A DNA stretch of 50,726 nt, filler included, from Jimgerdemannia flammicorona (taxonomy: Eukaryota): the NCBI GenBank assembly GCA_003990765.1. It is 2 parts of 2 records of this genome, joined end to end, with 100 filler letters (N's around TTAATTAATTAA, not from the genome) between each part and the next. Parts side by side here need not be neighbours in the genome. Positions count along the whole stretch, not along the records: positions 25,421 to 50,726 come from RBNJ01000851.1; 1 more part is not named here. One strand, given 5' to 3'. The notes below the pieces were generated by a model. That model was not told the origin of the DNA. It saw only the letters and a list, made by a program, of their open reading frames with translations, and did no database searches. Positions 1-50,726 of this stretch are shown piece by piece (the stretch's first letter is position 1; every line of letters starts with the position of its first letter). The translations under genes were made by a program, and so were the position numbers.

Positions 1-288
1 GCGGAGGAACATGGGGAGGTCGGCGCGGGGGAGGTCGGCGCGGAGGAACATGGGGAGGTCGGCGCGGGGGAGGTCGGCGCGGAGGAACACGGGGAGGTCG
101 GCGCGGAGGACGAAATGGAGGTTGGCGCGGAGGAGGTCGGCCCAGAGGAGGATATGGAGGAGGAGGATATAGAGGAAAGCGGTTCGGAATATATGGAGGA
201 AGATGGTTCGGAATATGAGAAGGAGGAGGATCAGTTGGTTTATAGCGATGAAGAGGAGGATCAGTTGGTTTATAGCGATGAAGAGTAA
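1..288 (+). CDS. 3' end of an acidic repeat-rich ORF (AEEHGEVG repeats ... EEDQLVYSDEE*) within the transposon; start outside window
   Basis: Frame 1 open to TAA at 286-288; followed by a GTAAGT...CTTAG intron-like segment. Confidence 0.4.
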   Translation, partial: AEEHGEVGAGEVGAEEHGEVGAGEVGAEEHGEVGAEDEMEVGAEEVGPEEDMEEEDIEESGSEYMEEDGSEYEKEEDQLVYSDEEEDQLVYSDEE

Positions 289-444
289 GATCTGTTCACA
301 CCGGTAAGTTCTTTATTTTCCTGATTTACTTCCTATTTATTTCCGATTTCATTTTGATTTCTGATTCCTAATTATGTTTCTGTTTGTTTATTCTAAATAT
401 ATCTTAGATGTGCAATATATTTTTTTTGGTGCCTTGTAGCTTAA

Positions 445-730
445 AGGCGGATTAAAGACGGGTCTGTGTCGGGTTAAATACGGGTCGGGTCACGTATATT
501 TCTCGGGTCGGGTCACGTATATTTCTCGGGTTGGGTTAAAGACGGGTTACGTATAATTCCGGGTCGGGTTAAAGACGGGTGACGTACGTTTCCAGGTCGG
601 GTTAAAGATGGGTGACGTATTATTCCGGGTCGGGTTAAAGACGGGTGACGTATAATTCCGGGTCGGGTTAAAGACGGGTGACGTATAATTCCGGGTCGGG
701 TTAAATATGTACACGGGTCGGCTCGGGTTG
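445..730. repeat. Tandem ~33-bp subterminal repeats (CGGGTCGGGTTAAAGACGGGTGACGTATAATTC)
   Basis: Directly visible near-identical units without unique spacers. Confidence 0.9.
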
Positions 731-740
731 CGATGCACTA

Positions 741-1557
741 AGCACAGCAAGTAGCCCTCATGCCCTTCAGCCTACGAGGCCCTGCCAGAGCAGCATTCAC
801 AGCCACAACCCATGCAGAAAATGATGCTGATGCCATACTGACAGCACAGAAGACCTGGCTCTGAAATACATATTACATAGATGAGATCAAGCAAGCCTTG
901 AAGGATCAGCTCAATACATTATGCCAAAGAATGAGTGAGGATCCAAACACATTCTATACCAGAATTCGATATTAGATAATCCTTACAGATTATGCTGCTG
1001 CTATCCGAGATCAAGTAGCCAAAGCAACCTTCATGAAAGGAGTCTATCCAGAAATAGCCATGGCCATCCTCTCATCACCAGTGATTCTGGATCTGCCACA
1101 GAAGGTCACCTATGCTCAGTGATACTGGATAGCCAGACACCCACAAGACTATACAATGGAGAGAGTTACAGGAGTCAGAATCGAGGCACCCAAGGCAACC
1201 AGTGTAATCCCCACCACAATGATCAATCGAAACACACCTCAGCCAAAAGCTACAGAGCAGCAAAAGAATGGTGACCCTATGGAGGAACTTGCCAAAAGGT
1301 TTGCTGAAATGACTGTCCACCTGGGAGATATAGTAAAGGAAATCCGAGGAAGAGATCGCCACCCTATTCAGAAGTTTGCCGCCACCTCAGACAAGAAGAA
1401 AGATACCTGCTATAGCTGTGGAGAAGAAGGCCACTACTCCTATGAATGTATGAGTGAAACCAAATGCAAGGCTCAACCAAGCAATGCCACACAAAACAAG
1501 GAGCAGGCCAATACAATCACCTTTGAAGAAATCAGAGAATCCAATAAAGAGGAATGA
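741..1557 (+). pseudogene. gag: Gag with CCHC zinc knuckle
   Basis: CYSCGEEGHYSYEC; capsid-like helical region upstream with in-frame stops. Confidence 0.9.
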
Positions 1558-1881
1558 GAGGCCTATCCTGCTCAGACCACTAAGAAGGATGCTCGCAAAG
1601 AACCCTACAAGAGACCGCCAGGAAGACCCAAGAAGAACCCAGTGGAAAAGTGGATGGAAACTGCCACAGAAAGCCAAGTTGAAGAGATGGACCAAGATAT
1701 TGAGCTGGAGCAAGCAGTTCTAGATATCATCTGAGGAACCACTCCAGCCAGTGAAGGAGAAAAAGAAAAGAAGCTTTGCAAGATCAAGACCTTCAAGTAT
1801 GATATCTTCAAGGATCTCAGTCAACAAAAGGTCAATGCAACCTTTGGTCAGCTTACAGAAATCCCAACATTCAGACAGCAA

Positions 1882-2380
1882 ATGACGTTTGGACTTGCCA
1901 AAACAACCAAGGAACAAGGATGGAAGATAACTGAGACCAATAATGTTCAAGAGGACTCAGGAGAAGAAAGTGAGGACAATCACAAAACCTCTGCTTATGC
2001 AATATGCCAAATCGAAGATAGAACCTTTGAAGCCATCATTGATATGGGAGCAGGAGAATGTCTCCTCAGTAAGAAGGCAGCAGACTACCTAGGTTGGGAT
2101 GTAGAAGAAGCAACTAAGCTAGTATTCATCACAGCCGATAGCACAAGAGCCACACCTCTGGGAAAGATCCGAGATATTCCCATCAAGATTGGAGGAGCAA
2201 CAATCCCAGTAGATATAATCGTAACCAATGCCACTAACTATGACATCCTCATTGGCAATCAATGGCTTCACAAAGCCAAGGCGGTAATTGATCTCAATGC
2301 TCAGAAGATGCAGATCACCTACTGGGGACAGAAGATATAAATTCCCATCAACATCAACAAAGGAGTCCTGCCTGATATGG
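1882..2380 (+). pseudogene. Retropepsin aspartic protease
   Basis: FEAIIDMGAGECLLS (D[T>M]GA) and YDILIGNQWL motifs. Confidence 0.9.
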
Positions 2381-2689
2381 AGGAAGAAAAGAGTGAGCAA
2401 GAGGAAGCTTATATGGTGACTACTCCAAAGAAGAAGAAAGTTGGATGGATGAGTGAAGAAGAATGGTACAAGAAGATTGCAGAAGGCTATGCCCCACAAG
2501 GAGTCTGTCCTCATGGAATCAAATGTACTATATAGAGTATATCAATGATTGCTACCAGTGCACTATCAGAACCAAGAAGATCTACCAGAAAAGAAGGCAG
2601 AAAGCTCTCGAAAAACAGATCAGGGAAGAAGAGAAGGAGGAAGATGATGAACCACCAGCCATCCTAAAGGACAGTGATGATGAAGAAGA

Positions 2690-3125
2690 AATCAAGGTCA
2701 AGATTCGAAAGATCCACCCTGATACAGTCTTAGCAGAATACAAGTCAGAAAATGCAGCTGAAATGGATATCACTATAGTAGAAGAAACTGTACTCAAACC
2801 CCAGACAACCACCCTACTCGCAACTGGACTGGAGATGATCATCCCAAAGAATCATGTCAGGATTCTCAAGACAAGAAGCAGTCTGGCTAGAAGCGAAATC
2901 ACAATCAAAGGAGGAGTCATTGATTCAGACTATACTGGAGAAATTCTACTTATTACTAGAAACTACAATCCTACAGTTCCATTCCCAGTCAAGAAGAAGG
3001 ACTGATTGGCACAGATGTTAATCTTCCCAATTATACAGCTAAGGATCATAGAAGTCAAGAATCTGGAGGAAACAAAAAGAGGAAAGAAAGGATTCAGATC
3101 CACAGAAAGAGGAGTATTTGCCAGC
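2690..3125 (+). pseudogene. dUTPase domain of pol, between protease and RT
   Basis: AAEMD, RSSLA, GGVIDSDYTGEI, AQMLI and RGKKGFRST match the five trimeric dUTPase motifs. Confidence 0.92.
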
Positions 3126-3279
3126 ACCAAGATCACCGAACTTGAGCATAAGAAGGAGAAAAACATGAGCAAGTATAGTTATACCATTGGAGACGAATTT
3201 CCACTCAAGGAGGAACTCAATAAAATACTCCACAAATTTGAGGATGTCCTTGCCACAGATAGTGCTCCAAATGAATGGA

Positions 3280-3485
3280 GTTGATCCGGATGAGATTCAA
3301 TTCAGATTCATCATATAATGGATTTGAATCAACTTGAATTGGTCTCGTGATCTGATCCAGATTGATCCAGATTGATTCGGATTGATCCATCCAGATTGAT
3401 CCATCCAGATTGATCCATCCAGATGATTCATCTGGATGATCCATCTGGATTGACCCATCCGGATTGATCCATTCAGATTGAAATC
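3280..3485. repeat. hAT left subterminal repeats (GATCCATCCAGATT-like)
   Basis: Short tandem motifs next to the TIR. Confidence 0.85.
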
Positions 3486-4194
3486 TTTGGTGACGTCACC
3501 CTTTTTTTTGTTCATTTCGCTCTTGTTTTTTTTTTTCTGCCGCACTTTGGTGACATCACCCTTTCCTTTGTTCCCTCTCTTTTCTTTGTTCTTTTCCTTT
3601 GTTCTTTCCTGCTGCATCACAAGCAAACAAAACAGCAGCCCTTAATTCGTATGTTGGTCCAGTCTACTCATTTTTTACCCTACAATAATCATCAAAAGAG
3701 GGAGTATTCGAGGTGGAAATGCACTCTCTGCTGACAATGTTAGATTCTTTCTCATATGGATAGCACACAAGCTACTCATCAAGAGCCAAAGGGGTGATGG
3801 TGGTGGCAGTGGTGATGGCGATGGCAGGGATGAGGGAGAATTCTGGCAATAACTCATGATAGCCCTTCGGACCTCAGAATTCACAGACCTCACAGCTATG
3901 TATGTGGCAGCCTTTTTGGAGCAGCTGATAGTAGATGTAGGTTGCTCACTCGACCACCACTTGTTTACTTGTGTTTATTTATTTAAACTTCCCCAGCACA
4001 ACCCAATTCACCTCATGCTTTTCTTAGGGTCCACAGCTCTATGGCGAGATCTGCCGACTTTATTCACAATATCTGGTCAAGATGAAGAAAGGCTGGTAGA
4101 TGTTGCAGGGCATGCCTTTAGTGGCTGAGCTGTTGAGTCAATGCATTATGTGGCAGAGGTCTCAAAAGGAACAGAAGCAAGCCTTCATGAGCAA

Positions 4195-4410
4195 TTCTTG
4201 TGCAACTCATGCAACTCATTGGCATGCAACTCATCAGTATGCAGCTCACTCACTCACACTCTTTTTCTGAAATACCCCCTAAAAAACACCTACACAAACA
4301 TGCAACCCACATGCAATCCGTCCGCATGCAACCCGCCCGCCTGTATGTAACCCGCCTGCATGCAACCCACCCGCAACCCGCCCACACGCAACCTGCCCGC
4401 ATGCAACCCA
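4195..4410 (+). repeat. CATGCAAC(C/T)C micro-repeat array inside the hAT
   Basis: Repeated CATGCAACTC / CATGCAACCC units. Confidence 0.75.
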
Positions 4411-4437
4411 TCCGCATACTTATCTCGGTCCCTCAGA

Positions 4438-5677
4438 TCAGGGCTCAGTTCCATTGGAAAGGAGAGTTCAAAGTTACCAGAGTTCAACCATGTCCAGTAT
4501 CTGATCAAATAGAGAAATTCAAGGGCAAGATGTTCAGCATGAGCAGTACCAGCATCGTCATCAAGGCTTGGGGGTCTACATTCGAATCAGAGCCAATCAT
4601 ACTTGACCAAGGGGTCCATTGGCCAGCAGGAGTAACCAACGATGAAGAGAACCATATCTTTATTAATGAACATGGAGAGGTGGTTGTGATGGTGGTAAGG
4701 AACCTCTACGGTGACAAGCTTTGCCACCACATTAACAAGATTTGTGAGGATTGCGTCAAATACTGGGTGGCAGGGAAGAGGGGGCGAAAAAAGCAAGGAG
4801 GGGGGTTTTGGACGGGAATTGGGTATACTGCAACACTGGCGAAGGGTGGGTTCCGAAATCCCCCACACTTGTCTCCCTTTTTTTTTAACCCCTCCCCAGA
4901 TAAATCATACTCTTCGCCGACATACTCTTTTTGATACAATTCCAGAGATGCATATGATTCTGTACCCCAACCAGAACTTTAGAAGTGCCATTGAAGAGCA
5001 AACTGCGCACGAGCACGACATGGCCTGTATCGTGATGGCAGCTATGATCTGGGGTTCTTTGAGCAGATTGGTAGAGCATACGGCAGGCCAGCTTGGTGGT
5101 GATCTCGGCACAGCTGTACGTACATTCTTGGTGCAATTTAGCATGCCGTATGAGGTGAGGAGCTCTGCTTTTTCGGAGTGCTGCAGCCTGGGGGGCTTCT
5201 GTGGCCCGGGGGGTTTCTGCCCCCTGAACACAAAAAGGACTGACTGGTTGCTGTCCGTTTTGGCAGGTTTCCAAGCCGGGGCTCCCGGAGCTGGACCAAG
5301 GGCAGGCATCCACCAGCACAGCCTGGCAGTATGAGATCCTGGGCCAAGGGTTCACCCAATCGTATGCTTACGTCACATCAGGATATGTCGGGCGCAACCT
5401 TTCTCTGCCCACACACACAGACAACAACGTCACCCCGGTAATGTTTTACATCCCAAAAAGGAAGGGCCCAACCTGAGAGGATAGCAGCGGAGTCTGGTAT
5501 GACCTCACCTATAGTTCCAGGGTCCCATTTGCGGCCAACATGGCCATCCTATTCCAACCACATGACCACCACAGCACTGTCGCCTTTGAGGAGAGCTCAG
5601 ACACAACAGTCATCGCACTCACAATGGATGACAGACTCATCAAGGCCTGGGACCAGTGGGTGGAGCAGTTTTTGTGA
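4438..5677 (+). pseudogene. Spliced 2OG-Fe(II) dioxygenase-like (TET/JBP-like) cargo gene
   Basis: Putative introns ~4845-4899 and ~5155-5267 (GT..CTGAC..CAG). The last exon reads ...GRNLSLPTHTDNNVTPVMFYIP...GVWYDLTYSSRVPFAANMAILFQPHDHHSTVAFEESSDTTVIALTM, giving HxD at 5414-5422 and distal His at ~5567-5572. One internal TGA; start uncertain. Confidence 0.55.
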
Positions 5678-5949
5678 GGGTTAGGCAATCTTTCGTGAGG
5701 ATTAGGTAGCCATTTTGTGCAGGTTGGGCAGTCTTATGTGGGGGGGTTGGGCTGGGCACCTCTTATGTAGCACTAGCTTAGCCATTATGCAGGGCCCTAC
5801 TGGCCCCTCGGCCCTGCTCTGTAGTGCCGCTGATGCAGCGCTGCAGCATAGGGCCGGGGTGCCCGTGGGACCCGAACCGGTGACTTCGACCGCTGGAAAT
5901 GCCCACTAACCACCAGAAGCACCCTCCAACCGCCAGAAGCACCCTCTAC

Positions 5950-6320
5950 TCTGGACTCCTTGGCAGCTTGGGGCTGCCCCTATGCCACTGGTGGAGGGCT
6001 GCAAATTTTGCATGCTCCCTCCACCTGCCCCGCCTGCCAACTGACCCCACCCACTGACCCGGGTGCTGACAGCTTGGGGCTGCCCCTTACTGCTGGTGGA
6101 GGGCTGCAAATTTTGCGCGCTCCCTCCGCCTCCCCCCCCGACCCAGACACTTGCGGCTTGGGGCTGCCCCTTGCTGCCGGCGGAGGGCCACAAATTTTGC
6201 GTGCTCCCTCCGCTGACCCGCCCACCAACCCACCCACCGACCCAGGCACTGGCAGCTTGGGGCTGCCCCTTGCTACTGGCTGAGGGCCACAAATATTGCA
6301 TGCTCCCTCCCCTGCCGCTG
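5950..6320. repeat. Four GC-rich ~90-100-bp tandem repeats (GGCAGCTTGGGGCTGCCCC...)
   Basis: Units start near 5960, 6069, 6151 and 6250, between two convergent genes. Confidence 0.9.
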
Positions 6321-6449
6321 CCGCCAACCCCACCCCACATTGGCCGCAAACTCCGGGCCGAGTCCTCAGATTTTTTTTCCTTTTTATTAATTTGAAAGGT
6401 ATTAAATATTCCACAAGGCCAACCAACTTATCCGCGGATCCACCGAATT

Positions 6450-9130
6450 TTAGCGGCCCGAGCCCCACCAAGACTTCAGACACATACATGCCCAGATTGT
6501 CTCAGCATTCAGTGCACACCTCTTTGGGGCAACGAGGTCCACCCCACCTGAGAACACCCGCTCGACGGGAGTGCTGGAGGCAGGAATCGCTAGGTAGTTC
6601 TGAGCCATATCACACAGGCTGGGGAAGTCCATTTGATGCAGCTGCATGCCCCAGTGGGTAGAGCGGTGGTTAGTTTGGTGGGTTAAATTGGCCCAATACC
6701 TGCCTGATAACCCACCTTCCACCAGTTGAGCACCTCTGTGCCCTCCAGCAGGACTATGTGGTTGCTGGCGAGGTAAATGGTAAGTTCGTCTATTGATGGC
6801 AGCTCTTCTACTGATGGCTCCCTTTTCCTCTTTCTGCCGAAGTAAATGTGGGACAGGAGGGATCTCTCAGCATATTCATCTGGACTTTGGCCAGAACCTT
6901 GCGGCGGTGTGTAGTTTTTCCAGTACACTTCAATTATGGCCTGTTTGGTTCTCTCAATGAAGTGCTGCTCCCAGCCCTGATCTTTATGGTATTGTAGCTT
7001 TAAGCGTGGGTCCAGCACTATTCGAAGAAAAGGAGAGTGAGTTTTTGTGGAGTTTCCTCTGTTTTGGAAGGAGCAATGGCCACATGCTGACATTGACATA
7101 CCTGTACTGATTGAGTATATGGCGGTATCTGTTTGAGTGTAGTATTTTCTAAGCTTGCTTAGAGCAACCTCCATGGTGTCTCTCTGATCCGGGCTTAACT
7201 GTAAATCACTGCAACCCTCCAGCCTGTCCTCAAGCTTGTCCTCTAGCTAGTCAATCAGAAGGTTGTATACTGATATTGCAGAGCTTATTGTCGGGGTCGT
7301 TTGTTTAACTATATCCTTCGTACAATTGTCGAAACACTGGCAGTTATATGTGATGAGGTGTTGTACTATGCGAAGGCAGACAAAATGAGTGTAGAGCCAG
7401 GGCAACTACCACTTACTTCCAAAACACTGACAATATTCCTAAGTACATCCCACTCACTTTCACTTAGAGCCTCAGCCCGTATTTCCTTATTGGCAGCCAT
7501 CATTGAATCTATTGGCTTTTTTTTTTTTTTTAAAAATAAATCTTCCATCATCCGAAATAGTTGCTTCAGCCGGCTGAAGAAAAAAAGGATGCATACCACA
7601 GCAAACTCCAGCGCACACTGGATCATTGCAAATGTTGAGTTTCAATGTATACAGACATCCAATATAAGCTCTTCGGGGCTAAACTGATTGCCCTACACTG
7701 CATAGCGAATTTGTCTCATCGTTGTGGGGATGATCAGACTGACACAACCAGTTTGCGCAGCTTGGAAATTATACTCAGGGCCCCTCCTCTCTCAGTTGTT
7801 TTGTCTACATGCATAAGATAGTCCTGAACAGCGAGGTTCAGTATGTGGGCCTGGCATCGCACACAGCAGCTTTCTGCACTGAAGGCCACATTTTCCTATT
7901 TGAGGCTGGCCACTAAACCTTGGAAAAATATTGAGTTGTTTGTGGTATTGTCCGTCGTAATGGCCAAAATCTGTACTTGAAATATTTGGTTGACAAATTT
8001 ATGTGAAAATAAGTAACCAATAAAATCTGGTTTGGTTTAGGACCTTCCTCAAAATGCCGACCTGACAGCAAGCCCCCCTTTTTTACCTTGGTGGTGATCC
8101 CAAGCTCCTGGATACAACTAATAAAAGTATCTGTAATGTTGTCTCCAGAATGAAGGCCAGCAAGTTTGATGAAGTCAAGGGTGAGAGATTTAAGCTGTCA
8201 ATCGAGGTCAATCCAATGACCAGTAATACTCAGAAATGAAATTGCATTGGGAGATGTCCATGTGTCGATCGTAAATAAAATTTTGTCTGCCGAATTCTGC
8301 TTATTGGATGTGAGGTTAAATTGGTGAGCTCTTTTGTATAATTCAGCTTGCAAAGGTCATGGTGCTGCCCTTATTTTACCTGAAGTATCTGGCAGAGATT
8401 GTCATGCTCCTTCCTATAGGCCTCCAGGACATCTTTGTGAATAGTATCGGCACTTGGCAAATATAAATCGTGCTTGAGGAGGCCAAAGATGCTATGCAAT
8501 TGATCACTCTCGATGGTTGTGAATGGCTGGTTTGTACACACAATCCAGCAAATAAGCCGATTTCGAAATTCTGCTGAAGAGTATGGCTAAAATTTTTGAT
8601 TAAATGGCGTTGTTGGTACAGAAATGGCCAGGCAATCGGATAAATATATCCACCACAGCTTGGATGTTGATTTTATTTGTCTCTGTGTTCTTTTTGATTT
8701 GGTCAGAGTGCTTGTCTTTTATGTGTCGATTCATGTTCGAAGTCGTATCCCCAAGCATTTTGAACTTCTGGCTGGTGCAGTTCATGGGGGTAGATGAAAC
8801 AATATCATGTGTGTATCAAAACAATATCATGTGTATCAAAACAAAGTGTCAATAGGTGTGTCTTAATTTTTTACCTGCAATAATTACAAATAACATCATC
8901 TCCTATCTTAGTACAATGTTGTCAGATTTTGGAGTGAGGATTGCATGGAAGGTGTAGAACTATCAGAGATGTTTGACTTGAAGCATTATCAGTACTGTGA
9001 ACTATTGAAGACTGATCTGTTGACATGTGTGTTTGTGTATTTGCATGTGTATGTATGTTTGTGTGTTATGTTGTGGACATGTCCAGCATATGAGTCATGT
9101 GGAGGATTTGGATTGGAGGATTTGGTTGAA
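6450..9130 (-). pseudogene. hAT transposase, intron-containing, with BED zinc finger and C-terminal dimerisation domain
   Basis: KI*QHC..VICNYC/..TSNMNRHIKDKH (BED), FTIDTWTS, AITTDN, CQAHILNLAVQ (CxxH), LDPRLK, IPASSTPVERVFS; several stops. Confidence 0.93.
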
Positions 9131-9520
9131 GGATTCAGATGAGGATTCAGATTGAAGGATTCAAATTGGAGGATTCAAATTGAAGGATTCGAATTGGAGG
9201 ATTCGAATTGAGTGATTCGGATTGAGTGATTCAGATTGAGTGATTCGGATTGAGTGATTCAGATTGAGTGATTCGGATTGGAGTGGTTCGGATGGGTGAT
9301 TCGGATGGGTGATTCAGATGGGGTGATTCGGATGGGGTGATTCGGATTGAGTGATTCGGATTGAGTGATTCGGATTGGGGTGGTTCAGATGGGTGATTCG
9401 GATGGGGTGATTCAGATGGGGCGATTCAGATGAAATCCGAGTTGATTTGGATGGCTTCAAATATGAGATTCAAATCAAACCATCATGTGATGAATCGAAT
9501 CCAGATTTGATTCGAATTGA
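9130..9520. repeat. hAT right subterminal repeats (GTGATTCGGATTGA-like)
   Basis: About 20 copies of a 13-15-bp motif. Confidence 0.9.
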
Positions 9521-9544
9521 CTCATTCGGAGCACTAGCCATAGA

Positions 9545-10913
9545 TTTCAAGGATATCAAGAGAAAGACCCCACACTACTATCATGAGGTAGATACTGGAG
9601 ACACTGAACCAATTTATCAGAAGGCAAGACCTGTCCTGCCAGCCTACTGAGAATGGCTCAGAGAAGAAATCAAGCAGATGGAAGAAGCCGGTATCATCAA
9701 AGAAGCCAGCAGCCCCTGGTCTTCACCAGTTGTACTAGCCCTGAAAAAAGGAAGCAAATCTGGAGAATTTGCCCCAAGGCTCTGTATCAACTACAGAAAG
9801 CTCAATGCAGTTACCAAGAAGGATTGCCAACCACTGCTGCTCATCAGTGACATTCTTATAACACTGGGAGATGAAGCAGAGTACTACAGCACCTTGGACT
9901 TATACTCAGGATTTCACCAAATCGGACTCACAGAGATGGCAAGTGAAAAGTCAGCCTTCATCACCCCAGACGGAACCTATATCTACCTATGAATGCCATT
10001 CGGAATGTGCAATGCACCAGCAAGCTTTTAGCAAATGATGAAAAAAATCTTCCACTATAACATGGGAAGATGGATGATGGTCTATGTTGATGATATAATT
10101 GTCTACAGCAAGACACCTGAGGAACATCTGCAGCACATACAGCAGATAATGGAGAGATTAAGACAACATGGCCTTTATATCAAACCCAAGAAGTACAAGT
10201 TTGCAGAAATCAAGATCATCTATCTTGGCCATATTATCAATCGAGATGGAACACACACAGACCCCCTCAAAATACAAGCAGTAGCAGTATACCCAAGGCC
10301 CACTACTGTTACAGAAGGTCAAGCCTTCATGGAACTTATCTCCTACTATCATAGATTCATTAGAGAATTCTCCAACATCACAGGTCCAATCTATGAACTC
10401 AACAAGAAGGATACCAAGTTCCAGTAGACTGGCAGACAACAAAAAGCATTTGACAAACTCAAGATCAGACTAACTCAGGCACCCATTCTCAGACAACCCA
10501 ATTGGACCTAAGAATTTATCCTTCAGATAGATGCAAGTGCACAGGGACTAGGAGCAGTCCTAGCTCAAAAAGAAGACAAAAAAGAGTATGTCATTGCATA
10601 TCTTAGCCGTGGAACCTGAGGGGCTGAAAAAGAATATGAGTCCTATAAGTTGGAATGCCTTGCAGTCATCTGGGCTGTGGAAAAGTTCCACTACTATCTG
10701 GCCGGAAGACACTTCACCATCCAGACAGACCATTCAGCTCTCACCTAGCTACTGAAAACTGGACAACCCAAGGGAATCTATGCCAGATAGATAACAAAGT
10801 TACAAGCCTATGATGTAACCATCATATACTGCCCTGGAAGAACAAATTCCAATGTAGATGCTCTCTCACAGACACCTTGAACTACCTCCAACCAACAAAT
10901 CAATCATGAATAA
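9545..10913 (+). pseudogene. pol: Gypsy reverse transcriptase and RNase H
   Basis: SPWSSPVV, RLCINYRKLN, LDLYSGFHQI, MPFG, YVDD, LQIDAS, LECLAVIWAV, TDHSAL, NVDALS. Confidence 0.95.
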
Positions 10914-12099
10914 GGAGCTCTACTATGGAATTATCACATACCTGGGACAGCAAAAGATGCCCCAACATCTGGAAGAATGGACACAAATAATTATCAACAG
11001 GACATGGAAACAATTCGAAACTGATAGAGAAACACTGAAGAAAGGAAAACTACTGGTCATACCAGAACACAAGAAGAAGCAAGTGATGAAATCAGTACAT
11101 GAACTTGGCCATCTAGGAGGAATGAATACATATGACAAGGCAAGAAGAACAATATGGTGGCCAGGGATGGAGGAAGATATCAGGCAATTTGTCAAGACAT
11201 GCGACAAATGCTAGAAACAGAAACAAGACCAATGGAATCAAGCCCCAGGATCAGCACACATAGAACTAGTACCATTTGCCCATATAGCAATAGATGTAAT
11301 CGGCCCTCTACCCTTGACCCTGACTGGTAACCAATATATCATTGTCATCGTAGACCTTTTTATAAAGTGGATAGAAGCAGGACCCCTCAAGGAAGCCAAT
11401 GCACAGTCAATCACTGATTTCTTCTACAAGGAAATCATCTGCCAGTTCAAGACCCCAACACAAGTAACTACAGATAGAGGAACAGAATTCATGAACTAGC
11501 TCTTTGAGGTTCTCTACAAGAAGTACATGATCCAGCACATTCGGACTATAGCCTATCACCCCTAAGGAAATAGATAAGTAGAAAGGACCAACAAAACTCT
11601 CAAGAATGTTATCACTAAGATCTGTAATAACTATGAGAACTGAGATCACTATCTGCCAATAGCATTATCTGCTCTCTGGGATATCCAACTACAAAGCACC
11701 CAGTTTACCCCTTGAGAAATACTGTTTGGAGAAGAATGTTCTCAAGGAACCCTATCATCCAATGGAGATGCTGTATGGAAACATGTGGACATGGAAATAC
11801 AGAGACTACACCAAATCAGAAAAAAGGCTGAGGATTATATAACCAAGGCGCAGATACTACAACAGAGGAATGTGGAAAAGACCCACAAGCCCTTAGAGAT
11901 TATCAAGATAGGAGACAAGGTCCTAGTGTATTGGAATATGGTAGAAGCTTCATGGTCACAAAAATTGGAGCCCAAGTAGGAAGGACCTTACCTTGTGCAA
12001 GATATAAAAGGGACCACCTTTTGGCTATGAAAACCCTCAGGCACAATAATCCCCACCACCATTCACCGAAACTGACTCAAGAAATATCATGGCCAGTAA
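10906..12099 (+). pseudogene. Gypsy integrase (HHCC, DDE core, GPY/F)
   Basis: HELGHLG..CDKC, AIDVIGP, TDRGTEF, ERTN, EGPY. Confidence 0.92.
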
Positions 12100-12550
12100 C
12101 AAAAGTACTGTGATGGCACTCAAGATCACTAGTGCTACCCAAAGAGCCATCGAAAGACAATGGCACACCACCGAGCCTCTGACCATAGAGGCATACTATG
12201 AGAATATTCAGAGTATTGTGCAGACTCATCTCTCTCAGATCTCACACTTTAGAGCCTATCAATATTTGGCAGAATTCTAAGAGTACTTCAAGCTTAGACA
12301 GGTGCTCAATCAGGATCCAGCAAAGACCAAAGAGGACTGGATTGCTGAGTGTCAACTCTCCCACTCACAGATTACTATCGCCAAAAGGATCCACAAGTTA
12401 TTCTGAGAAGATGAACCAGTGATAGACCACCTGAGAGGAGTAACCCCTACCGACTTCAAGAAAGTGAGAAGACATCATTGGGAAACAGTCATGCAGCAAA
12501 TTGCACAGTACAAGACCATACAGATGGTTGAAGCCTGAGAGTTTAAATAG
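12089..12550 (+). pseudogene. Extra 3' ORF of unknown function between integrase and 3' LTR
   Basis: ATG overlaps the integrase end; reads through TAA/TGA stops to ...AKRIHKLF*EDEPVIDHLRGVTPTDFKKV... Confidence 0.65.
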
Positions 12551-12587
12551 ATGCCACAGGGACAAGACCATCTATTCAGGAGGAAGT

Positions 12588-13065
12588 TGTGATGATATAA
12601 CCAAATTTGGAAGAAGGAAATAAGGGAATAGACACTTGATCGCACCCATTCCCAAAGTAGTATAGCCTTATAGTTAGCAGTCCTCGATTTTGATATTGTC
12701 TAAATTCTTAGACATTGTCTAAACTTTTAGACATTATCCAAATTGAATACCCCGATTTAGTATAGTATTTAGATATTGTCCAAATGTTTTGACAAAGTCC
12801 AAATAACTCATTTATTACTTAGCCACCCTCTTATAGCTAGCAAACTTGTATAAATAACCCAGTATCTTCAAGTGAATAAACCTCAAATCGAAATAGTTCA
12901 AAGCAAAGAGATAGCAAAGAAACTAGTAAGCCTGCAGGCAGATATACTTCGAACTCACCCACCCTCCCCTACAACTTCAAGAGACTCTGCAAGAGTCAAA
13001 ACAGTTAAGTTTTCAAGATACAGAAATCCGACGTACTTTCAAGAGTAAGCATCCGCTACATTACA
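12588..13065 (+). repeat. 3' LTR of the Gypsy element
   Basis: TG...CA ends, preceding PPT, TATAAAT at ~12848, AATAAA at ~12875. Confidence 0.75.
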
Positions 13066-13870
13066 ATACTTATATAGTTATATATCTACTATATTACAAT
13101 AATTAATACTAATTTTAATATTATTTTATACTTTTAATAATAGTATTAATATATAAAAGATTTAATAAAATAACTTTAAAAGTTTAAAGAAATGTATTTT
13201 AAAATATAATATAATAAAAATAACTTAATTAAAAAAATTACAATATTATTTATAAATAGATTAAAATATTTTAATTTATTATTAATATAAATTTAAATAA
13301 TAATAATAAAAAGAAAGAGTAATAATAATAATAATATATTATTATTATTATAAAATAGATGATTTGACTTAAAATAATTATTTTAATATTATTATTATTA
13401 TAAGTACTAGACCTCTTTATTAACTAATCTATAATAAATACAAAGTTCTCATATTATACTAGTAGTCCTAACTCAACTCTATTCTACTTTATTTTACTCT
13501 AATATACTTCCCCCCCCCCCCCCATTCTCTCTCTCTTAAAAACCACTAGTTTATTAACTATCTCAATCTACTTATTACTTCTCTCATATATCTCTTTTAT
13601 AGTAATCTCTTTAAGAGTTTCACTCCTTCTATCAGTCAGACAGAATATCTATTATTAACTCCTTCCACCTTACTATTCTTCTCTTAAGACTATCTATTTC
13701 TTATTCTTGAATATATATAGCTAGTATCTAGCTAACCTTACTTATACTACTAATGATTATCTAATAGTGAGTTACTTATTACTAATCAACTCCACCAACT
13801 GCTCTCTTAAGTTATCTTATCTACCTCACTCTCTACTTTCTTATCTTCTTACCCCCAGATAATTTCCAAC

Positions 13871-14539
13871 TATTCAATGTCTAGTTATAATGTCTGACCA
13901 GTATATGAAAGTTACATATAATCCTCAAATGTGAAAGAAGACAACCTATATATAAAAGATATAACTCTCTGATATAAAAGAAGAAAATCCATAAATATAA
14001 TTATTATTTTCAATATATATATTTATAATGAAAAGAAAACTGGCCCCATATCTATATATATATATGAACAGAGAGAGGGAGTAGTAGATAAAAATAAGAG
14101 TAAATATATATGTATAGTAAATATATATAGAGTATAGAAAGTAGTATATTGAGCAAAGAATAATAAATAGAACTAGTATAAAGTACCTAATGCTATAGAT
14201 TATCCAAATAGGAATATATACCTAAATTATATATTAAAATATTACATTATCCTTCCACTATGCTAAAACAGAAATATAGATAATGTGTATATACTAAAGT
14301 CATTAGTACTAAAGATATTTCTACAATTATTGACCTATGATCTCAACTAAGCCCACTCATTCAATATTTAGCTATAATGTCTAATTAGTATATAAAAGTT
14401 ATAACCCTCTGCTGTGAAAGTAAACAACTCATATATAGAAGATATAACTCTTTAATGCAAAAAAAGAAACCCCAAAATATAATTATTATTTCTAGTAAAT
14501 ATATTTAGAGAAAATATATAGTAAAAAGAAAACTAGCTC
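13871..14539. repeat. Pair of diverged ~180-bp direct repeats (13871-14048 and 14358-14539)
   Basis: Alignable by eye; ~310-bp spacer; position fits Ngaro B1-A2-B2 terminal repeats. Confidence 0.7.
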
Positions 14540-14909
14540 AAATAAAGTATTGTATAATGTAAAGAAGAAGCTGAATGAATATTGATAAAGAAAAATAAGA
14601 GAGAGAAGTCAAAGAGACATCTAAAGAATAAGAATATCAAAAGTAGAAGAAAGAGGAGAAGGTAAGTAGTAGTGTGAGTAATGTAAGGAGATAGAGCAGA
14701 TGGCTATATACAGCATGGAGCCATAGAACTGGTATAGTAGCCTACATAGTATAGAGAGACCATTACTGACTAGTCAATATCATAGACAAGTAGTCAGAAT
14801 GTTGATAGAGATTATTAGTGATCAAGAGAGATATGTAAATCTTAATAATTTAAGACATAAATATATATATATACTCTTTGAAAATTCTGCTAGATCATTA
14901 TCTAAATAT

Positions 14910-16423
14910 TGTAACAGTGACCCCAGAATGATGACATCAGCACAGGAGACAGCCTTTCCTTGCAAGCCACCAGATCGAAGCACAAGATGATCATACAGCA
15001 TACGAGATGAGCAATGATGACCAACTGTGAGTCATTGTGACCACAGCACAAGTATTCTGAAGAATATAAAAGAAGGATCAAGGAACTGCAGTAGCAGCAA
15101 CTAATAAGAACTACTAATTCCAAAATAGCTCAAAGACTTACCACAAATGAAATGCCTGCTACTTGCTAAATCTCAAGGTTAAGGAATCACCAAGGTATCT
15201 TGGTCAAGGAAAGGATGTTCCAAGACATCAGAAGAGCCATGGAAACCCACTCAAGAAGGACTCCTAGTGTCAACCTGGGTACTGCAGACCCTTATCACTT
15301 TATTCTCTACTACCATGAAATGGAAACAAGGATCACCATTGCTACCGAATGCCTCCAAATGTGGCAGGAGTATGAAATAGGAAACCTCCTCTGCCAGGAG
15401 TTCCCACAGGCCAGTACCCAAGAGCTATAAGATGCCACTCCCATAGATATATGTGAAACAAGGACAGCTAAGAAGATCCATCAGATCTTCAGGCATGCAC
15501 TATGGTCAATCCCCAACTTGGAGTATGTTAGAGTCTCAGACTTCAGAGACCTGTCATCCCACCATATTAATGCACTAGAAGCCAGGGTGGCTACAGAAGC
15601 CCTGTCCACTATCACCCTCAATAGTAAAGAAGTTGAAGACTTCTGGCACCCTATCCTTCAGAACAACCCAGACCAATTCCTGCAAGGATTGATCTCAGTA
15701 TTCCAAGGCCCAAGTATCCAGGTTAGACCTCTCCAAGACCCCACATTTGTTCTCTATTTTGTGGAAGAGAACCTCATTAACTGGAGAGCTCCAGATCTTG
15801 TTCCTGATTTCCCTGCCACAGCCAGATGTGATGACATCATCGGCAATGATGTCATCCCACACAATATCGAAGTATGCAAAACATACAACCTGTATAATGA
15901 ATTCGTGGATCTCATCTCCTTCAGTGATGATGATGATGAAGCCCCCATGATCCTGAACTTTCTGCAGATAATGCCAGCACCAGTATTCTCATGTAACACT
16001 GGATAATACCAGTACTGGTATTCTGAGGTGATGCAAAATTATTCCAGTACTAGCATTTTGATGTGACACTAAATAATGCCAGCATCCTGAACCTGTACAA
16101 CCATCAGTGCCAGCCCTGGAACTTAGTAGTTTTAGTTATTGGAATTTATATTTAGCTTTCTATCTTAGCAATCATTGAATTATATTTTGTATAAATACCC
16201 CTCTTATTTCCTCTGAAATAAAGTCAGTCAAGTTCACCTACACACTTTCTTGTAAGCAATCTAAGAGATAACAAGACAGTTAAAGATAAGAAGTTTGAGG
16301 ACTATAAGATCTTGGGAAGGTACTCCAATAAGAACTTGCTTATAACAAACTTGAGTTAGTCTAAGAGATATACCTTGAAGAGAATCTGGCATATTTGAAG
16401 GACTCAGCGACCACTATGTGACA
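14910..16423 (+). mobile_element. 1.5-kb solo LTR containing an ORF, inserted in the tyrosine recombinase gene
   Basis: TGTAACA...TGTGACA ends, 4-bp TSD-like ATAT/GTAT, TATAAAT at ~16190, AATAAA at ~16217. The recombinase frame joins across it. Confidence 0.8.
15152..16006 (+). pseudogene. LTR-encoded ORF of unknown function (~280 codons, two internal stops)
   Basis: ORFs 15200-15430 and 15518-16006 share one frame; motif AKKIHQIF..SIPNLEYVRVSDFRDLS. Confidence 0.7.
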
Positions 16424-19400
16424 GTATTTGTACCTTATAGTCTAAGAGACCCACTACAGTGGCTTCAGATATAGTATTAATTCAAAAGCTATAACTAGTG
16501 AAGAGGATTGAGGTGAGGCTGATTTGAGAAAGTAGAAATTGAAGATACTAGATAAGATAGGATTGAGAGAAGAGATAGTATACCAAGCATACAAACAGGA
16601 GAGTGCCAGATAGTGCAGGAAATATAAGAAATAATAAATATAAGAGTGAGATAATATATGAAATATTCAGAACCATTTAGCCAATAAATAGAGAGCAATT
16701 CTAATAAAAGGAATCTATTTTAGATATTAGTAGAGTGAAGATAATATGTGTAGGATCTGTGATATGAGAGTGGAAGATGATATAGCATTAAGATATATGG
16801 TAGAATACAATTTGCTAGACTGTAAAAAGCCAATATATATAAGAGATATTACTATAGCAAAGTTGAGATCATCAAAATTGAACAAGTGTAGGAGAGTGAG
16901 GAGATAGCATAGAATATTAATTATAATTAGTAACTGAGGGTAGAACAGATATAGTCTGAGCCAGTATTTTATACTATATATTATACAAGAGAGCTATTGA
17001 AGGCTGATGAATGGATCAGTAAAGCTAGAGTTAATGTAGAGAGAATAAATAGCTGAGAGATACTTTTTGATAGTAGGTGATTGCAAATAATATTAGGCAA
17101 GAGAGTATATCTAGCACATTAATACCAGCTTAGATACAGAGAGAGCATAGTGGGGAATGATATGTATAGTCAGATCTATGATGGCTACCATAGAGGGTAT
17201 AGAACTGAAGAAAACTATATTGTTCTGATGAATATGAGTAGCACATTGATTTTGCCAGCCCAAACTACAATAATAGATGGAAGTGTAGTATGCAGATAGT
17301 ACTAATCCATTTTGGGAGCATCTGTATATAGGGGATAAGATAGTGGAAATAGAGTAGGTTAGAGCAGAATAGAGTATCAGTAATACTATTATTGGCTGTA
17401 AAGATATATATAGCAAAAAGTTGAAATATAAAAGATGCTATAAGAAAGTAAAGCTAGTGCAGCAGCTCAAGAAGAAGAGGATTCTGGGAGGTTCCAGAAT
17501 TGATAATAGTGATGATAGCTTAGTTGTCTATATGAAGCAAGATTTGACAAAATAACTAGTAATAGTTCTAAGTTATAGCAGCAGTAATAACTATATATAG
17601 CTCCTTAAATTAAATGTTATATAGAAGAAGATCAGAGAACCAGTGGGTAGAGAACTAAGAGTCCTTATAATATGCTTTAAAGCCAAAATCACCACTAGCA
17701 TTAATCCAGAGCTGACAATTAGAAAAATGAGACCAGTTGACTATATAGATAATAGAGATACCATTTTATTGTAGGAGAAACTCAAGCCACTATAATATAT
17801 CAGTGTAAAAGTCAGCTATGAGTGAGATATAGAAGGTAGAGTTACTAGTAATTAGATCAATAAATCAGCAAAGAAATAGATAGTCAGAAGAGACAATCTT
17901 AATTATAAACACCAATAGATCAATTAGAAATTAAAGTTATGGTCTTATATATATTGAGTATATTGACTATTGATACAGATATTCCATAATCATATAAATC
18001 TTCCTAGTGGGAAGATGAGCTTCCATAGCAGCTAAATCAAGTTTGATATCTATGAAGACTAGAGACATAGTAGGTTCCTCTACCTTACAGTCCTGTATTG
18101 ACCAACTGAGATCAAGGCTAAGTAATAGGAATGATTATAGCTTCCAGTTAGTAATCTTGAGTATAGAGATAGAGACTAGTAAGAAGTCATTGATATAGTA
18201 ACTAAGAGATCAAAGACCCTACTGAAGGGCTATCCATGTGAGGAGTTTTATGAAAAAATTAAAGAGAAAAGGTAAGAATGAGACATTGAATAGGACAAAT
18301 CAGTCAAAGTAGAACTGCTCCACCCATTCAAAACTGAGCAGCTCTCAGTCAGTAGAGTGTATGAGAATGTAGTAATTATATCAGCTAGGTTAATCTTTGA
18401 TAAAAGACACCTATGATTAAGCTGACAAACTAGATTAAATTAAGCACATTGTTGAAATGAATATACAATAGCTAAACCACATTATAGTTGATACTAGTAT
18501 TCACTGATTCACTCTTATGAGACCAAGAGAGGTCATAAATATAATATCAAATGGTGCTACAGTTCTTCTTTATGATGGCACCTAAAGGGAATCATCAGAA
18601 ATTCAGGAAAGATAGAGAAGAGAATGGGCTACAGATACATCCTACTGGTGGTTCCTTTTTGATATCCTGGGTAATAGTATCAGGGTGGTCTAAGGTAAAG
18701 TAATAGTTATGAATAAGAAAATTATATCTAGGATTATTGAAATTAAGTAGGATGTCAAATAAAATAGCATTAATAGTAGCCTGAGATATAGACTGATCAG
18801 GGTAGAATTATAGTTTGTATGTCTATATAGTGATAAATAATAAAATAAGAAGTGGTGAAAAATGATATAAGATGACTAGAGTGGTATCATCAGGAGGTGA
18901 TGTGATCAGATATTATAGGTAGGTGTTTGGAGCAAAAGAGGGGACAAAGAGAAACTCAATAAGAGTAAGTTTCTAGAGACAAAATAGCAGATTGTAAGAG
19001 CAGTATGACTATAAGTAATCTTTATTACAATAGATACAGATTTAGATATAGATGTAGCTCTTCTATCAATAGTCAAGATCTCTGGTAGAGGAACTATCAA
19101 ATATAATACAGTTGTTGACACAGCATATAGGCCTACTAGATATATCTTCAGAAGTCTGTGGAGTAGAGAACTCTACTGAGCAAGAGGGGCAAGAGGAGTT
19201 GTAGACTTTCCCAAGAGGTTTGAAAGTAGTGATAGATATGTGGGGCCATTGGTGTAGGCTCAGAACTATGAATAGATTAGAGTCATAATGTACCCAGAGA
19301 TAGCACTATATAAAGAGATACTGTTACTCACTATTTTAGTGATCTACTTAGTGTAAAAAGAGATATAATAGTTAAGTAGTACAGACCAAAAAGATAAAAA

Positions 19401-19989
19401 TAAAGTTAGTGGTATAGGTGAAGAATAGAGTAGATTTGGTAAGCCCAGGATATATATTGTACAAGATGCTGAAGTAGATGAGAAGGGCTGCAAGGAATGT
19501 CAGAATATTAGGTAGGTCTTTCAAGATTACTAGAGATTTCTGCAGGATGACCTTTGAGTCTGAGCCATTGACTGTTTCAATGAATTGAGCCTTAAGAAGA
19601 GCTTCAGAGAACAAGATATTATACTTAAGAAGATGAGCAAGAGAAATGGCAGAGAAGAAGTTATTGATAACTATAGTCAGTAAGTATTAGTTGATATAAG
19701 CATATTTAAGTAAAAGATTGATACTACAAACCATAGTATGTGGGGTAGTGGTGGGAGAGATATGAAGAATAGGAAGGAACTCACTCTAAGAGTTGCTTGA
19801 TAGACCAAAACTACTCATGAGGATTGAGACAAAGATAGCTATCAGAGAGATAGGCATGGCTACAATAGTAGTAGACAATGAGATAATGGTATAGTTGATA
19901 ATAGCTTGATTGATAGCTGGGTGGAGATACTAGAGAGCCATCTTTCTCAAGTATTATTTGGATTACACAACCTTTGGAAAGCACTTACA

Positions 19990-22900
19990 ACATCATTCTT
20001 AGAGAAAAGAGACTAGCAACATGGTGACCAATAGACAATCTGAGGTATATACTATGCAGAGTGGCCCAAGTACATTCAACTGGCAATATGTAGGGAGAGG
20101 CCCTGGTCTGGGGGGAAATATGAGGGGGCTGCTGATAGGAGGATGCAGAAGGGGAGAAAGCAGTGGTGGAGAACAGAGGTCTAGAAGAGTGAGCTTTGCA
20201 GAGACAGTAAAAGAGAGACAGCAGGCATCTAGGCTGGAGGAATGGCTGAGAAAAGGCAAGGAGATGGGGTAGGTAGCAGTATATAGGGGAGTAGCCCTTG
20301 GTGGTGGAGGCAGTAGAGCTGGGGGTATAGTGACTGGAGTAAATATGATGGCTGATAGTGACAGGACTGTCAATCTGGAAAAAAATCCAGATGTGACTGC
20401 TGATGGCAAGGCTGAGCAGTTGGGGCTTGGAAGGCAGGGAGATTTAGTGGATAGTGTAATGGGCCTAGTGATGGCCCCATTACTCAAGAAGTTGATCTCG
20501 GCATTTGTGGTTACATTGTACTTCTGAGGCCTAGTAGTGACAGTGAAAATAGTACTGGGGCTTATTGCTAAGCAGATGGCTAGAGTAGCATCAGTAAAGT
20601 TTCTAAAGGGATTGGAGGGAGTGGAGGTGGGCTTTGAGAAGGCTGGGTCTTTGGAGGAGGCACTGAAGGCTGGATTGACTATTGGGGAGATATGTATTCT
20701 AATGGCACATTGCCTGAGATGAGATCCCAGGGTGGGACAACTGCTGGTAAAAGGAGTGCCCATAGTGATGGTGGTGGAGATAAGAAGGAGAGTCAAGGAG
20801 GTCATGGCTGAATATGGAGAGATGGTGGATATCAGATTCAGAGTCTGGAAAGGGACCTTGCTCAGAACTGGGGATGTTGATATCAGGATTCAGTTGGCAG
20901 AGAAGGAAGCTACTGGGAAGACAAGAGACTGGCCTTCAGTAATGGTCTGGGGGGTAATCTTGTGCAAGGTGATGAGGGTGAAGAGGAGTAAGAAGGAAGA
21001 GGACTTATTGAAAGTGCTGGAAGAGCTGAGTGGTGTATTGGAGCAGTGGGTGAAGGCTTGAAAGGCCTTTGTGGAGTTGACATATTTGGAGGTAGTGGAT
21101 GGGAAGTGGATTCAAGTAGACAAAGAGCAGTGAGAGAGGGCCCAGGAATGTAAGAGATAGAAAGAGCTGCTGGCTAAACTAGAGAGTAGACTACAGAAGG
21201 ATGCAAGTGGAATTGAGGAAGCAGAGAGTACCAAAGTGAGCATCTGGGCCAGTGAGGGTAGAGGAGTTGGGGGGAAGGAGATGGGAGAGGACAGAGAGGT
21301 AATTGACAATAACCTATATGCAGATAGTATGTTTGAGGTCTGGAAGGAGGACTAGAAGACCTCACCTATACCTACCTCCCTTATCAGGTGAGGCCTGGCT
21401 TCTAGAAGTAGGGTGGCAGAGGATGTGTCTATGCAGGGGGCCCTGAAAGTGCAATTTGGAGTTCCAGAGATAGCGAATAGGGGACAAGTGGTGGCAGTTG
21501 GAGAGGAGGAACTGGTGGATGTCCCAGAGGTATAGGATGAGTCTGTAAGTCCTGGGGCTGATACCATGATACTGGATAGAGGAAGGCCAGTAACTTCTAG
21601 AGGGAAGAAGGTGGGGAACCTACTTTGGATATATAGGATAATGAACAACTTGGCAGCTGAAGAGTTAGGGGAGGTGGACTTGAGAGTAATGAGCGATGAG
21701 CATTGGGCACAGATCCTGCAGAGAGATGGAGTAGTGATGATATTGAAGGCAGAAATCCTTGTAGTATATCTGGAGAAGGAAGGGTAAGAGGTGAATAAGG
21801 AGTGGGAGGTAGAGCTGGCAGGTATTGCTGGTGAGAGAGCCAACTACTACTGGGCCAAGTATCATGAATTGCAGCTCTGGCAGAAGGCCTGCCTAGAGTA
21901 CCAGGAGGAGTTTGAGGAGAAGGCAGATGGGGAGATAAATGAGCTATTGGCTGGAATGGAGGCTAAGAGGGCTGAAGAGGAGGAGTTAACTACAGAATAT
22001 AATCTGGATATAGCACAGAAAGAGATGAACATGGAGCAGTAGAGGATAGACTTGATAACACACCATATTTCATTATGAATAGTACAACTAACATTTTTTC
22101 TTTGAATGTAAATAGATTGCAGGACTCTTCTTGATATAGGAACATTTTTACTTAGCTGAAGGGATTGGAGACCAATCTCTTCCTCTTACAGGATATCAGG
22201 TGTGAGGATGATTTGGATAGACTGAAATGGATGAAGGAATGGGAAGGTGAGGCAGTTTGGAAGAGCAAGGTTAGAATTCTGGTCCAGAGAGACAGAGGGG
22301 AGATATATGATGTAAGGAGCTAGAGAGATAGATTGGTCTAGGGAGAGTGGACATATACAGGTTGAGAGCTGGTTACAGTGGGCTCCTATTACTGTTCTGC
22401 TGTATAGGGTGAGCATGTAGATTGAGTGAAGGGTCTTCAGAAAAGTGGGGTCCTTGCAGAGGCTGGGGTAGATATGCTGGGTGGAGACTTCAATATGGTC
22501 TGGGATATACTGGTAGATAGAACTGATGGAGGATAGAGAGCTGAGGATAGGAGTAGAGGGCTGGTGGTATAGGAGGAAGTGGAAAGACTAAGTGCTCTAA
22601 TAGATGCTGGCAGGGAGTATTGGAAGGATAGGAGGGTATATACACATTGGGCAGAGGGCCTGGGGATGAGGATTGACTGAATTTTGACAGCTAGCTATTG
22701 GGGTTTGGATGTTTGGAAGTTGCTGGAGATGGAGTGGTGTCTATGATCAGATCATTGGGGGCTGTTAGGACAGAGATATTTTGGGGGAAGTGGGGATGGG
22801 CCTGGACATTGGCACCTCAATTCCTCTTTATTAGATGATAGGATCTAGTGAGATAAGTGAGCTGAGGACATTCAACTGAGGGTAGAGGGCTGGAGACAGA

Positions 22901-25006
22901 AAGGTGCCCCAGTTGGTGTCGGTGGATGTGGATGAAAGAGATGGCCAGGGTCTACTGGAGTGAGGCTGGCAAGGAGGCTGGGAAGCAGAGGAGGTGACAG
23001 GTGAGATGGGCTTCTGTAAGACTGGCTAGACTCTTGGAAGATTGGGCAGAGCTAGTGACATTAGAGGGGAGAGAGGATTGGAGATTAATGAGAGCAAAAA
23101 TGGAGGTTGGAGAATTATAACAGGTGTTGCAGGAAGAGGAAGAGGCAAGGGTGCAGAGCTTAGTGATAAGGTTTTGTTGGTAGGGTTTGGAGGAAGGAGA
23201 AAGGCCCTCCAAGTATCTCATGAGAGCTCTTCAGGTGAGAAGGATACAGCAATGGTGAGAGGGGGTACTTGACTCTGATAATATACTAGTGCATGGTATA
23301 TAAGATATTCTTGGATCATTAAAGGAGTTATGGAGTGGATTATTGAGTGAGGAGGAGGGTGGGGCTGATGCTGCTGCTATTGAATAGACATTGGAGAATT
23401 GGCACCCCCTCATAAGTAGATGGGCTGGGTGACTTAGTGTTGCCAGTACAAGAGGAAGAGATCTACCAGGTTCTTGCCATGATAATGCTAGGTATGGTAC
23501 CTAGGGAGGATGGTCTGCCCTGGGACTTCTGGAAGAATATGATAGAAGTCCCAAGGGTACTGGGTGAGATAACAGCATTGTGTAATTTTATACTATAGTT
23601 AGAGAGATGGGTGGGAGAGCAGAATTTGGGACTGGTGATGTTGCTTTACAAGAACAAAGGAAGGAGAGAGGACTGGAAGAACTGGTGGCCAATTATGCCA
23701 CTGGATATAGACAGAAAGTTAGTAACTAAGGTGGTGGTCACAAGGCTACAGAGAGTGTCCCAGCAAGTCTTGGGTGTTGAACAGAGGGGCTTTGTAAGAG
23801 GCCAGATCATTAGAGATGATACAGCCTGGGTACATGGAGTTATTGAAGAGGCATAAGCTTGTAGACTGGATGGACAACTGGTCTTCTTGAATCAGAAGAA
23901 GGCTTATGACCAGATGCAGCAAGTCTGGCTGGCAAAAGTATTGGATAGGACTAGGGTACAGCACCAGTTCCAGTTAGCAATAATCAGCCTACTGGAAGGA
24001 AGTCAGGCTATGCTCATGTGTAATGGGCATAGAGGGGTATCATTTTCCCTGAGTAGGAGTGTGCCCCAGGCAGATCCACTGTCTCCCATTCTGTATACTC
24101 TTTCCCTGGAACCTCTAATGGATAGAATCAGATAGAAGATAGTGGGGCTCTCAGTCTTTGGAATTGGGTAGAAAGTTCTTTGCAGATGACATGGTGGTCA
24201 GCCTGGGATCAATTGCTGATATTGAGAAGCTCAAGAAGACAGTAGAGTGGTATGAGATAAACTCTGGGGCTAAACTCAATTGGCACAAGTGTGAAACAAT
24301 GGTGTTGGGCAATAGTCTGGTGGGAGGGGATGTTATTGGAACAATCGTCCCTACTGAAGAGGTTGTGTAGTACTTGGATATCTATTTGTCAGTATATGGA
24401 TCAGTCCTACCAAGACTTTGGTGGAAGCAGAGGGTTAAAATCTGGGGGGAGGCCCTATAGATTTGGGGAGGTTGCCACTTGTCTCTAGCAGGGTATGTCT
24501 CAATTTTGAATATCTATTGGCTGCTGAAGTTGTGGTATCTGGCTTATCATCTGGACTTCCTAGCCTGAGTGGTGAAGAGACTGATGAAGCTGGCCAAAGG
24601 GTGGATCTGGGCTAGAAGAAGAAGTCAGATCAGTTGGGAGGTCTTATTCTTAGGAGGACTTGGGCTGGTTGACATTCTGAAGAGACTGTACTGCTTGAGA
24701 GCATGGTGGTTAAAGAGAGCAGTGGAGTTGAGAGGGGGTAGCTAAGTTCTCCTATTGCAGAAGATCTGGGAGATAAGGTCCTCATCAAGAGGCTTGACAG
24801 GAGATCTACTATTCTTGGTTAAGCTTCGGAACACTGGACAATTGAGATACAAAGGCTTCTGATGGGGGATAGTAAAGAGGGTGCACTGTATTGGAATTTG
24901 TTGGCAGGGAAATAAAGGGGAGGTGGCTTGGGATCTGGTAATGTAGAGATAGAACTGAGTGTTGCTGGGAGGCATTTCCTTAATTAAGTTCAATATTAGT
25001 GATAGG
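19990..25006 (+). mobile_element. LINE (L1/Tx1-like) non-LTR retrotransposon, decayed, 3' end cut by a hAT end
   Basis: ORF1 remnants ~20060-22040. ORF2 has APE motifs (SLNVN, GGDFN, RID, SDH) and RT motifs (EDGLP, WPIMPLDIDRK, EQRGF, KAYD, VPQADPLSP, FADD). Confidence 0.9.
22074..25006 (+). pseudogene. LINE ORF2 (APE endonuclease + reverse transcriptase)
   Basis: Motifs as above with many stops and frameshifts. Confidence 0.88.
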
Positions 25007-25320
25007 TAGTGCTCCTAACGAGTCAATTTAATCCGGATTGGATTCGGATTGATTCGGATTGAATCTCATCCGGATCAACTCGGATGGGATTCGAATCCCA
25101 TCCGGATGGATTCGAATCGGATTCGAATCAACCATTGTTTTGATTTCCAAATTAGACAATTAAATGTTTACATCAATAACTTGATGAATAATTATCCAAA
25201 TTTGATGATCTTGGTGTCATTTGAAAGCCCTTAATAAGGCCTATCTAATGATACCAAGAACATTGAAATCCGATCATGCGTTGCTGAGTTATGAAGGAAA
25301 ACGTCTGAATCGCCGATTTT
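25007..25320. mobile_element. Terminus of a second, related hAT element running into the gap
   Basis: Starts TAGTGCTCCTAACGAGTCAATT, matching the reverse complement of the 9536 end; GATTCGGATT subterminal repeats with intact CpG. Confidence 0.85.
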
Positions 25321-25420
25321 NNNNNNNNNNNNNNNNNNNNNNNNNNNNNNNNNNNNNNNNNNNNTTAATTAATTAANNNNNNNNNNNNNNNNNNNNNNNN
25401 NNNNNNNNNNNNNNNNNNNN
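25321..25420. other. Artificial scaffold spacer (N44-TTAATTAATTAA-N44)
   Basis: Symmetric N runs around a six-frame-stop linker. Confidence 0.97.
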
Positions 25421-26358
25421 CTGTTGGATAGTATTTCAGCAACTTTTCGCTGAGAGTGGATTTGAAGTTTACCAGAGTCGATAAGTGGTAGAAGTACTAT
25501 CAGTTCAGGAAGAAGCTGAAAGAGAAGCAGGCAGACATCATTTACAATTTAATGAGACATTAGAGCGCCTAAGAGATCGGTATTGGAGAGCTGAAGAAAC
25601 TAATGATACAATGCAAGCTGAGGGTTTCTTAAACCTCTTAACAGCTGCATTAAATCCAGTATTTAATGTAGATATTAACAATTTTTGATACTAGATTGAC
25701 TCATTAGCTATATTTTATTTTTACATAGCTATATTTTATTATTACGTAGTTTTTATATATACTTTAATTCAATAACAAAACTGGAAGTTCGTGTAGCCAA
25801 TCTAAAAATAATTCAAGCACCGCCGAGTTGTGACTATCGACGCTTTAGACAACCCCTTAATAAGACAAGATATAATGATACCACTGCTACCAAGTATAAC
25901 AGTTCTAGTTTCTTTAAGAGAAAGCAGCTAAATCTGGAAGTTCTGGTTGATCTAAAGTAGCTTAAAGAGATACTTAAAGGTTCAAGTATTCTCAAAGGAT
26001 TTCTGGGAGAAAATATTCTGAGCTTTATTCAGGTAGAAAATAAGGATATTTATACATGATCTGAAAGAAAGATCTGGAAGAATCTTGGAAAGAAAGAGAA
26101 ATGTCAAGAAATAAGTTCTTGGCAAAGCTGACTAATACTATTCTACAATATTCCAAAAGGTTCCATGACTAGCTGAGACAAGATACTTAGTACCAAGGAA
26201 AGACAAGAATGTTCTAGTAGTGTCTGGACACTGAGAGAAGGTTTCTAAGTAAGTAGAAGATGCCAGAACATAGTAAAATGTTCAAGAAATGACAAGAAAA
26301 GACTGACTAAAAGATGTGAAAAATATACTAAGACTAAATATGACTGTGAAATTATTAC

Positions 26359-27432
26359 ATAGGGTTAGGAGTGAGATCTAATGGAGAGCAGATTTACTTA
26401 AGAGTGGTTTATGGGTTATTAATAGATTTATTTGCTATTCATAATATTGCTATACTAGAAGTAGTTATATGAAGAGATATTATAGGAAAGTGTTCAGAAA
26501 TGTTCTTATATATTTGAGTCTTCAAGTCTAAGATTCTAAGGTCAGGGAGAGGGGGTATTTATACTAGTGAGGGGCTATCTAAACTATACTGGATATAGAT
26601 ATAGTACTTAGTGCTTTACTAAGTCAAAATGCAGTCATATAATATAAGTGTGATCTGACATATGTATCAAGGGATTGTCTAACTACTGAGTCAGTTCACA
26701 GTCATATCATATAAGGCTAATCTAACTATACTATAACTGCTAAGCTATTTATAGATTTAGATGCTATCTGGTTAGTCTTTAATGATATCACTATTAATGA
26801 CATCATCTTTGATAAAGTCTGAGCAGTTTTCTGACTTCTGACATTATTAGTTTTAAAGATATCATTACTTTTGTCTCTTGCAAAATTAAGGCTATTCTTA
26901 GTAGTAGTGGTTGTACAAGGATAATAGGTCTTGGTTCTTTTTTTTTTTAGACTACTGATATATTTGTAAGAACTAGCCATCCTTGTCTAAGGCAAGAGCT
27001 CCTAATATTGCAGCTGGGGGTTCAAACCTCTCAGAAATAATATTTTTTATAATCTGAGATAATTTATAATGGTAATATCTATCACATAGATAAGCTTGAG
27101 ATTAGTTTTGACAATGTTGGCTTTTTTGAGTTCAGATGAAGTATCTGTTATTTTCCAATAGAGGTGACACAGATAGAGCAAATAGAGTTGTTCAAATATA
27201 TTTTACTTCTGCTAAGTAATGAGGTCTTTGCTTTTGCTAAGTAATGAGATCTTTATATAGTTACAGTATATCTTAGTCTTAAGTTGATAAGTGTAGTTCA
27301 TAAATCTTTGATGGATGAGATAGAGTTCTTCTTGTCTTGGTTTGAGTTTAGTACTTCAGTTTTCTTTTGTAATAATACAGTATACCAAAACTAGTTATAG
27401 AGATTCAGAGTCAGTCTTATGGTTGTAATACT
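26359..27432 (-). repeat. Inverted partial copy of the 1.5-kb (short-type) LTR
   Basis: Reverse complement matches ~27588-28635. Confidence 0.88.
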
Positions 27433-28926
27433 TGTAAGTGCACAACCTCCAAGCCACCAAAATCACATGGCATCCTCAGAACTAATTTGGAAACCACATG
27501 TGAGACTACAAAACAAGAGATCATCTGATTACACAAAATATGCCAGCAAGCACGAGAACCCACTGCCAAGATATAAGAATACTAGAAGAAGTACTACAAC
27601 CATAAGACTGACTCTGAACCACTATAACTAGTTTAGTGTACTGTACTATTACAAAAGGAAACTGAAAGTACTAAACTCAAATTGAGATAAGAAGAACCCT
27701 ATCTCATCTACCAAAAGATTCACAAACTGCACTTATCAACTCAAGACCAAGATATACTGTAACTATACAAGACCTCATTACTTAGTAGAAGCAAAATACA
27801 TTTGAATAACTCTGTTTGCTCTATCTGTATCACCTCTATTGGAGAGTGACAGATACTTCATCTGAACTCAAGAAAGCCGACATCATCAAAACCAATCTCA
27901 AGCTATCTATGTGACAGATATTACTACTAGAAATTGCCTCAAATTATAGAAAATATCATTTCCAAGAGGTTCAAACCCCCAGCCACAATATTGGGAGCCC
28001 TCACTCTAGACGAGAATGGTCAGTCCTCACAAATGCACCAGCAGACCAAAAAAAAAAGAGAACCAAGACCTATTATCCTTATACAACTACTGCCACTAAG
28101 GATAGCCTTAATCTTACAAGAGATAGAAGTGATGACACCTTGAAACTAATGATGTCAGAAGTCAGAAAACTGCTCAGACTTTGCCAGTGATAATGTCATC
28201 AATAGTGATGTCATCAAAGACTACCCAGATGGTGTCTAAACCTATAAATAGCTTAGCAGTCATAGTATAGTTAGATTAGCCTTGTATGACATGACTGTGA
28301 ACTGACTCAGCAGTCAGATGATCTCTTGATATATCAGATCACCTTTATATTATATGACTGCATTCTGACTCAGCAAGGCACTTAGTACTACATCCATATC
28401 TAGCATAGTCCAGATAGCCCCTCACTAGTATAAATACCCCCTCCCCTAGACCTTAGAATTCCAGACTTGAAAGACTTAAATAATCTGAATACAACTCCTG
28501 AGTACTTCTCCATAATATTCCTTTATACAACTACTCCTAGTATAGCAATATTATGAATAGCGAATAAACCTATTTAATAATCCACAAACCACTCTTAAGT
28601 AAATCTGCTCCCCATTAGGTCCCACTCCTAACCCCATTACGAAATTTCCTAATTGGGTATTGTCTGCAGCAATACGCCAATTCAACTAAGCTAGTCTTAG
28701 TTTCTTGAACTTTCTGAAATATGGGAAATCCTGAACATCCAGAACTAGTTCGAAAAAGGACTTTGGTTGAGACATCAACCTGAACTTGAAATCAATAAGC
28801 ATAGAGGATATACTCTATATGAAATTGATCTTGACCATAAGAAAACAGTCTTCCAGAACATCCAGAACTTCCAGAAAACCCTTCCAGAACTATGTAATGG
28901 TTACCTTAAAAAGTAACTCTCTTACA
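27433..28926 (+). repeat. 5' LTR (1494 bp, short type)
   Basis: TGTAAG/CTTACA inverted ends, TATAAAT at ~28429, AATAAA at ~28563. Confidence 0.92.
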
Positions 28927-28929
28927 ACT

Positions 28930-28941
28930 TGGTAGCAGTGG
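28930..28941 (+). promoter_or_regulatory. Primer-binding site, probably initiator tRNA-Met
   Basis: TGGTAGCAGTGG 3 bp after the LTR end; TGGTAGC is typical of iMet PBS. Confidence 0.75.
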
Positions 28942-28965
28942 TTTACAATCCAAATCCACTTCAAG

Positions 28966-30940
28966 ATGCTTCCTCACTCCACTACAAATCCTTCTGAGAA
29001 TTTCTATAAGTTGGTATAAAGCCCAATCTCTGAACTGGAATTTATCCTGAACTATCTGGCAATCTAAAGAGAATTGAACCTGACATACAAGGACAATTTG
29101 ACCTCCACATCTGCAATAAGTGGGATAAACTTCATTCAAAGAAAAAAGTACTCTGATTAAACCAACAAATAGGTGAAACTCTATTCACTGAACTCCTTGC
29201 ACTACACCCAGCAAGTCAAGATGAAGAAGGTCTTATTGAAGCCTTCTTTACTCTTCTCAATAAGAGTTTTATCAGCTCCACAAATCCGAGTGACCTAGAA
29301 CAACCAGCAGCAGTCTTTCTAGCCTTAGTCCCTCATGAAGCCCAAGCCTCTGTAGCCAAGTGGCTCAACTCTACTGACTTTCACCATACCAGGACCAAGA
29401 CCGCATTATACTACCGATTCCAGAACAGCAAGGCCCACCATATTCTTAAAGAAGAAGTAAGAGAAACCCTTCATCAACTACCTGACTCTGAACCTGAAGC
29501 AGGCCCTGCTACAGCTCTACCTGAACCTGAAACCAACACTGAACCTGAACTTGACTTTGAATTAAGTCCATCTGAAATTAGATATACAACTGATTCTGTC
29601 TACTTTGATGCTAAGCAAACCCAATTACACAGGGACCAAACCAAAGAGGAGGAGGAGTATCTCAGTAAATTCAATCCCAGATATACTACTAAAGGAGAAG
29701 TACCTCCATCAGGACAGAATACATCTATACAGCAACAAACAGTTATCTATCAAGCCCTCACTCCAGACCTACAACTACTACTCTAGTAACTTACACAGAC
29801 CCAAAGAACTCCATCATACTCTGCATCAGTATCTCAAATAATACCAGTAACACCACTACCAGTAGTCCAACTGCCTCCAGTAAACAATATGGTGAACCAA
29901 CAGATTCTAGACCTCACAGCCCAGATAGCCATAATGGCAGCAACCATTACTACCTTAGCTGAACAGACCCAACCTACCAAAAATCTGAGCCTACCTACCT
30001 TCAATAGTACTACACAAGAAGTCCAAAGCTTCATTAGTGTAGTTGATACCAACTTCGAAGCCAATCAATGGACCAATGAGCAAGTTGCTGACTGTATTCT
30101 GACAAACAATCAAGACCACACTCTGGAACAACTCTTTGCTACCACTACAGCCTATGTCTATCGAGTTGTTACATTCTTTCAAGGACCTACCGAAGAATGG
30201 TGGTGAACCCTTCCTGAAAAACTCCTTACATGGGATACTCGACCTGCAGTAGTTACTCAGAATGTAACAAACAATGCCCCAGGATATGGAGTCCATCCTA
30301 TAGCCTCTGGACTCAAACAACTTATGATTGCTCAATACCGCAGCGAAACCATGATTGCTGAATCTTGAGTAAAACTCTGCAACCTCAAATTTGATGTATA
30401 TGGCAAAGAAGAATTCAAAACCTTCTGTACAAAACTCGAGTTACTCTTGAACACTGTTGGCCTAGAATAAATTGCCAATGATGAAGCACGAAATGGTACA
30501 AGAGCAGACTATTTATTCGATGCACTGCCTGAATGGCTTACTAGAAAAATCCAAGAACAAGACTGCCTAGTTGGTTGTAATCACCAACAATGGTGCCTAG
30601 CAAGAATCAAGACTATGGTCAAGTGAATCCTAACAGCTGGACCAATTCTACCCCGAAGACAATTCAATAACAAGGAAAAGATGAACCAAGAAAGAAGAGC
30701 CCAAGTATAAGGCATCCTGAGCTCCCTCCACATCCACCTCCTGGATACCCAGAAATCATGAATCCACCCAACTGAGTACCTTCAAGAAACTTACTGAAGG
30801 CGAAAGAAATGAACTTCAAAGAAGCAGAGCATGTTTCTATTGCCGAAAGACAGGACACATGGCCAGTGCCTGCCCTAACCAAAAACCCCAAACAGCAACA
30901 TGAACAACTGTTACCACTCTGCACCACCTTAATAACCTGA
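28966..30940 (+). pseudogene. gag: Gag with long N-terminal extension and zinc knuckle
   Basis: LSLPTFNST..VQSFI, FFQGPTEEWW, CFYCRKTGHMASAC at 30832-30873. Confidence 0.82.
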
Positions 30941-30954
30941 CTACCAGAACACTG

Positions 30955-31360
30955 GACTTTGTCAAGTTAAGACAAACTACTAAGACCCCAACCAAAGGAA
31001 GTCAAAAAGCAGCTGGATATGACCTGTATGCAGCTGAAGAAGCTACAGTTTCCAACCAAGAAGTCAAATAAGTCTACACAGGAATCAGTATCCAAATCTC
31101 TGAAGGATATGTTGGAAGAATATGCTGTTGCAGCAGCCTAGCATTGAAGAACTCTCAGTAGAAGGAGGAGTCATTGACGAAGATTATACAGGCAAAATTA
31201 TTATCCTCATCTGAAACCACAGTTGGACACTCTTTAAGATCCCTATTGGATTCTGTATTGCCCAGATACTATTTGAAAAAATTGAGTCAACTCTGACAGT
31301 CAAGGAAGTCCCTGAACTACTGCCCACCATCTGAGGATCCAAAGAATTTAGCTCATCAAA
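30955..31360 (+). pseudogene. dUTPase upstream of protease
   Basis: AAGYDLYAAE, TGISIQI, SSLA, GGVIDEDYTG, IAQILF, *GSKEFSSS. Confidence 0.9.
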
Positions 31361-31569
31361 CAAGGCCCCAGCCCAACCTACTACAAATAAAGAAGAACAA
31401 TTCTACAAGAAGATCGAAGATGGATATGTACCAAGTGGCCAATGCCCTCATGGCATTGGAATGTACTCTTCTCAAATAATTGATGATTACTTCTCTTGTG
31501 TCAATGAACTAGCTCAAAGAAGAACTAACAGAAAGAAAGCTTCTACAACTGAGATCACCACCATTGGAT

Positions 31570-31950
31570 CAGACAAACTGCTTACACTTAAAGCTTTTGT
31601 CAACTGAGCACCTGTCAAGATTATGATAAACAGTGGTGCCTCAGGCAACTTCATTAGTAAAGAGACAGCCAACAGACTTAAGGTCTTCACCTCTCCAGTA
31701 CAACAAACTCAAGCAGTTGTCACAGCTGATAGAACCTCACATATTATTAGCAAGGAAGTCTGCAATCTACCCTTTCAAATTAGAGACTACCGAGTATATG
31801 TTACCCTCTAGATCATACCACTCCCTAACAACAAAATCATCCTTGGAACCCCATGGTTAAAACAAGAGAACCCCATGATTGATTGGGTAAACCATTCTCT
31901 CACCATCAAGAAAGGACGCCACAACTTCAAATTGCAAGGTAAAAAGGACC
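31570..31950 (+). pseudogene. Aspartic protease
   Basis: IMINSGASGNFIS (D>N), IILGTPWLKQENPMIDW. Confidence 0.88.
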
Positions 31951-32164
31951 CACTCAATTCTAGTGACTCTGGACCAAAGATCACTCATATCAATAAGCTA
32001 CAACTCAAGAAATTGGCCAAGAAATGCCCTCTCTTTGCCATCTCCATCCACTCATCCAAAGAAGAACTCAAAAACTCTGAAGAAGACTTTTCCAAAGTTG
32101 ACAGCCATGTCAGACCACTACTCCAGAAAGCCTGAGACACATTTCTGAACTAAACCACAGAACC

Positions 32165-32235
32165 ATCTGTATCTGTCATTATTAATGACCAAGAAGAATA
32201 CAAAGTTGAACAAATCCTCAACAAACACAGCCATA
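32165..32235 (+). pseudogene. Chromodomain N-terminal remnant
   Basis: VIINDQEEYKVEQILNKH resembles the chromovirus EYEVExILD motif, just before the PPT (AAGAAGAGGAGAG, 32303-32315). Confidence 0.6.
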
Positions 32236-32647
32236 AGAACCATCCAAATGGTACAACAACACCAGAACAAATTAGAAGACCCCAATGAGGACATCGAAAG
32301 CTAAGAAGAGGAGAGTTGTAAGTACACAACCTCCAAGTCACCAAAATCACATGATATCCTCAGAACTAATTTGGAAACCACATGTGAGACTACAAAACAA
32401 GAGATCATCTGGTTATATGAAATATGTCAGCAAGCACGAGAACCCACCACCAAGATATAAGAATACTAGAAGAAGTACTACAACTATAAGACTGACTCTG
32501 AACTGCTATAACTAGTTTAGTGTACTATACTATTACAAAAGGAAACTGAAAGTACCAAACTCAAATTGAGACAAGAAGAACTCTATCTCATCTATCAAAA
32601 GGTTCACAAACTGCACTTATCAACTCAAGACCAAGATATACTGTGAC

Positions 32648-34710
32648 TGTAAGTACACAACCTCCAAGCCACCGAAATTACATGTCACCCTCTGAACAAG
32701 CCACTGAAATCACATGCAACCTCTGAACAAATCTGGAAATCACCTGCTCGATCATAAAGCTGAGTCAAACCGAAGTCACAGTGCATAAAGCTGAGTCAAT
32801 ACGAAGTCACAGAACATAAGATTTACATAAACAGAATCTTACCAATCAGGACCAAATGTATATATAGCGAGCATCAAGATGCGTCGAATCAGAGAACCAA
32901 AATAAACAACAACTATAACTTTCAAACAAACAAATATGACCACTGAGATCTATAACCATATCTGTGCTGACATTTAGAATACCATTGTCAACTAAGCCAC
33001 ACCCCCTCTGCCCCTCATGAATATCCATAGCCTAGCACTCCTCTACTTCGTGAAAGCCTGATGGAATGCTCTGAACATACTTAGCGAGGCTCACTGAATC
33101 GGACAAATCTCAAGCTACTACCAGATCAGCTGCCTCCTAGAAGATATGGTCGAACACTACCACAATACAGACATCACCCAGATGTCTTAACACCAGAAGC
33201 TCATTGCTCGCAAACATCAAGAACTCTTCTATGAGTATAGCACCATTATTCCCTGCCTTCAAGTTACTACAGCTGAAATGGTTACTACCCTGTCCTATAG
33301 CCAAATTGATGACATGATACAAGAACTCAACCACAAGTATCTCGAGTATATCGAAACCACAGATAGAACCTTTCCACACTCCAATGATCATATTCTGCAA
33401 ATGCCTCAAGTTGGATATGCCATGAAGGACATCTATGATATAATCAACTTCAATGAAGATGAAGTAGAAGACAATGACCCCTCTGATGCTGACATGACCT
33501 CTAGCCAAGGATCTCTGCCAACCTTGATCACACCGCCAATCTTGCTAATGAACTTACAATAATTCATAATAGCATACGAGACTTATTGGGACAATGATCA
33601 CTGACATGAATACTAACCTATATTCACCTCTGATTACTTCAACTACAATAAAGAGACTGGAGAACACAATCTATACCTCCAGACAACTCTCGAGATTGAA
33701 TCAACTACTCTACCACTTGAGTATAAGTGACATGAACTATAGCCACCAACTTACTACAACTCCGCAACTCATAGTGCTGTAACCTACAGAAGGTATGCAG
33801 ACAGCGAATCTGATGAAAGTGAAGATGATGCACCCCTCCTTCGCCCACCAACACCTTATCCAGCATATGAGACAGACAATGCTATTCTGTGGGATGGTGA
33901 TGAAGTTCCAATGTATTATTACCTCAGCGAACAAGGAGAAGTAATCCACGAACCACTCTTCCTAAATGACTACTTTATCAGAGATGATATAATTGATGGT
34001 GATGTCATCGAAAACTACCCAGACAGTGCCTAAATCTATAAATAGTCTAGCAGTCATAGTATAGTTAGATTAGCCTTGTACAATATGACTGTGAACTGAC
34101 TCAGCAGTCAGACAATCTCTTGACATGTCAGATCACACTTGTACTATATAACTGCATTTTGACTCAGCAAGGTACTTAGTGCTACATCCATATTCAGTAT
34201 AGTCCAGATAACCCCTCACTAATATAAATACCCCCTCTCTCAGACCTCAGAATCTCAGACTCGAATACACAAGAACATTCCTGAACACTTCCCCACAATA
34301 TCTCTTCACATAACTACTCCTAGTATAGCAATATCATAAATAGTGAATAAACTTATTTAATAACCCACAAACCACTCTTAAGTAAAATCAGCTCCCTGTT
34401 AGATTCCACTCCTAACCCCATTACAAAAATTCCTAATTGGGTATTGTCTGCAGCGATATGCCAATTCAACTAAGCTGGTCTTAGTTTTTTGAACTTCCTG
34501 AAATACGGAAAATCCAAACATCCAGAACTAGTCTGAAAAAGGACTTTGGTTGAGATGTCAACCCGATCTTGAAATCAATAAGCATAGAGGACATACTCCA
34601 TATGAAATTGATCTTGACTATAAGAAAAATGATCTTCCAGAATATCTAGAACTTCCAGAAAACTCTTCCAGAACTACGTAATGGCTACCCTAAAAAGTAA
34701 CCTTCTTATA
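32648..34710 (+). mobile_element. 2063-bp long-type solo LTR nested in the 3' LTR
   Basis: TGTAAG...CTTATA ends, 5-bp TSD GTGAC/GCGAC; same length as 47255-49317. Confidence 0.92.
32936..34033 (+). pseudogene. LTR-encoded 365-codon ORF, more decayed copy
   Basis: ATG at 32936, TAA at 34031-34033; collinear with 47543-48640. Confidence 0.8.
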
Positions 34711-36720
34711 GCGACTATACAAGACCTCATTATTTAGCAGAAGCAAAATGTATTTGAATAACTCTGTTTGCTCTATCTGTGTCATCTCTATTGGAGAGTG
34801 ACAGATGCTTCATCTGAACTCAAGAAAGCCAATATTGTTGAAACCAATCTCAAGCCATCTACGTGACAGATATTACTACTAGAAATTGTCTTGGATTACA
34901 GAAAATATCATTTCTAAGAGGTTCAAACTCCTAGCTATGACATTGGGAGCCCTTGCTCTAGATAAAAATGACCAGTTCTTGCAAATGTACCAGCAGACCA
35001 AAAAAAAAAGAGAACCAAGACCTGTTATTCTTGTGCAACCACCACCACTAAGAATATCCTTAATCTTGTAAGAGATAGAAGTGATGATACCTTGAAACTG
35101 ATAATATTAGAAGTTAGAAAACTACTCAGACTTTGCCAGTAATGATGTCATCAATAGTGATGTCATCAAAGACTACCCAGATAGTGTCTAAACCTATAAA
35201 TAGCTTAGCAGTCATAGTATAGTTAGATTAGCCTTGTATGACATGACTGTAAACTGACTCAGTAGTCAGACAATCTCTTGACATATCAGATCACCCTTGT
35301 ACTATGTGACTGCATTCTGACTCAGCAAGGCACTTAGTGCTACATCCATATCTAGCATAGTCCAGATAGCCTCTCACTAGTATAAATACCCCCTCCCCCA
35401 GACCTCAGAATCCCAGACTTGAACACTTGAACAATCCAAACACAACTCCTGAGTACTTTCCCAGAATATCCCTTTATACAACCACTCCTAGTATAGCAAA
35501 TTATAAATAGCGAATAAACCTATTTAATAACCCATAAACCACTCTTAAGTAAATCCACTTCCCATTAGGTCCCACTCCTAACCCCATCACGAAATTTCCT
35601 AATTGGGTATTGTCTGCAGTAATATGCTGATTCAACTAAGCTGGTCTTAGTTTCTTAAACTTCCTGAAATACAGAAAATCCAGAATATCCAGAACTAGTC
35701 CGAAAAAGGACTTTGGTTGAGATGTCAACCTGAACTTGAAATCAATAAGCGTAGAGGATGTACTCCATACAAAATTGATCTTAACCATAAGAAAATGGTC
35801 TTTCAGAACATCCAGAACTTCCAGAAAACCCTCTCAGAATTACATAATAGTTACTCTAAAAAGCAACCCTCTTACAATAGTAATAATAAAATAACTACCT
35901 TAGAGAAAATATAATCTATAGAATACTAATATCTATAATTAATTAAATTATTATTAGTTAATTAAAAGAAAATTAAAGTATAATAAACAATACTTAAGTA
36001 TTAAGATAGTTACTTTCTTATTCTAAAAATATTTAATTAGTATTTAAATAGTTGATATTATTAGTAAATTTTAAATCTAAAAATATATTTTTTATTTTAA
36101 TCTATTAAAAATAAAAATAAAATTTTGTAAAACAAGTAAAAAATACATAAAAATTATTAGAATTTTTTTTATAAAGTTATTCTTATTTTACGAGTTAAAT
36201 TTAAAAAGCCAAATTCGGTGACATTATTTTATATATTTATCTATATTATAAACTAAGAGATATTTGAGTATTAATCCTTGAGTATAGTATATCCCTCGTC
36301 TGAATTCTCAACATATCTCTTACCCGGATTCCCTTCCTGTCTCTCTGACTTCCGTTATCCGAATTCCGAAATCCGATCCCTGCTCCAGGATCAACATGCT
36401 TATCGCCCGAATTCAGCTCAACTGGGTAATCTCCCACCCGAATTCTGTATATCTTATCTGAAATCCAACGTTTTTTTCAAAATAAAAATTACCTGCTTTA
36501 GCTACGTTCTCATTTACAGACTAAGGGATATATTATGTATTAATAAGATTATATTTTATAATATAAATATTAAAATTAATTTGATTTCATATTATATTTT
36601 ATCCAAAAAAAAAAAAAAAAAAATTGCAGATCTAGCAAAATCAAGCCACTTACTGTGACGTCATATACACTTTTGTCTGGTTTCGTTGGAGAATTGTCCC
36701 TTATTAGAACTCTCACCACA

Positions 36721-39700
36721 ATGTACTGGCTGAATGGCGTAGCGAGGCAACTCTCTGCCGTTCACTTGGACAACAAGCCACAAAATTGTCACTTCATTGC
36801 CTTGAAGCGGAGCAAACATGGCTCGCTATTTGTCACCCTCACACCCGATGCAATACACCTCTGGTCAGCAAAGGTAGGTGCATCTCTGTAAAGTATGCAG
36901 TAGTGCTTGTGTCCTCACCACTCATGCCACTTCCTTCGTGTCTTGCACGCAGCCAACAGTGTTGGTCTCCAAGGTCGACCGAACCCCGAAACATGTTACC
37001 GACTTTGGAGAGAACAGATCCATAATATGGAAGCCCGACGCCACCTCCATAGTCATCGTGGTAAGCACCATATCAACTTACCGTCATTTAGCGACACTAA
37101 TAGCATCTGACCCCATATTTCCACTCCCCAGACCTCCAAGAACTACCTCCTCCTCTACACCATTCAGACCTTTGACACGCATTCGTTGAAATTTAACTTC
37201 AACACAACACACCCATATATTACGGGACCAGGAGAAGCCAACGGCTCCAAGACAATGCTGCTCAAATTTAGGTTGACAATTAGGATTGAAGCAGGCGTGG
37301 CGAGGTACCGCTGGGACTGATTGTTTGCTTGGCATTGCCTAAGGATGGGTTGTGATGTTGGATATGGATATTTGTCGCCATGAAAGCAGCTTCTCCACGG
37401 CACACACTCACAGTGTTTTTCGTTTCCGATCTCTCGCAGCGGGGCAGCATCAGATGATACCCTTGTAATCGCAACCCAAACCCCTCCCGCGATTCAATGT
37501 ATATCGTGGAACGCGAGCGAGGTCAACATGACCAAGACGACGTTGCTGCATCGGTTGCCGTTTTTGGTATCCAGGTCTGGTAAGCAGAATCATGGGCGGA
37601 CGGCGCTGTGGGTTTTAGGGTTTTAGGGATTTTGGTAGCCTAGGCGGAACGAGGCCCCACGACACGAGGAAAGTTTATATTATTGAGATACTGGCGGTGT
37701 GGTGTGGAAGGCTAATATGGAGGATGGTGCAGGTCTTTTGGAGTAGACTTCGGAAAGGTTTGATGAGGGCTGCATGCAACTAACCGTAGCTTGGTTGTTT
37801 TGAAACAAAGAGGCTATCAAATCGATGATTATCGATAAAGCGATGAACGTTTACATCTGGGTTGCAAGTGACGGTAGATGTTATTTCGTACTGCGAGGAC
37901 AGGGCAATGGGCAAGCGGTTCGTTCCATATTTATTGTATCCTCTCGGTCGGCCGTCATGATGTGCCTATCATGCGCATACGTTCTACTCGATAACTCTCG
38001 GGTTGCAGCTCAATTTACCAATTTTGGGTTCCTCCATGAAGCTATCACCCGGCACCTCCGCTCCGGCGTCATCCACTTCACCCACTACAGACTGGGCCGG
38101 CTACTGTTTCCACGGCGCGGTCCCGGAGCAGAGTGTGAATGGAATGACACTGGATGAAGCCCAGAAGAACGAAAAGGGCACGAATAAGGAAGGTGTAGAA
38201 TGGAACGAGTATCACCATGCGACGTGCGTGGCGGTGAATACGAGGTTCTCGTTGATTGCTGTAGGGAGTGCTGGGTGCGAATATATTTTTATTTTTATTT
38301 ATTTATTTAATTTTAAAAAAAAGAAACAAGGGGGGGGGAGGATGACATGCTGCTCTGGATTCGAAGTGATCATCCTGAGATTGGTGCTGTTTACCAAGAT
38401 TTTTTTTTTATCTGACTGTAAGCTCGTCAATATACTGTCAGATTAACGCTTCTCATTTCGCGCGCCATTAATCGATAGAGGAGACGTCTTCGTTTACTCC
38501 GCACACAACTACACCTCGGCTCCCACACTCTCGCACACGCTCTCTCTCCGTAAACACAACCCGTCCTTTTCTCGCCTGCTCGAGCCCAACCGGGTCACTT
38601 CCCTTGCCTGGACCTCGGACGGTTACGCTCTCGCCGTCGGCGGCGAGCATCTCGGGATTAGTGTGTGGAGCGTCTATGGGGCCTTGCTTGTGGCCTCGGT
38701 TAGAGGGCTGGAGGAGCATTGGTGGGAGGGCGCGACAGTTGCAACGCCGACGACAGAGATGCTGAGCCCGACGATGGCGAGTGGGGAGGGAAGTGCGGTG
38801 TTGATGAGCGGACTGTGAGTATGTGTGGACGGGGGTTGATATTTTTGAGTTGTGTGGTGAATATAACATCCTTAAGGCCTTAAGGACACCTAAGGTCATG
38901 GGTACCATTTCCCCCATGGTCGATGATGGCTTTCCAGCTCATATTCCTCAACTCATCAACTCATCTCCATGGTTTTGCATCCTCGACGGAACCGTTCTTG
39001 CATTGACATCAAAGACCAAACACATTCACAGATTCATTTTTGCATGGCGTGGACAGCTTAGTGAAGTATTAATTCCTGCTACTTTAATTTAATTTTTTTG
39101 CTCCAGACGCAAATAGATCGATTAATTGCCCTTACGTTGCCGTACCTTTGATTGTTTTTTGTTTTTTGTTTGTTTGTTTGTTTGTTTGTTTGTTCGTTAG
39201 TTTGTTTGTTTGTTTGTTTGTTTGTTTTTTGAAAAAAAAACTAATATTCGATGCTTGATTCCGTATCGAACCTTTTGTCGTGCTCCAGTTTTGGGGACCA
39301 GGTAACCATGACTTGTATGTGCTGACACCTCCACCTCCCCTTGGGGGATATAGAAAAAAATCAAACGGCTCAAAACGGGATGATGACGATGGTACGTCGG
39401 GTTCGTATTACGGCAGTAGTTTTGCAGCTGACTTTTTATTTGGCTGAACTTGGTTGTTAACATATTTGCCTTTCGACGGAACGTTATATTAGCAGGAGAT
39501 ACGGACAGACCATCAAATAACAACCCCTTGCTGTTCTGTTTACCTTTTGCAAAATCGGCGGTGACGGTGTTGCATTCTCCTGTGAGCATCAGCAGGCTGT
39601 TATTTTATTTTATTTTTGAAGATGGGAGTACATCATCAATAGCTGTTATTGGCCGGATCTCGAGGGATTCCATCCAAAGAGAAAACGGTTACATTTTCAG

Positions 39701-42700
39701 CCAACCCCTATAGTAATTTTTACGATGGAACTATTCCGATGTTTACAGGAGAACACCAAACGCGGATTCTTGCTGCTGGAGAGCTCAATGTTATTGTACA
39801 GCGGTGGCGAACATAATGACATTACTGCCATTAATCCGGACGCGATTGTTTGGTCTCATATTCAGGTGAGATGGTGCAGTATCAGTAGTGTGTGAGGCTG
39901 AGTTTTTTAAGTTGAGCTACGATAACGTACGTGAATGCTCTCATAATACTCGGACTCGATCAGAAAAGCTAAATCGTTACCAATCCTTGACGATGGTAGT
40001 ACCCTGCCATTTATATTACCGAGCACTGGCCTATTCGGGTATGCATAACATTGTTATCAAAGCATGTATTTTTCGAAAACAAGTAGAGCATATAGGAAGC
40101 ACCAATCTGCTCTCATTCGTAGCTATTTTGACTAACCATCTATATATCTATACCTCCAAACATTTCCGCATGCGATCCCCATACTACTAGTACGCAACAA
40201 TCAACTCAGACGGCCGATATGTCGCCATTGCGGGCCGTCGTGGCTTAGCGCACTACAATATGTCCTCAGGTCGATGGAAGCTATTCGGTAACCAGCAACA
40301 TGAGCGCGAGTTCGTTGTTCGGGGCGGGATGGCGTGGTACAAGCATGTGTTGATTGCGGCATGCCAAGATGTGAGCACAAAGAGCCAGGAGGTAAGCGAA
40401 TTGAATTGGAGGACGGTTATCCGTGTGAATATACATATACCCTATTTGCTTTAACACATACACACAATTTTCTAGATCCGTCTATACTCGCGCGAGACAA
40501 ACCTTGACAACATGTACATGCTTTATTCCACGTCGTTGCACAACAGTCAGTCCACGACTCTCCACCTTGCTATCTCGGGATCCTATCTGACTGTGTATTG
40601 CTCTGATAACGTCATATATGTCTATCTCATCGAACGGCCGACATTGGATACTTATAAGCTGGAGCTTTTGCGAGAGATTAGTCTTGTGGGAATTGTGAAT
40701 CAAACCGGGCGAGTTAGAGGAATGTCGATGTTAAACGCCACTGGCATTGCTGGTACGTCACAAATCAAGTTGCCATGTCATCCAAACTATTATGGAAGGA
40801 TACATCCTAATAATGGCACATTCGTCCACCCCTTCGGATCAGGACGCCTAAGTACTCTCGACGAGTTGCTTGTTGCGAACATTGTGCTTTTAGTGGACGG
40901 GAAGCTGGTCTTACTCCGCTCACATGTGGTACGTAAGATAATGGTCGTTTTCGTACTTTCGTTTTTCTAAGCTCGCTTGAACTTCACCTTGCCCGCCGAT
41001 TCGTTTTTAAACGTCATTTTTCACACGGAATCACGTAGAGTGACGATTATAATCCCGAAATGCCGGACACACATTTCGACTTGTACATTCTCGCAGACAT
41101 GGTGGAGTGTTATTGGATTGGCAATAAGGTGGTAGGCAATCTGGAGAGCTCGATATGGGCTGTCGATGGTCAGGGAATCAAGGTTTGTAATTTTTGTCAT
41201 TAACAAGACTCATTTTATGTGATGCGGGTTTCTCGATTTTATGTTCTACACCGGAACGCTCTGTAGGTCTTAGTCATATTTTACATTGTTCATCTTTATT
41301 TGCACTTTCGTCTCCCCTGCAGATATTCACAAATCTCTTCGATGCCGACGCATTCAATGTCGACTCGACATTCATCATTGAAGAAGATTCCGCTATCGAG
41401 CCACTATCATCGTCAGATATGGATCGACTTAGGTCGGAAACGTCGTCGCTCATGTCGCTGCCGACTTCTCCGCCTCCACGATGGAAAGTTCTTGATCTGT
41501 CGATGGCAAGCGAATATGCATTGCATGTTCGGTTGGACTTTTATCCGTTGTGTAAGTTGGTTCTTGTCAGTTAACTTTTCATGCAAACGTCAGCTATTAA
41601 ATCTACTTTGCAACGCCACTCTATGTTATGCGTTACATGTTTTAGCGATAATGCTTGACAAAGGGATCATTATGGGTGTGGAGCAAAGCATTTCCATACG
41701 TACCTCACTGGACTTCGCGATATTCAAAATCCATACGAAGGCAAGCAATCTTGAATCGCCATGTACTTTACACATAGAACGGTATGGCATACATGCTAAA
41801 ACATGGTCAAAATTTATAGACACACTTGTTCCTGCACCATCTACTGACATATTTGCTGAGTCGAGGGTATGGCTTATTCTATTATCTCGCATTAACCTCG
41901 GTATCAATCTCGTTGAATGGCTTCGTTTTCAACGCTAACGATGCAATCCTATTCCGAATGTGTCATACATCCCCTGACCCGCTCTCATTATCAGCCTGGA
42001 TCAAGAGGCCGTCACGTTTGGAAGAGCGTATGAAAAGTTCGTGTACTTCGGCCACGCGTTGGAGATCCTGTTGCATAGAGTACTGGAGGACGAAGCGGAC
42101 AGGGCCCTTGGAACTTCGGAAGGTTGGTAATGATTTCTCACAAGATGTGGCTGCAATGCTATACCGTTGGACATGTAGATTTTATTACCGTGACGCAAAC
42201 CATGCCGTATTCTTTAGGTGCTATTTTACCCTCTGTCGTCAAATTCCTGGATCATTTCTCCCATGCTCTGGACGTCATTGTAGGATGCGCGCGAAAAACA
42301 GAAGTGGCTCTGTGGGAATACCTGTTCTCGATTGTTGGAAATCCCAAAGATTTGTTCGAGGTGGATCAATCCCCCTTATTCACAATATTATATTGATCAC
42401 TTCTTTGACGGGATCCTGACAATTGTGTTTATGCTGCGTAGATGTGCATGGCAGAAGACCGCTTAAAGACAGCAACATCGTACTTGATCATTCTGCATAC
42501 ATTGCAGCCGTTGGCCGTCGGCGGAAAGGTCAGCAGAGAGAGCCAGCCAATTTCCTTCGCCAAACGATTTCTTGAGTTTCTTTGGTCTCACATCGCAATT
42601 GTTTTGTTTTAGGATACCGTGCGGCTACTGCAGAAAGCCCTGGATGCTGAGAATTTTGAGGTAACCTTGCACACAACTCGGCTTCATGTTATCAAACGGA

Positions 42701-43015
42701 ACTTTACGCCAAGTAACTATTTGCTGACCATCATCTTTGACACTTTTCTCCTGATAAACCAGTTGTGCAAAGAATTAGTACGATTCCTCAACTCCATCGA
42801 CAGTAAGTATTGTGACATTACTTTGAATAGCTAGAAATCATCCCGGATTGCATTAACCGCAATTTTTTGCCGATTCCGAATCCACAGGTACCGGACAAAC
42901 GCTACAAGATGCGGTGGCCATCATCCAGGCCCGTGAAAACGGTCCATTGTCCCCCACGAAAACGGACGCACAAATGGAGCGTGTCGTGGAACGGATGGCG
43001 ACGCTTGGCGTGTAG
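36721..43015 (+). CDS. RIC1: RIC1 (Rab6/Ypt6 GEF complex subunit), multi-exon
   Basis: MYWLNG start; [85 protein letters not shown]; many GT-AG introns; CpG intact. Confidence 0.92.
39148..39230. repeat. (TTTG)n microsatellite in a RIC1 intron
   Basis: Directly visible. Confidence 0.9.
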
Positions 43016-43723
43016 AATTTTTTTTTTTTTTGTATGCCTGTGGTAGTGCATGATTCATCGGTTATTGGTGGTTGCACACATTATGTTCAATGTTCAAGTA
43101 GACGTTTTGTGGACGTTTGTTAGCCGGGTTTTCCATCGGCATGACGATACAATATTACATTCTCACATCAAAAAGACGTGTTCGCATTTGAGCTTCTAGA
43201 GAGGAGGACCAAGGAGGACCGACTTATTTTCATGCTTCGGACGAGCGTCCGATTTAGAGAGGATATTGAGCATGCTTCCAGTATATCGTATAATGCTACC
43301 TTATACACAAGTTAGTTTGTTTGGGTGATGAAAAGTAACAGAGATAATAGTAGGTAAAAAAAGTAATAGTATATAAGTATATAAGGTAAGATACTTTATA
43401 ATTCAGACAATTAGTAAAGATAATGCTAGAAGAGGCTGAATATTATACTATATGGGGCGTGCTGCAACAAAACCAAACAAAGTGAACATTTGAGTGGCTG
43501 GGATTCTGCAGTATAGTTCTCGCCATATGTAAAGGAACAAGGGTGATGCATTTTAAGTTGTTCAAATAAAACTTTTCATTGACACTAAAATTTCAAATAG
43601 GAAAATATAGTCGTTTTACACATATTGAAAAATATCTTTGCGTATATAGGATCATGATTTTTGCATGTGACATTAAGTACGTCAGTTTACTTCGAAGAGT
43701 GTTAGATTACAATTGTCGAGTTC

Positions 43724-46195
43724 ATGCCTCCCAAACGAAAGAATGTTGCTAATGGCCCCAAACAAACTGGACCATCGAAGCGAAGGAATATAGCGAGAAC
43801 CCACTCATTCCGGCTGCTGGAAGACCACGACGTGGTTAGTGACAAGCTCAAGCCTGGACAGTAGAGACTGGCGACTTTTACTTACTTTTTTATTTGCCGC
43901 TAGACTGACACCACTTCTGAGCATGTCAACCGTATTTTTCTACTCGACTCATCTGCGGTGCCAGAAGGCGGTCCAACGGGGATAGACTTTGACACCATGG
44001 AGAAGCGAAACTATCCCAAACTGGATGCATCCAGGCTGGATAAACACAAGTTACCCTTTCTCATCCGAAACTGCGCGATCGAAGGTCTAAATTTAATGCA
44101 GAGCTTAAAAGAAGATTTTGACGAGATAAAAGAGGAAAGCCCTGACAAGAAAGGGCGGATTTCCAACGTTGGCAGAATACTCAGTAAGCTGTCGCTGCAT
44201 TCGGCCCCCCATGTCTCCCATTTCAAACAGTGCTAATGTCGGTCTTTTCTGTTGTATGGCTAGCTGGCATCGCTGACGGGGGAAAATCGTACGCGCTATA
44301 CCATGTCGTCCAGTTTTGTCGGGCCTCGGGATGGCTTGTCCTTTACGTTCCAAGGCGTAAGTCTTCGAGAATTTTGTGTGCTTTGGTCAGTAAGAAAGCA
44401 TAACTCACTGCAGTCTTTATATTTACTTCCAGTGGGAACCCTCGCAGTAGAGAAAGACGAAGATGCAGCTAAAAAAATTTTGACCGACTTTATTAAGGCC
44501 GAAAAAACGAAACTCAAGAAAATGAAGTACCCCAACAAAGACTATTCCGTGTACGATTTTATTTTAAATGGCATTGGCAACGAAGAATTTGTAAAAACAT
44601 TCAACGGGCTCATGTCTGTTTTCCTCGCTGATGAGCTGACGTGAGTATGCTCTTGTATAACTGACTTGAGAGGATTGCACATTGCTCATGTTTCCCTGTC
44701 TACTATTGTAGGTATCCTCTTCTTATCGCTGTTGATGAATGGAATGCTCGGTTCTCCCAAACCACTTCTTGCAAGGAAGTACTCAAGGCTTTTAACGATA
44801 AGATGATGGTAGGTTTTACATAAATATTCTGCACTATCGATTGATAAGCCTCACTGATTATAATTTGTGTCTACAGACGTCGGGCTTTTGGCTCTATTCT
44901 ATCTCTGCAGCGTTCGACCCTGTCCAAGGTCTCAGGAACGCCGACGCGACGACGATTCTCATCAAAATTCCGTCCTACACTGAGGAAGAATACGACTGTA
45001 CCATAGAATGCCAGCAGCATTTTAAGCGACTTCCCACAGGTATTGGCATAATCTGGGAATTAACAACTTCTTTAGCGCCGTATTTTAATTTCTTCTCTCT
45101 TTTCAAAGCCATCGACAAGGAACAGATCCAATATCACTCCGCCCTTATTCCGCGAATGATCTTATATTGGTGTATAGAATGGAGTTCAAATTTGGAAAGG
45201 CCATTCGAGGACGTCTTGAAGTCCTTTTCCAATCGTGCAGTCAATTATTACAGAGGGAGGATCAGGAGGACCTTGGAACGAGCTAGTGGTTTGCCCGTCG
45301 ATAATAAGACGTTGATACATCAGACAGCGGCCTTCTTCTACCTGAATGTCCCGGTAACGGACCTTCCCGAGTTGTGGGAGATTTCCGGCCTGTTCATTGA
45401 GGAGAAATCAGAGATGGATGGTGGTGCATATGTTTACAAATGTGTCTGTCCGTCCGTGGACATGGCTATCGTCAAATATTTTCAGGATTCTGCCAACTCA
45501 ACCATCACCATTCTGGTAGGTCATCTTATTGTTTTTCCTCCATCTTCTATGATCCTTTTTCTAATGACTTCATCAATCAGATCGCAGATCCAGCAATCAA
45601 CTGGCGGGGTCTCGAGCTACTGGTATCTCGCTACTTTCGCAGAGGAGGCATATCTACCGTCAGTTTGGTAGACAAAAACCTAATGGGAGAGAAGCGACAA
45701 GATGAGAGATTGAATATCAGCCTTTCCAGAAGCCTCGAACAGACGACGCTGCTTATCAATACACCCATACCACCGGGAACGTTTCTAATTTTACGTCGAG
45801 GACATGCGGTCATTGACTTCATTGCTTATTCCTCGGAGAACCTTGGTGAACTCTTTTTTATTCAGATTTCCAAATCGTCGTATACGACGCACGAGTCCAA
45901 GGTCACCGATCTGAAGAACAAGATTCAAGGTGGCAATAAATCGATTTTGGAGCACTATATGGGTCTCTGCCAAACGGAGGATGGGAAGAAGCGGTTTCCA
46001 AAAGTCCAAGCTAAAGACATCAACAACCTTAGCAAGAAACTTCCCAAAGGCGTCTACTATGTATTCATCACAACATCTGATTCAGAAATCAGATCGACAA
46101 ACACTATCAAGAATCATCCAGTCATTCTTGTGCAAGGTGATGACGTTAAGAGTGTAGTGGGTTCTGATTGGGATTCATACAAAGAGAAATTTTAA
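43724..46195 (+). CDS. Spliced P-loop NTPase fused to a C-terminal PD-(D/E)xK-like nuclease (Crinkler/RHS-type NTPase+REase architecture)
   Basis: Spliced Walker A RILTGIADGGKSYALYHVVQFCRASGWLVLYVP (exon from 44264), Walker B LLIAVDEWNA, C-terminal GHAVIDFI..LFFIQISKS, N-terminal basic MPPKRK..PSKRR. Confidence 0.75.
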
Positions 46196-46260
46196 CTTCA
46201 TAAATCATAAGGCACTCGCTTTATAGATAATAATTATAGTGTAAAATTCATAGTAATGTC

Positions 46261-46858
46261 TGTTGGGTTTGATTATTGTGACGTTTGAAATCGGATCCTT
46301 CGGATTTCGTCAACTAGCGTAGAGCGGTCCTTTTCGTTGTATGCGGTTGTCTGTTTAGCTTGTGCCAACTAAGATCGATTAACGGTCTCAATTGACTCAA
46401 TAACTGTAGTGATAAGGGATAAAAGGTTGTTCGTGCAATCAAAGGGTGAGAGTAACAGGGTGTCTCGCGAATACTGTCTTCGAAGGATTTCCCAGTGAAT
46501 ATCCTTGGTTCCAAACTTTGCTTCCGACTTACCTCGCGTTATCTACCAGGATCTTATTGGCAGCAACCTATGCTCCTCAATCCGTTAGGCTAGATATCGG
46601 GACTTACGGGTAGCAAAGCGAATCCTTAGAAATTGACAGAGAAACCCTCAAAAGAGAATCTTCGTTTGAATGAGTTTTAAAGGGGTAGTTATATTGCGGT
46701 GAACACAAAACTAAAAACTCCTGAGAGATCCAGCTCTCAGTACAGTGGGTATTTATACTAAATCTGTTGAAGTTGCGTAGGTCGCATTACTAATGAATGA
46801 CGTAAAACTGATGGAATGGTGTAATCACGTGTTGACATATCGAGTTGCCATCCCAACA
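46261..46858 (-). repeat. Copia 3' LTR (598 bp)
   Basis: TGTTGGG...CCCAACA inverted ends; minus-strand TATAAAT near 46755. Confidence 0.82.
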
Positions 46859-47254
46859 CTCCTGCTCAACGAGATATGTAATCCAAAAAGAAATGCAAAC
46901 TAGAGTAAAAAAGCAATGCAATGCATGAAAAAACTAGAACTGCATATAACCCAAATTACAACTATTCGCGGGTTGAAAAGTGTCCCGAAATGTCCGAAAT
47001 ACCCACAAAAATGCAACATATGTAATCCATATAATCCACTTATAGATGAGGGATGTAACCAATATAGATGTGAATGTAGTATGGTAAGGAAGGCTTTTTA
47101 CAGCCTGAAAAGTGTCCCATGATCAACTGAATGCTGGCATACCACTTGTAAGACCTATTCCTTTAATGTATTGCTCAAACTTTAGCTTTGGAAGGGCTTT
47201 CATAAGTAAATCAGTGATCATATACTCTATGGAGATATATTCTAAGTATATAGT

Positions 47255-49317
47255 TGTAAGCGCACAACCTCCAAGCTGCTGGAATTACACGTCACCCTCT
47301 GAACAAGCCACAGAAAACACACGTGACCTCTGAACAAATCTGGAAATCACCTGCTTGATCATGAAGCTGAGTTAAACCAAAGTCACAGTACACAAAGCTG
47401 AGTCAATACGAAGTCATGGAACACAAGATTTACATAAACAGAATCTTACCAATCAGGACTAAATGCATATATACCGAGCACCGAGATGTATTAAATCAGA
47501 GAACCAAAACAAACAACAACCACAACTTCCAAACACACAAACATAACCACTGAGATCTACAACTGTATCCGTGCTGACATTTGGAATGCCATTGTCAAAC
47601 AAGCTACACCCCCTCTGCCCCTCATGAATATCCATAGCCTAGCACCCCTCTACTTCATGGAAGCCTGATGGAATGCTCTGAACATGCTTAGTGAGGCCCA
47701 CCGAATCGGACAAATCTCAAGCTACTACCAGATCGGCTGCCTCCTGGAAGATATAGTTGAACACTACCACGATACAGACATTACCCAGATGTCTCAACAC
47801 CAGAAGCTCATCACCCACAAACATCAAGAACTCTTCTACAAGTATAGTACCATTATTCCCCGCCTCTGAGTTACTACCAGCGAAATGGTTGCTACCCTGT
47901 CCTATGGCCAAATCGATGACATGATACAAGAACTCAACCAGAAGTACCTCGAGTACGTCGAAACCACAGACAGAACCTTCCCACACCCCAATGATCATAT
48001 CCTACAAATGCCCCAAGTTGGATACACCATGAAAGACATCTATGATATAATCCACTTCGATGAAGATGAAGCAGAAGACAATGATCCCTCTGACGCTGAC
48101 ATGACCTCTAGCCAAGGATCTCTGCCAACTCTGATCACTCCACCAACCTTATCGATGAACTTACAACAGTTTATAACTGCATACAAGACTTATTGGGACA
48201 ATGACCACTGGCACAAATACCAACCTGCATTCACCCCCGATTACTTCAACTACAATGAAGAGACCAGAGAACACAACCTATACCTTCAGACAACCCTCGA
48301 GATCGAACCAACCACTCCACCACCTGAGTATGAGCGACATGAACCACAGCCACCAGCTTACTATAACTCTGCGACTCATAGTGCTATAACCTACAGAAGG
48401 TATGCAGACAGTGAATTCGATGAAAGTGAAAATGATGCACCCCTCCTTTGCCCACCAACACCTTATCCAGCATATGAGACTGATGATGCCATCTTGTGGG
48501 ATGGAGACAAAGTTCCAATGTATTATTACCTTAGTGAACAAGGAGAAGTAACCCATGAACCATTATTCCTAGATGACTACTTCATCAGAGATGATGCAAT
48601 CGATGGTGATGTCATCGAAGACTACCCAGACAGTGCCTAAACCTATAAATAGCCTAGCAGTCATAGTATAGTTAGATTAGCATTGTATGATGTAACTGTG
48701 AACTGACTCAGCAGTCAGACGATCTCTTGATATGTCAGATCACACTTGTACTACGTGACTGCATTCTGACTCAGCAAGGCACTTAGTGCTACATCCATAT
48801 CTAGCATAGTCCAGATAGCTCCTCACTAGTATAAATACCCCCTCTCCCAGATCTCAGAATCTCAGACTCGAACACATAAGAACATTTCTGAATACTTCCC
48901 CACAATATCTCTTCATACAAATACTCCTAGTATAGTAATATCATGAATAGCAAATAAACCTACTCTATAACCCATAACCCACTCTTAAGTAAATCCACTC
49001 CCTGTTAGGTCCCACTCCTAACCCTGTCACGAAATTTCCTAATTGGGTATTGTCTGCAGTGGTACACCAATTCAACTAAGCTGGTCTTAGTTTCTTGAAC
49101 TTCCTGAAATACGGAAAATCCTAAACATCTAGAACTAGTCTGAAAAAGGACTTTGGTTGAGATATCAACCCAACCTTGAAATCAATAAGCATAGAGGACA
49201 TACTCCATATGAAATTGATCTTGACCATAAGAAAACAGTCTTCCAGAACATCTAAAATATCCAAAAAAACCTTTCCAGAACTATGTAATGGTCACCCTAA
49301 AAAGTAACCCTCTTACA
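47255..49317 (+). mobile_element. 2063-bp long-type solo LTR
   Basis: TGTAAG...CTTACA with perfect 5-bp TSD ATAGT (47250-47254 / 49318-49322). Confidence 0.95.
47543..48640 (+). pseudogene. LTR-encoded 365-codon ORF of unknown function (helical N-domain, acidic Pro/Tyr-rich tail)
   Basis: One frame with two internal TGAs and ATG>ATA at the start (ATG is retained in the 32936 copy); lies upstream of the LTR TATA box (~48830). Confidence 0.82.
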
Positions 49318-50149
49318 ATAGTGCTATTTTCTACATATTTCTATACAAAATAATGCTATATATTAATATGGTTCATTCTACTATAATGTACTGGATTCTT
49401 AGCAAGTACAATTATAGACTGGTTATTCTGGTATAGTATAGTACTTTATTTTTGAGTAAATCTGAGTACTTTTAATAGCTTATAAAGCTAAATGACTTTC
49501 TTTATCATACTTGATAATACTTGGTACTCTGCCTGTATTGATGATATTGCTATGGATGATTGCTTGTGTATTTGTCATAAAATAACTCTTTTGTTATTGC
49601 TTCTATTGATATAGAAAAGATATCTAGTTATAGATTGGTAGTTGTCTAAATTACCTGCCTAATTGGTATTACATATATCAGATGGCTGAATGTTATTTTT
49701 CTTACTATTAATCCTACTTAATCAAATATCACTACTATCTAATATAAGTATATAGTATACTGATCTTTTTAAGTATTTAAAAATTCTCTTAATAATACTC
49801 AAATATGAATTATTATAATAGAAGAAATACTGTACCATCTTATTCATAGTGTATAATATATCAGATCTCATTCCTAATATAAGATATATAAGAGATCCAA
49901 CTGCTTACTAATAGGGAATATTTTTATTATTATCTTTGGTACTGTTTTTAGTAAATATATTGTCATCATTTTGAATATAGTGTTTGACTTCTTTAACTTT
50001 ACAAAAGTATCTATAAAAGTGCCAACAAGCTTATATTCACTCATATTGAAATATTTGAGAATTTTTTAAGCATATATTACTTGTAAGAGATATATGATAT
50101 GTATGTTTCTATCATATGTAATTATAAGAGAATTACTTATAAAAATACT

Positions 50150-50726
50150 GTTATATAGTTCTAGAAGAGTTTTCTGGAAGTTCTGAATATTCTGGAAGAC
50201 TGTTTTCTTAAGGTCAAGATGGAGTACATCCTCTATGCTTATTGATTTCAAGATTGGTTTGACATCTCAACTAAAGTCATTTCTTTAGACTTGTTCTAAA
50301 TGTTCAGAATTTTTCATATTTCAGGAAGTTTAAGAAACTAAGGCCAGCTTAGTTGAATTGGAATATTGCTGCAGATAATACCCAATCAGGAAATTTCAGG
50401 ATCTAGTTAGGAGTGGGATCTAATATAGTACAGATTTACTTAAGAGTGATTTGTGGGTTATTAAATAGATTTATTTGCTATTTATGATATTACTATACTA
50501 GAAGTAGGGTATGAAGAAATATTGTGTAAAGAAGTGTTTACCTGTATTCTTATCTGTTAGAGTCTATATTCCTGTCTGTTTGAGTCTATATTCCTATCAG
50601 TTTGAGTCAGAGTTCTGAGATCTAGAGATCATTGTCTTCTGCTTTATCATTATTAAACTAAATTATATTATAGATATTCTTCATAGTATATCCAACTTGG
50701 GGCATTCATAGAATGTGGTCATCAGG
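50150..50726 (-). repeat. Inverted, internally deleted long-type LTR fragment
   Basis: Reverse complement matches the LTR 3' part; the last ~60 bp match the MPQVGY region of the LTR ORF. Confidence 0.8.

What the first reader, a model, noticed from the sequence alone, without database searches (positions are those of the whole stretch)
4438..5677. hAT transposon carrying a spliced TET/JBP-like 2OG-Fe(II) dioxygenase
Seen: a plus-strand, intron-containing gene lies between the hAT TIRs, convergent with the transposase. Its last exon, missed by the ORF track, has N-x5-HTD (5414-5422), a G-x-aromatic beta-rich stretch, AILFQPHDHHST and a final hydrophobic strand. An earlier exon has IFINEHGEVVVMVVRN and TGIGY. 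Known: HxD...H is the Fe-binding triad of double-stranded beta-helix dioxygenases; fungal TET/JBP genes oxidise 5mC and are mainly described with Kyakuja-Dileera-Zisupton and Plavaka transposons. Inference: a hAT that brings its own DNA-modifying enzyme, possibly anti-silencing, into a genome where TEs are eroded at methylatable cytosines. Caveats: the 2OG-binding Arg is not evident (DTTVIAL) and this copy has a stop and a probable frameshift.
Basis: partly seen in the sequence, partly recalled or inferred. Interest (0 to 1): 0.85.

Follow-up and report, generated by a model that had tools for sequence, protein, structure and literature searches.

The report
hAT transposon with TET-like gene
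A dead copy of a cut-and-paste (hAT) transposon carries, besides its transposase, a second spliced gene that looks like the DNA-demethylating TET/JBP-type enzymes recently reported in other fungal transposons, so it is a new variant of a published kind, not a first.

Summary
The motifs are at the stated places (HTD at 5414-5422).

**The element.** A hAT element spans 3260-9536. It has 15-bp TIRs (14/15 matching) and an 8-bp TSD, and it sits inside a Ty3/Gypsy pol gene whose frame is restored when the element is removed.

**The gene.** It is longer than reported: four exons (4100-4236, 4442-4845, 4946-5154, 5267-5677), three GT-AG introns, 386 codons. There is one premature TGA (5474-5476) and no frameshift. 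It lies convergent with a decayed hAT transposase.

**The protein family.**
- It is real but rare: five clusters among about 15 billion proteins, all from metagenomes.
- HxD and a distal His are conserved 50-52 residues apart.
- Pfam, PHROGs and PDB sequence searches found nothing. Two AlphaFold runs failed (pLDDT about 36), so the fold is not shown.
- The TET/JBP link rests on two things. One is an ESM-feature lead to 2OG-FeII_Oxy_6 and Tet_JBP clusters. The other is a gapless 11-position motif shared with the published "PE-type" transposon TET/JBP proteins (chance about 2.5e-10; chosen post hoc).

**What is already known.** Kojima 2025 already describes TET-carrying fungal transposons, including hAT7. 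This element differs from those:
- 8-bp TSD rather than 7-bp
- different TIRs
- a PE-like protein that keeps HxD
- convergent gene orientation

The anti-silencing role is inferred.

The parts
3252..3259 (.). left copy of the 8-bp target site duplication (GCCACAGA)
   Evidence: The right copy is GCCATAGA (7/8 matching). Removing the element plus one TSD copy restores the Gypsy pol frame (..KFEDVLATDFKDIKRKTPHYYHEVDTGD..).
3260..3274 (+). left terminal inverted repeat of the hAT element (TAGTGCTCCAAATGA)
   Evidence: 14 of 15 bases match the reverse complement of 9522-9536.
3353..3481 (.). left subterminal array of 10- to 14-bp repeats (unit GATTGATCCATCCA, about 7 copies)
4100..4236 (+). exon 1 of the TET/JBP-like gene (starts at an ATG; ..LLSQCIMWQRSQKEQKQAFM.., then a short repeat-derived insert)
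   Evidence: Resembles the N-terminus of P0003 (LLDFLDQQQKWWQEQRHLKAKFM) and exon 1 of L001. The GT donor at 4237 is the canonical option that keeps the frame and splices out the whole microsatellite tract. This is the least certain exon.
4237..4441 (+). intron 1 (205 nt, GT..AG), containing 15-bp microsatellites
4442..4845 (+). exon 2 (..NHIFINEHGEVVVMVVRN.. and ..GGGFWTGIGYTATLAK)
   Evidence: tblastn with P0003 aa 92-186, E 1.3e-11
4846..4945 (+). intron 2 (100 nt, GTGGGT..CCAG)
   Evidence: An intron sits at the same position in L001.
4946..5154 (+). exon 3 (helical middle region)
   Evidence: tblastn with P0003 aa 168-227, E 4.4e-4
5155..5266 (+). intron 3 (112 nt, GTGAGG..GGCAG)
   Evidence: An intron sits at the same position in L001.
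5267..5677 (+). exon 4: the beta-rich C-terminal domain with the metal-binding motifs. HTD is at 5414-5422 and the distal His at 5570-5572. The premature TGA is at 5474-5476 and the natural stop at 5675-5677.
   Evidence: 80% identical to P0001. The two His are 52 codons apart.
5908..6335 (.). GC-rich tandem repeats (a 20-mer x2, then units of about 99/183 bp) between the 3' ends of the two genes
   Evidence: Metagenome contigs show variable repeat number here (joints).
6450..8815 (-). decayed hAT transposase gene: BED-like zinc finger, catalytic-core motifs and the C-terminal hAT dimerisation domain, broken into at least 8 ORF pieces
   Evidence: Pfam PF05699, E 2.8e-12, on 6450-6866. A zinc-finger match on 8600-8815 (E 0.0085) is below the Pfam cut-off. 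An in-frame stop at 8198-8200 lies between ..HWIDLD and QLKSLTLDF.. (same frame).
9100..9432 (.). right subterminal array of 14-bp repeats (about 20 copies)
9522..9536 (-). right terminal inverted repeat
9537..9544 (.). right copy of the target site duplication (GCCATAGA)

Best explanation
Positions 3260-9536 are one decayed copy of an autonomous-type hAT DNA transposon with an 8-bp TSD, inserted into the pol gene of a Ty3/Gypsy retrotransposon.

Besides its transposase (minus strand), the element carries a second gene on the plus strand. It has four exons (4100-5677) and is convergent with the transposase. It encodes a protein of about 386 residues from a rare eukaryotic (probably fungal) family.

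The family's C-terminal domain has a conserved HxD and a distal His 50-52 residues apart. It shares a collinear set of motifs with the 'PE-type' TET/JBP-like dioxygenases that Kojima (2025) found in other fungal DNA transposons.

Most likely mechanism (inferred, not shown): an Fe(II)-dependent dioxygenase oxidises methylated bases, most probably 5-methylcytosine, on the element's own DNA or genome-wide. This would counter methylation-based silencing and keep the transposase expressed.

This particular copy is dead. The cargo gene has one nonsense codon and Ser at two otherwise invariant Gly positions. The transposase has at least one in-frame stop and several frame breaks.
For: **hAT identity and boundaries**
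- TIRs match 14/15, the TSD is 8 bp, and the host Gypsy frame is restored on excision.
- The hAT dimerisation domain scores E 2.8e-12.
- Subterminal repeat arrays lie at both ends.

**The gene is real**
- Three GT-AG introns give a 1161-nt frame with one internal stop.
- The spliced protein aligns to P0003 at 31.6% identity over 263 residues, pairwise E 1e-42.
- The three intron positions seen in L001, exon 1/2 junction included, match those of the window gene. L001 is a contig from an AT-rich organism (34% GC).

**Family conservation**
- A phmmer search of 1.84 billion representatives gave 4 true hits and 3 low-complexity ones.
- In the 6-row alignment H, D and the distal H are invariant, together with 14 other columns.
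- HxD is present in 4 of 5 cluster representatives and in 11 of 13 members of the P0004 cluster that span the site. The distal HG[ST] lies 50-52 residues downstream.

**Link to TET/JBP**
- ESM-feature search with P0003: the best cluster scores 0.96 with 209/256 shared features. It is Basidiomycota, with PF20515 2OG-FeII_Oxy_6 on 15% of members. Rank 11 is a Tet_JBP cluster at 0.91.
- I built a gapless 11-position pattern from residues common to all six Pezizomycete PE-type sequences shown in Table S1 of PMC12730594 (the match to those six was checked by eye).
- That pattern matches 4 of 5 family cluster representatives and L001. It gave 0 hits in 101,448 six-frame residues of the window and 0 in 300,000 shuffles. 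The analytic chance is 2.5e-10 per domain.
- The paper reports that PE-type models resemble CMD1, NgTET and CcTET structures (section 3.2.3).

**The cargo belongs to a repeated element**
- Contigs at 80-99% likeness from 4 soil-metagenome runs (3 studies) cover all 30 bins of the element in two runs and 29 of 30 in the other two. The gene, the transposase and the non-coding parts between them are all covered.
- All contigs over position 5476 read TGG.

**Genome context**
- CpG observed/expected is 0.45 in the element, with CA and TG in excess.
Against: **No statistical homology to any curated dioxygenase family**
- Pfam found nothing at E up to 10 for four homologues and the window exons.
- PHROGs gave only chance-level rows.
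- PDB sequences gave no TET or AlkB chain with single sequences or profiles.

**The DSBH fold is not shown**
- Both AlphaFold2 models have mean pLDDT 36-37.

**The motif comparison has limits**
- The pattern was chosen after seeing both sets, so its p-value is optimistic.
- It misses P0008 and the window's own copy.

**Residue-level problems**
- The PE-type hallmark HxE is not met; this family has HxD.
- The arginine that binds the C5 carboxylate of 2OG in TET2 and NgTET1 (PMC7854593, passages) has no conserved counterpart. The strand after the distal His carries H, N, T, V or G at the aligned place (alignment to TETs by eye only).
- The ESM recognition value (2142) is below the tool's 2300 mark.

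**Linkage is thin**
- Cargo and transposase are seen on one molecule only in this window.
- The metagenome contigs are too short to bridge them.
- The two related loci L001 and L002 hold no hAT transposase within 3.7 kb.
Confidence: 0.6

Rival explanations
1. The second gene encodes an accessory protein of the element that is not a TET/JBP-type nucleic-acid dioxygenase. It could be another kind of 2OG/Fe oxygenase, a cupin-like binding protein, or a catalytically dead relative. On this view the similarity to PE-type proteins reflects a shared transposon-borne family whose own TET assignment is weak.
For: - No hit to Tet_JBP, 2OG-FeII_Oxy families or any TET/AlkB structure by sequence.
- No confident model.
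- The canonical 2OG arginine is not conserved.
- The paper itself gives HHpred E-values of only 1.4 (CMD1) and 19 (NgTET) for PE-type proteins.
Against: - HxD and the distal His are invariant in the alignment, with a spacing of 50-52. In CMD1 the triad is H345, D347 and H397.
- The best ESM-feature clusters that carry a Pfam family (ranks 1 and 11) carry 2OG-oxygenase families.
- The paper reports structural matches of PE-type AlphaFold DB models to CMD1, NgTET and CcTET at E below 1e-5.
Confidence: 0.22
2. The gene is not a stable cargo of this hAT family. Either a separate small element (for example a non-autonomous Helitron, the usual carrier of PE-type genes in Pezizales) inserted into this hAT lineage, or the hAT picked up a host gene by transduplication and the gene plays no part in transposition.
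For: [quoted passage not shown]
- L001 and L002 carry the homologue without a hAT transposase nearby.
- No single contig links the gene and the transposase outside the window.
Against: - No second pair of TIRs or TSDs, and no other transposon protein, was found between 3480 and 6400.
- Metagenome contigs related to the element cover the non-coding stretches on both sides of the gene as well as the gene and the transposase, in 4 runs of 3 studies. The listed loose ends (24 of 265 shown) mark no common junction.
- The gene is full length with its own introns and only one nonsense codon, which is private to this copy.
- The paper describes frequent passage of TET genes between transposon superfamilies without boundary signatures.
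Confidence: 0.12
3. The exons are chance open frames in transposon DNA, and the HxD...H motif is coincidence.
For: Short motifs such as HxD are common. Pfam finds nothing.
Against: - Homologues exist at E 5e-68, 3e-28, 2e-12 and 8.5e-8.
- A 374-aa homologue is collinear with three exons.
- The three intron positions seen in L001 match those of the window gene.
Confidence: 0.01

Closest known systems
PE-type TET/JBP-like dioxygenases of fungal DNA transposons (Kojima 2025, PMC12730594; Pezizomycetes and Agaricales)
   Same: - Transposon-borne.
- Invisible to standard TET profiles. The paper gives HHpred E 1.4 to CMD1. Here there is no Pfam hit.
- Collinear motifs from the N-terminal hairpin (..I[FIV].D....E[IV]V..V..) to the C-terminal core.
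- The core stretch [FW][FY]...YG..[IV]....[ND]..[VI].[WF].....HG[TS] has identical spacing in both.
- An Arg lies 15-16 residues after the first His in both (by eye).
- Both lack the ..R.G.S.. strand motif seen in PU and AG types (by eye).
   Different: - This family keeps HxD. [quoted passage not shown] [quoted passage not shown]
- I computed no alignment score, because the PE sequences could not be entered into the tools.
TET+ hAT7 transposons of Puccinia (Kojima 2025)
   Same: A hAT-superfamily element that carries a TET/JBP-type gene in addition to its transposase. The anti-silencing role is proposed in both cases.
   Different: - hAT7 makes 7-bp TSDs and its ends begin CAACGGTGGG. This element has an 8-bp TSD and ends beginning TAGTGCTCC.
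- The hAT7 cargo is PU type, with ..GG.MWA.GWRK....H.D....HCT.. and ..TRLG.S.Q... None of these motifs is present here.
- In the hAT7 families described, the TET gene lies upstream of the transposase in the same orientation. Here the two genes are convergent.
Structurally characterised TET/JBP enzymes: human TET2, Naegleria NgTET1, Coprinopsis CcTET, Chlamydomonas CMD1
   Same: - An HxD...H triad. In CMD1 it is H345, D347 and H397, a 52-residue spacing (PMC7854593), against 50-52 here.
- The distal His is followed by Gly and a small residue.
   Different: - No detectable sequence similarity by phmmer or hmmsearch.
- The two arginines that hold 2OG in TET2 and NgTET1 are not evident.
- The fold is not demonstrated here.
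Ac-like hAT transposons with 8-bp TSDs
   Same: 8-bp TSD, short TIRs, subterminal repeat arrays, and a transposase with a C-terminal hAT dimerisation domain.
   Different: The element is 6.3 kb long and carries a second, unrelated gene of about 1.6 kb plus a tandem-repeat spacer of about 430 bp.

Membership tests
hAT superfamily DNA transposon | 8-bp target site duplication | tested here: met
   GCCACAGA / GCCATAGA flank the element, and excision restores the Gypsy pol frame.
hAT superfamily DNA transposon | short terminal inverted repeats | tested here: met
   15 bp, 14/15 complementary.
hAT superfamily DNA transposon | transposase with the hAT C-terminal dimerisation domain | tested here: met
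   PF05699, E 2.8e-12, 46.7 bits against a cut-off of 21.4. The gene is broken.
hAT7 group (Kojima 2025) | 7-bp TSD and termini beginning CAACGGTGGG | tested here: not met
   The TSD is 8 bp and the termini begin TAGTGCTCC.
TET/JBP family (Pfam PF12851) and 2OG-FeII_Oxy_6 (PF20515) | match to the family profile | tested here: not met
   No Pfam family at E up to 10 for P0001-P0004 or for the window exons. There is only an ESM-feature lead to clusters carrying these families on 15-16% of members.
TET/JBP and 2OG-Fe(II) dioxygenases | 2-His-1-carboxylate triad HxD/E...H | tested here: met
   H, D and the distal H are invariant in alignment A6. The spacing is 50-52. In the window they are at 5414-5422 and 5570-5572.
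TET/JBP and 2OG-Fe(II) dioxygenases | double-stranded beta-helix fold | tested here: inconclusive
   Two AlphaFold2 runs gave mean pLDDT 36.2 and 36.7. Foldseek on the second model gave no match at E 0.001 or better.
TET/JBP and 2OG-Fe(II) dioxygenases | conserved Arg after the distal His that binds the C5 carboxylate of 2OG | tested here: not met
   No conserved Arg lies 10-17 residues after the distal His. An Arg at +20/+21 is present in 5 of 6 rows of A2, with P0004 lacking it; in A6, L001 lacks it. Equivalence to TET2 R1896 cannot be judged without a structure.
PE-type TET/JBP-like proteins (Kojima 2025) | collinear conserved core between the metal ligands | tested here: met
   The pattern taken from six PE sequences matches 4 of 5 cluster representatives and L001. 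Controls gave 0 hits. The pattern was chosen post hoc.
PE-type TET/JBP-like proteins (Kojima 2025) | HxE in place of HxD (the stated hallmark) | tested here: not met
   HTD or HVD in all members that keep the site. Two members of one cluster have HVN.
TET/JBP dioxygenases | oxidation of 5mC (or T or 6mA) in DNA | not testable with these tools
   Needs biochemistry.

The most novel reading that the evidence does not exclude
The family is a fourth, so far unclassified type of transposon-borne TET/JBP-like enzyme. It keeps HxD, and neither of the two arginines that hold 2-oxoglutarate in canonical TETs is evident in it.

It is common in the repeats of soil fungi but absent from annotated proteomes.

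Like the algal TET homologue CMD1, it may use a co-substrate other than 2OG, such as ascorbate. It would then write a different base modification on transposon DNA, not plain 5hmC.
Probability: 0.08. Interest if true: 0.85.

Novelty: new variant of a known kind. Interest (0 to 1): 0.42.

Why it matters
Transposons that carry their own TET/JBP-type enzyme are a proposed counter-defence against DNA-methylation silencing in fungi. The published catalogue (Kojima 2025) lists three enzyme types and eleven carrier lineages.

This element adds three things:
- a different hAT lineage (8-bp TSD)
- a protein family that sits next to the PE type but keeps HxD
- a convergent two-gene layout

The family escapes Pfam. 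It appears only as unnamed metagenomic fragments among about 15 billion predicted proteins. That suggests such cargo genes are systematically lost when repeats are masked before gene calling.

The missing 2OG arginines, in a family that otherwise conserves its metal ligands, make it a candidate for testing unusual co-substrate use.

Tried and rejected
**Searches that gave nothing**
- Pfam on the window exons and on four homologues: 0 families at E up to 10.
- PHROGs: only chance-level rows.
- PDB sequences: nothing relevant with two profiles and two single proteins.

**Structure**
- AlphaFold2 on full-length P0003 and on the C-terminal domain, each with 6 rows: mean pLDDT 36.2 and 36.7, unusable.
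- Foldseek on the second model: no match at E 0.001 or better. The listed rows (herpesvirus gB and others) are meaningless for such a model.
- I did not send either model to the other fold libraries.

**Other protein searches**
- ESM Atlas with exon 2 alone: no usable hit.
- Word-indexed protein search, 'longer' mode, with exon 4: none.
- The same search with P0003: only P0008.
- The same search with a 9-row alignment: only P0003 and P0001 among 7994 scored candidates.

**Genome and related loci**
- The window's own genome is not held, so other genomic copies of the hAT could not be collected.
- The genome search on L001 and L002 was not possible.
- The first related-loci run on the wide alignment had no conserved stretch. 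A narrower alignment gave two loci.
- Earlier findings of this scan: nothing.
- Rfam on the whole window: 0 matches.
- Pfam on the flanking ORFs of L001: 0 families.

**Sequencing runs**
- Only soil metagenomes with small shares (0.05-0.17) hold parts of the element.
- I draw no habitat or host from that. I used the laid contigs only for what they cover and read.
- Bins without cover in X4 and X6 (one each) are not interpreted.

**Readings rejected**
- A frameshift in the cargo gene.
- Membership in hAT7 (against 46, 81).
- A PU-type cargo. Its motifs GWRK, HCT and TRLG.S.Q are absent.
- A second copy of the gene or of the hAT elsewhere in the window.

- Aligning the family against the PE-type protein sequences printed in Table S1 of PMC12730594. 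That sequence is neither from the window nor a stored locus or protein, so I did not enter it. The comparison was made by eye and with a short pattern.
Full report
**1. What is in the sequence**

The window region 1-12,000 is a Ty3/Gypsy retrotransposon with protease, dUTPase and reverse transcriptase (Pfam). Its pol frame stops at 3284 and resumes near 9545.

The interruption is a 6277-bp element at 3260-9536.
- Its ends are TAGTGCTCCAAATGA and the inverted TAGTGCTCCGAATGA (14/15 matching).
- It is flanked by GCCACAGA / GCCATAGA.
- Removing the element and one flank copy joins ..KFEDVLATD to FKDIKRKTPHYYHEVDTGD.. in frame.
- Arrays of 14-bp repeats lie just inside both ends.

On the minus strand, ORF pieces between 8815 and 6450 carry hAT transposase features. 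The C-terminal piece matches Dimer_Tnp_hAT at E 2.8e-12.

The transposase is broken. Two pieces in the same frame are separated by a stop at 8198-8200 (..HWIDLD* QLKSLTLDF..), and other pieces lie in other frames. Which of those other breaks are introns was not resolved.

**2. The second gene**

The gene model can be completed without any frameshift.
- Exons are 4100-4236, 4442-4845, 4946-5154 and 5267-5677.
- Introns are 205, 100 and 112 nt, all GT..AG.
- This gives 1161 nt, or 386 codons, with a single internal TGA at codon 320 (5474-5476).
- Exon 1 is the least certain part. It resembles the N-terminus of homologues but contains a short repeat-derived insert.

The spliced product aligns with a 374-residue metagenomic protein (P0003) at 31.6% identity over 263 residues (pairwise E 1e-42). 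tblastn with P0003 finds the three main exons in order, and nothing else in the window at E below 1.

**3. The family**

phmmer with exon 4 against 1.84 billion representatives gave seven rows. Four are true relatives (E 5e-68, 3e-28, 2e-12, 8.5e-8). Three are repetitive proteins. A fifth cluster (P0008) came from a second search.

All five clusters come from ENA, JGI or Logan metagenome assemblies. Four have no name from any source, and nine of the 28 members of the P0004 cluster are named only 'hypothetical protein'. One cluster has 28 members and the others have one each.

Two metagenome contigs, L001 and L002 (34% GC, 99% identical to each other), hold a full gene. Its three introns sit at the same places as in the window gene, the exon 1/2 junction included. 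L002 has two in-frame stops.

In the six-row alignment the invariant columns include H and D of HxD, the distal H and an Arg 15 residues after the first His. The two His are 50-52 residues apart in every member that has both. Within the 28-member cluster, 13 listed members span the site: 11 have HVD and 2 have HVN.

The window copy has Ser at two Gly positions that are invariant in the other five rows (YSS for YG., HST for HG.). This fits a decaying copy.

**4. Is it a TET/JBP-like dioxygenase?**

Direct tests failed.
- No Pfam family at E up to 10.
- No meaningful PHROG.
- No PDB chain by sequence or profile.
- Two AlphaFold2 models with mean pLDDT about 36. A Foldseek run on one of them returned nothing usable.

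Indirect evidence is positive.

(a) The ESM-feature search with P0003 put first a Basidiomycota cluster. It scored 0.96 with 209 of 256 shared features, and 15% of its members carry PF20515 2OG-FeII_Oxy_6. At rank 11 it put a Tet_JBP cluster at 0.91. The tool's recognition value (2142) is below its own 2300 mark, so this is a lead only.

(b) The literature search found Kojima 2025 (PMC12730594). I read:
- the abstract
- sections 2, 3.2, 3.3 and 3.4
- passages of 3.1 and 4
- part 12 of 19 of the supplement
- text-search passages

The paper defines three types of transposon-borne TET/JBP proteins: PU, AG and PE. The PE type is 'very distantly related' to known TETs (HHpred E 1.4 to CMD1). The paper says it was recognised through AlphaFold DB models that resemble CMD1, NgTET and CcTET.

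The six Pezizomycete PE sequences printed in Table S1 are collinear, by eye, with the present family in the following blocks:
- an N-terminal hairpin (NYIFVD..EIVGLV.RN against NYIVLD..EIVLVVW and NHIFINEHGEVVVMVVRN)
- a TG-x5-GY block
- a helix (FAL.WNM..RL against SLLFATTSRML)
- LPRMD against LPRLD
- [FY]EF.Q with the first His exactly 23 residues later
- an Arg at +15/+16
- a core with identical spacing up to HG[TS]

To put a number on the last block, I wrote a pattern using only positions common to all six PE sequences, widening three classes. It matches 4 of 5 cluster representatives and L001. It does not match P0008 (Leu at one [VI] position) or the window's own mutated copy. It gave 0 hits in 101,448 six-frame residues of the window and 0 in 300,000 shuffles. 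The analytic expectation is 2.5e-10 per domain.

The pattern was chosen after seeing both sets. The figure is therefore optimistic, but the margin is large.

The family is clearly not PU type. The hAT7-borne PU proteins have GG.MWA.GWRK, HCT and TRLG.S.Q motifs, which are absent here. It also does not meet the PE hallmark HxE.

I therefore place it beside the PE type without filing it as a member.

**5. The missing arginine**

In TET2 and NgTET1 two arginines hold 2OG.

In the present family no Arg is conserved 10-17 residues after the distal His. In the PE sequences I saw, the corresponding strand reads ..HQIGMSI.. or ..QQLGLSI.. (by eye).

Conserved basic residues that might substitute are:
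- the invariant Arg 15 residues after the first His
- an Arg 7 residues before the first His (5 of 6 rows)
- an Arg 20-21 residues after the distal His (5 of 6 rows)

Without a structure this stays open.

**6. Does the gene belong to the hAT?**

In the window it lies inside the TIR/TSD boundaries. No second set of termini and no other transposon protein lies around it.

The source genome is not held. As a substitute I laid Logan contigs of four soil-metagenome runs (three studies) on 3260-9536 at 80% likeness or more.
- 2237, 109, 171 and 75 contigs were laid.
- They cover 30, 30, 29 and 29 of 30 bins. The covered parts include the non-coding stretches on both sides of the gene, the gene and the transposase.
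- The differences are almost all transitions.
- All contigs over 5476 read G, so the stop is private to the window copy (27, 3, 5 and 1 contigs).

The contigs are short (the longest listed piece is 621 nt). None links the gene and the transposase, and depth cannot be used as copy number. L001 and L002 contain no hAT transposase.

The association is therefore shown for one molecule and is compatible with the metagenome data. It is not proven at family level.

**7. How it probably works**

Shown:
- a two-gene hAT
- conserved metal ligands in the cargo protein
- CpG depletion of the element (observed/expected 0.45, with CA 1.39 and TG 1.32) and of the whole window (0.44)
- among the 40 best-supported differences from the metagenome contigs, 30 where the window has T or A and the contigs have C or G

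Inferred:
- the host methylates CpG in repeats
- the cargo enzyme oxidises 5mC (or another methylated base) and so relieves silencing of the element, as proposed for the published TET+ transposons (section 4.2 passages)

This copy can do none of it.

**8. Novelty**

A hAT carrying a TET/JBP gene is in print (hAT7 of Puccinia, PU type). What differs here:
- the hAT lineage (8-bp TSD, different termini)
- the protein type (PE-like with HxD)
- the convergent layout, where the described hAT7 families have the gene upstream in the same orientation
- the fact that the family is unannotated apart from unnamed or 'hypothetical protein' metagenome fragments

My claim that this subtype is not described rests on the searches, and on the parts of one supplement that I read. 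It is not a full survey.

Noticed in passing
window 939-3259 and 9545-about 12100: The host of the hAT insertion is a Ty3/Gypsy retrotransposon whose pol carries a dUTPase domain between the protease and the reverse transcriptase (Pfam dUTPase, E 8e-14).
   Followed up: partly
window 3486-3504 and 3546-3564: Two copies of TTTGGTGAC[G/A]TCACCCTTT lie 60 bp apart, about 540-600 bp upstream of the cargo gene's ATG. The first contains the palindrome TGACGTCA. They could be promoter or transposase-binding sites.
   Followed up: no
window 20000-25000: About 5 kb is strongly cytosine-poor on the plus strand (C 13%, G 34%; GC skew about 0.35-0.5). There are no tandem repeats and no Pfam hit on its ORFs. 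It looks like strand-asymmetric C-to-T erosion of an old repeat.
   Followed up: partly
window 13001-15000: A very AT-rich stretch (GC 22-28%) in a window that averages about 42% GC.
   Followed up: no
window 40476-41938 (+): Two ORF pieces match the second beta-propeller of RIC1 (E 2e-20 and 1e-4, both below the Pfam cut-off for the whole domain). This is probably an exon-split host gene. A weak Mrr_cat match lies at 45401-46192.
   Followed up: no
window 8198-8200 (-): An in-frame stop in the hAT transposase sits at the place where hAT transposases, as I recall, usually have Trp (..HWIDLD*QLKSL..). If so, it is the same Trp-to-stop change as in the cargo gene at 5474-5476.
   Followed up: partly
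window 5267-5677: The window copy has Ser at two Gly positions that are invariant in the five other aligned relatives (YSS for YG., HST for HG.). Both would be G-to-A changes in the first codon base.
   Followed up: partly
L001 1-2716 and L002 156-2870: Two contigs from different metagenome records are 99% identical over 2.7 kb. L002 has two in-frame stops in the homologous gene. They are copies or alleles of a gene that also decays in that AT-rich organism. The downstream ORFs (L001 2320-2945) have no Pfam match.
   Followed up: partly
window 5908-6335: The GC-rich tandem repeat between the two genes varies in unit number among the metagenome contigs (joints that skip or repeat 58-277 bases).
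   Followed up: no

Follow-up and report, generated by a model that had tools for sequence, protein, structure and literature searches.

A few complex retroviruses are characterized by accessory genes within U3, and to our knowledge a gene inside a long terminal repeat (LTR) is mainly known from a few retroviruses. A locus in Jimgerdemannia flammicorona raises the question of whether the LTR of a retrotransposon can also carry a gene, which part of the LTR encodes it, and how it is spread. The locus is part of a stretch of DNA of 50,726 nucleotides, filler included, which was analyzed as a whole and is referred to here as the window. An earlier note on this DNA described LTRs that encode a 365-aa protein and persist as gene-bearing solo LTRs.

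LTR Identity of the 2063-bp Units

The unit at 47255-49317 (unit B, plus strand) starts with TGTAAG, ends with CTTACA and is flanked by ATAGT on both sides (47250-47254 and 49318-49322, read directly), which confirms the claimed TG...CA unit of 2063 bp with a perfect 5-bp target-site duplication. A second copy of the same length, as had also been claimed, is located at 32648-34710 (unit A, plus strand), within the 3' LTR of another element. The ends of unit A (TGTAAG...CTTATA) are one transition off, its target-site duplications (GTGAC at 32643-32647 and GCGAC at 34711-34715) are one transition apart, and the paralogous empty site of its insertion (GTAAC, 27759-27763) is found in the 5' LTR of that same element. 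The third copy is degenerate, lies on the minus strand (50122-50726) and is cut by the window end; it lacks unit positions ~836-1609 and retains codons ~149-181 of the open reading frame (ORF) discussed below. These ORF-bearing copies are referred to as variant 1, and all three are solo or cut.

The only LTR pair around an interior in the window belongs to an ORF-less sister variant (variant 2). This element is present on the plus strand, is flanked by ATACT and ATAGT, and consists of a 5' LTR of 1494 bp (27433-28926), an interior (28927-32316) and a 3' LTR (32317-35876) that unit A interrupts, leaving the pieces 32317-32647 and 34716-35876. A partial inverted copy of variant 2 (26359-27433, minus strand) abuts the 5' LTR. 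The interior contains, all on the plus strand, a primer-binding site (TGGTAGCAGTGG, 28930-28941), a CCHC knuckle as in gag (30721-30903, read by eye only), a dUTPase fragment (30904-31071; E 3.4e-4, 20.8 bits, below the 22-bit cut-off), a protease (31608-31811; RVP_2, 22.8 bits, cut-off 20.3), a chromodomain-like segment (EEYKVEQILNKH, 32154-32288, seen by eye only, its 44-aa piece giving no Pfam match) and a polypurine tract (32303-32315). Reverse transcriptase, RNase H and integrase were not found in this interior, which is the sole one within the window. Two dUTPase-bearing Gypsy-type elements were counted within the window. An eye impression that unit B lies within a copia-type pol (minus strand, 49400-50100) was not confirmed, as none of the 11 short open fragments from the flanks matched a retroelement family.

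Variants 1 and 2 have their first ~100 bp and their 3' 732 bp in common, with the 3' homology to variant 2 beginning at unit position 1332. Because their ends and 3' 732 bp recur in the paired LTRs around a retroelement interior, the 2063-bp units are, as judged from their sequence, genuine solo LTRs. In the middle of U3 (unit positions ~100-1331), the two variants are unrelated to each other, indicating that U3 has been swapped at least once.

Promoter and polyadenylation motifs are present and conserved in unit B. The first TATA box, TATAAATAG (48644-48652, plus strand), is conserved in five LTR copies of the window, and matches to the motif region are found at 28236, 34030, 35188 and 48637, and at 26760 on the minus strand. 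The second TATA box, TATAAATA (48830-48837, plus strand), probably marks the core promoter and the region of the U3/R border. Between both boxes are two TGACTCA motifs (48704-48710 and 48767-48773, plus strand, read directly), which we take to be bZIP sites of the AP-1/Gcn4 type and which are putative enhancer sites. An AATAAA signal of the polyadenylation type (48953-48958, plus strand, a motif only) would lie near the end of R; the putative borders of U3, R and U5 are placed by motifs.

All three ORF-bearing copies stand alone, as they would if the unit were a self-standing short mobile element that shares sequence with LTRs. This reading is highly improbable, however, since the unit lacks internal terminal repeats as well as a primer-binding site and polypurine tract of its own, its ends and 3' 732 bp match true paired LTRs, and its 5-bp duplications are as expected of an integrase. 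A weak hint in the same direction is a contig of run X9 in which a polypurine run is followed by the LTR start and then by unit B sequence from 47304 onward. A miniature whole element with its own short terminal repeats was also considered for the unit and ruled out, as a search for terminal direct repeats inside unit B found none.

A Conserved Open Reading Frame in the Predicted U3

Unit B is open from 47870 to 48640, and from the ATG at 47885 (start context gcgaaATGg) this stretch forms an intact, conserved ORF of 251 codons plus a TAA (47885-48640, plus strand). The stop codon (48638-48640) lies 4 nt ahead of the first TATA box, which places the ORF in U3, in agreement with the earlier claim that it lies upstream of the TATA box; U3 itself is assigned by motif. 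The ORF is located inside the LTR boundaries and is kept in the solo LTRs, rather than in the interior segments that separate gag from the 5' LTR or pol from the 3' LTR.

At 256 codons, the unit's longest stop-free run exceeds the maximum of 212 among 1000 shuffles, and the five remaining frames of this stretch contain 6-29 stops. Among 5.8 billion clustered proteins, a single homologue, P0001, was found, with 64% identity and 82% similarity over 250 residues. P0001 has the same start methionine and the same end as the ORF of unit B, both gaps in the alignment are in frame, and it is fully open. When neutral drift to the identity of P0001 was simulated, the frame stayed open in just 9-28 of 2000 simulations, and the highest similarity reached was 0.805, so that the observed 0.824 was never attained. 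In addition, the base composition in the 251 codons depends on codon position (p=5e-12), whereas neither the flanking LTR (p=0.93, p=0.94) nor the U3 of variant 2 (p=0.46) shows such a dependence. Silent changes between units A and B in these codons exceed expectation in both counts (27 vs 20.2, P=0.026; 17 vs 10.3, P=0.006). Among the matches listed (32 of 4641 contig pieces), gaps are present in 0 of the 12 pieces that lie mainly in the 251 codons vs 6 of the 20 elsewhere. Taken from sequence comparison, purifying selection during the evolution of the 251-codon coding sequence is supported.

Under the mutation load of unit B itself, the probability of zero stops in its 251-codon frame is 0.31 in neutral trials. 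As about 0.3 of such trials stay open, the open frame of unit B is by itself no evidence of selection, and it may still be open by chance. A chance frame in an A/C-rich, G-poor repeat, without any gene, would also fit the stops that both copies have in the longer 365-codon frame and a product to which neither a fold nor a family can be assigned. This reading is nevertheless disfavoured and very unlikely: the open run lies beyond all 1000 shuffles, the other five frames are closed by stops, the composition is codon-periodic, and the homologue is still open at 64% identity, with conservative replacements.

In unit A, the counterpart of the 251-codon ORF (33278-34033, plus strand) is a pseudogene with 5 stops, and 5 more are present upstream. 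The claim that unit A has the same indel-free ORF therefore stands for the alignment, in which the whole frame is free of indels and the first A/B indel occurs at column 1747, and falls for the reading frame, which has 10 internal stops; the gene copy of unit A is dead. That the lesions are mostly complementary was borne out, as 11 of the 12 distinct lesions are private to one copy and transitions account for 187 of the 205 A/B differences within the first 1730 nt. A and B diverge evenly, by 11-12.5%, in the ORF and in the non-coding part of the LTR, indicating that most of this divergence is post-insertion decay and that the excess of silent changes is modest. The variant-1 copies within the window are old relics.

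Searches for further relatives point to an orphan protein. No longer relatives of the 251-codon protein were found in the protein search, and a profile of the two sequences against 1.84 billion representatives returned P0001 alone again. In JGI metagenome contigs, 276 matches to a protein pattern gave 0 confirmed cases and a 27-nt LTR motif gave 0 matches; in viral contigs, 87 pattern matches gave 0 confirmed cases and the LTR motif again 0 matches. Within the window, no similarity of the ORF to the gag-like frames of the element or to any other sequence was found.

P0001 is encoded on a 998-bp contig and may come from a cellular gene instead of an LTR. This bears on whether the ORF is a passenger, that is, a cellular or foreign coding fragment that was recombined into U3 and is useless to the element, with a selection signal stemming from its past as a host gene, or with P0001 being that host gene. 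The unrelated mid-U3 of the two variants, and thus at least one swap of U3, fits such an origin, as does a protein without a retroelement domain. However, the excess of silent changes is found between two LTR-borne copies, indicating that constraint acted while the gene was in LTRs. Moreover, the last ~19 codons and the stop are part of the LTR sequence common to all variants and are also conserved in P0001, and the protein searches found neither longer nor cellular relatives. The third-position composition also fits the element and not a host gene, with a G fraction of 0.12 in the ORF, 0.08-0.11 in the gag-like frames of the element and 0.23-0.26 in the exons of the host gene RIC1. The ORF is thus unlikely to be a passenger.

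The Upstream 114 Codons

The gene was originally described as an open 1098-nt ORF encoding 365 aa. This frame (47543-48640) is open in neither copy: in unit B, codon 1 is ATA and TGA is present at codons 42 (47666-47668) and 109 (47867-47869), and in unit A the frame is interrupted by the stops described above. The TGA at codon 42 is common to A and B and is the sole stop that remains after copy-specific C>T and G>A changes are discounted. Constraint is seen only in the last 251 codons, and the 114-codon N-terminal extension (47543-47884, plus strand), with its shared stop, neutral substitutions and lack of a homologue, is unsupported as part of the gene.

A real 365-codon gene would require that both copies acquired the TGA at codon 42 in parallel, by a CpG-type mutation, or that this stop is read through. 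Several features would fit this: no indel separates A from B in this frame, an ATG is present at the position of codon 1 (47543) in unit A and in the loose-end consensus of run X1, a TATA-like ATATATAC (47467-47474) lies 70 nt upstream of codon 1, and the codon-periodic composition extends upstream, although weakly (codons 43-114, p=0.0055; codons 1-41, p=0.057 in B and 0.008 in A). Against this, besides the shared stop, the number of silent A/B changes in codons 1-114 is at expectation (8 vs 7.9; 5 vs 4.7), P0001 begins at the methionine that corresponds to 47885, and codons 43-108, searched alone among proteins, gave no homologue. In addition, two contig pieces that overlap codons 1-114 have gaps, among the matches listed. 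The longer gene is therefore an improbable reading, and the 251-codon ORF is the part for which selection is supported.

Predicted Product of the ORF

The predicted product of the 251 codons is a very acidic (pI 4.05), Tyr/Pro-rich and hydrophilic (GRAVY -0.86) protein of 29 kDa. No Pfam family and no sequence of a solved structure (0 matches) was found for it at E<=10. Searches of the ESM Atlas with the ORF product and P0001 gave no usable match, the Atlas model of P0001 having a pLDDT of 0.39 and a best TM of 0.30. The structure prediction suggested in the earlier note was run with AlphaFold on a two-row alignment and was uninformative, with a mean pLDDT of 31.9 and no confident fold. PPxY motifs were considered as a lead and rejected, as PPEY and PPAY are present in unit B yet are not conserved in P0001. 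The product may, with low confidence, be an accessory factor that serves the element, for example a regulatory or adaptor protein with acidic-aromatic segments that resemble activation domains.

Comparison with Known Systems

The literature on 'LTR ORF', as far as it was covered, deals almost exclusively with mouse mammary tumor virus (MMTV). In MMTV, the sag gene encodes a superantigen in U3 of the LTR; it has a few hundred codons in sense orientation, lies upstream of the LTR promoter and is present in both proviral LTRs. Like sag, the ORF in unit B is in sense orientation, spans a few hundred codons and is contained entirely in U3, upstream of the promoter. It differs in that MMTV is a vertebrate betaretrovirus and Sag a membrane glycoprotein, whereas the product here is acidic and hydrophilic and belongs to a Ty3/gypsy-type backbone. 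The nef gene of HIV/SIV and bel2/bet of foamy viruses are 3'-most accessory genes that run into the 3' LTR and are expressed from subgenomic RNAs. They are similar in being 3' accessory genes that reach U3, but start in the interior and merely overlap U3. In unit B, the whole conserved ORF is inside the LTR, so that a solo LTR still holds the ORF entire. No sequence similarity of the ORF product to Sag, Nef or Bel2/Bet was found in the searches of Pfam and solved structures at E<=10.

Additional ORFs have also been described in plant LTR retrotransposons (PMC7264820), including ORF0 of Retrosat2/RIRE (PMC3485330), for which Ka/Ks values have been published. They are described as lineage-restricted, without an assigned function, and as evolving more quickly than gag-pol although they are constrained. 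The ORF discussed here is likewise lineage-restricted and constrained, but is located inside the LTR and not in the interior. A text search of the review PMC7264820 for wording on a location in the LTR or on solo LTRs gave 0 occurrences. In fungi, chromodomain Gypsy elements that bear a dUTPase are reported from Postia placenta, Phanerochaete chrysosporium and Tuber melanosporum, with a varying position of the dUTPase, in the sections of PMC2864245 that were covered. These elements share the Gypsy-type backbone with a dUTPase domain; in the same sections, an 'additional ORF of unknown function' appears in a figure legend only and none is placed inside an LTR.

Proposed Origin and Spread of the Gene

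Considering the sequence evidence together, the units are probably solo LTRs of a Ty3/gypsy-type family (chromovirus-like and dUTPase-bearing), of which one subfamily has a 251-codon sense gene in U3 that is maintained by selection. In an intact element, the gene would be the 3'-most part of the genomic RNA, past the polypurine tract, and reverse transcription would copy it into both LTRs. The sister subfamily would have lost the gene via replacement of the mid-U3. All that variant 2 retains of the gene is a fossil with its final ~19 codons and stop codon (FASDNVINSDVIKDYPDGV*, 28180-28239, plus strand); an ORF of variant 2 that ends at the same stop was considered and ruled out, as the frame is full of stops. 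Spread through solo-LTR formation, as had been proposed, does not hold, since LTR-LTR recombination removes the element and leaves one immobile LTR. Instead, the gene would be spread by retrotransposition, and the solo LTRs would merely preserve gene copies.

A further reading is that each LTR of the subfamily, whether solo or not, works as a transcription unit in its own right for an acidic trans-acting protein that boosts the promoter of its family or blunts host silencing. Such a unit would depend on a TATA-like element of its own upstream, or on a splice acceptor shortly ahead of the ATG at 47885, and on the LTR polyadenylation signal downstream. This is quite unlikely; if true, the LTRs would form a dispersed multi-copy gene family kept by element-level selection, and a fungal-type retrotransposon would have a 'complex' gene layout like that of retroviruses.

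If selection does maintain a U3 gene in a Ty3/gypsy-type retrotransposon, then LTR retrotransposons too can evolve LTR-borne genes, and an orphan protein with a single known relative would join the list of retroelement factors. Solo LTRs, which are usually seen as promoters or debris, could then be gene copies that are masked by annotation pipelines. It also raises the question of whether the protein acts on the transcription or silencing of the element itself.

Contig Pieces Matching the Unit

From four runs, 4634 contig pieces match the unit, in line with its being an LTR. In run X18, which is RNA by guess, contig depth over 48911-49117 exceeds that over the ORF, a measure that cannot rank the parts of the gene. 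Small indels in the contig pieces occur at 16 places, and the 12 of these that are listed are all located at 48862-48893.

Solo LTRs and their variants

Unit B (47255-49317, 2063 bp) starts with TGTAAG, ends with CTTACA and has ATAGT on each side, which agrees with an earlier note describing it as a 2063-bp TG...CA unit with a perfect 5-bp TSD. Unit A (32648-34710) is likewise 2063 bp long, with GTGAC and GCGAC as flanks. The two units are 88% identical (BLAST), and their alignment is free of indels up to alignment column 1747. Over the first 1730 nt, 187 of the 205 differences are transitions, clustered at CpG and CpA/TpG, and the divergence is even, at 11-12.5% in the ORF and in the non-coding LTR alike. 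BLAST with the unit as query placed its final 732 bp at four more sites in the window, two of which, 27433-28926 and 32317-35876 (the latter split by unit A), form direct repeats. At the insertion point of unit A, the 3' LTR reads GTGAC, unit A, GCGAC, and an empty-site paralogue, GTAAC, is present in the 5' LTR (27759-27763). No terminal repeats were found within the unit itself, so that a miniature whole element is ruled out. The ends and core shared with paired LTRs, the empty site and the lack of terminal repeats of their own identify units A and B, at the level of sequence, as solo LTRs. A third copy of the same ORF-bearing subfamily (variant 1) lies inverted at 50122-50726, internally deleted and cut off at the window end.

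The direct repeats belong to a shorter, ORF-less sister LTR (variant 2, 1494 bp) and enclose a 3.4-kb interior. This interior begins 3 nt past the LTR with TGGTAGCAGTGG, which we take to be a tRNA-iMet-type primer-binding site, and ends in the purine run AAGAAGAGGAGAG, 1 nt ahead of the 3' LTR; the element is flanked by ATACT on the left and ATAGT on the right. The interior contains a retroviral protease (RVP_2, 22.8 bits, cut-off 20.3) and, at 20.8 bits slightly below the 22-bit cut-off, a fragment of a dUTPase (E 3.4e-4). A CCHC knuckle and the chromodomain-like EEYKVEQILNKH were recognised by eye, and Pfam did not confirm the latter. Since these retroelement parts are present and RT and integrase are absent from the interior, its sequence marks it as an internally deleted Gypsy-type element. 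Variants 1 and 2 match over ~100 nt at the start of the LTR and 732 nt at its end, and their middles, of ~1230 and ~680 nt respectively, are unrelated. Paired copies around an interior, the proposed check on the LTR identity, were found for variant 2; within the window variant 1 was not seen as such a pair. In one contig (run X9), a polypurine run is joined to the LTR start and continues into unit B sequence from 47304, which gives only a hint of a variant 1 LTR adjoining an element interior.

A partial inverted variant 2 LTR (26359-27433, minus strand) stands head-to-head with the element's 5' LTR, and its missing 156 bp were not found past the element's other end; the arrangement reads as a rearrangement, not a simple nested insertion. 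ATAGT flanks both the variant 2 element (35877-35881) and unit B (47250-47254 and 49318-49322) in otherwise unrelated surroundings, which could reflect a target-site preference or coincidence.

A 251-codon ORF in the LTR

The earlier note had proposed a 1098-nt ORF (47543-48640) encoding a 365-aa protein, with the same indel-free ORF in a second copy of equal length. The equal length and the indel-free alignment stand, but the frame is closed in both copies: in unit B the first codon is ATA and TGA occurs at codons 42 and 109, and in unit A an ATG first codon is followed by 10 internal stops. Eleven of the 12 distinct lesions in this frame are private to one copy, consistent with the note's view that most lesions are complementary. 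The TGA at codon 42 is common to both copies and is the sole stop that remains when C>T/G>A changes specific to one copy are set aside. In codons 1-114, silent changes between A and B show no excess (8 against 7.9 expected, and 5 against 4.7), and codon-periodic composition is weaker (codons 43-114, p=0.0055; codons 1-41, p=0.057 in B and 0.008 in A).

Downstream, the stretch 47870-48640 is free of stops and gives 251 codons from the ATG at 47885. Judged from several lines of sequence evidence, this ORF is real and 251 codons long. At 256 codons, the unit's longest open run exceeds those of all 1000 shuffles (mean 101, maximum 212), and the remaining five frames over the open stretch contain 6-29 stops. 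Codon-periodic composition is strong in the 251 codons (p=5e-12) and is not seen in the flanking LTR (p=0.93 and 0.94) or in the variant 2 U3 (p=0.46). Third-position G is 0.12 in the ORF, 0.08-0.11 in the element's gag-like frames and 0.23-0.26 in the exons of the host gene RIC1.

Among 5.8 billion protein clusters, only one homologue was found: P0001, a 247-aa protein encoded on a 998-bp contig. Searching 1.84 billion representatives with a profile added nothing beyond it. P0001 is 64% identical and 82% similar to the ORF product over 250 residues, with both gaps in frame; it starts at a Met matching 47885 and ends at most one codon from the ORF's stop. When the 251 codons of unit B were drifted neutrally to P0001-level amino-acid identity under three transition shares, 28, 20 and 9 runs out of 2000 kept an open frame, and the similarity reached at most 0.805, so that none attained the observed 0.824.

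Under a null model preserving the dinucleotide class of every C/G transition, silent changes in the 251 codons exceed expectation on the A side (27 against 20.2, P=0.026) and on the B side (17 against 10.3, P=0.006). This excess indicates that some of the A-B divergence accumulated under constraint with the gene already in LTRs, the remainder being post-insertion decay. Family matches occur in contigs of a soil metagenome run and of runs of two organisms; 4634 pieces from four runs match the unit. Among the 32 pieces listed out of 4641, none of the 12 lying mainly within the 251 codons is gapped, despite 16-41 mismatches each, and 6 of the 20 elsewhere in the unit are; the small-indel places among those listed (12 of 16) all fall at 48862-48893. 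The gap-free pieces lend weak support to a coding ORF. Under unit B's own mutation load, the frame stays open in ~0.3 of neutral trials, and unit B is not necessarily a living copy.

The predicted protein

The product has 251 aa (29.4 kDa, pI 4.05, GRAVY -0.86), with 52 D+E against 11 K+R, 23 Tyr, 24 Pro and a single Cys, and the make-up of P0001 is almost identical. Conserved blocks include WHKYQPAFTPDYFNYNE, HNLYLQTT and PPTPYPAY. For this protein, Pfam returned no family at E<=10, solved structures no matching chain and the Atlas no relative; its AlphaFold model has a pLDDT of 31.9. Acidic-aromatic stretches such as DDYFIRDDAIDGDVIEDYPD resemble acidic activation segments, a likeness that favours, as a guess of low confidence, a regulatory or adaptor role serving the element.

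Probable location in U3, expression and spread

The gene has sense orientation, with its stop 4 nt upstream of the TATA box TATAAATAG at 48644. Two TGACTCA motifs, a second TATA box, TATAAATA (48830), and AATAAA (48953) follow. All of these motifs are within the LTR core common to every variant. With the U3/R/U5 borders set by motifs, the gene would be located in U3, upstream of the TATA box as had been claimed. Nucleotide homology between the variants begins 55 nt upstream of the stop codon; variant 2 retains an in-frame FASDNVINSDVIKDYPDGV*, with stops farther upstream, and the same C-terminal tail is kept in P0001. The simplest reading would be that the ORF-bearing U3 is ancestral and that variant 2 lost the gene through replacement of the U3 middle. 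The reverse order, in which a foreign segment was fused in frame to LTR sequence, is also possible.

The gene of an intact element would be the last on the genomic RNA, beyond the polypurine tract, and reverse transcription would copy it into both LTRs. Recombination between the two LTRs would then leave the gene whole in the remaining single LTR. The proposed spread through solo-LTR formation does not fit this scheme, in which recombination only leaves the gene behind and retrotransposition would spread it. Putative leads to its expression are a TATA-like ATATATAC (47467-47474), kept in unit A, and a pyrimidine run followed by CAG (47878-47880), 4 nt upstream of the ATG, whose start context (gcgaaATGg) is good.

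Towards its 5' end, the variant 1 U3 carries two tandem duplications, at 47299-47353 (a ~22-31-nt unit with CACGTSACC..TCTGAACAA) and at 47364-47425 (a 31-nt unit with GCTGAGTYAA). Some contigs omit 31-79 nt across them, indicating that the copy number of these short repeats is variable, as in enhancer repeats.

Comparison with known systems

The sag gene of MMTV is an ORF wholly inside U3, and the layout found here works like it; nef and the foamy-virus bel2/bet are looser kin in layout. The gene is not a member of these families: it has no sequence similarity to any of them, and the element that carries it is of another type. In a literature search listing, 'LTR ORF' refers almost entirely to MMTV. 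Where LTR retrotransposons are reported to carry additional ORFs, these lie in the interior (PMC7264820, PMC3485330): terms placing ORFs in LTRs have no occurrence in the former, a review, and ORF0 is placed upstream of gag-pol in the latter. Phrase searches of the main texts of the open-access literature found no case of a gene under selection within the LTR of such an element. Chromodomain Gypsy elements bearing a dUTPase have been described in basidiomycetes and Tuber (PMC2864245); together with the occurrence of the family in the soil metagenome and the runs of two organisms, this makes a fungus the probable host.

Other elements in the window

The window, which is eukaryotic DNA, is crowded with nested mobile elements. 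Another Gypsy-type element (1123-11496, plus strand), unrelated to the first and interrupted between 3000 and 9600, encodes a CCHC knuckle at 1123-1554, a protease at 1735-2337 followed by a dUTPase (2457-3002, E 8e-14), an RT (9651-10424) and an integrase (10858-11496); its LTRs gave no BLAST match with the unit. Within its gap lies a hAT transposase C-terminal dimerisation domain (6453-7246, minus strand, E 2.8e-12), beside four ~100-bp repeats, each with a GGAGGG..CCCTCC palindrome (5978-6338). Adjoining unit B, 49400-50100 (minus strand) resembles by eye a copia-type pol end (..NPVHYSRMNHINI..); on the two flanks of unit B, Pfam found a retroelement family in 0 of 11 short open fragments, four of them in this stretch. 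The region 20000-24000 has a very strong GC skew (+0.46 to +0.48) and may be another retroelement: at 19988-22587 its minus strand has long open frames to which Pfam assigned no family, and part of an RT lies at 23857-24132. Tandem arrays occur at 13-192 (15/24 nt), 527-742 (33 nt, 5 copies) and 9125-9458 (14-nt period, at least 15 copies). The sole clear cellular gene in the window is RIC1-like, with exons at 40476-42416 (plus strand) separated by short introns and matching the second beta-propeller domain (E 2e-20) and the C-terminal solenoid (E 7e-20).
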